The translations under genes and the position numbers were made by a program. The notes under the pieces are model-generated. The model had not been told where the DNA came from, made no database searches, and worked only from the letters and a program-made list of their open reading frames with translations. A DNA stretch of 64,000 nucleotides from Bdellovibrionaceae bacterium UBA2339 (lineage in GTDB: Bacteria > Bdellovibrionota > Bdellovibrionia > Bdellovibrionales > JAMPXM01). Shown here in pieces: positions 1-64,000 of the stretch (position 1 is the first letter of the stretch; each line of letters begins with the position of its first letter). The stretch covers positions 31,752 to 95,751 of the forward strand of contig DDUL01000056.1 of assembly GCA_002344785.1 (NCBI GenBank), written 5' to 3'.

Positions 1-482
1 GCCAGACCTACGAAGCGCTCTTGCAGCGCTGCTTTCATCCTTTTCATCAAGCACTTCGCTTGGCGGCTTCGCGCACGGCTGCGGAATTTCCCAATCAGCC
101 TCTTTATCAGTTGGATCTTCATTCGATGCCGAGCCTCGGCACCAAAGAGCATCGAGATCCGGGAGAGCGACGCGCGGACTTGGTGATCTCCGATCAAGAC
201 GGACGAAGCTGTCGTCCTGAATTGATGGATTTGGTCGAGGCCGCAGGCCACTCCGTCGGTTTGAGTGTGCGTCGCAATTGGCCTTACAAAGGTGGGCGCA
301 TCACCGAAACTTACGGGCGTCCGAGCGAGGGCTGGCATTGCCTGCAAATTGAACTGAATCGCGCGCTTTATATGGACGAGTTCACGAAAGCGAAAATCCC
401 ACAGCGCTTCGAAGAAATTTCCGCGCGTTTGGGACGAATGCTTCATCAGATCGCGGATGGGATCGCTCAGGGGAAATTGTAA
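1..482 (+). CDS. N-formylglutamate amidohydrolase family protein, 3' part (gene begins upstream of window)
   Basis: Frame is open from base 3. Translation ...LDLHSMPS...RRADLVISDQDG...WPYKGGRITETYG...LQIELNRALYMDE resembles the FGase/HutG family. The listed start at 21 is an internal TTG. Confidence 0.6.
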   Translation, partial: QTYEALLQRCFHPFHQALRLAASRTAAEFPNQPLYQLDLHSMPSLGTKEHRDPGERRADLVISDQDGRSCRPELMDLVEAAGHSVGLSVRRNWPYKGGRITETYGRPSEGWHCLQIELNRALYMDEFTKAKIPQRFEEISARLGRMLHQIADGIAQGKL

Positions 483-617
483 AGCCCAGTGAAAGCACAG
501 TGAAAGCCCAATGCTGGAATCGGCTCGAGTTTTCGTTCTTTGGACTTCTCGACCCAAAAATGTGTTTGAGCACTGGGCTTTGACCTGTCGAAGCCCCGGG
601 TTTAGGTTCGGTCGTAC

Positions 618-2174
618 ATGTCGACCTCCAACAAGTCTCCGCAAGGGGCAGATGACAGTTCAACTTCGTCCGCGTCGGCTCAAGCTACAAGCCAAGGCGC
701 GCGTCCTGCGGCGTTGGGCCAGCGACTCCAGCACCCGAAACTCCAACAACTGAAAGCCTTCATTCAGCCCAAGTGGCAACGAAGCATCAAATTTTTGGCC
801 AGCCTGAAACTGGCAGTCGTTATCATCATGACTCTTGGCGCGGTCACCGCTTACGGCACGATCGTCGAAGCTCAATTGGACGCCGCCGCGGCTAAGAAAC
901 TTGTGTATTCGGCGCCGCTGATGGTGATCCCGCTGTTGATGCTCGCGGTTTCCTTGACGGCCGTGATGATTGACCGCTGGCCCTGGCAGAAAAAGCACAC
1001 CGGTTTTGTGTTGGCGCACATTGGAATCCTCATCTTGATGTTGGGTCAGTGGGTGACCAATCAGTTCGGTGTCGATGGCAGCGTGACTTTGACGCGAGAG
1101 CAGCCGGGCAAGTCCATCACCATTTCACCGACGGATTTGACGGTGTTTTCTTCAATGGACGGTGCACGATACGCCTCGATCTATTCGCGCGAAGTCGATT
1201 TCTTTTTAAAGCCTGCGCGCGCCGATCAGCCGTTGGTCATTCCGCTTCCCGACGCCGACTTGAAGATTGTCGAGTCCCACGCCTACGCGCTCCGCGATCA
1301 GAAATTCGTCGAAACACCTGAGAATCCTCAGGCGGGTTCAGCCATTCGATTTCAATTGGTGAATGAGCAAGTCAATGTCACCGAGTGGATGCTTCAGCCC
1401 GCGGCTGGAAATATCGAGACTAAAGAGTTTGGTCCCGCGCAAATCAGCATCGTGGGCGAGTTCCCTCGAGAGTTCACCTCGCGCAATGCGATTTTGCTTA
1501 AACCTCTCGACGGCGAGAAGTTGGCCTATGAAGTTCACACGGCTCGCGAAGGGGTCAAAGTTAAGCGCGGTCGCTTGAAGGCCGGAGAGAGTCTTGCGAC
1601 GGGCTGGATGAAGCTCGAGTTTCGGCTGCTGAAGTACTTGCCTCGGGCGCGTGAAGAGATCCGCTACATTCCCCAAGATCGGCCGACGCCTGTGACCAAT
1701 GCGGCGATTCGAGTCGAGTATCGCGCGCCAGGTGAGTCGCAAATTAAGTCGCAATGGATGGGGCTCAATTCCATCTTGAAGCTGTTTTCAAACGATCAAG
1801 TCTATGTGGTGCAATTTGCGAATCGTCGCATCCCCTTGGGATTTCAAGTGGCTCTCAAAAAGTTCGAAATCGGCCGGTATCAGGGCACACTTCGCGCCGC
1901 CAGCTATCAGAGTTGGGTTGAGGTGGATGGTCTTGGTGAAAGATTGATTTCCATGAATGAGCCGCTCAAGCATGCGGGCTTTACATTTTATCAAGCGAGT
2001 TTCGAAGCGGATGAGCAAGGTCGGCCGGTTGCCAGCATTTTGTCGGTGAACCGCGATCCTGGACGTACCTTGAAGTACTTTGGCTCGCTGTTGATCGTCT
2101 TTGGAACACTCCACTTGTTTTATTGGAAGCGCCGGTCAGCGCGGGCGGCCGCCTCGGCGGCTGCCGCGACTTAA
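618..2174 (+). CDS. ccsB: System II cytochrome c biogenesis protein ResB/CcsB
   Basis: 518 aa. N-terminal KFLASLKLAVVIIMTLGAVTAYGTIVE membrane helix typical of ResB, large periplasmic middle, C-terminal TM. Immediately upstream of ccsA. Confidence 0.8.
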   Translation: MSTSNKSPQGADDSSTSSASAQATSQGARPAALGQRLQHPKLQQLKAFIQPKWQRSIKFLASLKLAVVIIMTLGAVTAYGTIVEAQLDAAAAKKLVYSAPLMVIPLLMLAVSLTAVMIDRWPWQKKHTGFVLAHIGILILMLGQWVTNQFGVDGSVTLTREQPGKSITISPTDLTVFSSMDGARYASIYSREVDFFLKPARADQPLVIPLPDADLKIVESHAYALRDQKFVETPENPQAGSAIRFQLVNEQVNVTEWMLQPAAGNIETKEFGPAQISIVGEFPREFTSRNAILLKPLDGEKLAYEVHTAREGVKVKRGRLKAGESLATGWMKLEFRLLKYLPRAREEIRYIPQDRPTPVTNAAIRVEYRAPGESQIKSQWMGLNSILKLFSNDQVYVVQFANRRIPLGFQVALKKFEIGRYQGTLRAASYQSWVEVDGLGERLISMNEPLKHAGFTFYQASFEADEQGRPVASILSVNRDPGRTLKYFGSLLIVFGTLHLFYWKRRSARAAASAAAAT

Positions 2175-2191
2175 AGTCGTGAGGTGAAATC

Positions 2192-3979
2192 GTGAGAACT
2201 GCATCGTGTTTCCCATCGTCTTCTTGGCTCCGACTGAGTTTGATTGCGCTTTTGAGCCTCAGTGCGCTGACGTCTCTGGTGGCAAGTCGAGCCGAGGCGC
2301 GAAGCGAAGGACTCAAGGAGTTGGCGGTATTGCCGGTACAGGATAATGGCCGAGTGAAGCCGTTTGAGACCTTCGCGCGCGAGAGCCTGCAATTGATTTA
2401 TGGTCGCGAGACTTACAAGTCGCAGGGGCAAGACGGACAAAAACCGGTTCGCCGCCAAGCTCTGGAAGTCGTGCCGACTTGGATGATGGCGGGTGATTTC
2501 TGGGATCAGCAACCGATTGTGGAGCTGAAGCTTAAAGCCCTAAAAGATGCGTTGGGCCTTGAGGCGACGCGCGATCATTACACACCGCTTGAGCTATTCA
2601 AGAACCCTCGCTTGCAGCTGGTGTTTCAAGAACTGGCAGTGTTTCGCGAGTCCAAAAAGAAACTTGATCCCTATAATCAAGCGGCCTCGCGCTTGGAAAG
2701 CCAGCTTGGCGTGTATCAAGGGATCAAAGATGGCTCTTGGCTTCGCGTCTTGCCGCCGACTCCTGAAGTCGTCGCCGAACATGCCGAGAAAGCCAAAGAG
2801 GGCATGGTCATTCCAGATGCGTGGACGCCTGTGGCGGCGCTTGAAGGCGCGGCTAAAGAAAAATTCGCAGCTGTGCTTTCAAGCTACGTGCAAGCCTTGC
2901 CGAATCGCGAAGGTGTTGTGGACCCCGAGGGATCGTCGCGATTGGCGGCCGCCGTGAAGGAGTTTAAGCAGGTCGCGCATGCGGTGAACTCGGAATTGTA
3001 CCCTTCGCTTGAAGAAGGCTTCTTTGGAGCGATGCGCGCGGAAGTGCACTACGAAACTTTTCATCCTTTTATGTGGGCGTGGATTCTGTATTTGCTGAGC
3101 GCTTTGGCGATGACGTTTGCTTGGAATGCAAAGAGCCAAGCCGTGGTGTCCAAGGCGTATGTGGCATCTTGGATCTTAGTGGGCCTGGCGTTTTTGCTGC
3201 ACACTTATGGATTTGGACTTCGTGTTTACCTCACCGGTCGACCGCCGGTTTCGAACATGTATGAGACTGTGGTGTGGGTGTCTTGGGGCACGATTTTGTT
3301 CGCGATGTTTTTTGAGTGGCGACACAAGTCGCGCTATGTGTTGCTCGCCGGTGCGTTGGTCGCTGTGCTTTGCAACATCGTCTCGGATCTCTCGACGCAC
3401 ATATTGGACGGCAGCTTGCAGCCGTTGGAGCCGGTACTCCGTTCGAATCTTTGGCTGATTGTGCATGTGTTGACGATCACCATCAGCTATTCGGCCTTTT
3501 TCCTGGCTTGGGCCTTGGCAAACTTTGGTTTGGTCATGGTGCTTCGCGGAGAAGGTTACGCCACGGCTCGTGTTCGAGATTTGGTGCAAGCCTGCTATCG
3601 CGCACTACAGATCGGCGTGGTGCTACTGGCCGCCGGCACGATCTTGGGCGGCGTTTGGGCTGACTACAGTTGGGGGCGGTTCTGGGGTTGGGACCCAAAA
3701 GAAACTTGGGCCCTCATTGCGCTCCTCGGATATCTCGCGATCTTGCACGCTCGGCTTGTGGGCTGGGTGCGTGAGCGCGGCATGTTGATCGGCTCGATCG
3801 TCGCCTTCAATTTGGTGATCATGGCCTGGTACGGAGTGAACTTCGTGTTGGGTGCGGGGCTTCATTCTTATGGATTCGGGGCAGGCGGCGTGGAGTATGT
3901 GACGGGCTTTGTGTTGCTCAACTTGGCCTTTGTGGGAGTGGTCGAGGCCACTCAGCGCTTGAGATCCGCGAAGTCTTAA
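2192..3979 (+). CDS. ccsA: Cytochrome c-type biogenesis protein CcsA/ResC (heme handling, WWD motif)
   Basis: 595 aa with GTG start 18 nt after ccsB. Trp-rich motif GGVWADYSWGRFWGWDPKETWALI and multiple TM helices. Confidence 0.85.
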   Translation: MRTASCFPSSSWLRLSLIALLSLSALTSLVASRAEARSEGLKELAVLPVQDNGRVKPFETFARESLQLIYGRETYKSQGQDGQKPVRRQALEVVPTWMMAGDFWDQQPIVELKLKALKDALGLEATRDHYTPLELFKNPRLQLVFQELAVFRESKKKLDPYNQAASRLESQLGVYQGIKDGSWLRVLPPTPEVVAEHAEKAKEGMVIPDAWTPVAALEGAAKEKFAAVLSSYVQALPNREGVVDPEGSSRLAAAVKEFKQVAHAVNSELYPSLEEGFFGAMRAEVHYETFHPFMWAWILYLLSALAMTFAWNAKSQAVVSKAYVASWILVGLAFLLHTYGFGLRVYLTGRPPVSNMYETVVWVSWGTILFAMFFEWRHKSRYVLLAGALVAVLCNIVSDLSTHILDGSLQPLEPVLRSNLWLIVHVLTITISYSAFFLAWALANFGLVMVLRGEGYATARVRDLVQACYRALQIGVVLLAAGTILGGVWADYSWGRFWGWDPKETWALIALLGYLAILHARLVGWVRERGMLIGSIVAFNLVIMAWYGVNFVLGAGLHSYGFGAGGVEYVTGFVLLNLAFVGVVEATQRLRSAKS

Positions 3980-4397
3980 GTCGCTCGGCGTCATGCGCTG
4001 CGGGCGTCGCGAGTTTGAGACATTTCGGCGAGGCTTTAAGGCTTTGCGTGAGCAAGCCGTGTGGATCCGCTTGCAGTGCTGGGTCTCGAATTTGATTCTT
4101 CTTTAATCACGGCGAAGCCGTGCATCCGAGTCATCTTCAGCTAGGCTTCACCGAGTGTGCGTCGGTGATTGGCTTGCAAAATTCCAAGAGGCCATTGAGC
4201 AAGCTGTCTGTTGGATCGCGAAGCTCAACGGCGTGGGGGAGTGGTTGCGGTTGATCGGAACTGGCCCGGGGGCTGTTGAAGTGTAACTGCTGAGGCCTTC
4301 AGCATTCTCAATTTCGTCTCGATTCTCGAGAAAAACGTTTTTCAATTGTTGGCATATCCATTACTTATGGAGTGCAACTTCAATTGAGGTCAGCCTG

Positions 4398-5054
4398 ATG
4401 CACGTCGTGGATTCGTTCGTCCGAAATTCATTCGTCCGATCCTTTTCCTTTTCAGCCGTTTACTTTTCAGGCGTGAAGAGAGCCGCGCATGGAATTGCTT
4501 TCCTGCAAGGCGCTTTGCCGTCGCTGAAGACTTTGTCGCTCGCTTCGATGTTGTCGATGTCGATGTGGCTGACGGCCTGCGGCTGGGAGTGGGGATCGAT
4601 TGGCTACAACAAAGGCTATGCGCCCGAGCAGCCGATTCCGTTCTCACATGAGCTGCATGCGGGACAGTACAAGATGCAGTGCTTGTACTGCCACTCTTCA
4701 GCTGAGCGCGCGAACCACTCCGCTGTTCCGTCACTGAATATTTGCATGAACTGCCATCTGGTGGTGCCGGGGAGCGAGGGCAATCCTTGGATTCCCAAGC
4801 TGCAAGAGGCTTACGCGAAGAACGAACCCATCGTGTGGAAGAAGGTTCACTTGCTTCCAGATCACGTGAAGTTCAATCACAAGCGCCACGTTGAAAAGTA
4901 TGGCGCTCCTCAAGCTTGTCACAAGTGTCACGGTCCGGTGGAAAGCATGGAGACGATGTACCAATTCTCGAGCCTCTCGATGGGCTGGTGCATTAACTGT
5001 CATCGCGAGTCGGAGAACCAGGCGCCTGTGAGTTGCTCAACTTGTCATTATTGA
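4398..5054 (+). CDS. actA: Alternative Complex III subunit ActA, pentaheme cytochrome c
   Basis: Five CxxCH motifs (CLYCH, CMNCH, CHKCH, CINCH, CSTCH). N-terminal hydrophobic/lipoprotein-like LTACG. GAGGT Shine-Dalgarno 7 nt before the ATG. First gene of the act cluster. Confidence 0.8.
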   Translation: MHVVDSFVRNSFVRSFSFSAVYFSGVKRAAHGIAFLQGALPSLKTLSLASMLSMSMWLTACGWEWGSIGYNKGYAPEQPIPFSHELHAGQYKMQCLYCHSSAERANHSAVPSLNICMNCHLVVPGSEGNPWIPKLQEAYAKNEPIVWKKVHLLPDHVKFNHKRHVEKYGAPQACHKCHGPVESMETMYQFSSLSMGWCINCHRESENQAPVSCSTCHY

Positions 5055-5290
5055 TCTCTGAGGGTGAGTCGCGCTGGCTGCGACTCAAAGGGACTTGTGA
5101 AGTCAGTCATGGATCTTGAGAGCACGCAGACTGAAAGCCGCCGCTCCCGAGAAGCTGAGTCCCCCCGCAAAGAGCGATGCGAACTGAGCGATACGAGCAG
5201 ATTGAATTGATAAAAAAACGATACGAAGCGGTCCGATAAACCAAGGTCTGAATCCATAAGGATCTTGGTCAGAAAAGACAGAACCAAAGA

Positions 5291-8200
5291 GTGGGATGGG
5301 AAATGATGGATTCCAAACTCCAAGCTGGTCATCAAGATAGTCAGTCGAAGTCCCCCGCTGAGAGTGGTCCGGCCTATTGGTTGAGTCTCGAGGAACTCGA
5401 AGCTCATCCTGGCATGGCTGAACGCTATGAAAATGAATTCATGGCTTCACCACTTTCCGCCGACGATAACGGCTTTGCTCGACGTGATTTTCTCAAAGTG
5501 ATGGGCGCAAGTCTCGCGCTGGCCACGAGCGCGTGTGTGCGTCGCCCGGCGGCCACCATCATTCCCTATGCGAAAGCTCCTAAGGAAATCACCCCTGGCG
5601 AAGCGAACTTCTATACGTCCAGTTGGTTTGACGGCTATGAGGGCGCGGGCCTGCTCGTGAAAACTCTCGAAGGACGTCCCATAAAGCTTGAGGGCAATCC
5701 TCAGCACCCCATCAATCTCGGTGCGCTGTCGGCGCGGGCGCATGCTGAAGTCTTGTCGCTCTATGATCCAGACCGCCTTCGCGGTCCTCGTCGCAATCTC
5801 GTGAACAAAGACCGCAGCAATTCGGAATCTGTGTCGACGAAATTCGAAGAAGCTGACGCGGCCATTCTTGAAGTGCTCAAAAAAGGTGGCGTGGCTTTGG
5901 TGACGGGCAGCAAGCCGTCCCCCTCGGTGCGAGCCATCATCGGTGATTTCTCGCGCGCTTTCGGCGTTCGCTGGGTCGAGTACGATGCTTTGTCGCTGGA
6001 GTCCGTTCGCGAAGGTCAGCGCTTGTCCTATGGACGAGCCGTTCTGCCTCGTTATCGATTTGATTTGGCTCAGTTCGTGGTCAGCATCGACGCCGACTTT
6101 TTGGGAACTTTGATCTCTCCGGTTGAGTTCACCAAGCAGTGGTCCAAGCGCCGAACTCCGGGTGCGGATATGTCGCGCTTGGTTTGCTTTGAGTCGACGA
6201 TGTCGCTTACGGGCATGAACGCGGATGATCGAGTACGCATTCGTCCTTCGCGACAACTTGATGTTGCATTTGCGCTTTTGAATCGATTGGCGCGAAAGGG
6301 TGCGACGATGCCCGCTGGTTTGGCGGAATCGGCGAAAGCCTTCTCGGCCGCTGAAGGTGAAGCCGGACTTGATCCGATGTTCTTGGATCGCGTGGCCGAT
6401 GAACTTTGGAAAAAGCGCGGCACGAGCTTGGTTTTGGCCGGAGGCCTCGCGACGGCAACCGCGCAGCAGCTGGAGCTGCAGGTCGTGGTGAACGCCCTGA
6501 ACTCGGTCTTGGGTAACGACGGTAAAACCGTCGATCACGACTCGGCCGTCTTCCAAACTTACTCGGGTTCAGCGAAGAGTTTGGCTACACTGATTCAAGA
6601 TGTGGCCGCTGGAAAAGTGAAGACGCTGATCATCGATGACCTCGATCTGATGACTTTGCTTCCCAAAGACTCGGGCTTCGCTGAAGCGATCAAGAAACTT
6701 GAGAACTTGATCTATACAGGCAATCGCAACGATGCCACAGGACGCCTTTCGAATTGGGTTCTGCCGGTGGGAAGCTCGCTCGAAACTTGGGGCGATCTTG
6801 AATTACAAAGCGGGATCTATTCCATTCAGCAACCGACCATCATGCCGATGTACGACACGCGATCTTTGGGCGAACTCTTGTTGGCCTGGACGAAAGCGGG
6901 TTCAGCTTCGGCACGAGTCAAGGCTTCGGAAACTTGGTTGGATTATGTGAAGGCGACTTGGTCACAAGAGATTCAGTCCAAGACGGATTTGGGTCGTGGC
7001 AAGGCCTTCAACGATTTCTGGATTGAGTTGCTGCAGACGGGTGTCGCCATGAGCGGCGGACGCCGCGAACGCACGTCTTCCGCGCGCGCCTTTGTGGGTC
7101 GCGTGAGTGTGAAGCCGGCGCCGAATCGTGCGGTGATGGAACTTGTGCTGCACGCCAATTCGCAAATGATGGACGGTCGCTATGCGAACGTGCCTTGGCT
7201 GCAAGAGCTTCCAGACCCAGTTTCCAAAGTGGTTTGGGATAACTATTTGGCGGTGTCGCCGGCATGGGCCCGCGAGCAGGGCGTGAAGCAAGGTGATGTG
7301 ATCGAGATCACTTCGGGTGATTTCAAGATGCGCGCGCCCGCTTGGATTCAGCCTGGACTGCACGATGCGGTTTGCACGATGGCCGTCGGCTATGGACGAA
7401 AGGGTCTTGGCAAAGTGGCCGAAGACTCGGGCTTCGACGCTTACCAGGCGGCGATGTTCAATGCTGGACAGCCGATTTTCTCCGGTCGCTTGGTGGAACT
7501 GAAAAAGACCAAAGAGCGCTATGAATTGGTGTCCACGCAAATCCATCATGTGATGGAAAACCGCCCCTTGTCGCTTGAGACGACCAAGGCGGCTTTTGAA
7601 AAGGATCAAGGATCAGGCATTCACCGCCATCACGTGTTCACGATTTGGCCGGAGCATCAGTACACCAAACACAAGTGGGCGATGACGGTCGATCTGAACT
7701 CGTGCACAGGCTGCTCAGCCTGCGTGGTTGCCTGCTCGAGCGAAAATAACGTGCAAGTCGTCGGCAAACGCTACGTGATGGAAGGCCGCGAGATGCACTG
7801 GATCCGCATCGATCGCTACTACAAGGGTGACATGGCTTCGCCCGACACAGTTTTCCAGCCGGTGATGTGTCAACACTGTGAAAACGCGCCTTGCGAAACA
7901 GTTTGTCCTGTTCTGGCCACCGTCCATAACGACGAAGGCTTGAACGACATGGCCTACAATCGCTGCGTGGGAACTCGCTACTGCGCGAACAACTGCCCGT
8001 ACAAAGTTCGTCGCTTCAACTGGTTCAACTATGTGAAGAAGCGCGCCGAGCCTTTGCATATGGCGTACAACCCAGACGTCACGGTTCGCACGCGCGGTGT
8101 GATGGAAAAGTGCACGTTCTGCGTTCAGCGAATTCGTCGTGCGACCAATGTCGCAAAAGATGAAAAGCGTCCGCTCCGCGATGGTGAGATCAAGACAGCT

Positions 8201-8464
8201 TGCCAAGAAACTTGCCCGGCTGACGCGATCGTCTTTGGCGACCTCAACAACAAAGAGTCGCGTGTCGCGAAGCTGTTTGCGGAAAAGCGCGCTTACACAT
8301 TGCTTGAAGAACTCAACAACCAACCTCGAGTTCGTTATCTCACACGCGTTCGCCATGCCGAGCGCGTGGACGAGAAGCACGGACACGGCGGTGGACATGC
8401 GGCGGGACGGGCCGAGGACCGTCAAGATCAAACGACATGTGCGTTTGAAGGTGGGCTGGTATGA
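5291..8464 (+). CDS. actB: Alternative Complex III subunit ActB (molybdopterin-oxidoreductase-like plus 4Fe-4S ferredoxin domain)
   Basis: 1057 aa. Twin-arginine signal [15 protein letters not shown]. Cys clusters [44 protein letters not shown]. Start is uncertain: GTG 5291 or ATG 5303/5306. Confidence 0.85.
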
Positions 8465-9849
8465 GCGAAGCGTCTATGAATATGGCATCGGAAGTGGCTC
8501 GCAAACCTCTGATCCTGGGGAACAAGACTTATAAAGATATCAGCGATGATATTTGCGAACCGGTCGAGGCGGCGCCGGGTAAACGTTGGCTGGCGCTGCT
8601 GTTGAGTGCGAAGGGTTTGTTCTTGTTCTACCTGATTCACATCGCCATCGTGGTCTCCACGGGCATGGGACTTTTGGGTGTGAACAGCCCCATTGCATGG
8701 GGAACCATGATCATCACCTTCGTCTTTTGGATCGGCATCGGCCATGCCGGGACCCTGATTTCGGCGATCTTGTTTTTGTTCCGCCAGAAGTGGCGAACTT
8801 CGGTCGCCAGATCCGCTGAAGCCATGACGGTGTTTGCGGTGATGACGGCGGGGATTTTCCCGCTGATTCACACGGGTCGTCCTTGGCTGGATTTCTGGTT
8901 GCTACCGTATCCGAACCAGCGCGGTCCGCTTTGGGTGAACTTCCGTTCGCCGCTATTGTGGGATGTGTTTGCCGTTTCGACTTACGCGACGGTGTCGTCG
9001 GTCTTCTGGTATGTCGGCTTGGTGCCGGACTTCGCGACTCTGCGCGATCGAGCGAAGACGAAGATTCGTCGCTTGATCTATGGTGCCTTGTCGATGGGCT
9101 GGCGCGGTTCGGCTCGCGATTGGGCTCACTATGAAATGGTGTATTTGATTTTGGCGGGTCTTTCGACGCCGCTGGTCCTCTCAGTTCACACGATCGTCTC
9201 GTTCGACTTCGCGGTTTCCCAGCTTCCAGGCTGGCACACGACGATTTTCCCGCCTTACTTCGTCGCGGGTGCGATTTTCTCGGGCTTCGGCATGGTCGTG
9301 ACCTTGCTGACTTTGGTTCGCATCGGCTTCCCGAAGTTTAAGGACTACATCACCATCGATCACATGGAAGTGATGAACAAAATCATCATGGCCACGGGTT
9401 TGATGGTCGGCTACGCGTACGGATCTGAGTTCTTCATTGCTTGGTACTCGGGTAACCCCTACGAGCAGTACGCTTTCATAAACCGCGCGTTCGGTCCCTA
9501 CGCTTGGTCCTACTGGATCATGGTCACTTGCAACGTCATCATCCCGCAGCTGTTTTGGGTGAAGAAGTTCCGTCGCTCGATCCCGGTGATGTTCGTGGTG
9601 TCGATCTTCGTGAACATCGGTATGTGGTTTGAACGCTTCGTGATCACGGTGACTTCATTGCATCGCGACTTCTTGCCGTCGAGCTGGGGCATGTACGAGT
9701 GGTCGTGGTTCGATACGGCCATCTTGTCGGGCAGTTTCGGAATGTTCCTTACGATCTTCATGCTTTACCTGAAGTTTGTGCCGGCGATTTCCATCGCCGA
9801 GGTGAAGCCTGTGCTCTATGTCGGCCGGCAGCGGCCGGGAGGTCACTAA
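8461..9849 (+). CDS. actC: Alternative Complex III subunit ActC (NrfD/PsrC-like polytopic quinol-interacting membrane subunit)
   Basis: 462 aa, about 10 hydrophobic helices. ATGA overlap with the actB stop. Confidence 0.85.
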
Positions 9850-10370
9850 TGGCAAAGTTGGGTGGAGTGGCCGGAATTTGGTTGGACGATCACGCCTGTG
9901 TTGAGGCTGCGGCCAAAGTTCGCGCCGCTGGATTTAAGAAGTTCGATGCGATCACGCCTTTTCCCGTGCATGGCATGGAAGAAGCTGTGGGCATCAAGCG
10001 TTCGTGGATTCCTTACGTCACATTCGCGGCGGGGACCTTGGGACTTGCGAGCGGTGTGGCCTTGCAATATTGGACCTCGGCCGTCAGCTGGCCGATCAAT
10101 GTCGGTGGTAAACCGTTCTTCTCGGGACCGGCCTTTGCGCCTGTCATGTTTGAATTGACCATCTTGTTTGCGGCGCTTTTTTCCGTCGGGGCTTTGTTTG
10201 CGGCTTGTCGCTTGCCGAAAGTTGATCCGCCGGTGATCGATCCGGATCTGACCAGCCATAAGTTCGCGATTTTCATTCCTGAAAATGATGTCGGCTACAA
10301 TGCCGAGCGCTGCGAGCAATTGCTCAAGAGCTTAGGCGCTGTCGAAACCAAGCGGATCTCGGCGTACTGA
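9849..10370 (+). CDS. actD: Alternative Complex III subunit ActD
   Basis: ATG at 9849 overlaps the actC TAA (TAATG). [45 protein letters not shown] followed by two TM helices. The longer listed ORF from 9699 lies inside actC. Confidence 0.7.
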   Translation: MAKLGGVAGIWLDDHACVEAAAKVRAAGFKKFDAITPFPVHGMEEAVGIKRSWIPYVTFAAGTLGLASGVALQYWTSAVSWPINVGGKPFFSGPAFAPVMFELTILFAALFSVGALFAACRLPKVDPPVIDPDLTSHKFAIFIPENDVGYNAERCEQLLKSLGAVETKRISAY

Positions 10371-10381
10371 GTGGGGAAGTG

Positions 10382-11005
10382 ATGATGAAAACACAATCGA
10401 ACAAGCTCGCTTCAAATTGGCCGACCACGCTTTCGCTGGGACTCTCGATGGGCTTCATGCTCGCGGTGTTGCCGGCTTGCACGGGTGGCGACGGATTGTC
10501 GAAGCAACCGAATGTGGAGTTGATCCAAGATATGATGGATCAACCGGCGCTCAAGGCTCAGGACTCTGAGCCTGGTCAACCGAACAAGGCGGCCTCGCGA
10601 ATTCCTCCCGAAGGAACTGTGCCGGTGGGCTACAAGCCTTATCCGTATCCGGGGCAGCCTGAAACGGCAGCGCAGCGCCTGAAGAATCCTGTGGCGGGCA
10701 ACATGACGCCGCAGCTGTTGGAAGTGGGGCGCCGCAAATATGAAATCTACTGCCAGGTTTGTCATGGTGAGACCGGGGCGGGTGATGGGCCCGTGGCCGT
10801 CAAAATGGCGTCGAAGCCGCCGCCTGTGACCTCGGACAAAATCAAAAAGATGAGCGATGGTGGGATTTATCACATCATCACCGATGGTCAGGGCCTGATG
10901 GGATCTTATGCGTATCAAATCGTGAAAGAGGAAGATCGCTGGGCCTTGGTGAATTACGTGCGCAATCTGCAAAAGTTGTCGGAACGCGCGTCGTCCAAAC
11001 AGTGA
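10382..11005 (+). CDS. actE: Alternative Complex III subunit ActE, monoheme cytochrome c lipoprotein
   Basis: Single CQVCHGETG motif and lipobox-like LAVLPACTGG. Start could be GTG 10379 or ATG 10382/10385. Confidence 0.75.
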   Translation: MMKTQSNKLASNWPTTLSLGLSMGFMLAVLPACTGGDGLSKQPNVELIQDMMDQPALKAQDSEPGQPNKAASRIPPEGTVPVGYKPYPYPGQPETAAQRLKNPVAGNMTPQLLEVGRRKYEIYCQVCHGETGAGDGPVAVKMASKPPPVTSDKIKKMSDGGIYHIITDGQGLMGSYAYQIVKEEDRWALVNYVRNLQKLSERASSKQ

Positions 11006-11031
11006 GTTTTTAGCAAACGGAGAATTTGAAT

Positions 11032-12234
11032 ATGGCAGCCGCACACTCACATGCCCCCGTTGCTCCTGGGCAGTTCGTCCCGAGTAAATCGCTTCGCACT
11101 TTGTATGCGGGGGCGATCTTCTTTGGACTGGTCCTGTTCGCCGTCGCGCTCTGGAAAGATCCGACGCGAGCTTGGCACGGATATCTGACATCTTACATGT
11201 ATTGGACCAATCTGGCGTTGGGCGGATTGTTCTTTGCCGCCATTCAACACGTAGCTAAAGCGGGTTGGTCGGTGACGATTCGTCGAATCGCCGAAAGCTT
11301 CACGGCTTTCCTGCCCGTAGCGGCTGTCGGTGCGGTGGCTTGGTTGATTGGCTCCAAGCATCTCTATGAGTGGTTGGATCAAAGTTTGGTTGCGAAAGAC
11401 GCGATCCTGCAAGGCAAGTCGGCTTACCTCAATGCCAAGGCGATGATTTTCCGAACTGTGTTGTTCTTCGGACTCTGGCTGTTCTTCTCCAAGGTCATCA
11501 TCGGTCGAAGTTTGCAGCAAGACGAAGATGGAAAAGTCGAGCACACGGTGAAAAACGTCGGTTGGTCGATTGCATTCCTTTTGGTGTTTGCGCTGTCGTA
11601 CTCGTTCTTTACTGTCGACACCTTGATGTCGCTTCAGCCGCACTGGTTCTCTACGATTTGGGGCGTTTACAACTTTGCAGGTTTGTTCCAGAGCTTCTTG
11701 GCCATGTTGGTGATTTTCACGATCTACACCATGAAAAAGGGCTGGCTGCGTGGCCTTGTCAGTGAGGACCATCTGCATGATCTCGGTAAGTTCCTCAAAG
11801 GCTTCACCGTGTTCATGGCGTACATTGGTTTTTCGCAATTCATTTTGATTTGGTACGCCAACCTTCCGGAAGAAACGATTTTCTACCTGGCGCGCTCAAA
11901 TGGCTGGTGGATGACAATTTCAGTGAGTCTTTTGCTGCTGAAGTTTGCCGTGCCGTTTTTGCTGCTGCTTCCGAAGTGGGCTAAGCGCACGCCGGGCCAT
12001 TTGGTCATGGTTTCCGTGCTCATTTTGATCATGCAGTACGTGGATATTCATTGGATGGTTTATCCGACTCTCGATCCGTATCAGCCGCTGTTTTCATGGC
12101 CTGAAGTGGGAAGTTTTGCATTGTTCGGCGGACTTTTCTTGTGGTCCGTGACGCGCTTCCTCGCGGGGCATAAACTGGTTCCTGTGAAGGATCCGCGGAT
12201 CCAAGAGGCCATTCATCATCACGTCGCTTATTGA
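11032..12234 (+). CDS. actF: Alternative Complex III subunit ActF (second NrfD-like membrane subunit)
   Basis: About 400 aa polytopic membrane protein. GGAGA Shine-Dalgarno 8 nt before ATG 11032 (the listed ORF starts at TTG 11026). Sixth gene of the act cluster. Confidence 0.7.
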   Translation: MAAAHSHAPVAPGQFVPSKSLRTLYAGAIFFGLVLFAVALWKDPTRAWHGYLTSYMYWTNLALGGLFFAAIQHVAKAGWSVTIRRIAESFTAFLPVAAVGAVAWLIGSKHLYEWLDQSLVAKDAILQGKSAYLNAKAMIFRTVLFFGLWLFFSKVIIGRSLQQDEDGKVEHTVKNVGWSIAFLLVFALSYSFFTVDTLMSLQPHWFSTIWGVYNFAGLFQSFLAMLVIFTIYTMKKGWLRGLVSEDHLHDLGKFLKGFTVFMAYIGFSQFILIWYANLPEETIFYLARSNGWWMTISVSLLLLKFAVPFLLLLPKWAKRTPGHLVMVSVLILIMQYVDIHWMVYPTLDPYQPLFSWPEVGSFALFGGLFLWSVTRFLAGHKLVPVKDPRIQEAIHHHVAY

Positions 12235-12386
12235 GCGAGTGGCCTGATGAGGGCCGAAAGTCTGGATCTGCTGCCTTCGGCCTCGTCGATCACGACGGGG
12301 CCGTTCAGTTTGTGGCAAGCTTGCACGGGTGAAAATTGGCCGAGCCCATGGGCCCGATTCACCATCAAGCCTTGAGGAGACCAGGC

Positions 12387-13568
12387 ATGTCGAATTCACC
12401 GGACTTGAATGCAAGGTCGGATTCTTCCGCTCACACTGCGGATCAGCGTTTGAAACTCCGTCTTGGTGCGCAACTGAAGTCGGCCTCTCAGCAGCTTCGT
12501 CAGGGTTGGGAGCGTGGTTGGGAGATCATTCGCGTGCGCGAGATGCAGCCCCAAAGTGTCGAGGCCGCGCCGCTGAAGACCTCGGCTATGCCGCTGACTT
12601 CGACGGATTTGCGGGACGCCAAAACTTCATCGGGCGCCGTCGTCGATCGGCAAGTCTTAAAGCTTCAAGATGGTCGCCGAGTTTCATTTCGCACTTTGGG
12701 AACTGAAGGCGCGAAGGAATGGATTCTGTTCCACCACGGTTATCCGGGATCCTCTTGTCAGGCCAAATTGATGCACGAGCTTGCGCGCGAGCACGGCTGG
12801 GGAGTTTTGGCCATTGATCGACCCGGCTTTGCGCAAAGTGACTTCGATGCGGGTCGAAGCCTCAAGACGACAGCCTATGACGCCATTGAGGTGGCGACGA
12901 AACTGGGAGTCTCGAGATTTCACGTCGTGGGTGTGTCAGGCGGAGCGCCTTATGCATTGGCCACAGCCGCGGCAGCGCCACAGCGCACGCGATCGTTGTC
13001 GACAGTCGGCGGCTTGGCGCAGTTGGCGGCGCCAGATCTTGAGGCGAAGCTATCGGCATTTGAAAAATTCTGTGTTCGCCGAGCTCGCAGTGGTGGAGTG
13101 ACGGCACATTTACTTTTTGGCTGGATGGAGCGCGGTGTTCGCCAAGATGAAGAGGCCGTGATCAAGAGATGGATTGATCGATTAGCTCCCGCGGACCGAG
13201 CTGAGATGGAGAAACCTGAGCTTCGCGAAGTTTTAGTGAGTTCCCTGAAGGAAGCCATCGAGCCAGGTATTCGGGGTGTGATCGCGGATCTCAGACTTTT
13301 AGCCTCGCCCTGGGACTTTAGCCTTGAGCATGTGGACTCGCCGGCCTGGATCTGGCACGGGACGGAGGACAATGTTGTGCCTTACGCACATGGGGTTTAT
13401 TTGGCCACGGGACTCAGGAAGGCGAGGCTGATGACGGTGGAGGGCGCGGGCCACTACTCGCTTTGTCTCACGGAGCGGCAGAAGATTGTGGAGCAAATCC
13501 TGAGCTTTGCGGAACAAAGCGACGCGAGACCGCCGGTCCGGTCCGCTCTGAGCCCTGAGCTGACTTGA
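12387..13568 (+). CDS. Alpha/beta-fold hydrolase
   Basis: ILFHHGYPGSS oxyanion-type segment and nucleophile elbow VVGVSGGAPYA. ATG 12387 preferred over the upstream ORF start 12336 (start uncertain). Confidence 0.65.
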   Translation: MSNSPDLNARSDSSAHTADQRLKLRLGAQLKSASQQLRQGWERGWEIIRVREMQPQSVEAAPLKTSAMPLTSTDLRDAKTSSGAVVDRQVLKLQDGRRVSFRTLGTEGAKEWILFHHGYPGSSCQAKLMHELAREHGWGVLAIDRPGFAQSDFDAGRSLKTTAYDAIEVATKLGVSRFHVVGVSGGAPYALATAAAAPQRTRSLSTVGGLAQLAAPDLEAKLSAFEKFCVRRARSGGVTAHLLFGWMERGVRQDEEAVIKRWIDRLAPADRAEMEKPELREVLVSSLKEAIEPGIRGVIADLRLLASPWDFSLEHVDSPAWIWHGTEDNVVPYAHGVYLATGLRKARLMTVEGAGHYSLCLTERQKIVEQILSFAEQSDARPPVRSALSPELT

Positions 13569-13635
13569 GTTTTCCCTCTGATTCCGCTACGCTGAAGTCT
13601 ATGGCGTCCCCTATGGCGAAGCTTCCACATTCAAT

Positions 13636-13665
13636 GTCTTTGGCCACAAAGACTTTGTCTTTTTC
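13636..13665 (+). terminator. Weak intrinsic terminator-like hairpin between the hydrolase gene and thrS
   Basis: GTCTTTG-GCCA-CAAAGAC stem-loop followed by TTTGTCTTTTT. Confidence 0.4.
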
Positions 13666-13719
13666 GATCGCACACACGTGTGCGCCAACGCTCGTGCGTT
13701 GGACGACCGCGCTCGTTTC

Positions 13720-15753
13720 ATGAGCGTTCAGGTCACTCTTCCCGACGGAAAGCAGATCGACTTCGACCGTGAACCCACAGTTCTTGAGGTGGCCGCAAGA
13801 ATTGGCGCTGGGTTGGCGAAGGCGACTTTGGGCGCGAAGTTCAATGGCGCTCCCGCGATCGTGGATTTGCGCGCTCGCGTCCCCAATGGCACTCGCATTG
13901 AAATTATCACGTCGAAAGTGCCCGAAGGCCTTGAGGTGATTCGTCATTCCGCCGCACACGTCATGGCCCATGCTGTTCAACAGTTGTGGCCGGATGTGAA
14001 GGTCACCATCGGACCTGTGGTCGAAAATGGCTTCTATTATGACTTTGATAGTCCGCGGCCTTTCACGCCGGAAGACTTCGCGAAGATCGAAAAGAAGATG
14101 ATGGAGATCATTGCGGCGGATCTTGAGATTCGTCGTGAGGAAGTTCCGTGGCGTGAGGCCAAGGATCGGTTCGCGAAGCTCGGCGAGAAGTTCAAGCTTG
14201 AACTCATCGATGATATTCACGCCAAGTCCGGCGATGAGATGGTCGGCGTTTATCATAATGGTGATCAGTGGTTTGATTTGTGTCGCGGGCCTCATGTGCA
14301 GCGTACAGGACAGATCAAGGCCGTGAAGCTGATGTCCCTGGCCGGCGCTTACTGGCGTGGTGATGAAAAGCGTGAGCAGCTTCAGCGCGTTTATGCCACG
14401 GCATTTGCGGACAAAAAGGATCTTGAACAGCACCTGACCCGCCTCGAAGAAGCTAAGAAGCGTGATCATCGCAAGCTGGGCAAAGATCTGGGCCTATTCA
14501 TGTTTCATCCGTATGCTCCGGGCTCGCCGTTTTTCACAGGCAAAGGTGCCACGATCTACAATGAACTCGTGGGCTTGATGCGGGATCTGTATCGTGAATT
14601 TGGCTACCATGAAGTGATCACGCCGCAGATTTTTGATGTGGAGTTGTTTAAGACTTCCGGTCACTACGCGAACTATCGCGAGAACATGTACTTCACCTCG
14701 ATTGATCAGGCGGCGCAGAAGGATCAGCTTGAAGGCGTCGATGTTCGTCAATCGTCGATGAAGCCGATGAACTGCCCGTCGCACTGCTTGATGTTTGGCG
14801 CTGAGAAGAAATCTTATCGCGAACTTCCGTGGCGCATTGCTGATTTCGGGCGACTGCATCGCTTTGAGCGAAGCGGTGTGATGCATGGACTGACGCGAGT
14901 TCGAACTTTTTGCCAAGACGACGCTCACATTTTTTGCACGCGCGCCCAAATGAAGGCGGAGATTGTCGACTTCATGCGCTTGACGAAAAAGACCTACGAA
15001 TTGCTCGGCATGACTGAGTTTCGCGTCTTAGTGGCGACCCGCCCTGAGAACCGTATGGGCTCGGATCAGGTTTGGGATGAGGCGGAGAGCGCCTTGGAAG
15101 AAGGCTTGAAGGCTCTGCAGATTCCTTATGCGTTGAGTCCGGGTGAAGGCGCGTTCTACGGCCCCAAGATCGAGATTCATTTCGTGGATGCGATCGGGCG
15201 CAGTTGGCAGCTCGGTACGATCCAGGTCGACTTCAACATGCCAGAGTCCTTTGGACTTGAGTATGTCGGGGACGATAATCAGGCGCATCGGCCGGTGATG
15301 CTCCATCGCGCGATCTTGGGTTCGCTTGAGCGATTCATTGGCATTTACATCGAGCACACCAGTGGCAAGTTCCCGACTTGGCTTGCGCCCGAACAAGTTT
15401 ATGTTCTCAACGTCACGGATCGCCAGGAAGAGTACGCGAAAGAGATTCTCAAGCGTTTGCGAGGCCAAGGCGTGCGCGTGCACTTTGATGATCGCAATGA
15501 AAAGCTGGGATTCAAGATTCGCGAAGCGCAGCTGGCGCGTGTGCCGTATATGTTGGTGATCGGTGATCAAGAGGTGCAGAATCGCACCGTCACTTTGCGT
15601 TTGAATAGTGGAGCTCAAATCAGTGCACTTCAGCTTGAGGAGTTCGAGCGGCTTTTGGTCGCCGAAATTCGCGAGCGTCGTCTCGAGTCGCCATGGGCGG
15701 CTCAATCCGGCGAGGGTGCGAAGTCAAAATCTAACGAGGAGGTCAGCCATTAA
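13720..15753 (+). CDS. thrS: Threonine--tRNA ligase
   Basis: MSVQVTLPDGKQIDF (TGS domain), HRKLGKDLGLFMF, class II core and anticodon-binding region. ATG 13720 chosen within the longer ORF from 13678. Confidence 0.95.
   Translation: MSVQVTLPDGKQIDFDREPTVLEVAARIGAGLAKATLGAKFNGAPAIVDLRARVPNGTRIEIITSKVPEGLEVIRHSAAHVMAHAVQQLWPDVKVTIGPVVENGFYYDFDSPRPFTPEDFAKIEKKMMEIIAADLEIRREEVPWREAKDRFAKLGEKFKLELIDDIHAKSGDEMVGVYHNGDQWFDLCRGPHVQRTGQIKAVKLMSLAGAYWRGDEKREQLQRVYATAFADKKDLEQHLTRLEEAKKRDHRKLGKDLGLFMFHPYAPGSPFFTGKGATIYNELVGLMRDLYREFGYHEVITPQIFDVELFKTSGHYANYRENMYFTSIDQAAQKDQLEGVDVRQSSMKPMNCPSHCLMFGAEKKSYRELPWRIADFGRLHRFERSGVMHGLTRVRTFCQDDAHIFCTRAQMKAEIVDFMRLTKKTYELLGMTEFRVLVATRPENRMGSDQVWDEAESALEEGLKALQIPYALSPGEGAFYGPKIEIHFVDAIGRSWQLGTIQVDFNMPESFGLEYVGDDNQAHRPVMLHRAILGSLERFIGIYIEHTSGKFPTWLAPEQVYVLNVTDRQEEYAKEILKRLRGQGVRVHFDDRNEKLGFKIREAQLARVPYMLVIGDQEVQNRTVTLRLNSGAQISALQLEEFERLLVAEIRERRLESPWAAQSGEGAKSKSNEEVSH
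15736..15751 (+). promoter_or_regulatory. infC translation initiation region: GAGGAGG Shine-Dalgarno plus AUU start codon
   Basis: GAGGAGG at 15736-15742, 6-nt spacer, in-frame ATT at 15749-15751 overlapping the thrS TAA (ATTAA). There is no in-frame ATG/GTG/TTG between here and the conserved IF3 core. Confidence 0.55.
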
Positions 15754-16567
15754 CAGTGGCGGATTTGGACGTCCCCCGGGATCGGGTGGACCAGGTGGTG
15801 GTGGTGGTTTTGGTCGTCCCCCCGGATCGGGTGGGCCTGGCGGATTTCGTCCGGGTGGACCCGGTGGCCCTGGTGGTGGAGGTCCGCGTCCAGCTGGCCC
15901 TCGGCCATTTGGTGGCGGCGGTGGCCCAGGCGGTCCCGGTGGCGGCCCAGGCGGCGGACCCGGAGCTCCTCGTTTTGATCGCGGACCCAGGCGTGGACCT
16001 GTCCAAAAAGACGGTCCTCGCACCAACCGTGAAATTCGAGTTCCCGAAGTGCGCGTGATCGGCGAAGACGGCTCGATGCTCGGAATTTTTCCGACGCAAG
16101 AAGCTGTTCGCATGGCCGAGGACAAAGGCCTTGATCTGATCGAAGTGGCGCCGACGGCAAAGCCGCCGACCTGCAAGATCGCGGACTACGGAAAGTACCG
16201 ATACGAGCAAAAACAAAAAGAGCGCGAGGCGCGAAAGAACCAAGTTGTGATCACCATTAAGGAGATCCAGCTTCGACCGCGCACCGACGAGCATGATTTG
16301 CAAGTGAAGCTCAAGAAAGCTCGCGAATTCATTCTCGAAGGTGACAAGGTGAAGGTGAACCTTCGCTTTTACGGTCGCGAGATGGCGCATCAGGAACTGG
16401 GGATCGAGCTGCTCAGGCGCGTGACCACAGATCTCGGTGACATCGCGATGGTGGAAAGTCCGCCGAAGATGGAAGGCAAGCAGATGTTCGTACTGCTGGC
16501 TCCGGATAAAGAGAAGATCAAAGACTACGAAAAGAAAATCGCTGAGGCTGCATCTAAGCCTGAGTGA
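15749..16567 (+). CDS. infC: Translation initiation factor IF-3 with Gly/Pro-rich N-terminal extension
   Basis: Conserved core INREIRVPEVRVIGEDGSMLGI...KPPTCKIADYGKYRYEQKQKE...KVKVNLRFYGREMAHQE. Preceded by about 90 codons of GGFGRPPGSGGPGG-type repeats. ATT start inferred. Confidence 0.85.
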   Translation: MNSGGFGRPPGSGGPGGGGGFGRPPGSGGPGGFRPGGPGGPGGGGPRPAGPRPFGGGGGPGGPGGGPGGGPGAPRFDRGPRRGPVQKDGPRTNREIRVPEVRVIGEDGSMLGIFPTQEAVRMAEDKGLDLIEVAPTAKPPTCKIADYGKYRYEQKQKEREARKNQVVITIKEIQLRPRTDEHDLQVKLKKAREFILEGDKVKVNLRFYGREMAHQELGIELLRRVTTDLGDIAMVESPPKMEGKQMFVLLAPDKEKIKDYEKKIAEAASKPE

Positions 16568-16584
16568 AGACACTCAATGACTCT

Positions 16585-16613
16585 AAAAGCCCCTCTTCGT
16601 GAGGGGCTTTTTC
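16585..16613. terminator. Bidirectional intrinsic terminator between infC (+) and the minus-strand block
   Basis: AAAAGCCCCTC-TTCGT-GAGGGGCTTTTT: GC-rich 7-bp stem flanked by an A-run and a T-run. Confidence 0.7.
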
Positions 16614-16893
16614 ATTTGGACGTTTCGACATCCTTGGCGGACTTGAGGGCCGTGGTGGCGACGATCAGCTGCACGCGCGCACCTCGTTTCAGAGGCTTGA
16701 GGTAAGCGAGTTGTTCGCTGTTGAGCTCGGACTTTTTGATCTCATAGATCAGTTGAGCTGTTTGAATCTTGAGGGTCTTTTCGTCAAAGGCCTTAATTTC
16801 GCCATCAATCTGAAACACTCCTAAGGCGAGAGCTGCCGTTTGCGCGAACGCCAACGTGGCCAGCGCAAATGACATGAGCCATGACTTTGTCAT
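16612..16893 (-). CDS. Small secreted protein, unknown function (93 aa)
   Basis: Signal peptide MTKSWLMSFALATLAFAQTAALA. AAGGAG Shine-Dalgarno upstream. ATGA overlap with the upstream gene. Confidence 0.55.
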   Translation of the reverse strand: MTKSWLMSFALATLAFAQTAALALGVFQIDGEIKAFDEKTLKIQTAQLIYEIKKSELNSEQLAYLKPLKRGARVQLIVATTALKSAKDVETSK

Positions 16894-17459
16894 CGTGAAA
16901 CTCCTTGCGGTGGCTGCACGCCATCTTGTTGTACGCGGAAACCGGAATGCTGCTGTTGGGGAAGTGGCCGAAGTGCCCAATGGCGAGCGGCGCCCGCATC
17001 GCGCGAGTTCACGCATTCGTTCACGCGTGGGCACTCGGGCGCGCCGCTGGAGTTCTTTCGCCCAAGGCATTGCACGTTCATGAAAGTGACCTCGGGCTGA
17101 AATCCCATGGCGCCAGAGCCGGCACCGCGCATGACGGTGTTGCTGATCTCGGTGTCGCTCAGTTGGTCGAACTTTTTGCCGGAGTTTTGTTGTTCGATGT
17201 AGAGCCGAAGTCGAGCTGTGAGTGGCGTGCAAGTCGCGGTGTAGGAGCAAAAGATTTGCGGTTGCGATGGGTCTGTCCGTACGTTCGCGTTGGCACATTG
17301 AACTTCGGCAGTGTCGGAGTAAAACGCGCCCGCACCGGGCGGCGTGCCGCAAGCGAATTGCACGCGTTCGTTGGCGAGGGTCGGTGTCGCGATCGAAGTG
17401 ATGCCGCAGATGGCGAGCGTCAGTAAAAGTCGGCTCGTGTTTCGCCTTGTGGTTCGCAT
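16890..17459 (-). CDS. Cys-rich secreted protein, unknown function (189 aa)
   Basis: MRTTRRNTSRLLLTLAICGITSIATPTLA signal and about 10 Cys in the mature part. GAGGAGG Shine-Dalgarno upstream of ATG 17459. The C-terminal 40 aa are low-quality, so the 3' end is uncertain. Confidence 0.5.
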   Translation of the reverse strand: MRTTRRNTSRLLLTLAICGITSIATPTLANERVQFACGTPPGAGAFYSDTAEVQCANANVRTDPSQPQIFCSYTATCTPLTARLRLYIEQQNSGKKFDQLSDTEISNTVMRGAGSGAMGFQPEVTFMNVQCLGRKNSSGAPECPRVNECVNSRDAGAARHWALRPLPQQQHSGFRVQQDGVQPPQGVSR

Positions 17460-17571
17460 AGGGGCCTCCTCACATAATTTTGAGTTAAGCTTGGAGAGCT
17501 CACAAGTCGAGTCGAAGTGAGCTGGGAAAAAGTATGCCGATCGTCGAGTTTGTAGGGCTTCAGTGAACCGT

Positions 17572-17931
17572 TTAGCTGTTCGTTGGGCTGAGCCAAAGCC
17601 ACCAGGTGAGTCGAGGGCCAATCTCCCAACTTGCGAGATTGGCGAGCAGCGAAGTGAGCAGCCATGCGGGCCAGCGTCGCCAAGTGTGGGTCGTGGATGC
17701 ATGCAGAGCGGCCTCGCCCCACCAGGCAAAGAGTTCTGCGCTGAGAATCGCGGTGAGCCAAGTCAGGCCCATCGCCATATGGCCAAAGAAGATGGTCGGG
17801 TGGGTGATGAGATTCGCGAGTGTGGTGAGACCCAATGAGCGCGCCGGTGTCAGGCCGATTTGTCGATGCCAGAAGTAGAAGAATATGAGTTCGAGCGCAT
17901 TGGATTGCAGGAATGTGATCACATACGCCAT
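17572..17931 (-). CDS. Small polytopic membrane protein, unknown function (119 aa)
   Basis: Trp/Leu-rich hydrophobic helices (LELIFFYFWHR, ANLITHPTIFFGHMAMGLTWL). Overlaps the upstream ORF by 13 nt. Confidence 0.5.
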   Translation of the reverse strand: MAYVITFLQSNALELIFFYFWHRQIGLTPARSLGLTTLANLITHPTIFFGHMAMGLTWLTAILSAELFAWWGEAALHASTTHTWRRWPAWLLTSLLANLASWEIGPRLTWWLWLSPTNS

Positions 17932-18275
17932 TGGGAGGACTCTCGACGAAGGCGTAGGGCACTCAAGCTGATCACGAGACTCCAGAGCGCAAAGAGCGCG
18001 ATATCATCGAAGATCCCCTTGCGTGTCGTGGGTTGCGAAAGAATTTCGGGATAGGCATTTTGCCAAAGCCCTAGGGGTGTCAGCAGGCTGGCCTGTTGCA
18101 ATGTCACTTGGCCACGCGGAGGAAATTGGTAGTCCGCCGCATACGACAAGGCCACCACGGCGAGCACGAGAGCTGCGTTGTGGAGGCCCAGCGAAAAGCG
18201 CCAACGACTCGGCCTTGCTACGGCCGAGTGGTGGGTGTGTTTCGGATTGTTAGCGGCAGGTGTTTTGGGTCGCAT
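17919..18275 (-). CDS. Small membrane protein, unknown function (118 aa)
   Basis: Two hydrophobic helices (AALVLAVVALSYA, IALFALWSLVISLSAL). Overlaps the 3' end of the upstream gene by 26 nt, so the start is uncertain. Confidence 0.45.
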   Translation of the reverse strand: MRPKTPAANNPKHTHHSAVARPSRWRFSLGLHNAALVLAVVALSYAADYQFPPRGQVTLQQASLLTPLGLWQNAYPEILSQPTTRKGIFDDIALFALWSLVISLSALRLRRESSQWRM

Positions 18276-18720
18276 CGTTCAGATCGAGCGGAAATGCGTC
18301 GCCGGCCAGGTCGTGCTTGTAGTTCGGGTCATGCACCTTGTGCAGAGAGATTTGGCACTCGACTTGGGGGGCCGGGACCACGCGGGGCTGCGATCCGCCG
18401 TTGGTTGTCGGCTCATCGACGATCTTCACGCCCGAGCATCCCAAAACGAGGTTCCAGCCATTTGAAGCAATCAAGAGTGAGCGTTCGTTGAGCTTGCGAA
18501 GCGCGGCCTCTTGGGGTGGCACCATGATGTCGAGAACGGTGCGGGAGCTTGGGAGTAGCTGCATGAATTTACCAGCGTCCTCGCCATAAAACTTGATCAC
18601 TTGGCCATCGCGCATGGAGCCGGGGTTAATGCCTTTGACATCAACAAAGGCAATGCCGCCATCGTTGGCGAAGGCGTGGGTGCTGAGGATGAGGCTGAGG
18701 GCCAAAAGCAGGGACCGCAT
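18250..18720 (-). CDS. Secreted protein, unknown function (156 aa)
   Basis: Signal peptide MRSLLLALSLILSTHAFA. AAGGAG Shine-Dalgarno 8 nt upstream of the ATG. Confidence 0.6.
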   Translation of the reverse strand: MRSLLLALSLILSTHAFANDGGIAFVDVKGINPGSMRDGQVIKFYGEDAGKFMQLLPSSRTVLDIMVPPQEAALRKLNERSLLIASNGWNLVLGCSGVKIVDEPTTNGGSQPRVVPAPQVECQISLHKVHDPNYKHDLAGDAFPLDLNDATQNTCR

Positions 18721-18957
18721 AGAGAAGACTCCTTTTAGGTGAGGGGGGACGGGCTTGATCTAGCGGAACTTCTGAGGTGCGTCATATGTGAGCTAAGACC
18801 CTGAAAAGCCTTTAGGGTTGGGTTGCCAGGGTCGGTGAAGTGCTGTTACAACGAACGACTCCAAAATCTGTCCCCGGCCCAAAAGAGTTCTGCAGTTCGC
18901 AGACCGCCGGATCGGATGAAGTCCGGTGTCCTTGATGACCGCCGGCAAGAGGCAACA

Positions 18958-19155
18958 ATGGCCGTGAAGTCGAAGACGCATTCAGGTGCGAAGAAGCGCC
19001 TGGTGAAGCTCGCGTCAGGTAAAGTGAAAATGAAGCAATCGGGTATGCGCCACTTGCTCAGCCCGCACAAATCCAAAGGCAAGCGCCAAGCTGGAGCAAC
19101 AGCTTATGTGCACTCCGCTAACATGAACCAGACCAAGCGTCTGTTGAACTTCTAA
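18958..19155 (+). CDS. rpmI: 50S ribosomal protein L35
   Basis: MAVKSKTHSGAKKRLVKLASGKVKMKQSGMRHLL. AAGAGG Shine-Dalgarno 5 nt upstream. Internal start of the listed ORF 18823..19155. Confidence 0.9.
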   Translation: MAVKSKTHSGAKKRLVKLASGKVKMKQSGMRHLLSPHKSKGKRQAGATAYVHSANMNQTKRLLNF

Positions 19156-19165
19156 GGAGAGGCAC

Positions 19166-19519
19166 ATGGCACGCGTAAAAGGTGGAGTTGTTTCTCGTCG
19201 TCGTCGTCGCAAGTTTCTTCAGCGCGCTGAAGGTTTCTATTCTTCCGGCAGCCGCTGCTACATTCACGTGCGCGAAAAGACGGATAAGGCCCTTCAGTAT
19301 GCTTATCGCGATCGCAAGGTGAAGAAGCGCGAGTTCCGTGCATTGTGGATTCAGCGAATCAATGCGGCGGCTCGATTGAACGGCACAACTTATTCGAAGC
19401 TGATGCATGCAATTTCCGAAAAAGGTTTGGAATTGGATCGCAAGGTTTTGGCGGACTTGGCTGTGAAGGATGCTGCGGGATTCGCGGCATTGGTGAGCCA
19501 AGTGGGCGCTCGAGCTTAA
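19166..19519 (+). CDS. rplT: 50S ribosomal protein L20
   Basis: MARVKGGVVSRRRRRKFLQRAEGFY...YRDRKVKKREFRALWIQRINAAAR. Confidence 0.95.
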   Translation: MARVKGGVVSRRRRRKFLQRAEGFYSSGSRCYIHVREKTDKALQYAYRDRKVKKREFRALWIQRINAAARLNGTTYSKLMHAISEKGLELDRKVLADLAVKDAAGFAALVSQVGARA

Positions 19520-19552
19520 GCTCGGAGTTTTTGAAAAGTTGAAGCTTTGCAG

Positions 19553-19587
19553 AGAGGCGAGTTGCGAAACTCGCCTCTTCTGTTTCT
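19553..19587 (+). terminator. Intrinsic terminator after rplT
   Basis: Perfect 11-bp stem AGAGGCGAGTT / AACTCGCCTCT with GCGA tetraloop, then TCTGTTTCT. Confidence 0.75.
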
Positions 19588-19667
19588 GAAGCTATGAGCG
19601 AGACTTGAGTAATTGTTCGAAAAAAACGAAAACTTGCCGCGAGTTAGGCGACTCGCCCAAGGTGAAA

Positions 19668-19676
19668 TGCTAGAAT
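19668..19676 (+). promoter_or_regulatory. Candidate extended -10 promoter element (TGCTAGAAT) for the mevalonate operon
   Basis: TGnTAGAAT lies 100 nt upstream of the fni ORF. The -35 region is only weak. Confidence 0.3.
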
Positions 19677-19696
19677 TTTAAGGCCACAATCATGAG

Positions 19697-19710
19697 CCTA
19701 GAATTCTAGG
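19697..19710. promoter_or_regulatory. Perfect 14-bp palindrome CCTAGAATTCTAGG (candidate operator or 5'-UTR hairpin)
   Basis: Seen directly. It shares the CTAGAATT core with the candidate -10 element about 28 nt upstream. Confidence 0.3.
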
Positions 19711-19775
19711 GCCGTTGCGGTGGCGGAGATCGCGCAAACTTTGAATGGATCATGGCCCGCTGACTTGAGGACTTT

Positions 19776-20975
19776 ATGTCGGACTTGGACATCGTCGACC
19801 AACAGGGGAATTCGCCCAAAGCTATGTCGGCGAACAGTCGTTCGTCCTCCGAACTTCCGTCTACGCCCATGGCCACGCCCGTGGTTCAAGGTTCAAGTGA
19901 CGATGGAGTTCGCGAGTCCGGCCAGCAGTTTGATTCACGAAAAGTTGATCATCTGCGTTTGTCACTACGCGAAGATGTGCAGGCCGGTTTGGGCGTGATG
20001 GATTCAATGCGGCTGCAACATGAAGCACTTCCTGATTTGAATTTTTCTGAGATTGATTTGTCCGTTGCCGGGCTGATGCCGATGGCGACGCCATTTTTGC
20101 TGAGTTCCATGACGGCGGGGCATGCGGGATCTCTGGATCTGAATGTGATGTTCGCTCGCGCCAGCGCTCGTCGTGGATGGCTGATGGGAGTTGGCTCGCA
20201 AAGAAGAGAGCTCTTTGATTCAGCGGCCTCGGAAGAATGGAAACGTGTGCGGCGATCGGCGCCGAACGTGGTGTTGTTGGGCAATATCGGCATCAGCCAG
20301 CTGATTCGGGTTGAAGTCGACGCCGTGGAGAGATTGGTCGACGCGCTTGAGGCGAAGGGATTGATGATTCACTTGAATGCGCTTCAAGAGGCCTTGCAGC
20401 CCGAGGGCACGCCGGAGTTTGCGGGCGGGCTTCGAGCCATCGAGAAATTGGCGGGAAGAATTTCCGTGCCGGTGATTGTGAAGGAAACAGGTTGTGGAGT
20501 TTCCGCACTCACCGCTGAGAAGTTGTGGAATGCGGGTGTGCGCGCCATTGACGTGGCGGGTATGGGTGGAACGCATTGGGGGCGCATCGAGGGGCACCGT
20601 AGTGCGGATTTGTCGTGGCAAAAGACGGCGGCTGAAACTTTCAAGAATTGGGGTTTACCCACATTGCAGTCGCTGATTGATGTGCGACGCACGATCGAGT
20701 CCAAACCAGGCTTGGAAGTTTGGGCTTCGGGTGGCCTGCGAAGCGGTTTAGACGCCGCCAAGGCGTTGGTGCTTGGGGCAGAGCGCGTGGGACTGGCGCA
20801 GCCGGTTCTCGCGGCGGCGATGCGTGGTGAGGAAGAGTTGGATGCGCAGATGCATCGAATGGAAATGGAGCTTCGCGTGGCGATGTTCTGCACCGGGGCT
20901 GCAAAAATTGCGAACTTGAAAAAGGTCGGTTGGGTGTTGGCGCATGCAAGCGCTGCAGAGGAGACGAGCCGATGA
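19776..20975 (+). CDS. fni: Isopentenyl-diphosphate delta-isomerase, type 2 (FMN-dependent)
   Basis: HLNALQEALQPEG, VIVKETGCG, DVAGMGGTHW motifs. The N-terminal roughly 50 aa is low complexity, so the start may be later (for example ATG 19868). Confidence 0.85.
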   Translation: MSDLDIVDQQGNSPKAMSANSRSSSELPSTPMATPVVQGSSDDGVRESGQQFDSRKVDHLRLSLREDVQAGLGVMDSMRLQHEALPDLNFSEIDLSVAGLMPMATPFLLSSMTAGHAGSLDLNVMFARASARRGWLMGVGSQRRELFDSAASEEWKRVRRSAPNVVLLGNIGISQLIRVEVDAVERLVDALEAKGLMIHLNALQEALQPEGTPEFAGGLRAIEKLAGRISVPVIVKETGCGVSALTAEKLWNAGVRAIDVAGMGGTHWGRIEGHRSADLSWQKTAAETFKNWGLPTLQSLIDVRRTIESKPGLEVWASGGLRSGLDAAKALVLGAERVGLAQPVLAAAMRGEEELDAQMHRMEMELRVAMFCTGAAKIANLKKVGWVLAHASAAEETSR

Positions 20976-22375
20976 GCACTCCGAATTCGACAAGCCATGA
21001 TTCAAAATCGGGACGACGTGCGGCCCTGCATGAGCGAATGCCGCAGATGTCCGATGCGAGATCGCCAGAAGGCGACTTGATGAAAGGCTTTTCCAAGCTC
21101 TCTCGTGACGAACGTTTCGCGCGATTGATCGAGATGGGAGCCCTGACGGAAGATGACGTGAAATATCTGAAGTCGGGCGGTTTACGGGACTTCACCTTGG
21201 CGGAGTCCTTTATTGAAAACGTCATCGGCTATTTTCAGTTGCCGTTGGGAGTGGCTACGAATTTTGTGATCGATGGTCGTGAGTTGGTGATTCCGATGGC
21301 CGTGGAAGAGACTTCCATCATTGCCGCGGCATCCAAGTCGGCGAAGTGGGTGCGCGAGCGCGGTGAAATTCGCACTTCGACATTAGGTGATCTGATTATT
21401 GGGCAGATTCAGGTCGCGCATGTGAGCTCCTATGAGAGTTTCGCGGAACGAGTGATGAGTCGGCGGGACGAGTTTGTTCAGCTTGCGAATCGCGATGTGG
21501 CGCACGGGCTGGTGGCTCGTGGAGGCGGGGTTCGAGAAATTTCCGTCCGACGATTGGCCCGACCCGATGGCGGCGACATGGCCGTCGTGCATGTTTTGGC
21601 CGACCCGTGCGACGCCATGGGTGCGAACATCATCAATCAAGTTTGTGAGTATTTGAAAGCGCCCATCGAGACGCTCACGGGTGAGCGGGTCACGATGTGC
21701 ATTTTGTCGAATCTGGTCGACACCAAGTTGACTCGAGCCGAAGTGTGCCTGCGAGGCCTAGAGCCAGACTTGGCTCGCCGAATCGAAGAGGCTTCGCTCT
21801 TTGCGTGGGTGGATCCGTATCGCGCGGCCACCAACAATAAAGGCGTAATGAATGGCATCGATCCCATTTTGATTGCGACGGGAAATGATTGGCGTGCTGT
21901 CGAAGCTGGTGTTCATGCTTACGCGGTTCGCGATGGGCAATACAGATCCATCACGCGATGGCAGGTAGAAGGCGACGAGTTGGTGGGTGTGTTTGAAGCG
22001 CCGATTGTGGTGGGCACGGTCGGTGGCGTGACGCGATTGCATCCGACGGCGCGCATGGCGCTGGAAATGTTGGGTGTCGAATCGGCGGCTGAGCTGTCGC
22101 GAATTTGCGCCGCGGTCGGATTGGTGCAGAACTTGGGAGCCCTCAAGGCACTGACGACTGTGGGGATTATCGAAGGGCACATGAAACTGCACATCCGCAA
22201 TCTGACGATCGGGGCGGGCGCGACGGAAGTTGAGACGCCCATCGTGCAAAAGCGATTGGAAGAAATTCTGCTGCTCACGAAGCGGATCTCGTTGCAGAAC
22301 GCGATTGAGGTGCTGCGTGAAATTCGCACGGCGGCGCGTGCTGGAGAAGCATCGCCGGGCGGCGCCTTGTCGTGA
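20972..22375 (+). CDS. mvaA: Hydroxymethylglutaryl-CoA reductase, class II
   Basis: ENVIGYFQLPLGVATNFVIDGRE, DAMGANIINQ, GTVGG motifs. ATGA overlap with the fni stop. Confidence 0.9.
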   Translation: MSTPNSTSHDSKSGRRAALHERMPQMSDARSPEGDLMKGFSKLSRDERFARLIEMGALTEDDVKYLKSGGLRDFTLAESFIENVIGYFQLPLGVATNFVIDGRELVIPMAVEETSIIAAASKSAKWVRERGEIRTSTLGDLIIGQIQVAHVSSYESFAERVMSRRDEFVQLANRDVAHGLVARGGGVREISVRRLARPDGGDMAVVHVLADPCDAMGANIINQVCEYLKAPIETLTGERVTMCILSNLVDTKLTRAEVCLRGLEPDLARRIEEASLFAWVDPYRAATNNKGVMNGIDPILIATGNDWRAVEAGVHAYAVRDGQYRSITRWQVEGDELVGVFEAPIVVGTVGGVTRLHPTARMALEMLGVESAAELSRICAAVGLVQNLGALKALTTVGIIEGHMKLHIRNLTIGAGATEVETPIVQKRLEEILLLTKRISLQNAIEVLREIRTAARAGEASPGGALS

Positions 22376-23301
22376 AGCGGGAACTTCAAGTTCCAGCCAA
22401 GACTTTTCTGATCGGCGAGTATCTCGCTTTGCGAGGCGGACCGGCCGTTGTGCTGGGGACTCGGCCAAATTTTATATTTCAATGGGAAGTCGGTGAGTCG
22501 CGACTCGGCGACTTTCACGCTGAGTCTCCGGCGGGAAAGTGGCTCGCGGGAAGTGGTTTGCGCGCGAAAGTCTCGGGCGGGCGATTGGGGTTTGGTTCTT
22601 CGACGGCTGAATTTTTGGGTGCATGGATTGCCAAGCGCGCCGAACGACTTTCGCTGAAAGGTTCACAGCGGTGGGTGCAGCCGATTGAAGGTGACTTTGA
22701 GGGGCGCTTGTCTGCGGCGTGGCCAGAGCGCCACGTTGATGTGCCGGCCAGTTGGCTCGAGCTGTTGTCGGATTATCGGAGTGTGGCGCCGCTGGCCTCG
22801 GGAGCGGACCTGCTGGCTCAGGCTGTCGGCGGGGTCGCAATTTGGGATGAGCGAAAGGCCGTGTTGCAGCGACTGCCGTGGCGGATGCGTGAGTTGAAGT
22901 TTTCGATTTTCGCGACGGGAGTGAAGCTGGCAACGCATTCGCATTTACAGAATTTGAATCTTGATGCCGTGGAGTCGCTGAGGCCTTGGGCGGAGGATGC
23001 GGTCGCAGGATTGGAAGCGGGAGACGCGGATCGTGTGGTGGCTTCGATTCGCGGATGTGCGCGGGAGCTCGAAGCATTGGGGCTCGTGACAGAAGTGACC
23101 GCGGAGCATTTGCGGGCGTTGGATGAAATCCCTGGCGTACGTGCGGCGAAAGGCTGTGGCGCGCTGGGTGCGGATGCCGTGCTTGTGCTTCATGATGCCG
23201 AGGTCGAAGATGAGCTGCGGCGAATTGCTTTGCAACGTGGTTTAGAGTTTTTCGCGGGCGAGGCGGATTTGTGGGAATCCAATCTGGAGTTTGAAACGTG
23301 A
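22372..23301 (+). CDS. GHMP kinase, probable phosphomevalonate kinase
   Basis: PAKTFLIGEYLALRGG N-terminal motif and GFGSSTAEF GHMP motif. GTG start overlaps the HMGR stop. Position within the mevalonate operon supports the call. Confidence 0.7.
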   Translation: MKRELQVPAKTFLIGEYLALRGGPAVVLGTRPNFIFQWEVGESRLGDFHAESPAGKWLAGSGLRAKVSGGRLGFGSSTAEFLGAWIAKRAERLSLKGSQRWVQPIEGDFEGRLSAAWPERHVDVPASWLELLSDYRSVAPLASGADLLAQAVGGVAIWDERKAVLQRLPWRMRELKFSIFATGVKLATHSHLQNLNLDAVESLRPWAEDAVAGLEAGDADRVVASIRGCARELEALGLVTEVTAEHLRALDEIPGVRAAKGCGALGADAVLVLHDAEVEDELRRIALQRGLEFFAGEADLWESNLEFET

Positions 23302-24290
23302 GTGAGTTGATCGCTGAAGCGAAGGCGCCATCGAACATCGCCTTGATCAAATATATGGGAAAGACGGAGTCGTCGGGGAATCGTCCTGCGAACGCATCTT
23401 TGTCGCTCACGCTTACTGCACTTGAAAGCTTTGTCGAAATTCGGCGAGCTGAAACTTGGGGCTGGCGGCCTCTTGATCGGGATGGCTTCTTTGCACCTGA
23501 GCTTTCTGAGGCGGGACGAAATCGCTTTGTCGCTCATGCTGAACGAGTGGCGAGAGCGCTCGGGAAAGAGGGCTTGCGTGGTGAAATTCGCTCGGCCAAC
23601 AATTTTCCGCCGGACTGCGGGCTGGCTTCGTCAGCTTCGAGTTTTGCGGCCCTGACCCTCGCTGTCGCCAAGGCTTGCGGCGTGGATGTGGATCCTGGAG
23701 CTGAGCGTGCGAAGCTTTCACGCTTGTCGCAACAAGGATCGGGCTCCTCTTGTCGATCTTTGTATTCGCCTTGGGCGATTTGGCGAGATGAAGGAGCTCA
23801 AGCCGTAGAGGGTCTGCCGTCTTTGGCGGAGCTGGAGCATGTGGTGTTTGTGGTGAGTGGCGATCGGAAGGCCGTTTCCAGCTCCGAGGCGCATCGGCGC
23901 GTGGTGAGCAGCGAGCTTTTCCACGGCCGTGTCGAACGCGCAGCTCGGCGCTTGGATGAATTGTTACAAGCGCTACGGAGTGCCAGCTCGGATGTTTCGG
24001 CTTGGAACCAAGCCGCAGAAATTGTTTGGGCGGAATCTTGGGACATGCATGCGCTGTTTGAAACTGCGCGACCATCGTTTGGTTACTTCGTGCCGGGAAG
24101 TATTTTGGTGTTGCGGGAATTGCGTCAGTGGGAGGCGTCGCGCCGACCCTTGGTCACAATGGATGCTGGACCCAACGTGCACGCGGTGTTTTGGCGTGAC
24201 GCGGATCTTGAGCTGCGACTTGAACGATTGATCCAGCGATTGGCGTCGATTGATCCAACGATCAAGATTATTCGAGGATTGAAGCGATGA
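23298..24290 (+). CDS. mvaD: Diphosphomevalonate decarboxylase
   Basis: APSNIALIKYMGK and GLASSASSFAAL/GSGSSCRS motifs. Start overlaps the upstream stop. Confidence 0.85.
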   Translation: MSELIAEAKAPSNIALIKYMGKTESSGNRPANASLSLTLTALESFVEIRRAETWGWRPLDRDGFFAPELSEAGRNRFVAHAERVARALGKEGLRGEIRSANNFPPDCGLASSASSFAALTLAVAKACGVDVDPGAERAKLSRLSQQGSGSSCRSLYSPWAIWRDEGAQAVEGLPSLAELEHVVFVVSGDRKAVSSSEAHRRVVSSELFHGRVERAARRLDELLQALRSASSDVSAWNQAAEIVWAESWDMHALFETARPSFGYFVPGSILVLRELRQWEASRRPLVTMDAGPNVHAVFWRDADLELRLERLIQRLASIDPTIKIIRGLKR

Positions 24291-25216
24291 GCTTTTCGAC
24301 CTCGGTACACGGCAAATGGATTCTGCTGGGTGAGCACACGGTTTTGCGTGGGGGCTCGGCCTTAGCTTTTCCCGTGTTCGGCAAGCATCTCAATCTCAGT
24401 GAAATTGAAGGCGATGGACATGTGGTGAGTGGTGCGCATGGCGAAGAATATCGCGTGCTGCTTCCGGGGGTTTGGTCGCGCGCACTGACGCTCTTGAATT
24501 TGACCTCACAGCGCGAGAGCGAGCTGCAAAGGGTGCGCTTTCATTTGGATGCGGATCTGCCGATTGGCGCAGGGCTTGGTGCATCCGCGGCTTTGGCGGT
24601 GGCCGTGGGTCGCTACTTCGTGGCGCGGGGCTTTTTGCGTGATCAAGAGTTGTTTGGATTTTGCCGTGAGATTGAAAATCTGTTTCATGGCGAGTCCAGT
24701 GGCGTTGATGTCGCCGTCGCGCTTCGAGGTGAAGGGCTGGAATTTCAGCGCGGCGTGGATTTGAATTCGGTGCCGAGCTTTGTCCCAGCTTGGGAACCGA
24801 ATTGGTACATCAGCTTTTCGGGCGCTCGGGGCATCACTTCGGATTGCGTGAACAAAGTGAAGGCGCTGATGTCGCGAGAGCCTGAGCTGGGTGCTCGCCT
24901 CGACGAGCAAATGAAGATCGCTGTGGACGAGGCGAGAGCGGCCTTGCTCAAGCCTGGAAGTCTCGGCGCATTGGCTGGAGCGATCGAGCGCGGGGCTCGG
25001 GTCTTTGAAGCCTGGGGGCTGAGTGGCGGTGAATTGGGTGAGCATCTGGCGAAGCTGCGTGAGGCTGGAGCCGTGGCGGTGAAGCCGACGGGTTCAGGCG
25101 GCGGCGGCTTTGCGCTTTCGCTCTGGGATGGGCCACCGCCTTCGTCATTGCTAGCGCCAGAAGGTGGCGCGGGTCTAATCCGCGTGTTTCGTCAGCGTGA
25201 GAAGCGCGAAGCGTAG
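24287..25216 (+). CDS. mvk: Mevalonate kinase
   Basis: GKWILLGEHTVLRGG, PIGAGLGASAALAVAV and KPTGSGGGG motifs. ATGA overlap with the mvaD stop. Confidence 0.8.
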   Translation: MSFSTSVHGKWILLGEHTVLRGGSALAFPVFGKHLNLSEIEGDGHVVSGAHGEEYRVLLPGVWSRALTLLNLTSQRESELQRVRFHLDADLPIGAGLGASAALAVAVGRYFVARGFLRDQELFGFCREIENLFHGESSGVDVAVALRGEGLEFQRGVDLNSVPSFVPAWEPNWYISFSGARGITSDCVNKVKALMSREPELGARLDEQMKIAVDEARAALLKPGSLGALAGAIERGARVFEAWGLSGGELGEHLAKLREAGAVAVKPTGSGGGGFALSLWDGPPPSSLLAPEGGAGLIRVFRQREKREA

Positions 25217-25980
25217 AGGGCGATGCCGCAACTGACGGCGGCGTTGAGCGACTCCAATCCATTGGACATCGGAATATGCAACCGCTGAGCGGGAAGCTTC
25301 GCGGGAATGCCTTGGCCTTCTTCGCCGATCAACAGGCGAAAATTTTGCGGCCACTTGAAGTCTTGCATCGAGACTCCATGCAGATCCAAGGCAATCAGGT
25401 CATTGATCATATCGGGTGGAAGACTGGCGAGCTCGTCGATGCTGGGGCCGCGCGAGAATTCGAAGTTCAAAACTTGTCCGGCGGCGGCTCGCACAGCGCG
25501 CGCGTGAAAGGGCGAAGCGGCCTCGGCCAAAAGCACGATGCGCTGGATCCCGAAGGCTGTTGCGGACCTGAGGCAAGCGCCGAGGTTTGTCGGGTTTTGT
25601 GTGGCCAGCCATAATTCTCTATTGGTGAGACCTTTCGGGTTGGACACAAGTGGCGACAGTTCAGGTGCGGCGAAGACGCCGATCATGTCGGGCACACCAA
25701 AGGGATCGAGTTCAGCGAAAAGTGCGGGGGTTAATTCCACACGCGTGATCTTTTGCTCAAAGCGCTTGGAGAAAAGGTCGCGACCGGCCATGTCCAGCTC
25801 AGCACCTTCGCGGAGAATGAGCGCGCGTAAGGCGTCGGGATGGCGCTTGGCCATTTCGCGGGTGAAACGCTGGCCGTGAACTAAAAATTCCTGTGCGGGA
25901 TGACGGAGCAGTTCCTTCCAGGAGCGCCACATCGGGTTTTCCGTGCTGCTGACTTTGATGAGCTTCGGATCAGACGCCAT
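25192..25980 (-). CDS. TrmH/SpoU-family RNA 2'-O-methyltransferase
   Basis: C-terminal IPMSNGLESLNAAVSCGIALY knot motif. ATG 25980 chosen within the longer ORF. 3' end converges and overlaps mvk by 25 nt. Confidence 0.75.
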   Translation of the reverse strand: MASDPKLIKVSSTENPMWRSWKELLRHPAQEFLVHGQRFTREMAKRHPDALRALILREGAELDMAGRDLFSKRFEQKITRVELTPALFAELDPFGVPDMIGVFAAPELSPLVSNPKGLTNRELWLATQNPTNLGACLRSATAFGIQRIVLLAEAASPFHARAVRAAAGQVLNFEFSRGPSIDELASLPPDMINDLIALDLHGVSMQDFKWPQNFRLLIGEEGQGIPAKLPAQRLHIPMSNGLESLNAAVSCGIALYASRFSR

Positions 25981-26842
25981 GTTGTTTCTCCCAAGCGAGA
26001 TCGCGCTCTTCGAAGTCTGGCAGTGGTGCGGCTTTGATTTTCTCAAACACGAGAAGGCGCCGCTGTTGTGTGGTGTTGGGCAATTCGTAGGCGAGATCGG
26101 CTTTGAGGCGATAGTACTCGCCCCATTGCTTCAGTGCCGGTTGAATTTCCGGCGTGCAGTTGGGGCCCTTCATCAGGACGACGTGGCCGCCGGTCTGAAG
26201 ACACTGAATGACGTTGCCGAGCGTGTTTGAGGCGTCTTCGACGGCGCGGGTGATGACGGTTTGCACAGGTAAAAACACTTCGTCATTGATGTTGCGACCG
26301 AGAATGTCGAGCTTTTCAAGTTTGAGATCCTCGCGCAATCGCTTGAGAAACTCGACGCGTTTTTGCACGCCCTCGGCGAGGATGATGCGCTCGTTGGGAA
26401 AGAGAATTTTGAGCGGCACGCCGGGAAAGCCCGGGCCGGTTCCGACATCCAGGAGTGGAAATTGAAGGTGAAATTGTTGAGATTGTTGAGATTGTTGAGA
26501 TTTGAACGGAAGTCCTGCGTCGCTGAGAATCTTGGGCACAATCATACAGTCGACGAAGTGCTTAAGCCCCACATCTCGAAGCGTGAGCAGGCGAGTGAAG
26601 TTGCGTTCATTTTGTTCGGCCATCAACATGAGGTGAAGCTTCGCAAGTTGGCCGCGTTGGGCGTGAGTGATATGTCCCATGCCGTGCCGGTCAAAGAGAT
26701 CGCGGAGCCGGTCGTTCACTTCTTCAAGGCTAAAGTTTTCGGTCGGTTTGCGGTGAACTCGACCTTGGGAAACTGGGGCTTGGTTCTGAGCGGCTTTGCG
26801 GGCCTTGTAGGGGCTCCAATTGCTTTTATTTTTGTGAGCCAT
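25970..26842 (-). CDS. rsmG: 16S rRNA (guanine527-N7)-methyltransferase RsmG/GidB
   Basis: LLDVGTGPGFPGVPLKILFP SAM motif and GGHVVLMKG. Contains a (SQQ)3 insertion. Confidence 0.85.
   Translation of the reverse strand: MAHKNKSNWSPYKARKAAQNQAPVSQGRVHRKPTENFSLEEVNDRLRDLFDRHGMGHITHAQRGQLAKLHLMLMAEQNERNFTRLLTLRDVGLKHFVDCMIVPKILSDAGLPFKSQQSQQSQQFHLQFPLLDVGTGPGFPGVPLKILFPNERIILAEGVQKRVEFLKRLREDLKLEKLDILGRNINDEVFLPVQTVITRAVEDASNTLGNVIQCLQTGGHVVLMKGPNCTPEIQPALKQWGEYYRLKADLAYELPNTTQQRRLLVFEKIKAAPLPDFEERDLAWEKQHGV
26473..26499. repeat. Perfect 9-bp tandem repeat ATTGTTGAG x3 inside rsmG
   Basis: Read directly. In frame, it encodes SQQSQQSQQ on the minus strand. Confidence 0.95.
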
Positions 26843-26956
26843 TTGCCCTCGCCTGACTGGACTGCGGTCGCCGCCTCTGGATGCACCGATTGACGCAGTG
26901 ATTTATAGTCGAGCTTGGATTTGAAGAGTAGCGCGAAATCATTGAGTATTTCTTCC

Positions 26957-27994
<1,038 letters not shown>

Positions 27995-28091
27995 TGTCGC
28001 TGGGTTCTTTGGCGGTGGGGCGGTGGAGCTTCGGATCGCCGACACAGCGTCGAGTTTTTTTGGGGATGCGTGAAGCGAAGGAATTAGGAAC

Positions 28092-30566
28092 ATGAAGATT
28101 TCATTGAAGTGGCTGCAGGACTATGTGGATTTGGCGGAGTACTTCGCTAAGCCCGAGGAATTGGCCCGGCTCTTGACGGGTGCGGGACTGGAAGTCGAAA
28201 GCATCACCGATCAGTCAAAGCAGTTTCAGCATGTCGTGGTCGGACACATTTTGGAAAAGGGTGTGCATCCCAACGCGGATCGCTTGTCGCTTTGCCAAGT
28301 GTCGACAGGGGACGGCGTCGTTCACCAGATCGTCTGCGGTGCCCAGAATCACAAGTCCGGTGATCGTGTCGTCGTGGCTTTACCGGGTGCGATCTTGCCG
28401 GGCGACTTTGCGATCAAGCAGACGAAAGTTCGCGGTGTGGAATCCGGCGGCATGCTCTGTTCGGAGAAAGAGTTGGGCTTATCGAATGAAGGCGACGGCA
28501 TTGTGATCTTGCCGTCGGATGCGCCGGTGGGGCGAAGCTTCGCTGAGTATCGTGGCTTGAATGATGTGTTGTTTGAAATCAAAGTGACGCCGAATCGCGC
28601 GGATTGTTTGAGCCATCGAGGCTTGGCGCTGGAAATCGGTTGTCTGTTGGGGCGCGAGGTTCGTGCGCCCAAAGTCGAACTCCGGCGAGCGGCGGGTGCA
28701 GCGGGTGATGTGAGCGTGGAGATCGAGGCCGCTGACCTGGGGCCTCGCTACGCAGGGCGATTGGTTCGCGGCGTGAAAGTGGGGCCGTCGCCAGATTGGC
28801 TCAGGCAGAGACTTGAAAACGTGGGTTTGAATTCGATCAACAACGTGGTCGATATCACCAACTACGTGATGATGGAGTTGGGTCAGCCGATGCACGCGTT
28901 CGATACGCGTGAGCTTCGTGGTCGTGGTCTGATTGTGGCGCGAGCCGTAGCCGGAGAGAGTTTCGTGACCTTGGATGGCACGGAGTTGAAGCTCGACGGT
29001 ACGGAGCTCACGATTCGCGATCGCGAAAGAGCGGTGGCGCTTGCCGGAGTTGTGGGCGGCAAAAACTCAGGTGTGAGTGAATCGACGACGGAGATTTTTT
29101 TAGAGTCGGCCTACTTTAGGCCAAGTGCGGTTCGTCGAACACTTCGGAAATTTGGATTTGAAACTGACTCAGGCTATCGGTTTTCAAGAGGCGTGAATCC
29201 TGAAGGCGCGCGCTTGGCTTTGGATCGCGCCACGGCATTAGTGGTCGAGATCGCCGGCGGCGAGGCCGCGGCAGAGGCTGTCGATGTTTATCCGTCGCCG
29301 CTTGAGCGCGCTGAGATTCGCGTGAACTTGAAATGGATGGAAGAGCGCTTGGGTTACGCCGTTGAGGCGAGTGACTTTGAGACTTGGATGAAGCGGTTGG
29401 GTGCGGAGTTTCGCGTGCTCACGCCGGGTGATTACTTGGTGATTGCGCCCAGTCACCGGCCGGACTTGCTGATCGATGCCGACTTGCTTGAGGAGTTTGC
29501 GCGACTGCAGGGCTATGATCGCATTCCCGAAAAGCTGCCTCGTCTCGATACGGCTCCGGCGGCGCATGATGCTGACTACTTGGGTGAAAGGCGCGCGCGA
29601 CGTGTGCTCGCGGGGCTTGGCGTGTTGCAGGCCTTGAATTACGCCTTCATTGGGGATCGCGCGCAAAAGGAGTTCGTCGGCGAGGCACTGCGCTGGCGTG
29701 ATGTCGGACTTCACATGGACGACGAGGATGTGCGAATCCTCAACCCGCTCAATGAAGAGATCAATGTCATGCGAAGAGCGCTGTCGCCGGGACTCTACCG
29801 CAATGCGCTTCATAATTTCCGCAATGGCGAACGCGCGGGGCGCTTGTTTGAGATCGGCAAGACTTTTCATCGGCGTACGCGGGCTCGCAATGAGAAGTTT
29901 GCCGGCACGGAGTTTGGCGAAGAGTCGCGTTTGGCATTTTCATACTGGGGCGGTGAGACGGATCTTTGGGGGCGTAAAGAGTCAGCGCCGCCTGCGATGC
30001 GACTCAAGTCCGACATTGAAGCTTTCTTGCATGCGCTCGGAGTGAGCGGCTGGAGCTGGCGAAAGTTGGACTCGCTGCCGGCCATCGCCCATCCCGGGCA
30101 GGCTGCGGGCCTGGTGTTGCGAGGTCATCTCGTTGGTTTCATCGCGAGCCTGCATCCGCTGCGGCTGGAAGAGGACAAGTTTCGTGCGCCTGTGGCGATG
30201 GGGGAATTGGCGTTGGCCTCGATCCTTGAGGCTTCGGGCCTTCGTCGCTTTCAAGTTTTCTCCGCATTTCCCCTCGTGGATCGTGATGTGGCTTTGGTGA
30301 TGTCACGAGACGTTTCCGCAGGTGCGGTGGCGGAGAGCTTTCAGCGCGCAGCGAAGCGCTTGTCGAGCGAAGGTGGAGATTGGCTGAGAAGCGTGGAGAT
30401 CTTCGATGTGTTTGAAGGGGCCGCATTGGGCGAAGGCAAAAAGTCCGTGGCCTATCGATTGATGTTTCAGAGTTTGGAAATGAGTTTGGATGATGCGCGC
30501 GTGAACGCTCTTCGGGACAAAATTGTTCAAGATGTGTGCAGCGCTCACGATGTTGCGGTGCGATAA
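28092..30566 (+). CDS. pheT: Phenylalanine--tRNA ligase beta subunit
   Basis: MKISLKWLQDYVD, tRNA-binding domain (HPNADRLSLCQV), B3/4, B5 and FDX-ACB regions. 824 aa. Confidence 0.95.
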   Translation: MKISLKWLQDYVDLAEYFAKPEELARLLTGAGLEVESITDQSKQFQHVVVGHILEKGVHPNADRLSLCQVSTGDGVVHQIVCGAQNHKSGDRVVVALPGAILPGDFAIKQTKVRGVESGGMLCSEKELGLSNEGDGIVILPSDAPVGRSFAEYRGLNDVLFEIKVTPNRADCLSHRGLALEIGCLLGREVRAPKVELRRAAGAAGDVSVEIEAADLGPRYAGRLVRGVKVGPSPDWLRQRLENVGLNSINNVVDITNYVMMELGQPMHAFDTRELRGRGLIVARAVAGESFVTLDGTELKLDGTELTIRDRERAVALAGVVGGKNSGVSESTTEIFLESAYFRPSAVRRTLRKFGFETDSGYRFSRGVNPEGARLALDRATALVVEIAGGEAAAEAVDVYPSPLERAEIRVNLKWMEERLGYAVEASDFETWMKRLGAEFRVLTPGDYLVIAPSHRPDLLIDADLLEEFARLQGYDRIPEKLPRLDTAPAAHDADYLGERRARRVLAGLGVLQALNYAFIGDRAQKEFVGEALRWRDVGLHMDDEDVRILNPLNEEINVMRRALSPGLYRNALHNFRNGERAGRLFEIGKTFHRRTRARNEKFAGTEFGEESRLAFSYWGGETDLWGRKESAPPAMRLKSDIEAFLHALGVSGWSWRKLDSLPAIAHPGQAAGLVLRGHLVGFIASLHPLRLEEDKFRAPVAMGELALASILEASGLRRFQVFSAFPLVDRDVALVMSRDVSAGAVAESFQRAAKRLSSEGGDWLRSVEIFDVFEGAALGEGKKSVAYRLMFQSLEMSLDDARVNALRDKIVQDVCSAHDVAVR

Positions 30567-30700
30567 GTGAAAAACTGAAGAATTTTGTGAGCTTGCAACG
30601 GGATTCTTGATCGAAAGCGGCGAGGTCCACTGCGTTTTCGCTGGACGTTCGAGGTGGGAACTCGCCACAGTTAAGGAACCGGCCTCAGGGAGTGAAGGAC

Positions 30701-31048
30701 ATGACACGAACGGGAAGTAAGACAGTCGATTCGCGCTCCACGATGACCAAAGCGGATATCGTTGAGAATGTTTATGGCAAGATCGGCTTTTCCAAAAAGG
30801 AAGCTTCGGAGCTTGTGGAAATGGTCTTCAGCACTTTGAAAGAAGTCCTGCAAAAGGGCGACAAAGTGAAGATCTCGGGCTTTGGCAACTTCGTTGTTCG
30901 TGAGAAGAACGAGCGCGTGGGTCGTAACCCTCAGACGGGCGATCAAATCAAGATCAGCGCTCGTCGCGTGCTGACCTTCCGTCCGTCGCAAGTTCTGAAA
31001 GCGATGTTGAACGGCGAAGATATCACCGGCCTTAAGGACGACGAATGA
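30701..31048 (+). CDS. ihfA: Integration host factor alpha / HU-family DNA-binding protein
   Basis: MTKADIVENV...ISGFGNFVVREKNERVGRNPQTGDQIKISARRVLTFRPS. Follows pheT, as himA does in E. coli. Start is uncertain: GTG 30692, ATG 30701 or ATG 30743. Confidence 0.8.
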   Translation: MTRTGSKTVDSRSTMTKADIVENVYGKIGFSKKEASELVEMVFSTLKEVLQKGDKVKISGFGNFVVREKNERVGRNPQTGDQIKISARRVLTFRPSQVLKAMLNGEDITGLKDDE

Positions 31049-31623
31049 GCTTGGACGTTGAGACTCAGCAAGAGGAAATGCAGATCGAGGCCGCTGAGGT
31101 CACTGAGGTCACGCATTCGCGCGAGGCTGAGTCGGATCGACTTGCTGTTGCCGAGGCTCATGAAGAGATTGAAATGCTGCCTGCGGCTTATGATGTTCGC
31201 GCCGAAATGGATATCAACGATCGATTGCGCGCCGACTTTGAGAAGATTCCCGACACCATGGCTTTTAAGATTGGTGATGCCGCGGATCTCGTGGGTGTGA
31301 AGACCTATGTGCTGAGATTTTGGGAGAGCGAGTTTGAAGCGCTTCGCCCCAAAAAGAGTCGTAATGGACAGCGCGTGTACTCTCGCCGTGATTTGGAAAC
31401 GGCGATGATGATTCGCAAGCTGCTTTACGACGATAAGTTTTCGATCGAAGGTGCGCGAGCTGTGCTGAAGTCCCTTCGCCACAAGTTGCGCGAAGAGCGG
31501 GAAAAAGGGCCTACAGTGCCGCTTCGTGAGCTTGAAGGTCTCGAAGGTGCTCGTGAGCGAGCTGTGTCGGGGTTGCGGCAAATTTTGGAAGTTGTGCGTG
31601 GCTTTCGGGCGAATGTGGCCTGA
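31045..31623 (+). CDS. MerR-family transcriptional regulator
   Basis: HTH IGDAADLVGVKTYVLRFWESEFEALRPKKSRNGQRVYSRRDL. ATGA overlap with the ihfA stop. Confidence 0.8.
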   Translation: MSLDVETQQEEMQIEAAEVTEVTHSREAESDRLAVAEAHEEIEMLPAAYDVRAEMDINDRLRADFEKIPDTMAFKIGDAADLVGVKTYVLRFWESEFEALRPKKSRNGQRVYSRRDLETAMMIRKLLYDDKFSIEGARAVLKSLRHKLREEREKGPTVPLRELEGLEGARERAVSGLRQILEVVRGFRANVA

Positions 31624-31704
31624 AGACCTGGGTCGTGTTTTCAGTTGCCTGTAGGCGGCTGGCGCGGCTAAGAGTTGTGTTCCTTTGTGGCCTGTTCTGG
31701 CCGT

Positions 31705-31781
31705 CGGCGCGTGGCGCAGTCTGGTAGCGCACATGCTTGGGGTGCATGAGGTCGCTGGTTCAAGTCCAGTCGCGCCGACCA
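31705..31781 (+). tRNA. tRNA-Pro (anticodon GGG), CCA encoded
   Basis: Hand-folded cloverleaf: acceptor CGGCGCG/CGCGCCG, D arm GCGC-AGTCTGGTA-GCGC, anticodon arm CATGC-TTGGGGT-GCATG, T arm GCTGG-TTCAAGT-CCAGT, discriminator A plus CCA. Confidence 0.9.
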
Positions 31782-31847
31782 TTTTTCTCTTTGAGATCGA
31801 GTTGTTTTTATGGGGGCTTGTGCTGTGAGTGGCGTTCACGGCGCGAC
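31765..31847 (+). repeat. Direct repeat copy 1 (last 17 nt of tRNA-Pro plus 66 nt downstream)
   Basis: TCCAGTCGCGCCGACCATTTTTCTCTTTGAGATCGAGTTGTTT..GGGGCTTGTGCTGTGAGTGGCGTTCACGGCGCGAC. Near-identical copy 200 nt downstream. Confidence 0.9.
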
Positions 31848-31964
31848 GTGGACATCAGCGGCATCGAGCCGCCTCGTCCTAGGCGTTCGGGGATCGCGGA
31901 GTACCGCGCCCCACTCACGCAAGCTCCTCGTCAAAACGCGCCGCTGGCGCCTTTTGCCGCGGGC

Positions 31965-32044
31965 TCCAGCGCCGACCATTTTTCTCTTTGAGATCGAGTT
32001 GTTTGAGTCGGGGCTTGTGCTGTGAGTGGCGTTCACGGCGCGAC
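31965..32044 (+). repeat. Direct repeat copy 2 (tRNA-Pro 3' end fragment plus flank)
   Basis: Same sequence as copy 1, except for a 3-nt deletion in the tRNA-derived part and a 5-nt substituted patch (GAGTC versus TTATG). Confidence 0.9.
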
Positions 32045-32081
32045 TGAGTCATGACGCAGCGTTTTCTCGGCGCCGCGGAAA

Positions 32082-32537
32082 TCAGAAATAGCGACGAACC
32101 GAGTTTTTGTAGCTTCGGTAGGCTTCGCCGAAGAGCAACTCGAGGTTTTTCTCTTCAATGCGGACTTTGAGGTTCAAGACGATTCCCAAGGCCAGAGTGA
32201 GCAGGGCTGCAAGCCAAGATCTTTGCAGTAAACTCCAAGCGAGACTCATGAGTAGGCCGCCGACGTACATCGGGTTTCTCGAATGCGTGAAGGGAAAATG
32301 GGTGATGAGTTGCGTGCCTTGTTTCGCGGCGGCCTCGATGGTGAACGCCTTGCGAAGCGCGTGAAGTGCGACCAGCACAATCAGGCATCCGAGGATGGCG
32401 AGTCCTGTACCGATCCAGTCCCAAATGTCTTGTGGCCAGAAGAATCGAAATCCAGTTTGGGCCGGGGCCAGCGCCACGCCGAGCATCAGCAGGGCCTGTG
32501 CGATGAGAATGAGTTTTGGCTTTTGTTGTTGAGGCAT
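32082..32537 (-). CDS. Isoprenylcysteine carboxyl / phospholipid methyltransferase-family membrane protein
   Basis: HFPFTHSRNPMYVGGLLMSLAW and C-terminal EEKNLELLFGEAYRSYKNSVRRYF. ATG 32537 chosen because the longer ORF overlaps the upstream gene. Confidence 0.7.
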   Translation of the reverse strand: MPQQQKPKLILIAQALLMLGVALAPAQTGFRFFWPQDIWDWIGTGLAILGCLIVLVALHALRKAFTIEAAAKQGTQLITHFPFTHSRNPMYVGGLLMSLAWSLLQRSWLAALLTLALGIVLNLKVRIEEKNLELLFGEAYRSYKNSVRRYF

Positions 32538-32553
32538 GGGGTGATCGCCGCGC

Positions 32554-33282
32554 TTAATCTTCGACACGATGTACGACTTCGGCCAAAGGAATTCGGAAAC
32601 GCTCACCCCAGCGGCCTCGCTCGGTGGGGTGGCCCACAGCGATCACCATGACAACGCGTTGGCTTCGTCGAAGTTTGAGCGCGCGGCGAACTCGAGATTC
32701 GTCGAAACCTTCCATCATGCATGTGCCCGCACCCTGAGCTGTGATGGCGAGCACAAAGTTCTCACAGGCGAGGGCTGCGGATTTAACTGCCACTTCTTGC
32801 AGATCGCGTCGTCCGGCGGGGCGGATCATAATTGGGCGAAAGAGACTTACGAGGCGAAGTCCAATCCAGCGAAGGCCACCGAGCAGTCCGAATGCATTGA
32901 TGTACATGAGGGGAATGAGTTTTTCGTAGTAGTCGCGCATGCTCGGCGGAAAGTTGGGCTTTTTCGGGGCTGCTTGTTGAATGCTTTGATCCACCCACGC
33001 GAGAATTTGGGGGCGTGAGCGTCGCCATTTTCCGTAATCGGCCGTGACGACAATCAAATGCGAGGCGGTTCGCGCAGCTCCCTGCGACAAGCAGGCCGAG
33101 ATCAACTGCTTGTGGGTGCTTCCGTCTCGGCTTGTCCAGTAAAAATCCCAGGTCTGAACATTGGAGGAGTTGGGTGCCAGTGTTGCGGCCTGAAGGGCCC
33201 GCTCGATAATCTTGTCGTCGACGGGGGCGTCGGAAAAGTTGCGAATGCTGCGCCGACGTTCAAGTACTTCGAAGAATTCCAC
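32554..33282 (-). CDS. Nitroreductase-family protein
   Basis: MEFFEVLERRRSIRNFSDAPVDDKIIERALQAATLAPNSSNVQTWDF. Confidence 0.8.
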   Translation of the reverse strand: MEFFEVLERRRSIRNFSDAPVDDKIIERALQAATLAPNSSNVQTWDFYWTSRDGSTHKQLISACLSQGAARTASHLIVVTADYGKWRRSRPQILAWVDQSIQQAAPKKPNFPPSMRDYYEKLIPLMYINAFGLLGGLRWIGLRLVSLFRPIMIRPAGRRDLQEVAVKSAALACENFVLAITAQGAGTCMMEGFDESRVRRALKLRRSQRVVMVIAVGHPTERGRWGERFRIPLAEVVHRVED

Positions 33283-33562
33283 GCGTGCTCCTCAAGGCGG
33301 GCGAGGCCAATGCGCCTCATATCTGGTGAGAAGTGATGGAATTGTCAAAAGCCGCGCACAGCTTCTGATGTTTGTGTCGAGTTTGGCCTCTAATGCGTGT
33401 TGGCAAACGTGGAATTGACTGCATTTCATGCACAACTGACACTTTTTGTGTCGAGAGAATCTCGCACACCTAGGAGGGGACTGCGGGGTTCTTCTGAGTT
33501 TTGGAAATGTCTGTGGAAGTGGTTGGGGAAGCCGGGATCGGCACAACAAAAGGAATTGGCGT

Positions 33563-34645
33563 ATGAAAATGAGTTTTGGATCAGTGATGGGTGCAGCGGT
33601 GGGACTGGCAGGCTTGGTTGCTGGTGTTGCGCAAGCTTCGACAGCTGGTAAACCAGCGCAAAAGATCAATGTTTGCTATCAAGACTTTCGCGAGGAAATG
33701 GTCACGGCGGCTTTGCTTGTCGCGGAGAAGAACAAATTCTTTGCCGAAGAGGGCTTGCAGATTCGCTGGATCAAATCGCCAAAGATGTCGAAGTTTGCCC
33801 AAGATCAAGTCTTGAAGGTATCGAACCTCAATGCGAAGGCTGAACCTGCATACTTGAATGGCGTGATTGAAGAAGCCGCTGTCTTGCAGAATGCGGAAAA
33901 AGAAAAGTGCCATTTCGTTTCGACAACCGTCGAAGCGGCATTCGGTGCGGGCGTGGATTTGTCATTGTATGTGCCCGTGGCGAATTATCGCTATGGCAAG
34001 GATTACGATGTTCCGGTTGTGGTTCGAGCGGACTCGGAGATTAAGAGTGTTGCGGATCTAAAAGGTAAGACAGTGCGCGTGAATCAGGTTGGCAGCGTGT
34101 TGCCTTTCGAGGACATGCTCAAGTCAGCTGGCCTTTCTTCAAAGGACGTGAAGTATCAGAAAGTCGCGCTCAACAGCGTGCACACGGCATTGGATCAAAA
34201 GCAGGTCGATGTGGTGCTCAGCTACAATCCCACCATTCCGCTGCTGATGGGTTCAAATCGCGTGCGAGTGCTGGAGGGCAATTTGTTCGCCAAGCACTAT
34301 CCGGGCGGCTATGTGCCGCACTCGCTGTTGTTGATGAGCAAGTCGCGAACTGAGGCTCAAGTTCAGGAAAAATTCATGCGTGCCTTTGAGCGCGGCTCGC
34401 AGCAGCTGACGCAAAAGCCGGGAACTCTGGTCGAGGCCTTTCCTTTCCTGAAGAAGAACTACAGCAACGTCGAAATTGAGCGAAGCCTCAACTTCACCAA
34501 GATCGGTCCAGCTGTGATTCGTAAGTCGAGCAATGCGGCGACCTATATGCAGGACAGTCGCTTTGCGGAGTACGCGAATCTGCTGCAAGAGCGAGGTTTC
34601 TTGACCTCCAAGGTGGACTTGAGCTCTTGGCAGAATGTTCAGTGA
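33563..34645 (+). CDS. Periplasmic substrate-binding protein (NMT1/SsuA-like ABC-type SBP)
   Basis: Signal MKMSFGSVMGAAVGLAGLVAGVAQA, DLKGKTVRVNQVGSV motif. No permease or ATPase gene is adjacent. Confidence 0.6.
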   Translation: MKMSFGSVMGAAVGLAGLVAGVAQASTAGKPAQKINVCYQDFREEMVTAALLVAEKNKFFAEEGLQIRWIKSPKMSKFAQDQVLKVSNLNAKAEPAYLNGVIEEAAVLQNAEKEKCHFVSTTVEAAFGAGVDLSLYVPVANYRYGKDYDVPVVVRADSEIKSVADLKGKTVRVNQVGSVLPFEDMLKSAGLSSKDVKYQKVALNSVHTALDQKQVDVVLSYNPTIPLLMGSNRVRVLEGNLFAKHYPGGYVPHSLLLMSKSRTEAQVQEKFMRAFERGSQQLTQKPGTLVEAFPFLKKNYSNVEIERSLNFTKIGPAVIRKSSNAATYMQDSRFAEYANLLQERGFLTSKVDLSSWQNVQ

Positions 34646-35387
34646 GATTCTCAATCCGATCGCGGCACTTTGTGTGCTGCTCAATTTTGGCCTGAGCTAT
34701 TTGCTGGGCCTTGGGGTGAAGCTCGGGTGGTACCCGAGCTTCGTTTCTCGAAAAATCCTTCACATAAGTTTTTTCCTTCTTCCGTACTACTTTGGGCGCG
34801 AACTTTCCGGGCAATTCGCGGTCAATTTTGCGATCTCATTTTCTGTACTCACGACTCTGCGATATGCGCTCTATATCGAACGGGTGCGGAGCAAGGTGAG
34901 GTTTCTCGATGTGAGTTTTCTTGCGTATGAGCGAATCGAGGATCGGCCCTACAATCTGCATTACTTGTTTTTTCAGAGAGTGGTGCAGCTTCTGCTGATT
35001 AATTTGCCCGCAGTGTTCGTGCCTGAGTATTTTAGGCCGTCCTATATTTATCAGATCGCGTTTATGATTCTCGTATTCGGCGACGGACTCGCTGAGCCTG
35101 TGGGGCGTTGGGTGAAGAGTCCGAAGTATTCCGTGTTCACACTTTGGCTTGAGAGGCCAAGTCATCGAAGTTGGGCGGGCAGCGCCTGTGTCTACGTGGT
35201 GAGTTTCATTTGCGTGGTGGCCTTTTATCCCAATGAACGGCCAGAGTTTGTCTTGCAATTGATTCTTCTGCCACTTGTTGCGACCAGTATTGAAGCATTG
35301 GCGCCGCACTCGATCGACAATCCCTTTATTTTGTTGGGAAGCTTTTGGTTCATGCGCTTGATTCAAGAACTTGTCGGTGGAGCCTGA
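34635..35387 (+). CDS. Polytopic membrane protein, dolichol/phytol-kinase (CTP-transferase 1) superfamily-like
   Basis: FGDGLAEPVGRWVKSPKY...RSWAGSACVYVVSF resembles the GDxxAxxVG...KSxEGS core of polyprenol kinases. Visibly lower GC than its neighbours. Confidence 0.45.
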   Translation: MFSEILNPIAALCVLLNFGLSYLLGLGVKLGWYPSFVSRKILHISFFLLPYYFGRELSGQFAVNFAISFSVLTTLRYALYIERVRSKVRFLDVSFLAYERIEDRPYNLHYLFFQRVVQLLLINLPAVFVPEYFRPSYIYQIAFMILVFGDGLAEPVGRWVKSPKYSVFTLWLERPSHRSWAGSACVYVVSFICVVAFYPNERPEFVLQLILLPLVATSIEALAPHSIDNPFILLGSFWFMRLIQELVGGA

Positions 35388-35401
35388 CTCGACTTGGTCG
35401 C

Positions 35402-36505
35402 TCACTTTGGTGCAGGCATGCAGTAGTGATTGAGTAAGAGCGTTTTTGTGGTGATGGATCGGCCGTTCGAGCAATTGGCTTCTGGCGTGAGCGTGTTTGG
35501 GGCTGGAGCCACGAGGCTCAGGATTTGCCCGTCGCGACTGATGAAGTAGGCCGGTTGCTGGGTCGAGAGAGATTCTTGAATCAAAAGTGGTCGAATTTCA
35601 TCGATGGATCCGCGAAAGGCCGCGGCCTCGGGATCGCCGCGAAATTGTCGGAGCGATTTGGTCTGGCTTGGGATCAAACTGAATCGATCATGCGGCCAAG
35701 TGGCTTTGAGTTGGGAAATGGTTTGCGTCACAAATTGATAGCGGCGACTCTTTGGTTCGGTCGAGGCTTGATGCTGAGTTTTGTTGGGGGCCTTTTTTGT
35801 TAGGCGTGAGCCGGGGCTGAAACTCACGAGTTGAGAAAATACGAATTGCCGCTCAGGCACGAGGTTGTGGCAGGCCACACAGGCCTGAGTTTGTGTCGCA
35901 GCTTCGTCGGGAAATAGTTCGCCTTCGGGCGTGAAGAGCGCATAGCCCCATCCGCCGGTGTCGGCATAGCGTTTTTTATCGCGAACCATGAATTGAAATC
36001 GCTTTTGATCTTGAGGCGCTGAGGAGTTGGGGAAACTTGGATCTTCGCCAGTGAGGAAGCCAATTTTCGCAAACATCGATCCGTCCGGATAGGGGATCAT
36101 CGCTCGCTGCGGATCGGTGGACATCGCTTGGTGATTTTGCTTCAGCGTCTGATAAGCCAGTGGATTGGCGTAGGTGAAGCGCATCTCCTGGGTGTCTTGA
36201 CGATAGCGGACTGTGACCAGCTTCCAAGTCTGAGCGAAGTCGCCAAACTGCTTGAGTTGAAGTCCGTTCATTTGTTGCGACTTTGCTTGAGCCGATAGTT
36301 GGGGCGTTGCGAGGAGCGTGAGGAGAAGTGTGAGTTGGATCGTGAGGCGGCGTCTGCGGAGGCGGCTGCGGAGGGGCCTGCGGGTGATGAGCTCATCAGC
36401 TAAGCGTAAGTGGCGATGAACTTGAGCATGATGCTGACTTGTGGGTCGAATCAATTTGCGAGCGCGATGAATCATAAGCTTCGCCTTCCTATGGACTTGC
36501 GGCAT
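35402..36505 (-). CDS. Cytochrome P460-like heme protein with extra C-terminal domain
   Basis: Signal-like RRRRLTIQLTLLLTLLATPQLSAQA, then GGWGYALFTPEG...CVACHNLVPERQFVF (single CxxCH), then a further roughly 150 aa. Start uncertain. Confidence 0.55.
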   Translation of the reverse strand: MPQVHRKAKLMIHRARKLIRPTSQHHAQVHRHLRLADELITRRPLRSRLRRRRLTIQLTLLLTLLATPQLSAQAKSQQMNGLQLKQFGDFAQTWKLVTVRYRQDTQEMRFTYANPLAYQTLKQNHQAMSTDPQRAMIPYPDGSMFAKIGFLTGEDPSFPNSSAPQDQKRFQFMVRDKKRYADTGGWGYALFTPEGELFPDEAATQTQACVACHNLVPERQFVFSQLVSFSPGSRLTKKAPNKTQHQASTEPKSRRYQFVTQTISQLKATWPHDRFSLIPSQTKSLRQFRGDPEAAAFRGSIDEIRPLLIQESLSTQQPAYFISRDGQILSLVAPAPNTLTPEANCSNGRSITTKTLLLNHYCMPAPK

Positions 36506-36533
36506 GCCCCTAGGTTGAGCTTACACTTGAGCC

Positions 36534-37622
36534 ATGTTGTGGCAAATTGGAGGAAAGATCTTGAACGACGGGCTGCAATTTGGGGCTCGTTTTGGCGATC
36601 TGCGTAAGCAAATCAATTTGCCTCAATGTCATCGGAAGTTGGGTTTGGTATTCGCGGCGGCTTTGGTGTCGTGGCTTGGGATGAGCGGTGATCTTGCGTT
36701 GGGGGCTCGGCCACTTGATTCCAATACTAGAAATTCCAAGAGTTGGAAGGTTGTCGAAACGCTACCATGGGCATGGCGTGATCATTCGGCACCATTGTCT
36801 CGCCTTAAATTCGAAGATGTGGAGCTTGGAGAATTGCTGTTCTTTGATCCGCAGTTGAGCGGCAATTTGAAGCAGTCATGTGCGACTTGCCATGATCCTC
36901 GGCGCGGGTTTTCAAATGCTCAAGCGGTTGCAACGGGAGCGCGGGGTCAGCGCGGTCAATACAATGTGCCAGTGATCTTCAATCGAGTTCACGGTGATCT
37001 TCAGTTTTGGGATGCTCGAGGTGTCAATCTCAAGTCGATGATCACCTCGCCGGTGACCTCGCCCCTTGAAATGGCCGCAGATTTAGATGTGGTTTTGGAG
37101 CGACTAAATCGAAGCGCCACGTACAAGTCTTTTGGCTTGATGACGAAAGACCGACTCGAAATTGCGCTCGCGAGCTTTCTGCAAAGTTTGATCACGGCGG
37201 ATTCGCGCTTTGATCTCAGTCAAAATGGTCATCCGGAACTGCTGTCGGAGCGTGAGCAGCAAGGGAAAGATTTGTTCTTCAACACCTACAAGTGTCAGAG
37301 CTGCCACTCGGGAGTGAATTTTTCGAGTGAGACGTTGCAGCCGCGCTGTGGAACGCCAATGAACCAAGCCCAAGTGTCGAGCACGGGCGATGCGGCTCAG
37401 GTGAATTATGGGAATTGGTTGAAAGTTCCAACATTGAGGAATCTAAAGCAATCAGCTCCCTACCTGCATAGCGGCCGACTGCGAAGCATTGATGAAGTGC
37501 TCGAGTTTTATAATTCTGTTGATCGGCCACTGCCGAAGTCGCATCGCAGGCTCTTGGCGGAGTTTCTCAGGACACTTGAAAGCGAAGTTGTGCAGTTTAA
37601 GCCTCGGCCAAAGGCGCCGTGA
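36534..37622 (+). CDS. Di-heme cytochrome c peroxidase (CCP/MauG family)
   Basis: LFFDPQLSGNLKQSCATCHDPRRGFSN and YKCQSCHSG motifs, PTLRNLKQSAPYLHSG. Start probably downstream of 36534, near the signal sequence KLGLVFAAALVSWLG. Confidence 0.85.
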   Translation: MLWQIGGKILNDGLQFGARFGDLRKQINLPQCHRKLGLVFAAALVSWLGMSGDLALGARPLDSNTRNSKSWKVVETLPWAWRDHSAPLSRLKFEDVELGELLFFDPQLSGNLKQSCATCHDPRRGFSNAQAVATGARGQRGQYNVPVIFNRVHGDLQFWDARGVNLKSMITSPVTSPLEMAADLDVVLERLNRSATYKSFGLMTKDRLEIALASFLQSLITADSRFDLSQNGHPELLSEREQQGKDLFFNTYKCQSCHSGVNFSSETLQPRCGTPMNQAQVSSTGDAAQVNYGNWLKVPTLRNLKQSAPYLHSGRLRSIDEVLEFYNSVDRPLPKSHRRLLAEFLRTLESEVVQFKPRPKAP

Positions 37623-37847
37623 TTCGCTGAACGAATTTCTGAAGCCTGTGAATGTCACGGCTGTGTGAACTTGCTGGACGAGCGGACTCGTGGGTCTTGT
37701 TAAGACTTTGCTGAGAACTCATGAACTGCGGCGATTGAGCGGGCATGGCTTGGAAAGTCGCATTGGATCGAGCAATCTGATTGAGGCTCATGGCATTCGT
37801 TCCGCGCGAGGGTAGGACTCTTTCGGGCTGGGTGAAAGACGGCCAAG

Positions 37848-40388
37848 GTGGATGCGATGTTGTGGAAAGACGAATCATCGAAAGGACAAGAATTGGCAGT
37901 CGAGACGGGCGAACTGTCGTCGAGTACAAGCACTCGTGTTTCCACGTTGCCCGCGTGGGTGGGAAGCATTTGGCGCGGACGACTTTATAAGCGAATTGTA
38001 TTTGTAGGTTCGGCGGTGCTGATCGCGATTGGGCTTAGCACATTAGTTGGCTGGGCTGGCGAAGTGGACGTGTTGCGCTCTTGGCTCTTACAAAAGGTCG
38101 CCATGAATCCGCTGACAGCCGTGGGATTTATTGCCGCAGGCCTAGCACTATTGGGGCACTTGCATGCATCTCTTGAAACGAAGTCACAGTTGGGAAGCGT
38201 GAGTTTGATCACGCGGTTTCTAGCCTTCGTCGTATTCGCCATTGGCGCCTTGCGAATTCTAGGTTTGATGGGTTGGGATCTCGGCTGGGATCAGGTTTTG
38301 TTTCGAGATCAGCTCGGAACAAATCGGATTGCGCCGAACACGGCTCTCGCATTTGTTCTTGGTGGACTGGGTCTATTGTTGAAGTCGCAAGCTCGTTCGT
38401 GGGCTGAGCGTGGTGTTGATGTTACCGCAGCCCTGTTGATGAGTTTGAGTGTGGTGAGCCTTGTCGGCTATTTGTTCGGCACACAGGGCCTCTATGGTCT
38501 TTCGACATTTATTCCCATGGCCTTTAATACGGCATTCGCATTTTTGGTGTTGGCGCTGAGCTTGTCCTGCTTGCGCGAGGACGCGGGCTTAGCGGGAATT
38601 GTCGGAGCTCGTGATCTTGGTGGAAGTGTCGCGCGAAGAATGCTGCCAGTCGTGATTTTGATTCCGCTGGTGCTGGGTGGACTGCGCACCCTCGGGCAGA
38701 ATGCGGGCTGGTATGAATTTGAATTCGGAGTTTCTTTACTCGTCGCTTTTACGATTGTGGCCTTGGCTGTACTCACAGGGCGATCGGCGCTGAAGCTAGG
38801 GCGGCTTGACCGAGCGCTGCAAGCCCAGTCGCAATTGCTGACTTCGGTTGTTGATCACATTGCGGATGGTGTTGTGGTCGTCGACCCCAGCGGAAATATT
38901 GTGCTGAAGAATCCGATGGCCACCGAACTTTTGGATGCGCATAACGAGAAGGCGCAGTGGTGGTCGCTGGATGAAAATCGAGAAGTTTCAGATCCGACCG
39001 CGCAGTCTCTTGAGCGGACAGAAGCCTCGGACCGAGAGCTGACGTTTGAAGATCGCCACTCAGGCCGAGTTCTCAGTGTGATTGGGCGATCTTTGAAGTT
39101 TGATGGAGGCTCTTGGGGCAGACTGGCCGTCGTTCGTGACATTACGGCGATGAAAGTGGCGGAGCGACAGCTCAAGGCGAGTCATTCCGAGCTCGAGCTT
39201 CGGATCCAAGAACGCGTGGGGGAGTTGACTCGTGCGCGCGCGCAAATTGAACAGCTCCAGAAATTGGATGCCATCGGTCGCCTTGCGGGTGGCATAGCCC
39301 ATGATTTCAATAATATTTTGGGCGCTATTCAGATGTGCTGTGACTTCATTACGCTCAAAAAGAGCGACGCCAAGGTCGTTGAAGAGACGGCAGCGCAAAT
39401 TCGAACATCAACGAGTCGAGGCGCATCGCTCACGCGGCAGCTCCTAATTTTTAGTCGTGACCGAGAGGTGGAGCGCAAAGTTCTGAACCTCAACACCTTG
39501 GTGCAGGAGCATGTGAAAATGCTGAGCCGATTGGTCGGCGATCAGTATCAGATTGAATTGAACCTGTGTCGTGAAGACTTACAGATTGAGGCGGATCCCT
39601 CACAGGTCGAACAGGTGTTGATGAATTTGGTCATCAACGCTCGAGATGCCATGCCTCAAGGTGGGCGGATTCTCATTTCGACTTTGAAGGTCAGTCATGT
39701 TGAGTCTTCAAGTGATGCGAATCTTGTTACGACCATTGGCAAGCGCGACGTCGCGCATGCAACTTTACGCGTTCAAGACTTTGGCTGTGGAATGGACTTG
39801 GCGACTCAAGAAAGAATCTTTGATCCGTTTTTCACGACCAAGCCCTTGGGCAAAGGCACGGGATTGGGACTTTCGACGGTGTATGGAATCGTGAAGAGTC
39901 TGGAAGGTTGGATTCGAGTGAAAAGTGAAGTTGGCCATGGTTCGGAGTTGAGCGTGTGGCTGCCTCTGACCGATAAGGCGATGGCTCGGGTCGAACATCA
40001 AGCTCCGACGCTTCCCCTTGAGGGGCAGGCGTCGATCTTGGTTGTTGAGGACGATGTGCACCTGCGGTCACTCTTCGTCGATGCTTTGGAGAGCTATGGT
40101 TACAAGGTTTCGATGGCAGAAAACGGCCGTCGTGCACTGGAGAAGATTGATTCGGGTGCGAAATTCGATTTGATCATTACGGATATGATGATGCCAGAGT
40201 TGGGAGGCGCAGAACTCTTGCGGGAAGTTCTACTTCGGGAACCCTTAGCGAAAGTGATTTGTATATCTGGCTATCGAGGTGAAGAGCCCCTTGCGGAAAT
40301 CGAAAACAATCCTCGAGTCGTGTTTTTGAATAAGCCGTTTGATACGGCGACGCTGTTGGGCCGAGTGCGATCTTTGACGAGCATGTAA
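37848..40388 (+). CDS. Hybrid sensor histidine kinase / response regulator with polytopic N-terminal sensor domain
   Basis: About 8 N-terminal TM helices and a PAS-like region. H-box GGIAHDFNNILGAI, N-box LVINARDAM, DFGCGMD, GKGTGLGLS. Receiver domain ILVVEDD...DLIITDMMMPELGG...NKPF. Confidence 0.9.
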   Translation: MDAMLWKDESSKGQELAVETGELSSSTSTRVSTLPAWVGSIWRGRLYKRIVFVGSAVLIAIGLSTLVGWAGEVDVLRSWLLQKVAMNPLTAVGFIAAGLALLGHLHASLETKSQLGSVSLITRFLAFVVFAIGALRILGLMGWDLGWDQVLFRDQLGTNRIAPNTALAFVLGGLGLLLKSQARSWAERGVDVTAALLMSLSVVSLVGYLFGTQGLYGLSTFIPMAFNTAFAFLVLALSLSCLREDAGLAGIVGARDLGGSVARRMLPVVILIPLVLGGLRTLGQNAGWYEFEFGVSLLVAFTIVALAVLTGRSALKLGRLDRALQAQSQLLTSVVDHIADGVVVVDPSGNIVLKNPMATELLDAHNEKAQWWSLDENREVSDPTAQSLERTEASDRELTFEDRHSGRVLSVIGRSLKFDGGSWGRLAVVRDITAMKVAERQLKASHSELELRIQERVGELTRARAQIEQLQKLDAIGRLAGGIAHDFNNILGAIQMCCDFITLKKSDAKVVEETAAQIRTSTSRGASLTRQLLIFSRDREVERKVLNLNTLVQEHVKMLSRLVGDQYQIELNLCREDLQIEADPSQVEQVLMNLVINARDAMPQGGRILISTLKVSHVESSSDANLVTTIGKRDVAHATLRVQDFGCGMDLATQERIFDPFFTTKPLGKGTGLGLSTVYGIVKSLEGWIRVKSEVGHGSELSVWLPLTDKAMARVEHQAPTLPLEGQASILVVEDDVHLRSLFVDALESYGYKVSMAENGRRALEKIDSGAKFDLIITDMMMPELGGAELLREVLLREPLAKVICISGYRGEEPLAEIENNPRVVFLNKPFDTATLLGRVRSLTSM

Positions 40389-40402
40389 TTGCGTCGACTG
40401 AC

Positions 40403-42616
40403 TTAGGTCCCAGGTGCAGGAGCTTGAGCGACTTGCTCGCTGAGCTTTCTAAAGATCAGTCGTGGACCGCCGCTTTGCAGACGACAATCCGATGAGTTTG
40501 CATTGAGCGCATGTAAAGCGCTGAGCAGATCTTGGGGGCGAACCGAGTTCGCTGCTGGCGCCCTCGCTTCCGCATTCTCCGGCACATAGGAGATTCTCAA
40601 GACAAAGTCGCCGTGGCGTTGCGGCGATCGTTGAAGGTTTTGGCCATTGGCTTGAACGATTTGTGTCGCCTCTGTTTCGATCAAAGGTGACCAAGATGTT
40701 TGTTGAGCTTCACGCTTCAGAGCTATGTTTTGATGGGCGACTTGATTTGTAACAGGAGTCAGTGGTCGAAGCGTAATTTGCAAGGGCTCAGCCATAGCGG
40801 GATTGATTTGGCCTGGAGATCCCGGCTTTGTGGGGGATTCGACATTTTGAGCCGAGAGCTCAGGATAGAGTGCATCCACATGCACGAGGCTGGTCTGAGA
40901 GCACTTTGGATTGATCAAGACGGCGAGAGTTTGATAGGCGTCGGGGAGTCCGCCGACTGATCCATAGTAATGAGCTTCGGCGTCTTGCGGGTTGCGAACT
41001 CTTTGAAGCTCAAGCGTATCGATGGGTAAGTTTTGTTGGGGCATCGATTTGATCCACGCGTCTAGAGCAGTTAGTGAAGCATGGTCTTCGCGAAGGCGAA
41101 GACTTTTTGCCTGAGCAAAGGCGTGGCCTTGCTCCACATAGGGACGAATCGGCGTCTTCCAGCTCACGGCCAAAGTTTCTTCGCGGAGCTCCAATTTGAG
41201 AGCGTCTTTTTGCGCGAAGATTTGCATTGCGGATGACGGGCTGAGGGGTTGCGAGAAATCAAGTGTCGCAGAATCCGTCGAGCCTGAAGCTGGAGCTGCA
41301 GCCAACTGACTCATTTGCAGTAAGGCTTGCACTTGCCCGTGAAGCTTTTGAGCGACCTCGCGACCCTTTTGACCTTCAAATCCGAATTTGAGTTCGAGAG
41401 CGAGATTTTCATTCAGGTCAAGATCAGCGCGAACTCGGGCCAAGTGTTGGAGGTCGGCCGGGGCCTGACTTTGAAGTTTTGTAGGAAGATTTTTGAGGAA
41501 TCTCTGCGCATTGATTTCCGCAGAGAGAACACTCGCCGAGTTATCGGAGCGCGCCATTTGTCCATTCGAGTGGGTCGAGCTTGGACGGAGCGCGAGGTTC
41601 AGAACATCGGCTAGAGTCTCACGATTGTTGGTCATCACAAATTGATCAGGTCCGACGAGCGTCAGGTAAATGCGAGATGGAGTGGCGACTGGATCCGAAG
41701 CGCTCGCCATTGAATCTTGCAAGTCTTCAAACTCAAGACTTGGATATCCATGGATCCAAACCAGCTGAGCAGCAGGTGGACGCGCCTTTGGGCCTTGAGA
41801 TTCCTGCGGACGAAGCGGGTCCGGCGTTTCCTTCTTCGTCTCGGACTTGAGTTCTTCGGTCCAATCCACGAAGGTCTGAGCAAGTTGCGCATGTTGAGAT
41901 TTGTCGAAGGCCTTTGGGTAAAGACGTTTGAATGCATGGGCTTGCAGGATGAGTGAAAATTTGAGTTCGCGTTTCATCAAGGCGTGGCGCGAAGTCTTGT
42001 CGTCGGGCTCGAGCATTTTTCGGATGGACTCATCGGTCGCGAAGACGCCCAGTGAGGCTTCAAACTGAACGAGATCAGGATCCTGACTAAGCACCTCGCT
42101 CAGTTTTTGAATTTGTGAGAGGCGATGCTCAGATTTTCGAGCTTCCGTCATCAGCAGCTGTTCCAAGCCCTGAGCGTCGAGACCCTGGAGACTCGGATCT
42201 AATTTTAGTCCATGGCGAATCTTCATCTCGGCGGTCATCAGATCAGTTTGACCTCGGAGAGTTTCATGGAGTTTTTTGAGATCTTGTCCGGTCGCCTGAA
42301 TGAAGTCTCGCGCTGGGCTGCGAACTTGAAAAGTGACGAAGTTATCCGGCAGTGAACTGATGTTCTCTGAGATCTTTGGTGGCTTTTGGAGCCCAAGTGC
42401 CCAAAGTCCAAACTTCATAAAATTTCGAGCTGGGGCGTAGGTGAAGTAGGCGGCGATCGGAACTCCGACCATGAGTAGGAGAAAGAAAAGGAGAATTTTC
42501 CAACCTGTACTTGACGAGCTTCGCGACGAACGAGTGGTTGGAATGGGGCGAGTCGGTGGGCGCATGGAGGATCTCTCAGTCTTAGGCTGATCATTCGACG
42601 ATGCATTCGACTTCAC
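40403..42616 (-). CDS. Large N-terminally membrane-anchored protein, unknown function (737 aa)
   Basis: Ser/Arg/Pro-rich N-terminus, a single TM (WKILLFFLLLMVGVPIAAYF), then about 650 aa with no motif I recognise. Confidence 0.6.
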   Translation of the reverse strand: MKSNASSNDQPKTERSSMRPPTRPIPTTRSSRSSSSTGWKILLFFLLLMVGVPIAAYFTYAPARNFMKFGLWALGLQKPPKISENISSLPDNFVTFQVRSPARDFIQATGQDLKKLHETLRGQTDLMTAEMKIRHGLKLDPSLQGLDAQGLEQLLMTEARKSEHRLSQIQKLSEVLSQDPDLVQFEASLGVFATDESIRKMLEPDDKTSRHALMKRELKFSLILQAHAFKRLYPKAFDKSQHAQLAQTFVDWTEELKSETKKETPDPLRPQESQGPKARPPAAQLVWIHGYPSLEFEDLQDSMASASDPVATPSRIYLTLVGPDQFVMTNNRETLADVLNLALRPSSTHSNGQMARSDNSASVLSAEINAQRFLKNLPTKLQSQAPADLQHLARVRADLDLNENLALELKFGFEGQKGREVAQKLHGQVQALLQMSQLAAAPASGSTDSATLDFSQPLSPSSAMQIFAQKDALKLELREETLAVSWKTPIRPYVEQGHAFAQAKSLRLREDHASLTALDAWIKSMPQQNLPIDTLELQRVRNPQDAEAHYYGSVGGLPDAYQTLAVLINPKCSQTSLVHVDALYPELSAQNVESPTKPGSPGQINPAMAEPLQITLRPLTPVTNQVAHQNIALKREAQQTSWSPLIETEATQIVQANGQNLQRSPQRHGDFVLRISYVPENAEARAPAANSVRPQDLLSALHALNANSSDCRLQSGGPRLIFRKLSEQVAQAPAPGT

Positions 42617-42879
42617 GACTTAACCTCGTTTCCGAACATTAAGAGAGGCTGGCCCCAATCCATATCAAGTGTGCTGGTCAAGTGTGCTGCCACATGGCCT
42701 CACGCCAGGACTGATTGGACCTCGTCGGAAATTCGCTCCCTGGACTTTAGTGCAGATCAAATTGAGACGTTTTAAAGCGTTACCTGAGAGATCGAGGTTT
42801 CTTTGATTTAGCAAAAGCTCAAATACCCAGCTTTGGATGAGCATCCTTCAATAACACGTGGCTCGAGTCGGACGTCTCG

Positions 42880-44235
42880 ATGAAACTTGAGAGCATGGGA
42901 CAACCTCAGTTTGATGCACATCGATGGGCCGGTGCCTTTGTGTTGGGATACATGCTCAGGCATCTCATGAATGCGACGATGATTCGTCCTTCGGCAATGT
43001 TGCCCTTTCTCCCCTTGGGGGATGTTGAGGTGGCTTATCAAGCCACAGGCTTGATGGCCTTTACCGTGATCTTGGGTTTGGCGATCAGTTCGCGGGCTTG
43101 GGTGCTTTGGGGCGGAATTGGGGCTGTCTTACTCTTGTGGGTTTGGAATTTACTTTATTCAGCGGCCGGGGCCTTTTACTCGACGAGCATTTTTCTTTGC
43201 TTCGTGCTGTTGGTGAGCGGCTGGAAGGGAAGGTCCGGGCCGATTGCTTCTGAAGACATGGCCTCGATCGCGAGATTCGCTTTGGCCTTGTTGTTACTCT
43301 CCGCAGCTGTTGAAAATTTGCATGTCGCGATGACGATTCCGTCTCATGAATCAACGTTCAACGATTCAGGAATCAGTGATCCATCGACCCGAGGTATTTT
43401 CTTGGCGCTCGTCACGTTTGTGGGTTTCGTTTTGCTCGTCTGGCGAGCGCAGGTGGGGGCGCACATCGTGGCGATCTTGGCCTTGATGATGGCCATTCAA
43501 CAAGTGCGCGGCTTTCACGTTTACTTTTGCCTACTTCCGTTTGTGATGTGGATCGAGTCGCGCAGATTGGATGCTTGGGCCAGTCAGTTTCCTCGACTCA
43601 AGGTACTTTCAAATCCATTCTTTTGGACACTCTTGGTTTTTGTCTTGCAGCCACCTTTACCGTCTCCGGTAAAACCAGTGGCGGTCATCCTGATCGCGGG
43701 GTTAGGGATTGTCGCTCATTTCGCCTGGATCATCGGTTTGAAGCCGTGGCGGTCGATGCAAGATGGTCAAGGTGGAGTACGGCTTGGTCAGGAAGGGTTG
43801 CGGTGGTCTCTTCGCATGGGGCTTGTGCCGCTCGCTTTGTTAAGTTTGATTTTCGTCGACTCGGCCTGGGGTACTCGACTTTCGCCTCATCGACTGCTCA
43901 CTCTACGCGTAGAAACTCGGCCGCGTTTTCAGATACAAGTTGGCTCATTGCAAGCGTGCCGCGAACTGCAATCGCGCTGGCAAGTTTTTGGTGTGATGAA
44001 TCTGAGTCTTAAGATTTTGAATGCGCAAGCAGGGAATGTGATCGATCGGGATCGGCGTGAGCCGAGTTGCCAAATCGAATTTGCTGCCGAACATTTGCGA
44101 GAGTCGATTCGAGGTAAGATCTGTGAGATCTTGCCTCTTGATCGTTGGCCTGATTTTCGATGGCGAGAAGTTGATCGGGAGACTGGGCTTGCGACTCCAG
44201 GTCGTTGTGATGTGAGTGAGAGACCTCATCACTGA
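42880..44235 (+). CDS. Polytopic membrane protein with soluble C-terminal domain, unknown function (451 aa)
   Basis: About 8 hydrophobic helices over the first roughly 330 aa, then an Arg-rich soluble tail. Confidence 0.55.
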   Translation: MKLESMGQPQFDAHRWAGAFVLGYMLRHLMNATMIRPSAMLPFLPLGDVEVAYQATGLMAFTVILGLAISSRAWVLWGGIGAVLLLWVWNLLYSAAGAFYSTSIFLCFVLLVSGWKGRSGPIASEDMASIARFALALLLLSAAVENLHVAMTIPSHESTFNDSGISDPSTRGIFLALVTFVGFVLLVWRAQVGAHIVAILALMMAIQQVRGFHVYFCLLPFVMWIESRRLDAWASQFPRLKVLSNPFFWTLLVFVLQPPLPSPVKPVAVILIAGLGIVAHFAWIIGLKPWRSMQDGQGGVRLGQEGLRWSLRMGLVPLALLSLIFVDSAWGTRLSPHRLLTLRVETRPRFQIQVGSLQACRELQSRWQVFGVMNLSLKILNAQAGNVIDRDRREPSCQIEFAAEHLRESIRGKICEILPLDRWPDFRWREVDRETGLATPGRCDVSERPHH

Positions 44236-44313
44236 AGCAGGGCGGCGCGGTCGGAGTTCGAAAAACCTGGAATTTTGTGCCAAGCCTTGGGCAACCTATG
44301 CCAAGCTTGAGAC

Positions 44314-46680
44314 ATGTCGAATTCAGAACCGAAGCCGTCGATGAGCGATTCCGGTCAGCGGCAAACTCACCTTGATCATTCCGGCGAAAATACTCTCAAC
44401 GATGCGACGAAGCTTCACCGCGACGTGGCCTTCATTTCTCCTTGGGCGGATGCGCTGCTGGTCGGTGGAATTTCAATTCTTGTCTATTTCGTATTTGGGT
44501 TTTCACGATTGTGGGGAGTCGAAGGATCTTGGGCCGGACAAAATGGGAATCACATCGCTCAGATTGCTTTGTGGGCGAGCGCACTTTCGTGGGTCATCAA
44601 TTACCCTCACTTTAGTGCCACGATCTGGCGGCTCTATGCGCGCCGTGAAACTCGGCAGGAATTTAAGTGGACCACCTGGTGGAGTCCGGTGGTCGCCCTA
44701 TCGGGTTTATTCATGTGTTATTTGGATCCTCAGTTCATGGCTCCGATCTGGGCCAAGTTTTTCATTCTCTGGTCGGGTTATCACTTCTCCGCTCAGAGTT
44801 TGGGCTTTGCGCTTTTGTATTTGCGACGAGACAGGTTTGAAATCACCCGAAGTGAAAGAGTCGGCCTGGGACTACTTGTGTTTGCGCCCTATTTCGGTAG
44901 CTCGATCATGGGTGAGACCGCCGAACGCGGTGCCAACTATTTCTCGCTGGTATTTCCGACCATGGGCTTGCCGGTCATCTATCAAAGTTTGGCGCAAGTT
45001 TTGGTTTACACTGCGCTGTTGATGGGCGTGATCGGCCTGGTGAGAGCCATGGATCGGCGCGAGCGCTGGCCTCATTTTTTGGTCTTTGTGCCGATTGTCG
45101 CTCAATGGGTTTGGTTTTGGCTCGGCAAGCAATCGCCTGAGTTCAATTACTTTGTACCGGCATTTCACAGTTTGCAGTACCTCGCGATCGCCGCGTACAT
45201 GCGGGGCGCGGAATTACAAGATGAGGAATTACAAGATGAGGAATTGCAAGACCAAGTTCAACTCTCGGAACATCCTCCAAAAGACCAACCCAACCACCTA
45301 CAAGGAAACCGGCCAAAGTCCTCTTGGTCGATGCGCACACTAGGTTGGTATGCCTACAATGTCGCAGGTGGTGCGGCGCTGTTTTGGTTCTTCCCGCAGT
45401 CTCTGCGAAAGCTCGGGGATTGGATCGCGCCCGGCACGGTGTATGCGCAAGAGGGGTGGGTGATCCCCGTTGTGCTGGCGACGGTTCAGATTCATCACTT
45501 CTTTGTGGATGGCGTGATCTGGAAACTTCGACATGCTTCAGTTCGAAGAGCTTTGATGCGCCCACATCGACTGCTGAGCTCGGCGCGAGGTTTGAGTTCG
45601 ATTGTGGCGATGCTCGTCTTGGGAAGTGTGCTATTCGGAGCTGAAGCTTACGCGACACAAGACAAAGTTCAGCTGAATGCGGCTCAAACTTCGAATGCTA
45701 TGCCGCGAGGTGGATCGAGAGTTTTGGACCCCGAACATGATCGTCAGAAGTTAGCCGCCGAGCGAGTCTTACTCCGTACGGACTTTGGCGACCTCGTTCT
45801 TGGCTTTTATCCCGAAGTGGCCCCACGACATGTCGCCAGGATTTTGGAGTTGGCTCGGCAAAAGGCATGGGTCGGCTTGGAATTCCCGAGGCTTGTACCG
45901 GGCTTTGTTCTGCAAATTCAAGAGTTGCCCGAGTCCAAGGACGCCGCGCGAGTGCAGCACTTCCAACCCTTGGCTTCTGAGTTTTCAAGCCTTCCTCATG
46001 TCAGAGGTGTGCTGAGTATGGCTCGCAATCCGAATGATGCCAATTCAGCTCGAACTTCTTGGAGCGTGCTGCTGGGTGCGGCTCCGCATCTGGATCGCGA
46101 GTTCACTGTGTTCGGGCGAATTGACCGTGGCGGTCGCGTGCTCGAATTGATAGAGGGACTGGCGGCGCAAGCGGAAGACTCAAAGCCTTGGTATCGAATT
46201 GTTGTGCGCGACATGAGAATTTTGAAAAGCGGCAAAGACGGTGAGAGTCTTTTGCCGGACGACTTTCAAGAAGCGCGATTGCCTGCAGAGTTGGTCACTC
46301 AGTTCAAAGCCAAGATCAGAAGCCAGGCGGATCAGTCGCGGAACATTTCACATCCTGTGTCCTGGACGATGTTGATGTTGCTCTTGTCATTGCTGTTGGC
46401 ACTCGTGGCTTTGAATCCGCCAGAGCGTCTAAAGTTCGCCGAGACGAGTCGCCATCACCGATGGAAGGGCATTCTGAGATATATGCAAGGCTTGTCGATC
46501 TTGCTGCTCGCATTCGGAATCGTGACTTTGGCGTATCAATTTAAGTGGCATGAGACTTGGAGTGCTGGAGTTGTGGGTGGTTTGAGTTTGATGGCGATTT
46601 GGCTCGGATTCCGAAGCGTGAGTGGTCTTGAATTCTCACAAGGGCAAGCCGAAGATCCCGGGCAAGACTCAAAGTCCTAG
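44314..46680 (+). CDS. Polytopic His-motif membrane domain fused to a cyclophilin-type peptidyl-prolyl isomerase domain and C-terminal TM helices
   Basis: N-terminal roughly 430 aa with NYPHF, SGYHFSAQ, FHSLQY and IHHFFVDGVIWK motifs. Cyclophilin core LLRTDFGDLVLGFYPEVAPRHVARILEL...GVLSMARNPNDANSARTSWSVLLG...FTVFGRI. Three further TM helices at the C-terminus. Confidence 0.75.
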   Translation: MSNSEPKPSMSDSGQRQTHLDHSGENTLNDATKLHRDVAFISPWADALLVGGISILVYFVFGFSRLWGVEGSWAGQNGNHIAQIALWASALSWVINYPHFSATIWRLYARRETRQEFKWTTWWSPVVALSGLFMCYLDPQFMAPIWAKFFILWSGYHFSAQSLGFALLYLRRDRFEITRSERVGLGLLVFAPYFGSSIMGETAERGANYFSLVFPTMGLPVIYQSLAQVLVYTALLMGVIGLVRAMDRRERWPHFLVFVPIVAQWVWFWLGKQSPEFNYFVPAFHSLQYLAIAAYMRGAELQDEELQDEELQDQVQLSEHPPKDQPNHLQGNRPKSSWSMRTLGWYAYNVAGGAALFWFFPQSLRKLGDWIAPGTVYAQEGWVIPVVLATVQIHHFFVDGVIWKLRHASVRRALMRPHRLLSSARGLSSIVAMLVLGSVLFGAEAYATQDKVQLNAAQTSNAMPRGGSRVLDPEHDRQKLAAERVLLRTDFGDLVLGFYPEVAPRHVARILELARQKAWVGLEFPRLVPGFVLQIQELPESKDAARVQHFQPLASEFSSLPHVRGVLSMARNPNDANSARTSWSVLLGAAPHLDREFTVFGRIDRGGRVLELIEGLAAQAEDSKPWYRIVVRDMRILKSGKDGESLLPDDFQEARLPAELVTQFKAKIRSQADQSRNISHPVSWTMLMLLLSLLLALVALNPPERLKFAETSRHHRWKGILRYMQGLSILLLAFGIVTLAYQFKWHETWSAGVVGGLSLMAIWLGFRSVSGLEFSQGQAEDPGQDSKS
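45211..45255 (+). repeat. 15-bp tandem repeat x3 (GAATTACAAGATGAG x2 plus a diverged third) encoding EELQD repeats
   Basis: Read directly. In frame, within a loop of the membrane domain. Confidence 0.9.
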
Positions 46681-46724
46681 AACGCGGCTGGTAGAGATTC
46701 ATTTCGATTAGAGGGTTGAGTTCA

Positions 46725-47420
46725 ATGTGTGCATCGTTTCTTTTGCGACAAGCTGACGCGCGCGCCATTTCAGCGGCCTTAGGTGCTCGCATTCACCCCG
46801 ACGCTGAATTGGAGTGGCCGAACTTGACGGAACAAGTTTTGCGGCCGCATCAGCGTGCGATGGTGATCGTTCGTGAGTCAGGGAATTCCGAATTGCGTGC
46901 GATGAATTTTTCTCTCGTCCCGAGATGGTCGAAAGAGCGACGTCCTAAGTTTGCCACGCACAATGCGCGATTGGAGAGCGTCGCCGAGAAGCCAACTTGG
47001 CGCGATGCCTTTCAGAAGCGACCCTGTGTCGTGCCGCTCACCGAGTTTTACGAGCCAATTTATGAAGGAGAATGGGCCGGACATATGGTGGCCTTCTCGC
47101 GATCCGAAGCTCAGTGCTTGTTAGCTGCTGGGATCTGGGAGGAGTGGTTGGATCAAGCGACAGGTGAGGTTTTGCAAAGCTTTGCGATCTTGACGACAGA
47201 TCCGCAGCCAAGTGTTTTGAAGATCGGTCACGATCGCAGTCCGGTGTTTTTGGGTCTTGACGACGCGAGAGCTTGGCTTGCGCAGGCTGACTCACCGGAG
47301 AGCCAAAGACTTAAGGCTGCGGAACGAATCGCGAAGCTCAAGGCCGGCGAAGAGTACTACGAATTCACGGTTCGTTCGCAGCGGGTGATGAAGTCCGCGA
47401 GGGCTCAGCGAACTCGATAG
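46725..47420 (+). CDS. SOS response-associated peptidase (SRAP/YedK family)
   Basis: Starts MCASF (catalytic Cys2 after Met removal). HNARLESVAEKPTWRDAFQKRPCVVPLTEFYE. The listed ORF start 46716 is an upstream TTG. Confidence 0.8.
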   Translation: MCASFLLRQADARAISAALGARIHPDAELEWPNLTEQVLRPHQRAMVIVRESGNSELRAMNFSLVPRWSKERRPKFATHNARLESVAEKPTWRDAFQKRPCVVPLTEFYEPIYEGEWAGHMVAFSRSEAQCLLAAGIWEEWLDQATGEVLQSFAILTTDPQPSVLKIGHDRSPVFLGLDDARAWLAQADSPESQRLKAAERIAKLKAGEEYYEFTVRSQRVMKSARAQRTR

Positions 47421-47989
47421 TGAAGACGGCCGATCGGTTGGCCTTCAAACTGTCGAGCGATACTCTGGCGTTGGAAGAACTCGCTGGGCTTAAAGTCGCG
47501 AATTAGAATTTGGTCTCGCAAGTCCGAATCAAACTCAAGGTTGAAAAACTGCATATCGCAAACGACCCAGTCGCCGCGATCCACGTCATGAGCTTCGGGT
47601 GAACAAATTGCCGTCGCGGTGGCAGGCGAAGTGGCAAGCGACGTCGTTGATCCTGATGACGAGCCTGATGACGAGATAGAAGTTTGCGTGGCCGATCCAG
47701 CGAAGTGACCGAGTTGGGCTTGGCGAATCAGTGTGAACGAATGAGGGCGCCCTGTCAGTGCGGCCGGCAGCTCGAGGCGAAGCTCGTTGGCGGCTCGACC
47801 ATTGGAATTGTAGGCATCCGCGTCCGACTTGATTTCGAAAAATGCGGCGGATTGCAGTTGCGGATCAAGAGTCGGAATTTCATAGATCGCTTTAACGCTC
47901 GCCACGGCGTTGGTTGAAAGCATCATTCCAAAAATGAGGAAACTGAAAGCCTGCTTGATGATGTGCTGAGAGACTTTTCGATTTTGCAT
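47405..47989 (-). CDS. Secreted protein, unknown function (194 aa)
   Basis: Signal MQNRKVSQHIIKQAFSFLIFGMMLSTNAVA, Ser/Gly-rich stretch. 3' end overlaps SRAP by 16 nt. Confidence 0.5.
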   Translation of the reverse strand: MQNRKVSQHIIKQAFSFLIFGMMLSTNAVASVKAIYEIPTLDPQLQSAAFFEIKSDADAYNSNGRAANELRLELPAALTGRPHSFTLIRQAQLGHFAGSATQTSISSSGSSSGSTTSLATSPATATAICSPEAHDVDRGDWVVCDMQFFNLEFDSDLRDQILIRDFKPSEFFQRQSIARQFEGQPIGRLHYRVR

Positions 47990-48048
47990 TTTCACCTTAT
48001 CCCTCGTTATTCGATCGTCGAACCAGTTAGGTTTGGCAGTCCTTGAGT

Positions 48049-50130
48049 TCAGGTCTTTGCAGTAAACTTTCGCAACACATATCGAGTGGCTCGAGTTGCT
48101 CCGAGGCGCTTCACCCAACCTTGCTCTTGGAGCTCATTGAGATCGCGAAGTGCCGTGGCTCGAGAGATGCCGTTGCGATCTCGATGTTCTTCCATCGAAA
48201 TCGATCCCAACTTAGCAATTTCCCTAAGGAGCAGCAACTGACGGAGATTGAGATTTGTGTCGAGGTCTAAGTCGATCGTGGTCGGGGCGTTTGTTGGCAC
48301 CTCCGGACTCCGGCGCGTCGAAGTCATACCAGATATCGAATCCTCTAATGCCAGCGCTTGCGGCGATGATCTCGTCGAAGTTGCTGCGGACTCGGGCGTC
48401 CAGACATGCACTTGCAGTTGGAGGTGATTGAGATGCGGTTTCCAGCGAATGAGTGAGCCGCGACGCTCGATGGCGTCCATACCAAGCTCTTTGCGAATTC
48501 GAGTGAGCGTGACCGCAATCAATCGATCATGAATCTGAGGCTGATACTTGTAGCTCCAAACGAGGTGTACAAAATCCTCGACGTTCACTTCGCCACTTTG
48601 CAGGACTTGCAAGGCTTTCAATAAGGTCGGGCGTCGGCCTAACTGCGTGATGCGTGTGTCGGGCCGATCGAAGATCACCGCAAGTTGATGGGGGAGTCCG
48701 AGCAGCAAGTGCACGGCCTCTGGCTGAAGAGGAGGACGTCCTTCTCGCGTCCAAGCATCCCGCAATGTTCCAAGTAGGCCAGCGCGAAGTGAAGCGAGAA
48801 AGCCGAGATCCAGGGCGTCTCCCAGTTGATCTTCGCCTTTTTTGAAATCTAGGTCCGTGCCCATCGACGTTTTCGCGCTTCGAGCGAAAGTTGGCTTCGA
48901 GTTGGGTCCAATCAATTGTCGCCCAAAAATTCGCTGTGTGATGCGAGCCTCAATTTGAATCTCGCGCTGAGCCTCATTGGCGGGTGAGCGTCGCGCAGTC
49001 TTTGCTGCACGAGTCTGAGTGGCTGAGGCTTGCGTGGGATCGATGACATTGAGTGCGACGAGCATTTGATCCAGCTTTTGTAGAAGCGGAGGATCCAAGA
49101 TCTCATCGCCTCCTTCCGTCAAACAGAACTGTTTGGCGGAAGCGATGGCCAGGCGGGCATCGGACCAGCGTCCATCGAGTCGAGCCAGCCAAGCGAGTCG
49201 GGCATGAAGGAGCGAGGCTTGTGTTCGATTGCGACTCCCGAGAATGGCGTCAGCGGCCAACTCCAAAACTTCTCGAGCGCGACGAACTTGCCCTCGGAGT
49301 GCAAGTTGCTTGGCCAACTCAAGGCGAAGTTCGCTTTGTGAGTAGGAGTCATGCGGCACCCAAGTTTTCAGCGCCATTTCAAGTCGGTGAATGCTGCTTT
49401 TCCAATTCAGTTGCGGAAGTCCGTGGGCCACCTCGTATTTCAATATGGAAATTCGAATGGCGAGTGCTAGGCCCTCATTTTGAAGCCTGTTCGCGATCTT
49501 CAAGGCTTGACGAAGTTGCCGGAGGCCGCGTCGGACTTGCCCCGCGCGGATCAGTGAATGGCCGAACAAGTCGGTTGCCAGAAGTCGAGCAAAGTCCCAA
49601 TTTTCGATTTCGGCTGCGCTCATCGCGCTTTGTGCGAACTCGATGGGTCGTTTGGACTCGCCCGAGAAGTAAGCCATGAAGCCTTGGGCTTGAGCGATGA
49701 AGAAGTCGCTTAAGGCTGAGTTGTCGCTTGCTTTGCTCTGAGTCCGGCGATTGGCGCCGGGTTTGGCATTCGTGATTGTGGATCCGGATGCAGATCCGGA
49801 TGCAGTTGAAGGTCGAGACGAATTCGTCTTCGTGAGTTGCTTGAGGCGAGCTTCAGCGCCGCGCGAGCCTTTGATCTCGCCTGCGCGAGTGAGGCCCAAG
49901 ATCAGAAAGAACTCGACGGCATCCGAATTAGCTTGGTTCGATCCGCGGTGCGAGAGTTTTGAAGCAGGTGCGAGGGCGAGTGCTCGCTCTAAGTCGCCGG
50001 TGAGGACCAAAGCGCCGATGTACCAATGAAGTCCACCACTTCGGCGAAGTTCAGGAAGTGGAAGGCGCAAGATCTCGTCGAATTTTCCGCGGTCGAGGAG
50101 GTCGCGTGAGTGTCGGGCGAGGTCGCGCAT
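48049..50130 (-). CDS. Large putative transcriptional regulator: TPR-like helical repeats plus OmpR-type winged helix plus C-terminal wHTH
   Basis: Helical-repeat N-terminal roughly 400 aa. VEDFVHLVWSYKYQPQIHDRLIAVTLTRIRKELG resembles a Trans_reg_C winged helix. C-terminal LRQLLLLREIAKLGSISMEEHRDRNGISRATALRDLNELQEQGWVKRLG is HTH-like. Confidence 0.55.
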   Translation of the reverse strand: MRDLARHSRDLLDRGKFDEILRLPLPELRRSGGLHWYIGALVLTGDLERALALAPASKLSHRGSNQANSDAVEFFLILGLTRAGEIKGSRGAEARLKQLTKTNSSRPSTASGSASGSTITNAKPGANRRTQSKASDNSALSDFFIAQAQGFMAYFSGESKRPIEFAQSAMSAAEIENWDFARLLATDLFGHSLIRAGQVRRGLRQLRQALKIANRLQNEGLALAIRISILKYEVAHGLPQLNWKSSIHRLEMALKTWVPHDSYSQSELRLELAKQLALRGQVRRAREVLELAADAILGSRNRTQASLLHARLAWLARLDGRWSDARLAIASAKQFCLTEGGDEILDPPLLQKLDQMLVALNVIDPTQASATQTRAAKTARRSPANEAQREIQIEARITQRIFGRQLIGPNSKPTFARSAKTSMGTDLDFKKGEDQLGDALDLGFLASLRAGLLGTLRDAWTREGRPPLQPEAVHLLLGLPHQLAVIFDRPDTRITQLGRRPTLLKALQVLQSGEVNVEDFVHLVWSYKYQPQIHDRLIAVTLTRIRKELGMDAIERRGSLIRWKPHLNHLQLQVHVWTPESAATSTRSSPQALALEDSISGMTSTRRSPEVPTNAPTTIDLDLDTNLNLRQLLLLREIAKLGSISMEEHRDRNGISRATALRDLNELQEQGWVKRLGATRATRYVLRKFTAKT

Positions 50131-50225
50131 GGAGTGAATTATGCATCATTTCGCTTCATTTGTGTAACTACATTCGCATCGCTCCACGACGGCGCAAGTT
50201 CTACAACTGAGGCTGGAGGTGAGCT

Positions 50226-51392
50226 ATGTCGAATACTCAGTTCGTAGTCGCAACTCTTCGGCGAGTGGTCGGGGAGCGTTTGGAAGCGCAGGAGTCGAGG
50301 TCCTCCTCGAATCTGGTGAGAGCTATTGCGGTCTTGGCCATGTTGACGTCGATGTCGACGGCCTGCCAATACAATGACCTCAAGGCCGGCTCTCAGGCCG
50401 CCTCACGTCCTGGAAGTTCGGGCACGGCTCCTCAGCCTGGTGGCGGTGGATCTGGTCCAGGTCCTGGGATCGCGGTTGTCGACTATCAGTTGGTGCGTGA
50501 GCAAATCTTTGTGCCGCATTGCTTGCGATGCCATTCGAGCGAGGCCGGAGGTGTTCGCCGAGGTGGAGTGGCGCTGAACACTTTTGCCGAGGCTCAGCCG
50601 ATTGCGGCGTCGATTGCCGAGCAAATTGAAACAGATCAAATGCCACTTCGGGCACCGGCATTGCCGGGAGATCTCAAAGCCCTCATTCGCGCGTGGGTGG
50701 ATGGCGGGGCTGTCGAAGTGGCACCCGCGTCGGGCGTCCGACCGAGGCTTGGAGATCAGTCGAATTTCCGCCGCTCGAAAGATCATCAGCGTACTTTGGC
50801 TCGAATGAACCCGATTCGCGCCGTGATACAGGGATTGATTCTTCCAAGTGTGAGTGAAGCGAAGTCCTCTCTCGCGTCGATGCCGCAAGTTTATGAATTG
50901 GAAAAGGCCAGTCTCGAGTTTTTGGCGATTGGACGTCCGAGTTTTCTCAAAATTCGCGGTGAAGGTGCTCGACCAGAGGGCGAATTCTCGGTGAAGGACG
51001 GGGAAATTCAGGGAATCGCACATGTCGATTTGCGTAGTCTCAAAACTGGTATTGAGCTTCGCGACGAGCATCTTCACGAGCGGTATGCGCAGACCGACAA
51101 GTACCCAAAGGCCGAGCTGAGTTTCCAGATCGTTCAAGAGCGGATCGGTGCGATCATGGCCGACCAATCGGTGGACTTGCAGATCAGTGTTCCTGGACGA
51201 CTTCGTTGGCGGGAGCGGGAGCACGAGTTGCCTATTCAAGTTCAGCGAAAGAAGTCACAAGTTGAAGTGGAATTCAAATTTCGTTTGAGCGACTTTGGCA
51301 TCGAAACGCCTCAGTATGCTGGAGTCAAGGTCGCCGACGAAGTCCAAGTCAAAGTCCTTTCGCATGTTCGCGCTCGAAAACTTGATCAGTGA
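50226..51392 (+). CDS. Lipoprotein with a PSCyt1-like single CxxCH domain fused to a YceI-like domain
   Basis: LAMLTSMSTAC lipobox-like and a Gly/Pro linker. IFVPHCLRCHS...GVALNTF...QMPL...LKALIRAWVDGGA. C-terminal HVDLRSLKTGIELRDEHLHERYAQTDKYPKAELSF is YceI-like. Confidence 0.6.
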   Translation: MSNTQFVVATLRRVVGERLEAQESRSSSNLVRAIAVLAMLTSMSTACQYNDLKAGSQAASRPGSSGTAPQPGGGGSGPGPGIAVVDYQLVREQIFVPHCLRCHSSEAGGVRRGGVALNTFAEAQPIAASIAEQIETDQMPLRAPALPGDLKALIRAWVDGGAVEVAPASGVRPRLGDQSNFRRSKDHQRTLARMNPIRAVIQGLILPSVSEAKSSLASMPQVYELEKASLEFLAIGRPSFLKIRGEGARPEGEFSVKDGEIQGIAHVDLRSLKTGIELRDEHLHERYAQTDKYPKAELSFQIVQERIGAIMADQSVDLQISVPGRLRWREREHELPIQVQRKKSQVEVEFKFRLSDFGIETPQYAGVKVADEVQVKVLSHVRARKLDQ

Positions 51393-51399
51393 GGTCAAT

Positions 51400-52647
51400 A
51401 TGGACCGTATTCAGATACCTACAAATTCGCGATTCGAGTTTGAGATCAGGCATTCATGGAGAACGCGCAATTTCTTTGAAATGGCACTTCGAGATTTGAA
51501 AGGTCGGAAATTTGCTCAAGGGCTGGTTGTTTTGGCTATGGCACTTCCGTCCATCGCAATGGCCTATCCCGAATTGACTCGGCATGGATCTGTGAGCTGC
51601 ACCACGTGCCACTTGTCGCCTGCAGGTGGTGGTGCATTGACGATCTACGGAAGATCCATGTCTCGCGAAATTTTGAGTCGTTGGGGCGGTCCGAATGAGG
51701 AGAGAGTTCTCCACGGGTTATTGGGTCGTGATCTCGATCAGAAACTTGATGATTTGGGATTGAGGCTGGGTGGTAACGTTCGTGGTCTGCAGTCACACAG
51801 GGAAAACTCCCGAGTTCGACAGGGGCAATTCTTCTTGATGCAGGCGGATCTCAAACTTGGTGTGGAGCTGGAAGAGTGGGTGGCTTACTTGAGTGCGGGT
51901 GAAGTTGAGAATCCTCGGTCGAGTGAGCCGCGAAGAACGCTAAACTCTTCGGAGCACTGGGTGATGTGGCGGCCCTCGACTGAAACTCAACAGTGGGGCG
52001 TGCGCGGAGGGCGTTTCCCGCTCACTTTTGGCGGCCTGCAAGCGGATCATACATTGAGCGTGCGAAAGCTGATGTCGTTGGGACTTTCGAGCGCTCGCAC
52101 AAGTCTGGAGATTTCAGGTGCTGGGGAAGAGCAAACTTGGCAGCTCGGCGTCTCGATGCCAGCAAGTGGAAGTCCTCGCGATGAAGAGGAGCGGGCTTTA
52201 GCCGCGCGAGTCGATCGAGGCTGGTCGAAGAGTTGGCGGGCGGGCGCGAGTCTTTGGCGAGGAGAGCTTCGCGATGGATCGCGAGTCGCGGGAAGCTTTC
52301 ATGCACTGGGAAGCTGGAAAGAAGTAGGTCTCAAGCCCTATCTGCAAGTTGAGTCATTGCATCTTCTTCGGCGTCGCGACCAGCTTGCCGACGTGGTGTC
52401 ACACGCTATGCTTTTGCGAAACGGATTAGAGTTGACGCGTGGACTATTTGGAATATTGCAGATTCAGCACGAGCGAGGCGACGTGCAGTTGCATGCGAGC
52501 GAAGTCAATCGCTATGGATTGGGTTTGCAGGTGTTTCCGCGCCCGCACTTTGAGATCTACGGATTGTGGCACAGAGTTCATCGTCCGTTCGCGAGCCTCG
52601 ACACATGGAGCGATGAAGCCTTTGCGGTTTTTCACTATTACTTGTGA
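51400..52647 (+). CDS. Exported protein with N-terminal CxxCH motif and predicted beta-barrel body (415 aa)
   Basis: GAGG Shine-Dalgarno 6 nt before ATG 51400. Signal FAQGLVVLAMALPSIAMA, then HGSVSCTTCHLSPAGGGALTIYGR. About 330 aa of alternating hydrophobic/polar strands ending in the aromatic tail FAVFHYYL. Confidence 0.55.
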   Translation: MDRIQIPTNSRFEFEIRHSWRTRNFFEMALRDLKGRKFAQGLVVLAMALPSIAMAYPELTRHGSVSCTTCHLSPAGGGALTIYGRSMSREILSRWGGPNEERVLHGLLGRDLDQKLDDLGLRLGGNVRGLQSHRENSRVRQGQFFLMQADLKLGVELEEWVAYLSAGEVENPRSSEPRRTLNSSEHWVMWRPSTETQQWGVRGGRFPLTFGGLQADHTLSVRKLMSLGLSSARTSLEISGAGEEQTWQLGVSMPASGSPRDEEERALAARVDRGWSKSWRAGASLWRGELRDGSRVAGSFHALGSWKEVGLKPYLQVESLHLLRRRDQLADVVSHAMLLRNGLELTRGLFGILQIQHERGDVQLHASEVNRYGLGLQVFPRPHFEIYGLWHRVHRPFASLDTWSDEAFAVFHYYL

Positions 52648-52700
52648 AACACTGCATAGAATGATGCTTTCGCACGCGAGCTTCGCCAAGACTGAGGCGC

Positions 52701-54116
52701 ATGTGCGTGAAGGAGAAATCATCGTGGGGATGGCAAGGACTGAAGTCGCATTTCGTTGGGACTTTGGCGAGTCTCGGGCTTTTGGGCACTGTTGGTGGTT
52801 TTGCAGCCAGCGTGGCTCAGGCCCAATCGAAGCATCGCCCAGAGATTGGTGCGGAAAGCACCCCAGCGAGTGAGGCGACGAGCCGTTCTGCAAGTGGGGC
52901 TTGGCCTGAAGCTTTGGCACCTTTGAAGCCCAGTTTTCTATTGCTTTGTCAGAATTCACCCACTGTGGCCAGTCTGAAGTCGCAAGTTGCACTTGCTGAA
53001 GACAGATCCGATTTGGCTGAGAAGTGGTATTGGCCACGAATCGCGGCGAGCGCAGGTGCGAGTGTGAGCGACGCAGGGGCTGGGGCGGGTGCGCTGAATT
53101 CAAATTTTCTGGCACTTCGCGCCGATTTGAATTTGCCGGCACTGTTTTCACCTCGAACAGAGGCGCATCGCTCGCGAGTCGAGCACTTGCGTGCGTCGTG
53201 GCAAAGCCGCCTGGAATTACAACGCTTGGCTTTGAGTGTGGTCGATCAGATTCTTGTCGCCAGTTCGTTTGCTAGCCGCGACCAAGATTTGGCGGAGAAC
53301 GAAGAACAACTGCAGCGGCAGTTTCGGATCCTCTCGGGATCAGTCCGTCAGGGCCTGGCTCGGCAAAAGGATCAACAGAAATTCGAGGCGGAAATTTTAA
53401 AGCTGCGTGAGACGCGGCTGAATCTTAAGCGGTCGCAAAAGGAAGCCTTGGAGCGACTGAAAGTCTTGTTGGGTGAAGACTTGCCGGCTTCGAGTCTCGC
53501 CATTTCTTGGAAAAGTATGGCGAGTCTTGAGCCGGCATCACTCATGAGCGTAAAGACGTCACCAAGTCTCGAAGTGGCTCGACTCAAATGGGAGTCCGCA
53601 CAGCTCAATGAGCGCCTTCAGCAACAGCGAACGGGGCTCGTCACACAAGTTTCGGCCTCCTATGGCTTGCGGAGATCGCCGATTGAATCTCAATTGTCTT
53701 TGGATCAAACGCGTTCCATGTCGGCAAGCGTGAACTTTTCATTGCCGATCCTGGATTGGGGAACTGATGCACTTCAACGCCGAGAAGCCGTTGAGGCCAA
53801 AGTCGTGGCTGAGCGCGAGTGGCGAGAGGCCGAGCGGCAATTCGTGGCCGAGCGGGCATTGATTGTTGATGAAGGCGAGCGTTTGAAAGAGAGACGGCAG
53901 CTTGCTCAGCGGCTTTTCGATCTGGAACGAAAGAGTTTTCAGCAGATCATGGTGGATTATCGAGAGGGTCGAACAACATATTTGGATTGGTTGAGTGCGA
54001 GTCAAAACTTGCGTGCTGCCGTCCAGTCGCAAATCGAGTTAGCCAATGAATGGGCGAAATATTGGCTCCGAGTGCAGAGCTTTCGAGGAGAACTTGCTGA
54101 TGAAGTTTGTCCGTAA
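52701..54116 (+). CDS. TolC-family outer membrane efflux protein
   Basis: Signal GTLASLGLLGTVGGFAASVAQA. Two coiled-coil/beta repeats with typical ...ARLKWESAQLNE..., ...DWLSASQNLRAAVQSQIELANEW. Confidence 0.8.
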   Translation: MCVKEKSSWGWQGLKSHFVGTLASLGLLGTVGGFAASVAQAQSKHRPEIGAESTPASEATSRSASGAWPEALAPLKPSFLLLCQNSPTVASLKSQVALAEDRSDLAEKWYWPRIAASAGASVSDAGAGAGALNSNFLALRADLNLPALFSPRTEAHRSRVEHLRASWQSRLELQRLALSVVDQILVASSFASRDQDLAENEEQLQRQFRILSGSVRQGLARQKDQQKFEAEILKLRETRLNLKRSQKEALERLKVLLGEDLPASSLAISWKSMASLEPASLMSVKTSPSLEVARLKWESAQLNERLQQQRTGLVTQVSASYGLRRSPIESQLSLDQTRSMSASVNFSLPILDWGTDALQRREAVEAKVVAEREWREAERQFVAERALIVDEGERLKERRQLAQRLFDLERKSFQQIMVDYREGRTTYLDWLSASQNLRAAVQSQIELANEWAKYWLRVQSFRGELADEVCP

Positions 54117-55014
54117 GGAATTCGCTGTTCTTTCTGATGCTGGCCGCAGCACTTTAGGTCATTGCGATGCGATGAAATTGTTGGTTCTGTGCATTGCTGT
54201 GTCGGTCGTGAGTGGATGTGGAAACAAAAGCCGGGGTGAGCTCCCGACGGCCAAGGCCGAGGTCGGCGACCTTCATCAAACTGTCGCGATCAGTGGAACA
54301 GTGAAGGCCAAGCGCGAGAGTTTTTTGCCCGCTCCTTATGCGGGCTATGTGCGAAAACTCTTTGTTGAGGTGGGGTCTCAGGTCAAAAAGGGTGATCCGC
54401 TGATCACCATCACCGCCAATCTTTCGCCTGAAGAAGTTGGATTTCCGATGCGAGCAGCCTTCGACGGGATGGTGAGTCAGGTGCTTCGCTCAGAAGGAGA
54501 CTACGTCACCAACTCGGGCCAAGAGGCGCGCCTACTTAAAATTGAAGACCGAAGCCAGATGCAGATTGAGTCAGATGTTCCGGAAGCGGACTTCACCAAA
54601 GTGAAACTTGGCCAGAGAGCACGGATTCGCGTCAACGCCATTCAGGGTGTTGAGTTTGATGGTGAGATCGTTCAGATCTTTCAAGCGGCTCGTGAGGCTG
54701 ATAATTCCTGGGATCGAAAGGGCGGAAGTTTTCCAATTCGAATTCAGCTGAAGAATCCGACGCCGGAAGTTGTGTCGGGACTTTCGAGTGTGGTGGAGAT
54801 CCGAGTGGCCTCACGTGAGAAAGTTCTCCGCTTACCGCAGGAATTTGTGTTGCGAGAGCAGGGCCGATTCGCGGTGATCAAGAAAAAATCCAATGCGCGT
54901 GTTGAGGTCAAGACGGGACTTCGCACGGAGAGCTTCATTGAAATTGTCGAGGGGTTGAGCGCTGGGGATGAGGTGGTGTTTCCGCTTGCCAAGGACGCGG
55001 GAGACTCGAACTGA
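54100..55014 (+). CDS. Periplasmic adaptor (membrane fusion protein, MacA/HlyD-like)
   Basis: Lipobox LCIAVSVVSGC. GTVKAKRE..., VKKGDPLITI (lipoyl-like) and beta-barrel segments. GAGGAG Shine-Dalgarno before ATG 54100; alternative start at 54172. Confidence 0.8.
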   Translation: MKFVRKEFAVLSDAGRSTLGHCDAMKLLVLCIAVSVVSGCGNKSRGELPTAKAEVGDLHQTVAISGTVKAKRESFLPAPYAGYVRKLFVEVGSQVKKGDPLITITANLSPEEVGFPMRAAFDGMVSQVLRSEGDYVTNSGQEARLLKIEDRSQMQIESDVPEADFTKVKLGQRARIRVNAIQGVEFDGEIVQIFQAAREADNSWDRKGGSFPIRIQLKNPTPEVVSGLSSVVEIRVASREKVLRLPQEFVLREQGRFAVIKKKSNARVEVKTGLRTESFIEIVEGLSAGDEVVFPLAKDAGDSN

Positions 55015-57170
55015 TGCCTGGTGATGCTGCCGGACGTAGGGGAATAGAGTCTGAGTTGCAACAGGCCGCACCGGTTTTGGAGCTACGAAACCTCAAACTC
55101 GACTATTTGACCGAAAATCGAAAAACCGAAGTTCTGCGAAACTTGAGTTTCCAGATTGATTCCAAGGCGGATTTGTCGCGCGGTCGGAAGCTTGCGATTT
55201 GCGGGCCATCAGGCTCGGGAAAATCGACGCTACTTTACATTTTGGGCGGATTGTTGAGGCCCACGTCCGGTAGCGTAAGTGTCTTCGGTCAGGAAATTTG
55301 GAGTTGGGATGAAGCTCGGCGCGCGCGGTTTCGCGCATCGAGCATCGGCTTTGTGTATCAAAATTTCCATCTCTTGCCAGCTTGGTCGGTGCTCGACAAC
55401 GTGATGTTGGGTGCGGACTACGTGAGCGCCGAACAAGTGCCGAGCTTGCGTGAGCGCGCGATGGGCTTGTTGGATCGGCTGGGACTCAAAGGACTTGAAG
55501 CACGAACGCCATCGCAACTTTCTGGTGGTCAGGCGCAACGAGTCGCGATTGCGCGAGCTCTTCTCATGAATCCACGAATTATTTTGGCGGACGAGCCCAC
55601 CGGGGCTTTGGATTCGGCGACGGCTCAGGAGATCATGACGATTTTCGATGAGCTGTGTGACGAAGGGCGCACGGTGATTCTGATCACGCACGACGAGGGC
55701 GTGGCACAGTCCTGCGAGCAGATCATTCGGCTTCGGGAAGGCGAGTTGGATCGAATCGATGAACCCGATATTCAGGATTCTCGGTCCTTAAGTTCGGCAG
55801 TCGAGGAGGTGCGCTGGTCGACGTCGCCGACGAAGGAGGCTTTGGGGCTGGGAGGATCGGGTTGGTCGGCGGTTCTTCAGCCGTTGATCTGGCGACGCGC
55901 GTGGAGTTCATCGTGGAAACTGCTTCGTCGAAATCCGTCTCGGAACTTACTGACGCTGTTTGGTGTCGCCATTGGCGTCGCAGCCGTCTTGTCGATGATC
56001 ACCATCGGGCGCTTCGCTCGAGAGCGAATTTTGGAATCTTACGATCGTCTTGGAGTTCGAAGCTTTCGAGTTTGGGGATACACGAATTGGAATTTGCCCA
56101 TCAGCACGCCGCTCGAAACTTATTTTCGCGAGTTTAAGGATGAAGAGTTGGCGGCATTGACTCGACTGTTTCCGGATCTTGAGCACTATTCACCGACGGC
56201 GAATTTTTGGGGCGGTCAAGTTTCCTATGGCGGAAGAACTGTCACCGAAGATGTCAGTATGATGGGTGTTAACGAGCATGGATTGAGGCTCAATGAATTG
56301 AGCCTTCGCTCGGGTCGTGGAATCTCAGCCATTGATGTCTTGGAACGCAATGCGGTTTGTGTGATCGGTTCTGGGGTGGCCCGTGAGCTTGAGTTGACGA
56401 ATCTGGATTTTTCGAATCATCAAGCGGAAAAGCCGCTACTGTTTATCAAGACGAATCGTCTGAATTTCGCCTGCCGAGTTGTGGGATTGCTCGCCGAACC
56501 AAAGTCCGCATCCAGTCGTCGGGGTCGCGTCGGTCAAGAATTGATCTTGCCACACTCTTATGTGCGGGCGATTCGCGGTGAGAGTCCAAATTCCAACGAA
56601 GGGGATTTTAACAATGTGATTTTCGAGGTGAGGCCTGGCGCGGATCCGCAAATGTTGTCAAAACATGTCGAGCAATTCTTCAAACAGAAGTATGGCGTTG
56701 CCGGAGATTTTCGTGCGAGCACCAATAATCGAGTCCTTGAGCAGATGCAGAGATTTTTAGAAATCTTCAATGGCCTTTTGATTGGCGTCGCCTTTGTCAC
56801 GCTGATCGTTGGCGCGACGGGTGTGACGAATATGATTCTTGTTTCTCTTGGCGAGAGGTTGCGAGAGCTGGGACTTCGGCGCGCTGTTGGCGCTGAGCCG
56901 CGTGATCTGCGGGCGATGGTCATTGGCGAGTCGATGGCGCTTTGTGGATTGGCCGGATTGGTGGGACTTGTTTCTTCCATTCTGCTTTTGCATTTGGTTT
57001 TGTATGGAGTTTCTTTGGCCTTTCCGCAGGTGAAGTTTGTTTGGACCTTCGATCTTTTGGCGATCTCGATGAGTCTGATTTCGATTGTTTCGGTTGGGAT
57101 TGGGTCGGGATTGTATCCGGCTGTCCGGGCCGAGCAGTTGGATGTGGTCGCGGCCTTGCGGGCTGAGTGA
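55014..57170 (+). CDS. MacB-type ABC transporter, fused ATPase-permease (FtsX/MacB periplasmic domain)
   Basis: Walker A GPSGSGKST, signature LSGGQAQRVAIARAL, Walker B ILADEPTGALD. Then 4 TM with a large periplasmic loop. Start overlaps the MFP stop. Confidence 0.9.
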   Translation: MPGDAAGRRGIESELQQAAPVLELRNLKLDYLTENRKTEVLRNLSFQIDSKADLSRGRKLAICGPSGSGKSTLLYILGGLLRPTSGSVSVFGQEIWSWDEARRARFRASSIGFVYQNFHLLPAWSVLDNVMLGADYVSAEQVPSLRERAMGLLDRLGLKGLEARTPSQLSGGQAQRVAIARALLMNPRIILADEPTGALDSATAQEIMTIFDELCDEGRTVILITHDEGVAQSCEQIIRLREGELDRIDEPDIQDSRSLSSAVEEVRWSTSPTKEALGLGGSGWSAVLQPLIWRRAWSSSWKLLRRNPSRNLLTLFGVAIGVAAVLSMITIGRFARERILESYDRLGVRSFRVWGYTNWNLPISTPLETYFREFKDEELAALTRLFPDLEHYSPTANFWGGQVSYGGRTVTEDVSMMGVNEHGLRLNELSLRSGRGISAIDVLERNAVCVIGSGVARELELTNLDFSNHQAEKPLLFIKTNRLNFACRVVGLLAEPKSASSRRGRVGQELILPHSYVRAIRGESPNSNEGDFNNVIFEVRPGADPQMLSKHVEQFFKQKYGVAGDFRASTNNRVLEQMQRFLEIFNGLLIGVAFVTLIVGATGVTNMILVSLGERLRELGLRRAVGAEPRDLRAMVIGESMALCGLAGLVGLVSSILLLHLVLYGVSLAFPQVKFVWTFDLLAISMSLISIVSVGIGSGLYPAVRAEQLDVVAALRAE

Positions 57171-57357
57171 CGCCCTAAACTGGCACACTTGAGTGGTTGT
57201 GGTGACGATCGGGGCACGAGCCGCAGATGAATGGGCCTGTGGTCTCAAGATTGGTTGGAATTGAGTATTGATTTCAATGACTTAAGAATGGACTTGGGAA
57301 AAGCCTGAGGCTGATCCGTCGGGCCTTCATGGCCTAGGCTTCGCATTTCAATTTCAG

Positions 57358-58992
57358 ATGATGCTTCGAAATTCAGTCGAGCCACAGGTCCGGGAGCCGG
57401 ACCAAGTCGCAGATTATGGGCTGAGGGCCGTGGGCCTCGGGCAGCGAATTCTTTGCGGCCTGTTGGTGTTGATGACTCAATTTTTGATGATTGCGAATGC
57501 ATCGGGTGAACTTCGTTGTGAGGCAATGTTTTGGCCCGCCGAGACTCGCGCGATGGAGTTGGAGCGTGTGGCTCGGGCGAACAAAATTTTGGCTCGTGAG
57601 CTTTCGGCTGAGCAGAGGCGTGCGTTGGTTGAGGCGCATCGAATCGGATTGGGTGAGTTGGGGCGTGATGGCCAAGAAGCGAGCGTCGGTCACTACACTT
57701 GGTCGCAACTTCGTCGGAAAGCCGATCATCTGATGGCGCGAGGATTCTCTCGAGTTGAGATTCGGCTTTTGATGGAAGCGGGAATTCTTGGGCGAGAGCC
57801 TGTGCGGAGTTGGACAGAAGAGCTTCGTTTGGAGCCCGGAGAAACTGTACTGGTCACTCGCTGGGATGGCGGTTTGCCACACCTGTATCACTTCGCTTCT
57901 GAGTTTAGGCCTGGCACGGGTTCCGTGGGTGGTTCGCTTGGGCAAGTGCCGATGTTGAGATTGAAAGAAGCCGACGGTCGAGTTGTCGACATGCAAGTTT
58001 CTGAAGTCAAAGATCTTGTTCGGGCGCGACCCTTCTATGCGCGAGGTGAACGGCTGAATGTGCAGTGGCTGGATGGCGCTGGTCGAGTGCTGCAGAAGCA
58101 GGGATTGTTTCAGGGCATTGAGGCTGGACACTGGCGATTCACGGAGCTGAACTCTTCGCAAACATGGTCAGTGAGTGTGGACGCACTTCGCGTGGCGATG
58201 AGCTCCGGGCGCGGTGGTATTCAGAGATTGGATGCCACATTTTGGAGTTCGCGCTGGGCGCTTCGACGAGGTGAGGATCGAGTTGAAGTGCGATCTTGGC
58301 GCGGAAATTATCAGGGACTGTTTGTTGATGAGACGCCGGATCGCTTGATCCTCATTCGCGATCGAGTGGTGATCGAAATTGAAAAATCGCAGATGCTGGG
58401 CTTAAGAAGAATTCGAGAGTTTAGCGATCCGTCGGTTCCGCCACAGGCATCGGCAAACGCGCAGCAAAGAGCGCGATCGCAAGAGAATACATGGCGGCCG
58501 TTTTCTTGGACAGATTTGCGAGGGACGACGAGGGATTCGGCCGCTGGGCCAGGTGGCGATCGCGGTGATCGACAGGCGTTCGCTGAGCAAGCTCAGCGGC
58601 AAGCGCATCAGCGCGATCAGCACAGTCACCGAAATCATCAGAATCAACGGCAGGCCACGCGCCCGCAGTCAGTGAATGTTCGCGAGTTTTTGAGTGCACC
58701 GGAGGCTTTGCTTCGCGACGCCAATCTTGATGCGCCAGAGGTGCAGACTTGGCGAAATTGGATGATGGCGTTGAATCCTTCGCGCAATGTTGAGGCGGCC
58801 GCATGGGTGATGGGATTTCGTGATGTGAAACTGATATCAAAGCACGAGTTGAAGCTCGCCTATCGTCGCCTTGCGCGAAGACTTCACCCTGATCTCAATC
58901 GGGATCGTCCGTTGCACGAGCAGCTGCAGATGGAAGAGATGCTCAAGCAAGTGAATCTCGCGCACCAAGTGCTTGAAAAGCACTTACCCTAA
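57358..58992 (+). CDS. Signal-peptide (or N-anchored) protein with C-terminal J domain
   Basis: N-terminal RILCGLLVLMTQFLMIANASG. C-terminal LKLAYRRLARRLHPDLNRDRP...MLKQVNLAHQVL with HPD tripeptide. The middle roughly 400 aa has no motif I recognise. Confidence 0.7.
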   Translation: MMLRNSVEPQVREPDQVADYGLRAVGLGQRILCGLLVLMTQFLMIANASGELRCEAMFWPAETRAMELERVARANKILARELSAEQRRALVEAHRIGLGELGRDGQEASVGHYTWSQLRRKADHLMARGFSRVEIRLLMEAGILGREPVRSWTEELRLEPGETVLVTRWDGGLPHLYHFASEFRPGTGSVGGSLGQVPMLRLKEADGRVVDMQVSEVKDLVRARPFYARGERLNVQWLDGAGRVLQKQGLFQGIEAGHWRFTELNSSQTWSVSVDALRVAMSSGRGGIQRLDATFWSSRWALRRGEDRVEVRSWRGNYQGLFVDETPDRLILIRDRVVIEIEKSQMLGLRRIREFSDPSVPPQASANAQQRARSQENTWRPFSWTDLRGTTRDSAAGPGGDRGDRQAFAEQAQRQAHQRDQHSHRNHQNQRQATRPQSVNVREFLSAPEALLRDANLDAPEVQTWRNWMMALNPSRNVEAAAWVMGFRDVKLISKHELKLAYRRLARRLHPDLNRDRPLHEQLQMEEMLKQVNLAHQVLEKHLP

Positions 58993-59000
58993 GGCATCCG

Positions 59001-59037
59001 TGACCTCAGCTCGAAATGAGATTTCAAGCTGAGGTCA
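59001..59037. terminator. Hairpin between convergent genes (11-bp perfect stem TGACCTCAGCT/AGCTGAGGTCA, 15-nt loop)
   Basis: Read directly. There is no strong U-run, so terminator function is inferred from position only. Confidence 0.45.
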
Positions 59038-59060
59038 TGGTATTCGGTGAATAACGAAGT

Positions 59061-62000
59061 TTAGGGTTGGTAAGTGATTCGCGGCAAGAAGGCCTGTTGG
59101 TCTTGTCCGACTCCGCCGCGAAAGTGTCGTCCTTGTGCGGAGAGTAGCACAAGCGACTCTGGCCCCGCGCCCTTGACGACGCTCAGAGTTTGCGTCTGAC
59201 CCGGAGACAAGGTCCAGTGGGATGGGAGTTCGCTGAAGCCTTGAGCCTCGGGCCTTAGATTCAGTGTGAACCACTCAGCTTGGCCGGCATTCAAGAAGTC
59301 GTCGGGCTCAATCGCTGATCCGGTTTGCGCACTTGTGCCGATGCGCGCTTGTAGAGAACCATCGGCTTGTGTCGCCAAAAGTCCAATCGGCGCTTCGATG
59401 AGGGCAATCGTCGAGAATTCCTTTGAAGTGAACTTGCCGAGATTGAGCAAGGCGGGGCGGAAATCCAGTTTGGGTTCCGGGCTCTGCGGCGCGCGCGGTG
59501 CTTTGAGAGCCTGCTCAAAGGCCGTGCGAATTTGCCGGAGCATCGGCACGTCGAGCAGCAGGCTTGCAAATCGCGTCTCGGTGAAGCCCGCCAGAGAGTC
59601 CATGCGTGCGCCAGCAAGTTCTTGGTCGGCGATCGCATCACCGTCGCGATCCAGTAGCAAAGAGAACTCGCACAAGTCCCATGTGGTCATCGGCTCGTAG
59701 AGCTTGATGGCAAGTTGCAGTCGTGCCCCTTCGGCGTGAGGTTGGACTCGGTAAGCCGCAAGCTCAAGATCGCAGTAGCGAGATCTTGAAGTTTCGCCGA
59801 TGGGATCAGGTTTGCGTGCGTCGCGAGAGATCAGGTTGAAGGGTAGAACCTCAACATTGTGAACGCCGGCATTCTTGATATCAAAATCCACCACGGCGCC
59901 TGTCGAGTCCGCTGCCGAAGTTGAGCGAACTTTGAGGTCGGTCACTTCAATTGGACTCACTTGACTGAGAAGCGCCAGCACGGGCACGCGGGCAAGCTCG
60001 GCGCCTTGCAGGTCGCGGAGTACGGCGAAGCCGGAGGCCTCGGAGAAATTGGCAGATTGATTGGGCGGCTGAATCAACGTGAAGCGAAGTGCGCTTCGCG
60101 TTGTCTCCTGGGCTTTGACAGCAACAGGATGTGGCGCCTGCATTCGCAAGTTTGGTGTGTGATCTTCAAGCACCCATTGTGCCTGAAGATCTTGATGAAG
60201 GGCGCGAACTTCGACGTGTTGGAGCAGAGTTTTTTGGGACTCGACTTGCTGTGGGCCAAGCGAGAGCGCGGCTGGGTATACCAAAGCTTGGGCGTCGAGA
60301 GTCTCGACGATGCGAACACGACCGGCGCCTTGGCGAGCCACGGAGTAAAGTTCGCCATTGGCTGCGCGAATTGGTTTTGCGCGATTCATGACGAGAGCTT
60401 TGCGTTCGGCCACGCTGAGCTTGGGGTAAGCTTGATGGAGCAAAGTCATCACGCCGGCCATGTGTGGCGCCGCCATGGAGGTTCCTGACATCTCAACGCC
60501 ATCATCGCCGCTTCCCATTGCGGCTGAGAGAATTTTTGAGCCCGGTGCTGAGATCTCTGGCTTGATACGAGCATCGATGGAGCGTGGTCCTCGCGAAGAG
60601 AAGCCCGTGATGGTGTCGATGAGCTCAGGCTTTTCGATCACGCGCGTGCTGGTCAATTCGATCCTCAGCGTTTCCGACTTCAGAATCTCTTTGAGCTTTT
60701 CGCCCATAGCCTTGGTCACCATGATGCCAGGAATATTGAATTTGTCGGTATCGCCACCGCCCATGCGAATGGCTTCACCGTCTTGGTTGTTGAGCATCAC
60801 GACGCCGATGGCGCCTGCGGCCTCGGCGCGGCGAATTTTTTCTGCGAACGAAACTTGGCCGCGATCGATGAGTGCGATTTTCCCTTGAATGAGAGCGGCG
60901 GTTTCTGGGCTGAGATCTTGTGCGGCCAACCCGATATACAGGGCTTCGGCCTCGACCTGACCGGAGTTGGCCAAGGGTTTTGTGATCGTGCCTTCGATGG
61001 CTTCAACAAGAAACTCAGGTGTTGACTGAGGCAAAATTCGCGCGGCCCGAAAGCGCCAATTGGTATCGGCATTGTCGACGGAGGCGGCGACCGAAATGGC
61101 GGCATCAGCCACGCCGGGCGCGCCGACGATGAATGGCATGTCGCCGGAATTTCCACCTGAAGCGACGACCGAGGTCCCGCCGCTGGCCAGGTTGGAGATG
61201 GCTTCATTGTAGAGAATTTGCCCGTCGCCATAGCCAGATCCCAATGACAAATTCACCACATCCAGGCGATCGCTGGGGTCGCCATCGCCATTAGGGTCGG
61301 CGGCAAATTCAAGAGCTGCGACAACAACGGTGTCATTGGTCGAGCCTTGGGCGCCAAAGACTTTGAGTGCGTAGAGAAGTGCATCGGGCGCGACACCATC
61401 GTAGGTTTTCACACCATCGCCAACTCCGGCGACACTGCCGGCGACGTGCGTGCCGTGGCCGCCTTCGTCGAGTGGATTCTGGTCCACTTTAGGAATTCGT
61501 TTTTCAAAGAGTGGTGACGAGGTGTTGTAGTCAGTCCCGACAAAATCGAGTCCGCCAACAACTTTCGCATTTGGGTAAGAGGGATGAGGAGCCGAAGGGT
61601 CGATGGCCTTGAAGGCGTCGGCTGTGCCAACGCCGCCAAACATCTTATGGGTGTAGTCGATCCCTGAGTCGATGATGCCGACACGCAGGCCTTGGCCGCG
61701 AAGCCCGCGAGCGTGGGCTTCGAGTGCGCCAATGAATTTCGCTGAGGTGCGATCAAAAGCCGTTGAGGTTTTGATGTCTGGATCTGGTGTATTGGTTGCG
61801 ATGATCGGGCGCGCGAAATCGACGGCGCGTTCGATGCGAGCCACACCGGCGATCTGGCCGATGGACTCAAGCAGTGAAGTTGGCGCCACCACGGCGAAGC
61901 CATTGACGACAAAGCGGTAGCGATAAATCACTTTGATTTCTGCGGACAGGGCGTGAAGCTTTTTGAGCACTTGGTCTTGAGCTTCGCTCAGGGCCAGCAC

Positions 62001-62345
62001 TTGTTCTTGAGTGGGTTGAGACTGCTGCGCAAAAAGTGCGGGTGTTTCGAGTTTAATCAAGAAATAGCTATGAGTCTCAGGATCTGGCCGGGTTGAGAAT
62101 ATGCGCCAGAGGTCCGTTGGCCAAAGATCTTCCGGAGAGTGTGACTGAATGAGTTGATGGGAGAATTTCTCAGTCCATTGATCTGCCGAACATCCCGCCA
62201 ATGTTGCGGCGAAGACCAGCATCGAGATGCCGAAGCTTTTAAATCTAGAGGTGCGGTTCGTCGCGTGGTGAGTGGTCGCGTGGTGAGTGGTCGCATGAAG
62301 ATGAGAAGAGACCGACGTTGATGGACCGCGAACATTGGATCGCAT
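59061..62345 (-). CDS. Subtilisin-like S8 serine protease lipoprotein with PA domain and long C-terminal extension
   Basis: Catalytic triad contexts GIIDSGIDYTH, GGHGTHVAGS, SGTSMAAPHMAG. PA-like insert GKIALIDRGQVSFAEKIRRAEAAGAIGVV. Lipobox FAATLAGC. ATG 62345 chosen within the longer ORF. Confidence 0.9.
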   Translation of the reverse strand: MRSNVRGPSTSVSSHLHATTHHATTHHATNRTSRFKSFGISMLVFAATLAGCSADQWTEKFSHQLIQSHSPEDLWPTDLWRIFSTRPDPETHSYFLIKLETPALFAQQSQPTQEQVLALSEAQDQVLKKLHALSAEIKVIYRYRFVVNGFAVVAPTSLLESIGQIAGVARIERAVDFARPIIATNTPDPDIKTSTAFDRTSAKFIGALEAHARGLRGQGLRVGIIDSGIDYTHKMFGGVGTADAFKAIDPSAPHPSYPNAKVVGGLDFVGTDYNTSSPLFEKRIPKVDQNPLDEGGHGTHVAGSVAGVGDGVKTYDGVAPDALLYALKVFGAQGSTNDTVVVAALEFAADPNGDGDPSDRLDVVNLSLGSGYGDGQILYNEAISNLASGGTSVVASGGNSGDMPFIVGAPGVADAAISVAASVDNADTNWRFRAARILPQSTPEFLVEAIEGTITKPLANSGQVEAEALYIGLAAQDLSPETAALIQGKIALIDRGQVSFAEKIRRAEAAGAIGVVMLNNQDGEAIRMGGGDTDKFNIPGIMVTKAMGEKLKEILKSETLRIELTSTRVIEKPELIDTITGFSSRGPRSIDARIKPEISAPGSKILSAAMGSGDDGVEMSGTSMAAPHMAGVMTLLHQAYPKLSVAERKALVMNRAKPIRAANGELYSVARQGAGRVRIVETLDAQALVYPAALSLGPQQVESQKTLLQHVEVRALHQDLQAQWVLEDHTPNLRMQAPHPVAVKAQETTRSALRFTLIQPPNQSANFSEASGFAVLRDLQGAELARVPVLALLSQVSPIEVTDLKVRSTSAADSTGAVVDFDIKNAGVHNVEVLPFNLISRDARKPDPIGETSRSRYCDLELAAYRVQPHAEGARLQLAIKLYEPMTTWDLCEFSLLLDRDGDAIADQELAGARMDSLAGFTETRFASLLLDVPMLRQIRTAFEQALKAPRAPQSPEPKLDFRPALLNLGKFTSKEFSTIALIEAPIGLLATQADGSLQARIGTSAQTGSAIEPDDFLNAGQAEWFTLNLRPEAQGFSELPSHWTLSPGQTQTLSVVKGAGPESLVLLSAQGRHFRGGVGQDQQAFLPRITYQP

Positions 62346-62600
62346 GTTTCCCCCTCGAATGATTGCCGCTACGAATCCCAAAAAAGCGGCGATGGACCTC
62401 TTGCACTTTTCCCAGCGTCGGATGAATTCGGCGAGGCTTTGCCGAGCTTGGCTTGGCATCGCATGGCTTGATCTGACGCTGGTCCCTCAAAAGTGCGGTC
62501 GGTCGTCTCGCGCGCCGTAGGAAAGCATTGCCCCTTGGGCCTCGGCAAAGAGTATTTCGCTGAGCTTTGATTTCAAAACTCACTGTTCATAGGAGCTTGT

Positions 62601-62846
62601 TTGGGCTGGGTTAAAGCTGCGAGAGCGTTTGGTGGCGCGATGACTCCGCTTGGATCTCAGAAGGTGGATGAACTGCTGAGAAAGCTGGCGAAGTGTGCGG
62701 AGATTTGGAGTCCGTGGAGATCTATCAAGAGTCGATTTGTCACCTTGCTTGAGGTCGGCGGATGGAAAACACATGATTGGGCTACGGACGAGGCCAAAGT
62801 GACTCCTCGAAAAAAGTCGCTGAGGCTTCGTCGCAGTGCGGTTTAA
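62601..62846 (+). CDS. Small hypothetical protein (81 aa)
   Basis: AGGAG Shine-Dalgarno 5 nt before TTG 62601. Basic C-terminus. No recognisable motif. Confidence 0.3.
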   Translation: MGWVKAARAFGGAMTPLGSQKVDELLRKLAKCAEIWSPWRSIKSRFVTLLEVGGWKTHDWATDEAKVTPRKKSLRLRRSAV

Positions 62847-62992
62847 GTCGAGCGCATCTCGGGTTTTGGGAACGCAGCGTTGACAGCCTCAGAGGCCAAA
62901 AGTGGAATTGAGTTTTGGCGAAGCCCAACGGCCTCAACTTGGGGCCCGAGTTGGGGCCCGAGTGAGTTTCGTGGACTGTTGGAGATGTAGAT

Positions 62993-64000
62993 TTGGCAAG
63001 CGACAAACTGGCTCAAGACTTTGACGTCATTATCGTTGGCTCTGGATTTGGCGGCTCGGTCAGCGCCTTGCGCTTGGCGGAGCGCGGTCTGCGTGTCGCG
63101 ATCTTGGAAGAGGGGCGTCGGTTTCGCGATGAAGACTTCGCGGAAAGTAATTTGCAACTTCGCCGTTACCTATGGGCACCGATGCTTCGGTGTTTTGGAG
63201 TTCAGGCGCTGACCTTGTTACGAGGCGTTTGGCTTTTACATGGCAAAGGCGTGGGTGGCGGAAGTTTGGTTTACGCCAACACTTTGATGCAGCCGAGTGA
63301 GACGGTGCTACGAAATGCTTTGTGGCCAAAGTCGTTACGAGAGCCCAAAGAGTGGGATCAGTATTTTGCGCGGGCTCGAAAAATGTTGGGTGTCACGAAG
63401 TATCCGTACGAGGGCGAGCCGGAAGCTGCCCTGCGAGCGGTCGCTCGCGATTTGGGTTGCGAGTCCACCTTTCATCCCACTGAAGTCGGAGTTTACTTTG
63501 GCTCCACGGAACAAGGCCCCGTTGATCCTTATTTTGAAGGACGAGGGCCTCTGCGCCGAGCGTGCACGAGATGTGGGGCTTGCATGGTCGGCTGTCGCGT
63601 CGGTGCCAAGAACACCTTGATGAAAAATTATTTGTTCTTTGCCGAAAAGCACGGCGCTGAGATTCACGCCGAACGTCGTGTGATTCGACTCAGTCGCGAT
63701 GCGAGCGGTTGGTTGGTGCATACGAAAGATGTCTTACGAGGTGTGAAGGCCGAGACATGGCGAGCTCCGCGGGTGATCTTAGCGGCCGGAGTCTTGGGAA
63801 CTTTGCGGTTGCTGCTTGAGCATCGTGCTAAATCCTGGCTCAGCCTAGCGCTTCCACGTTTGGGTCGTGGGGTGCGAACGAATGGTGAGAGTTTGGTGGG
63901 TGCGACGCGATCCGTCCGTTCAAGTTTAGACACTTCGGGTAGGGCGCTGGCGAGTGCTCGGGGTATTTCGATCGGCGCGGCCATTCATCCCGACGCACAA
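62993..64000 (+). CDS. GMC-family FAD oxidoreductase (cholesterol-oxidase-like), 5' part; continues past window end
   Basis: Not in the supplied track because it has no stop in the window. GGAGA Shine-Dalgarno plus TTG 62993. Hand translation gives DFDVIIVGSGFGGSVSALRLAERGLRVAILEEG (Rossmann GxGxxG), GKGVGGGSLVYANT, CTRCGACMVGCRVGAKNTLMKNYL. Open to base 64000. Confidence 0.8.
   Translation, partial: MASDKLAQDFDVIIVGSGFGGSVSALRLAERGLRVAILEEGRRFRDEDFAESNLQLRRYLWAPMLRCFGVQALTLLRGVWLLHGKGVGGGSLVYANTLMQPSETVLRNALWPKSLREPKEWDQYFARARKMLGVTKYPYEGEPEAALRAVARDLGCESTFHPTEVGVYFGSTEQGPVDPYFEGRGPLRRACTRCGACMVGCRVGAKNTLMKNYLFFAEKHGAEIHAERRVIRLSRDASGWLVHTKDVLRGVKAETWRAPRVILAAGVLGTLRLLLEHRAKSWLSLALPRLGRGVRTNGESLVGATRSVRSSLDTSGRALASARGISIGAAIHPDAQ

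Follow-up and report, generated by a model that had tools for sequence, protein, structure and literature searches.

Cyc2-like porin, YceI lipocalin and cytochrome c: a probable outer-membrane electron-transfer module of Bdellovibrionota

Gene Organization of the Locus

The window analysed here is a stretch of 64,000 nucleotides from Bdellovibrionaceae bacterium UBA2339 (assembly GCA_002344785.1, contig DDUL01000056.1, positions 31,752 to 95,751). Five genes lie together on its plus strand, and a large regulator gene is transcribed divergently from them. The features of the locus, in positions of the window, are the following:

47405..48118, minus strand: small secreted protein (cluster c8), 3' of the regulator; its homologues adjoin the regulator in 10 related loci
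48049..50130, minus strand: large regulator with a C-terminal winged helix (HTH_DeoR and MarR_2 matches), divergent from gene 1
50131..50225, no strand: divergent promoter/operator region with the palindrome AATTATGCATCATT at 50137-50150
50226..51392, plus strand: gene 1, lipoprotein with a class-I-type c haem module and a YceI lipocalin domain (PF04264, CLRCH, lipobox)
51400..52647, plus strand: gene 2, predicted Cyc2-like fused monohaem cytochrome-porin, with a signal peptide, CTTCH at 51598-51612 and a 16-strand barrel at about 51760-52641
52648..52700, plus strand: 53-nt spacer with a conserved element, TGAAACACTGCATAGAATGATGC, immediately behind the stop codon of gene 2
52701..54116, plus strand: TolC-family outer-membrane factor (OEP PF02321, E 5.8e-16)
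54046..55014, plus strand: membrane-fusion (adaptor) protein (TIGR01730, 114 bits, cut-off 94.9)
55014..57170, plus strand: MacB-type ABC transporter with fused ATPase, periplasmic core domain and FtsX permease (ABC_tran, MacB_PCD and FtsX above cut-offs)

A preliminary description of this DNA had reported five same-strand genes beside a divergent regulator, and all the open reading frames and their orientations were found. The same applies to the 53-nt gap between gene 2 and the TolC-like gene, to the overlap of the adaptor stop with the MacB start, which have 1 nt in common, and to the System II haem attachment genes (ccsB/ResB and ccsA, for cytochrome c maturation), which are located at 618-3979. 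The reported gap of 7 nt between genes 1 and 2 holds for a start of gene 2 at ATG 51400, preceded by a GAGG Shine-Dalgarno sequence; the alternative ATG 51481 would open directly at the signal peptide. An overlap between the TolC and adaptor genes had also been claimed. It exists with the start at 54046 and is lost with ATG 54172, which yields a lipoprotein signal (MKLLVLCIAVSVVSGC); the likely start of the adaptor is 54100 or 54172.

The regulator had been presented as a TPR/winged-helix protein lying 95 nt upstream of gene 1. Its orientation, its distance and the winged helix are correct (residues 626-686 match HTH_DeoR with E 2.4e-6, and MarR_2 also matches), but the domain search gave no TPR match at E <= 0.01. 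Homologues of this protein are found divergent and upstream of the module in 17-18 of the 81 related loci considered below, and it is probably a dedicated regulator of the module. The promoter/operator region is conserved at a mean identity of 83% over four relatives, against only 60-84% for their proteins. The small secreted protein has no Pfam or NCBIfam match.

The Two Predicted Haem Proteins

Gene 1 had been described as a lipoprotein that joins a PSCyt1-like single haem to a YceI-like domain. The product carries a lipobox-type Cys47, a cysteine kept in its homologues, followed by one CLRCH at residues 99-103 (50520-50534), Met139 as candidate haem ligand, and a YceI domain at residues 242-377 (50949-51356; PF04264, E 4e-14, 53.7 bits). 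The PSCyt1 part of the description is less firm, since gene 1 alone scores 14 bits against a cut-off of 22, which its homologues exceed; its N-terminal domain clusters with lipoprotein cytochromes of 1-4 haems that pass the PSCyt1 and Cytochrome_CBB3 cut-offs. The CxxCH and an MP motif are kept among the fused homologues. This haem-YceI fusion is restricted to a shallow clade, and elsewhere both domains are encoded by separate adjoining genes; the fusion of the partner domains in the clade of the window provides a Rosetta-stone argument for joint function. The predicted structure of gene 1 (pLDDT 48) was too poor for use.

The product of gene 2 has a signal peptide (ending in AMA before YPELT), a single CTTCH and, in the AlphaFold2 model (pLDDT 78), a 16-strand beta-barrel whose top Foldseek matches in the PDB are OprO (4rjw) and OprP (2o4v). 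These are the three features originally assigned to it; as for the aromatic C-terminus also assigned to it, the sequence ends in HYYL, with Leu instead of an aromatic residue in the last position. Conservation of the CxxCH, proposed as a check on the preliminary description together with the barrel prediction, is complete in the 25 aligned homologues and in 81/81 loci, and the motif is kept in 143 of 144 further representatives at 50% identity. The family comprises more than 800 clusters at E <= 1e-30 and is confined to Bdellovibrionota, and its most conserved part is precisely the CxxCH with its flanks (FPELxRHGYxSCTxCHVSPxGGGALTxYGR).

Relationship of Gene 2 to Cyc2 and Other Porin-Cytochromes

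Cyc2 is an Fe2+ oxidase whose members include Acidithiobacillus ferrooxidans Cyc2, Mariprofundus Cyc2PV-1, and Leptospirillum Cyt572 (Keffer et al., 2021; PMC8406198). When the gene-2 family was compared by hhalign with 73 canonical-motif Cyc2 proteins, a probability of 96.9% was obtained (E 1.8e-10; 96.3% for the haem region alone and 44% for the barrel alone), with reversed controls below 1%. Because HMM-to-sequence scores between both families reach only 10-22 bits, and gene 2 obtains noise-level 10-14 bits with a profile HMM built from canonical Cyc2, the homology rests on profile-profile comparison, mostly over the short haem region. As judged from this comparison, the gene-2 family is a remote homologue of the Cyc2 fused cytochrome-porins. 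Both have a signal peptide, a single CxxCH at the mature N-terminus, haem flanks in register (A-x-P-x-hydrophobic-x-R, five residues, CxxCH, then L-T/N-x-F/Y-G), and a 16-strand barrel that models on OprO/OprP, the templates reported for Cyc2 (PMC8406198).

Nonetheless, several features separate the two families. The Cyc2-defining PxFAR[Q/K][T/Y] occurs in 0/144 gene-2 representatives, and the PxL of Cyc2 at +4 is also absent, the gene-2 family having P at +3 and then an invariant GGG insertion. The family is shorter (median 368 aa, with 47 of the 144 representatives under the 365-aa FeGenie cut-off) and, unlike Cyc2, is limited to a single phylum. The MtrAB, PioAB and MtoAB systems are similar in concept, in that haem in or at an outer-membrane barrel moves electrons across the outer membrane, but they combine a 26-strand barrel with a separate decahaem protein, while gene 2 would have 16 strands and one fused haem. 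The initial reading of a minimal porin-cytochrome conduit fits with the remote Cyc2 homology and the OprO/OprP-like model; the accompanying remark that nothing characterised is built this way does not hold for gene 2, given that Cyc2 has already been characterised.

A Conserved Neighbourhood with YceI and Cytochrome c

Gene linkage was assessed in 81 related Bdellovibrionota loci that contain a gene-2 homologue. A YceI gene is found directly upstream of this homologue in 76 of them, while YceI is absent from the surroundings of all 120 canonical Cyc2 loci. In 62 loci the upstream flank covers 3 kb or more; of these, 58 contain YceI, 54 a c-type cytochrome partner, and 51 both. The haem partner varies and can be a c-type protein with 1-4 haems or a b562-like one. 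The conserved unit is composed of cytochrome c, YceI and the Cyc2-like porin. This linkage, together with the invariant CxxCH, supports the view of genes 1 and 2 as a functional pair of predicted exported haem proteins, of which gene 2 is a predicted haem-bearing barrel.

Ubiquinone-8 is a ligand of YceI lipocalins, which occur linked or fused to cytochromes (PMC9113575, PMC8981238), so that for the haem and YceI part, too, the claim of an architecture without characterised counterpart does not stand. In Cellvibrio and Saccharophagus, Cbp2D/Cbp2E combine a YceI-like X158 domain with the c-type cytochrome domains X183/X132, and the cytochrome domain has been shown to act as an extracytoplasmic electron donor (PMC8981238). 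However, Cbp2D is secreted, binds carbohydrate (CBM2) and serves LPMOs, while gene 1 encodes a lipoprotein without CBM whose partner is a porin-cytochrome. In the literature searched, no description was found of a system that unites a Cyc2-like porin, YceI and cytochrome c.

Proposed Function and Alternative Explanations

The unit is probably an outer-membrane electron-transfer module that acts on a small solute with redox activity, perhaps a metal ion. The full proposal, which builds on the domain identities, haem motif conservation, barrel prediction, remote Cyc2 homology and gene linkage described above, is that genes 1 and 2 form a two-protein outer-envelope electron-transfer module specific to Bdellovibrionota, and it is put forward with moderate confidence. 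Gene 2 would be an outer-membrane cytochrome-porin of the Cyc2 type, with an OprO/P-like barrel and an N-terminal c haem, and a small redox-active solute would enter its pore and exchange an electron with the haem. The lipoprotein of gene 1 would face the periplasm, with presumed attachment of a His/Met-type c haem in the module fused to its lipocalin, which may hold an isoprenoid quinone (ubiquinone-8 in characterised relatives). It would relay electrons in either direction between the porin haem and this quinone, and on to or from a respiratory or antioxidant chain. The substrate would most likely be a metal cation (Fe2+ or Cu+). Further support comes from the redox and copper-linked genes that recur around the pair in other loci, listed below, and from the System II genes of the window. 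The absence of the Cyc2-defining motifs counts against the proposal, as does the fact that Bdellovibrionota are predators and not known iron oxidisers.

An unlikely alternative is an envelope antioxidant system in which no metal is processed: a quinol held by YceI would neutralise lipid peroxyl radicals or other oxidants in the outer membrane, and the c haems, that of the porin included, would re-reduce or re-oxidise the quinone. BcnA, a YceI lipocalin, and its cytochrome b561 partner guard the envelope against lipid peroxidation, and alphaproteobacteria have the two as a fusion (PMC9113575). In LcoA-BcnA, as in the present locus, a YceI lipocalin and a haem protein are genetically coupled, and the lipocalin, which binds quinone, has been proposed as the cytochrome's redox partner (Naguib et al., 2022; PMC9113575); but the haem partner there is an inner-membrane dihaem b561, for which no gene is found in the locus, and here a c-type lipoprotein module with an outer-membrane cytochrome-porin. 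This reading is also favoured by YceI being the most constant partner of gene 2, and the variable haem protein beside it would fit a generic electron supply. On the other hand, a purely lipid-phase reaction needs no open 16-strand haem porin, the sole relatives of gene 2 with a characterised function are oxidases of dissolved Fe2+ (PMC8406198), and the enrichment of copper-homeostasis genes would be left unexplained.

This enrichment suggests another reading, likewise judged improbable, in which Cu+ would be oxidised (or Cu2+ reduced) at the outer membrane for detoxification or acquisition. Across the 81 loci, the genes recurring nearby encode redox proteins (ankyrin-cupredoxin in 15, multicopper oxidase in 8, cytochrome b562-like in 6) and copper-linked proteins (CsoR in 15, Cu P-type ATPase in 7, YHS proteins in 7), and 29 loci have a CsoR-type, Cu P-type ATPase, multicopper oxidase, ankyrin-cupredoxin or YHS gene within 6 kb, in at least two different gene arrangements. 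However, these loci come from few subclades and are not independent observations, and Cu+ oxidation by a Cyc2-type protein has no biochemical precedent. Copper genes were found near the module neither in the window nor in the 17 regulator-type loci, so the metal link comes from other subclades.

That all five genes form one trans-envelope machine, with the haem lipoprotein and haem barrel working with or served by a MacAB-TolC pump (for example, in the export of a tetrapyrrole, quinone or lipid cofactor), appears quite unlikely. The three pump genes resemble MacAB-TolC in their domains and translational coupling, and the best NCBIfam match of the MacB-type gene is MacB PRK10535 (E 9.6e-93), although the sequence is divergent (311 bits against an equivalog cut-off of 966). 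In the adaptor, the long alpha-hairpin seems to be missing, with only about 12 residues between the HlyD_D23 and lipoyl halves, and the protein resembles YknX-type adaptors, whose barrel models are matched by the products of relatives. The single strand, the gaps of 7, 53 and about 0 nt, and the lack of a terminator-like hairpin in the spacer speak for one machine. So does the five-gene order kept in the three closest relatives of the window, P0001 (84% identity) and P0003 (71%), both with the 53-nt spacer, and L002 (67%), where the spacer has about 150 nt and conservation is limited to the segment next to the gene 2 stop. Nevertheless, the pump adjoins the pair in only two of the 81 loci (the window and L002; P0001 and P0003 lie beyond this sample). 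It is missing from the other 79, where YceI and the cytochrome partner persist, and the pairing fails the linkage test that the preliminary description had itself set. Moreover, the four pump-carrying genomes have the flanking PPIase, SRAP, DnaJ and S8 peptidase genes in common, which indicates general synteny within one shallow clade, so that they count as about a single observation in evolutionary terms. In four relatives, the first half of the spacer hardly varies; its TGAAACACTGCATAGAATGATGC element could act on the pump genes as a -10 box or an operator, and the conserved -10-like TAGAAT suggests that a separate promoter may drive the pump. This ordinary ABC efflux system of the tripartite type lies beside the module only in this clade and does not belong to its conserved part; given the tight linkage in the clade of the window, co-transcription and a functional connection may exist there.

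Finally, it is hardly credible that gene 2 is an ordinary OprO/P anion or phosphate porin with an incidental CxxCH and a gene order devoid of functional meaning, as its top structural matches and a Porin_O_P Pfam match on the most distant homologue (P0050) might suggest, since the CxxCH region is the most conserved part of so large a family and in register with the Cyc2 haem motif, and the linkage to haem and YceI genes is near-universal.

The electron-transfer module proposed here would make genes 1 and 2 a redox pair of the outer envelope that is conserved in predatory bacteria of the Bdellovibrio type, and whose proteins have so far been annotated only as hypothetical.

Gene Layout of the Module

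Five open reading frames, all on the + strand, extend across 50226–57170, with a regulatory gene diverging from them:

48049–50130, - strand: winged-helix regulator, 693 aa
50226–51392, + strand: gene 1, haem and YceI lipoprotein, 388 aa, with its ATG behind a GGAGGTG ribosome-binding site
51400–52647, + strand: gene 2, Cyc2-like cytochrome-porin, 415 aa
52701–54116, + strand: gene 3, TolC-family protein (OEP), beginning 53 nt past gene 2
54046–55014, + strand: gene 4, membrane-fusion protein (MFP), the adaptor
immediately following, + strand: gene 5, MacB-type ABC protein

The tight packing reported in the preliminary description is largely borne out. The gap of 7 nt between genes 1 and 2 holds if gene 2 starts at the ATG that follows a GAGG box, and the MFP stop and the MacB-type start overlap by one base. 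The overlap of the TolC-family and MFP genes is real for the longest reading frame only and disappears when the MFP starts at the ATG at 54172, which yields a textbook lipoprotein signal (MKLLVLCIAVSVVSGC); the start picked by gene callers in relatives is the equivalent of 54100. The regulator is indeed divergent, 95 nt upstream, and has a C-terminal winged helix, but the TPR repeats ascribed to it were not confirmed.

The Predicted Haem and YceI Lipoprotein

In gene 1, a hydrophobic stretch runs up to ..STAC47 and is followed by QYNDLK. The product is a predicted lipoprotein, because this Cys-Q/N-Y-N-D/E-L-K junction recurs in homologues from other genomes. It contains a single CLRCH (residues 99–103) and a YceI domain (PF04264, residues 242–377) that scores 53.7 bits, above the cut-off of 23.7. 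Its haem module reaches 14 bits against PSCyt1 (PF07635), for which the cut-off is 22, while homologues of the same cluster pass it (34.8, 33.8, and 28.8 bits in the related loci L068, L009, and L074, respectively). Both the CxxCH and a distal MP motif are kept among the homologues of the module. The AlphaFold2 model of gene 1, built on a 7-sequence alignment, is poor (pLDDT 47.8).

The claim that the window encodes haem attachment genes also stands: ccsB (ResB) and ccsA are located at 618–3979, and are followed at 5291–9849 by genes for a 1057-aa 4Fe-4S protein and an NrfD-type membrane protein. The whole looks like an alternative complex III-type set. The ccsB/ccsA genes show, at the level of gene content, a predicted System II route by which the organism makes its c-type cytochromes.

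A Conserved, Predicted Haem-Bearing Barrel

By inspection, gene 2 begins with a signal peptide, a hydrophobic core being followed by AMA|YPELT, and A-x-A-type sites ahead of F/YPE are present in all the aligned homologues. A single CTTCH (residues 67–71) lies near the mature N-terminus. Gene 2 has no match in Pfam or NCBIfam, and each of the 50 homologues recovered by a word-indexed search is unnamed or annotated as "hypothetical". The family is nonetheless large: an exhaustive profile search returned 2640 representatives at E <= 0.001, 844 of them at E <= 1e-30, and the best 150 of the 2640 are all close members of the gene 2 family.

The conservation of the haem motif, on which the preliminary description depended, is very strong. 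In an alignment of 25 sequences, with identities as low as 25%, conservation is highest in the block FPELxRHGYxSCTxCHVSPxGGGALTxYGR, in which C67, C70, H71, and GGG are invariant. Exactly one CxxCH is present in the gene 2 protein of all 81 related loci, and in 143 of 144 further representatives, the sole exception being truncated. The suggested barrel was likewise recovered by AlphaFold2, which predicts 16 strands over residues 121–414 (pLDDT 78, pTM 0.74), with the haem motif in a less confident helical N-terminal region. Many conserved Glu, His, and Arg residues are found in the barrel, and Met147 is conserved as well. When the model was compared with the PDB by Foldseek, OprO (4rjw) came out on top and OprP (2o4v) in third place; when the PDB was searched by sequence with the gene 2 profile, no meaningful solved relative emerged.

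The Conserved Neighborhood of Gene 2

Scanning one genome for each GTDB species yielded 164 relatives, of which the best 80 were considered. These carry Bdellovibrionota-type names, apart from a few with legacy or uninformative labels such as "Pseudomonadota", "Deltaproteobacteria", or "uncultured bacterium". Neighbors were counted by tblastn with the proteins of the window and by clustering of all flanking open reading frames.

A YceI gene lies immediately upstream of the gene 2 homologue in 76 of the 81 loci, usually preceded by a c-type cytochrome that is a homologue of gene 1's N-terminal half. In 62 loci the upstream flank extends for 3 kb or more; of these, YceI is present in 58, the cytochrome in 54, and both in 51. 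The standalone YceI homologues have Sec signal peptides. The partner cytochromes are lipoproteins built of modules of about 90 residues (..F.P.C..CH .. MP .. W.. G.PE), mostly with two CxxCH motifs (range 1–4), and pass the PSCyt1 and Cytochrome_CBB3 cut-offs, whereas the module of gene 1 itself falls below. Cytochrome and YceI are joined in one protein only in the shallow clade of the window; this fusion offers a Rosetta-stone argument that the two domains would act together.

In loci whose c-type partner is absent or displaced (L008, L012, L033, L040, and L050), a cytochrome b562-like protein (PF07361, E 8e-7; the frame scanned as representative is L023 3583–4002) lies directly upstream of YceI. 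Some metagenome-assembled genomes have two copies of the module on different contigs (L013/L014, L020/L066, and L071/L074); therefore, paralogous modules coexist in one organism.

Comparison with Cyc2

Cyc2 is a marker gene in use for microbial iron oxidation. It has been defined by a signal peptide, one CXXCH, a 16-strand porin modeled on OprO/OprP, and two motifs: AXPXFAR[Q/K][T/Y] upstream of the haem site and PXL downstream (Keffer et al., PMC8406198). FeGenie adds a length of at least 365 aa. For the comparison, 73 full-length canonical Cyc2 proteins, of the form ..IPAFARKYGLPCSACH..WPxLN.FG.., were obtained by a back-translated motif scan of metagenome contigs.

Gene 2 has the signal peptide, the single CXXCH near the mature N-terminus, and the predicted OprO/OprP-like porin of 16 strands. 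In hhalign, the gene 2 alignment matched the 73 canonical proteins with a probability of 96.9% (E 1.8e-10); the match covers 328 columns and places the haem motifs in register. The haem region alone gave 96.3% and the barrels alone 44% (E 2e-4), while reversed-sequence controls stayed under 1%. Scores of hmmsearch between the two families are just 10–22 bits in either direction. The family is thus, on profile comparison, very probably a remote homologue of Cyc2.

The motifs, however, differ. FAR[QK] is missing in 144 of 144 representatives of the gene 2 family, although its consensus A-F-P-E-L-x-R-H-G-Y has A, P, and R spaced as in the Cyc2 motif. Downstream of the haem site, canonical Cyc2 reads CH-x3-P-x-L, with PXL at +4, whereas the gene 2 family reads CH-V/L-S-P-x-G-G-G-A-L, with the proline at +3 and a GGG insertion before L-T-x-Y-G-R, and so lacks PXL at that position. 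In addition, a third of the members are under 365 aa. Since the two published defining motifs are lacking, the family, although predicted to be Cyc2-like in its working, is set down as a variant and not as a member of Cyc2, and the usual Cyc2 screens would probably miss it. No YceI gene was found near canonical Cyc2 in 120 loci.

Proposed Mechanism and Alternative Roles

Gene 2 would reside in the outer membrane, where a small redox-active solute would enter the pore and exchange an electron with the N-terminal c-type haem, as has been proposed for Cyc2 and Fe2+ (PMC8406198). The lipid-anchored product of gene 1 would then carry the electron through a His/Met-type haem (CLRCH, candidate Met139), which would hand it to, or receive it from, an isoprenoid quinone inside the YceI barrel. 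YceI lipocalins co-purify with ubiquinone-8, and their linkage or fusion to cytochromes is recurrent (PMC9113575, PMC8981238), the examples being b561 in LcoA–BcnA (PMC9113575) and c-type domains in Cbp2D (PMC8981238). Unlike LcoA–BcnA, the locus of the window and the recurrent neighbor clusters contain no b561-type gene. The arrangement also differs from complexes of the MtrAB/PioAB type, in which a 26-strand barrel sheathes a separate decahaem cytochrome; here the predicted barrel has 16 strands and one fused haem, and the partners have 1–4 haems.

The module might instead serve as an envelope antioxidant, a rival that shares the same haem and YceI components. A copper-specific role is the second alternative, and it draws on the neighbors of the pair: at least one metal or redox gene lies within 6 kb of it in 29 of 81 loci, encoding a CsoR-type metal repressor, an ankyrin-cupredoxin, a Cu P-type ATPase (YHS and HMBD domains), a multicopper oxidase, YHS-domain proteins, or a cytochrome b562-like protein. 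These neighbors occur in subclades other than that of the window, in which tblastn with the neighbor families found no copper genes. In the main proposal, too, the substrate may be a metal cation, as suggested by this copper/iron gene context and the conserved Glu, His, and Arg residues of the barrel.

In one large subclade (e.g., L020, L022, L059, L063, L065, L066, L069, L071, and L074), the YceI and cytochrome-porin pair sits inside a copper-type gene set, comprising a CsoR-like repressor, a 195-aa protein of the flanking-frame cluster c2, a dihaem cytochrome, an ankyrin-cupredoxin fusion, a Cu P-type ATPase, and a multicopper oxidase. The Cyc2–Cyc1–rusticyanin chain of the Acidithiobacillus rus operon may resemble this arrangement of cytochrome-porin, dihaem cytochrome c, and cupredoxin in related loci.

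The winged-helix regulator is divergently upstream of the module in 17–18 loci, usually followed by a small secreted protein (clusters c8 and c15). Such proteins (47405–48118 in the window) have about 180–240 aa and a common P-x-ELTG motif, and travel with the regulator in about 17 loci; c8/c15 loci are L001–L016, L024, L052, L054, and L081. Clusters c2, c8, c9, c10, c15, and c17 have no Pfam or NCBIfam match. The divergent intergenic region (50131–50225) is 83% identical over four relatives and contains the palindrome AATTATGCATCATT. An operator shared by the divergent promoter region and the spacer between gene 2 and the TolC-family gene, the octamer GCATCATT, was considered and rejected, its 4 occurrences in the window being close to the chance expectation of 3.6.

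The MacAB–TolC Genes

A third alternative, and the headline of the preliminary description, is that all five genes form one machine, pairing the haem proteins with a MacAB–TolC pump. The pump genes themselves are well recognizable. Gene 5 has the MacB architecture, with ABC_tran (110.8 bits), MacB_PCD (90.9), and FtsX (51.6) all above cut-off, and reaches 311 bits against the MacB equivalog, under its cut-off of 966; the adaptor scores 114 bits for TIGR01730 (cut-off 94.9), and the TolC-family gene 59.3 bits for OEP PF02321 (cut-off 22). The adaptor differs from MacA in that it seems to be without the long alpha-hairpin, its lipoyl half-motifs being about 12 residues apart, and the products of its relatives match YknX-type models, which is unusual beside a TolC-family gene.

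In favor of a single machine, the close-relative homologues P0001 (84% identity) and P0003 (71%) have the five genes as in the window and a spacer of the identical 53 nt, and no terminator-like structure was found between gene 2 and the TolC-family gene. The linkage in other genomes, on which the preliminary description had staked this idea, did not hold: TolC and MFP homologues lie beside the pair in only 2 of the 81 loci, the window and L002 (67% identity). The window, L002, P0001, and P0003 also have further flanks in common, and the four would count as roughly one evolutionary observation, because this general synteny is common to all of them. The flanking genes are all syntenic in the closest relatives:

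44314–46680: protein of 788 aa with a cyclophilin-type PPIase domain (residues 485–634) as its only Pfam match and long hydrophobic stretches on either side
46716–47420: SRAP peptidase
57358–58992: protein of 544 aa with a DnaJ domain at its C-terminus
59061–62459: protein of 1132 aa, whose counterparts in relatives have Peptidase_S8 and PA domains

The pump linkage being restricted to one syntenic shallow clade, the assembly of haem proteins and pump is unsupported. Judged by gene order, the conserved unit does not include the pump, and a functional tie between pump and pair is possible within the clade of the window. Directly after the stop of gene 2 (52648–52675), TGAAACACTGCATAGAATGATGC hardly varies among four relatives with proteins that are 67–84% identical (window, L202, L203, and L002). 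This first half of the spacer holds a -10-like TAGAAT and a GCAT..ATGC inverted repeat, and may give the pump genes a promoter or operator of their own. The weakest alternative, that gene 2 is an ordinary porin, has the OprO/OprP-like model on its side and the invariant haem motif against it.

Implications

A fused cytochrome-porin and the pairing of haem with YceI were both known already, each with a characterized precedent. In the literature searched, no description was found of the three parts occurring together almost obligately, of the distinct motif, or of confinement to a predatory phylum. No open paper combining Bdellovibrio and YceI was found, and the papers naming Cyc2 together with Bdellovibrio are metagenome surveys that do not analyze the gene 2 family.

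A more ambitious reading is offered tentatively, and is less likely than not. The gene 2 family would be a large overlooked sister family of Cyc2, with more than 800 clusters at 50% identity, all "hypothetical", which in Bdellovibrionota would have as obligatory partners a lipoprotein cytochrome c and a YceI lipocalin carrying a quinone. Together they would make up an outer-membrane redox conduit of a new kind, in which the porin haem connects to an isoprenoid-quinone carrier, soluble or tethered, instead of a periplasmic cytochrome chain, and predators might use it for Cu/Fe redox handling or for electron exchange with prey or environment.

These observations bear on research into extracellular electron transfer and Bdellovibrio physiology, as well as into iron-oxidation markers and YceI proteins. 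For annotation, more than 800 clusters of "hypothetical protein" could receive names, and the conspicuous MacAB–TolC neighbor should not be read as a system component. The near-obligate pairing with YceI gives this poorly understood family a testable role, in which a quinone would connect an outer-membrane haem with the remainder of the cell. A remote sister family of Cyc2 throughout a predatory phylum would make the fused cytochrome-porin design broader than iron lithotrophy, and the gene 2 family is a tractable case for learning what else such proteins do.
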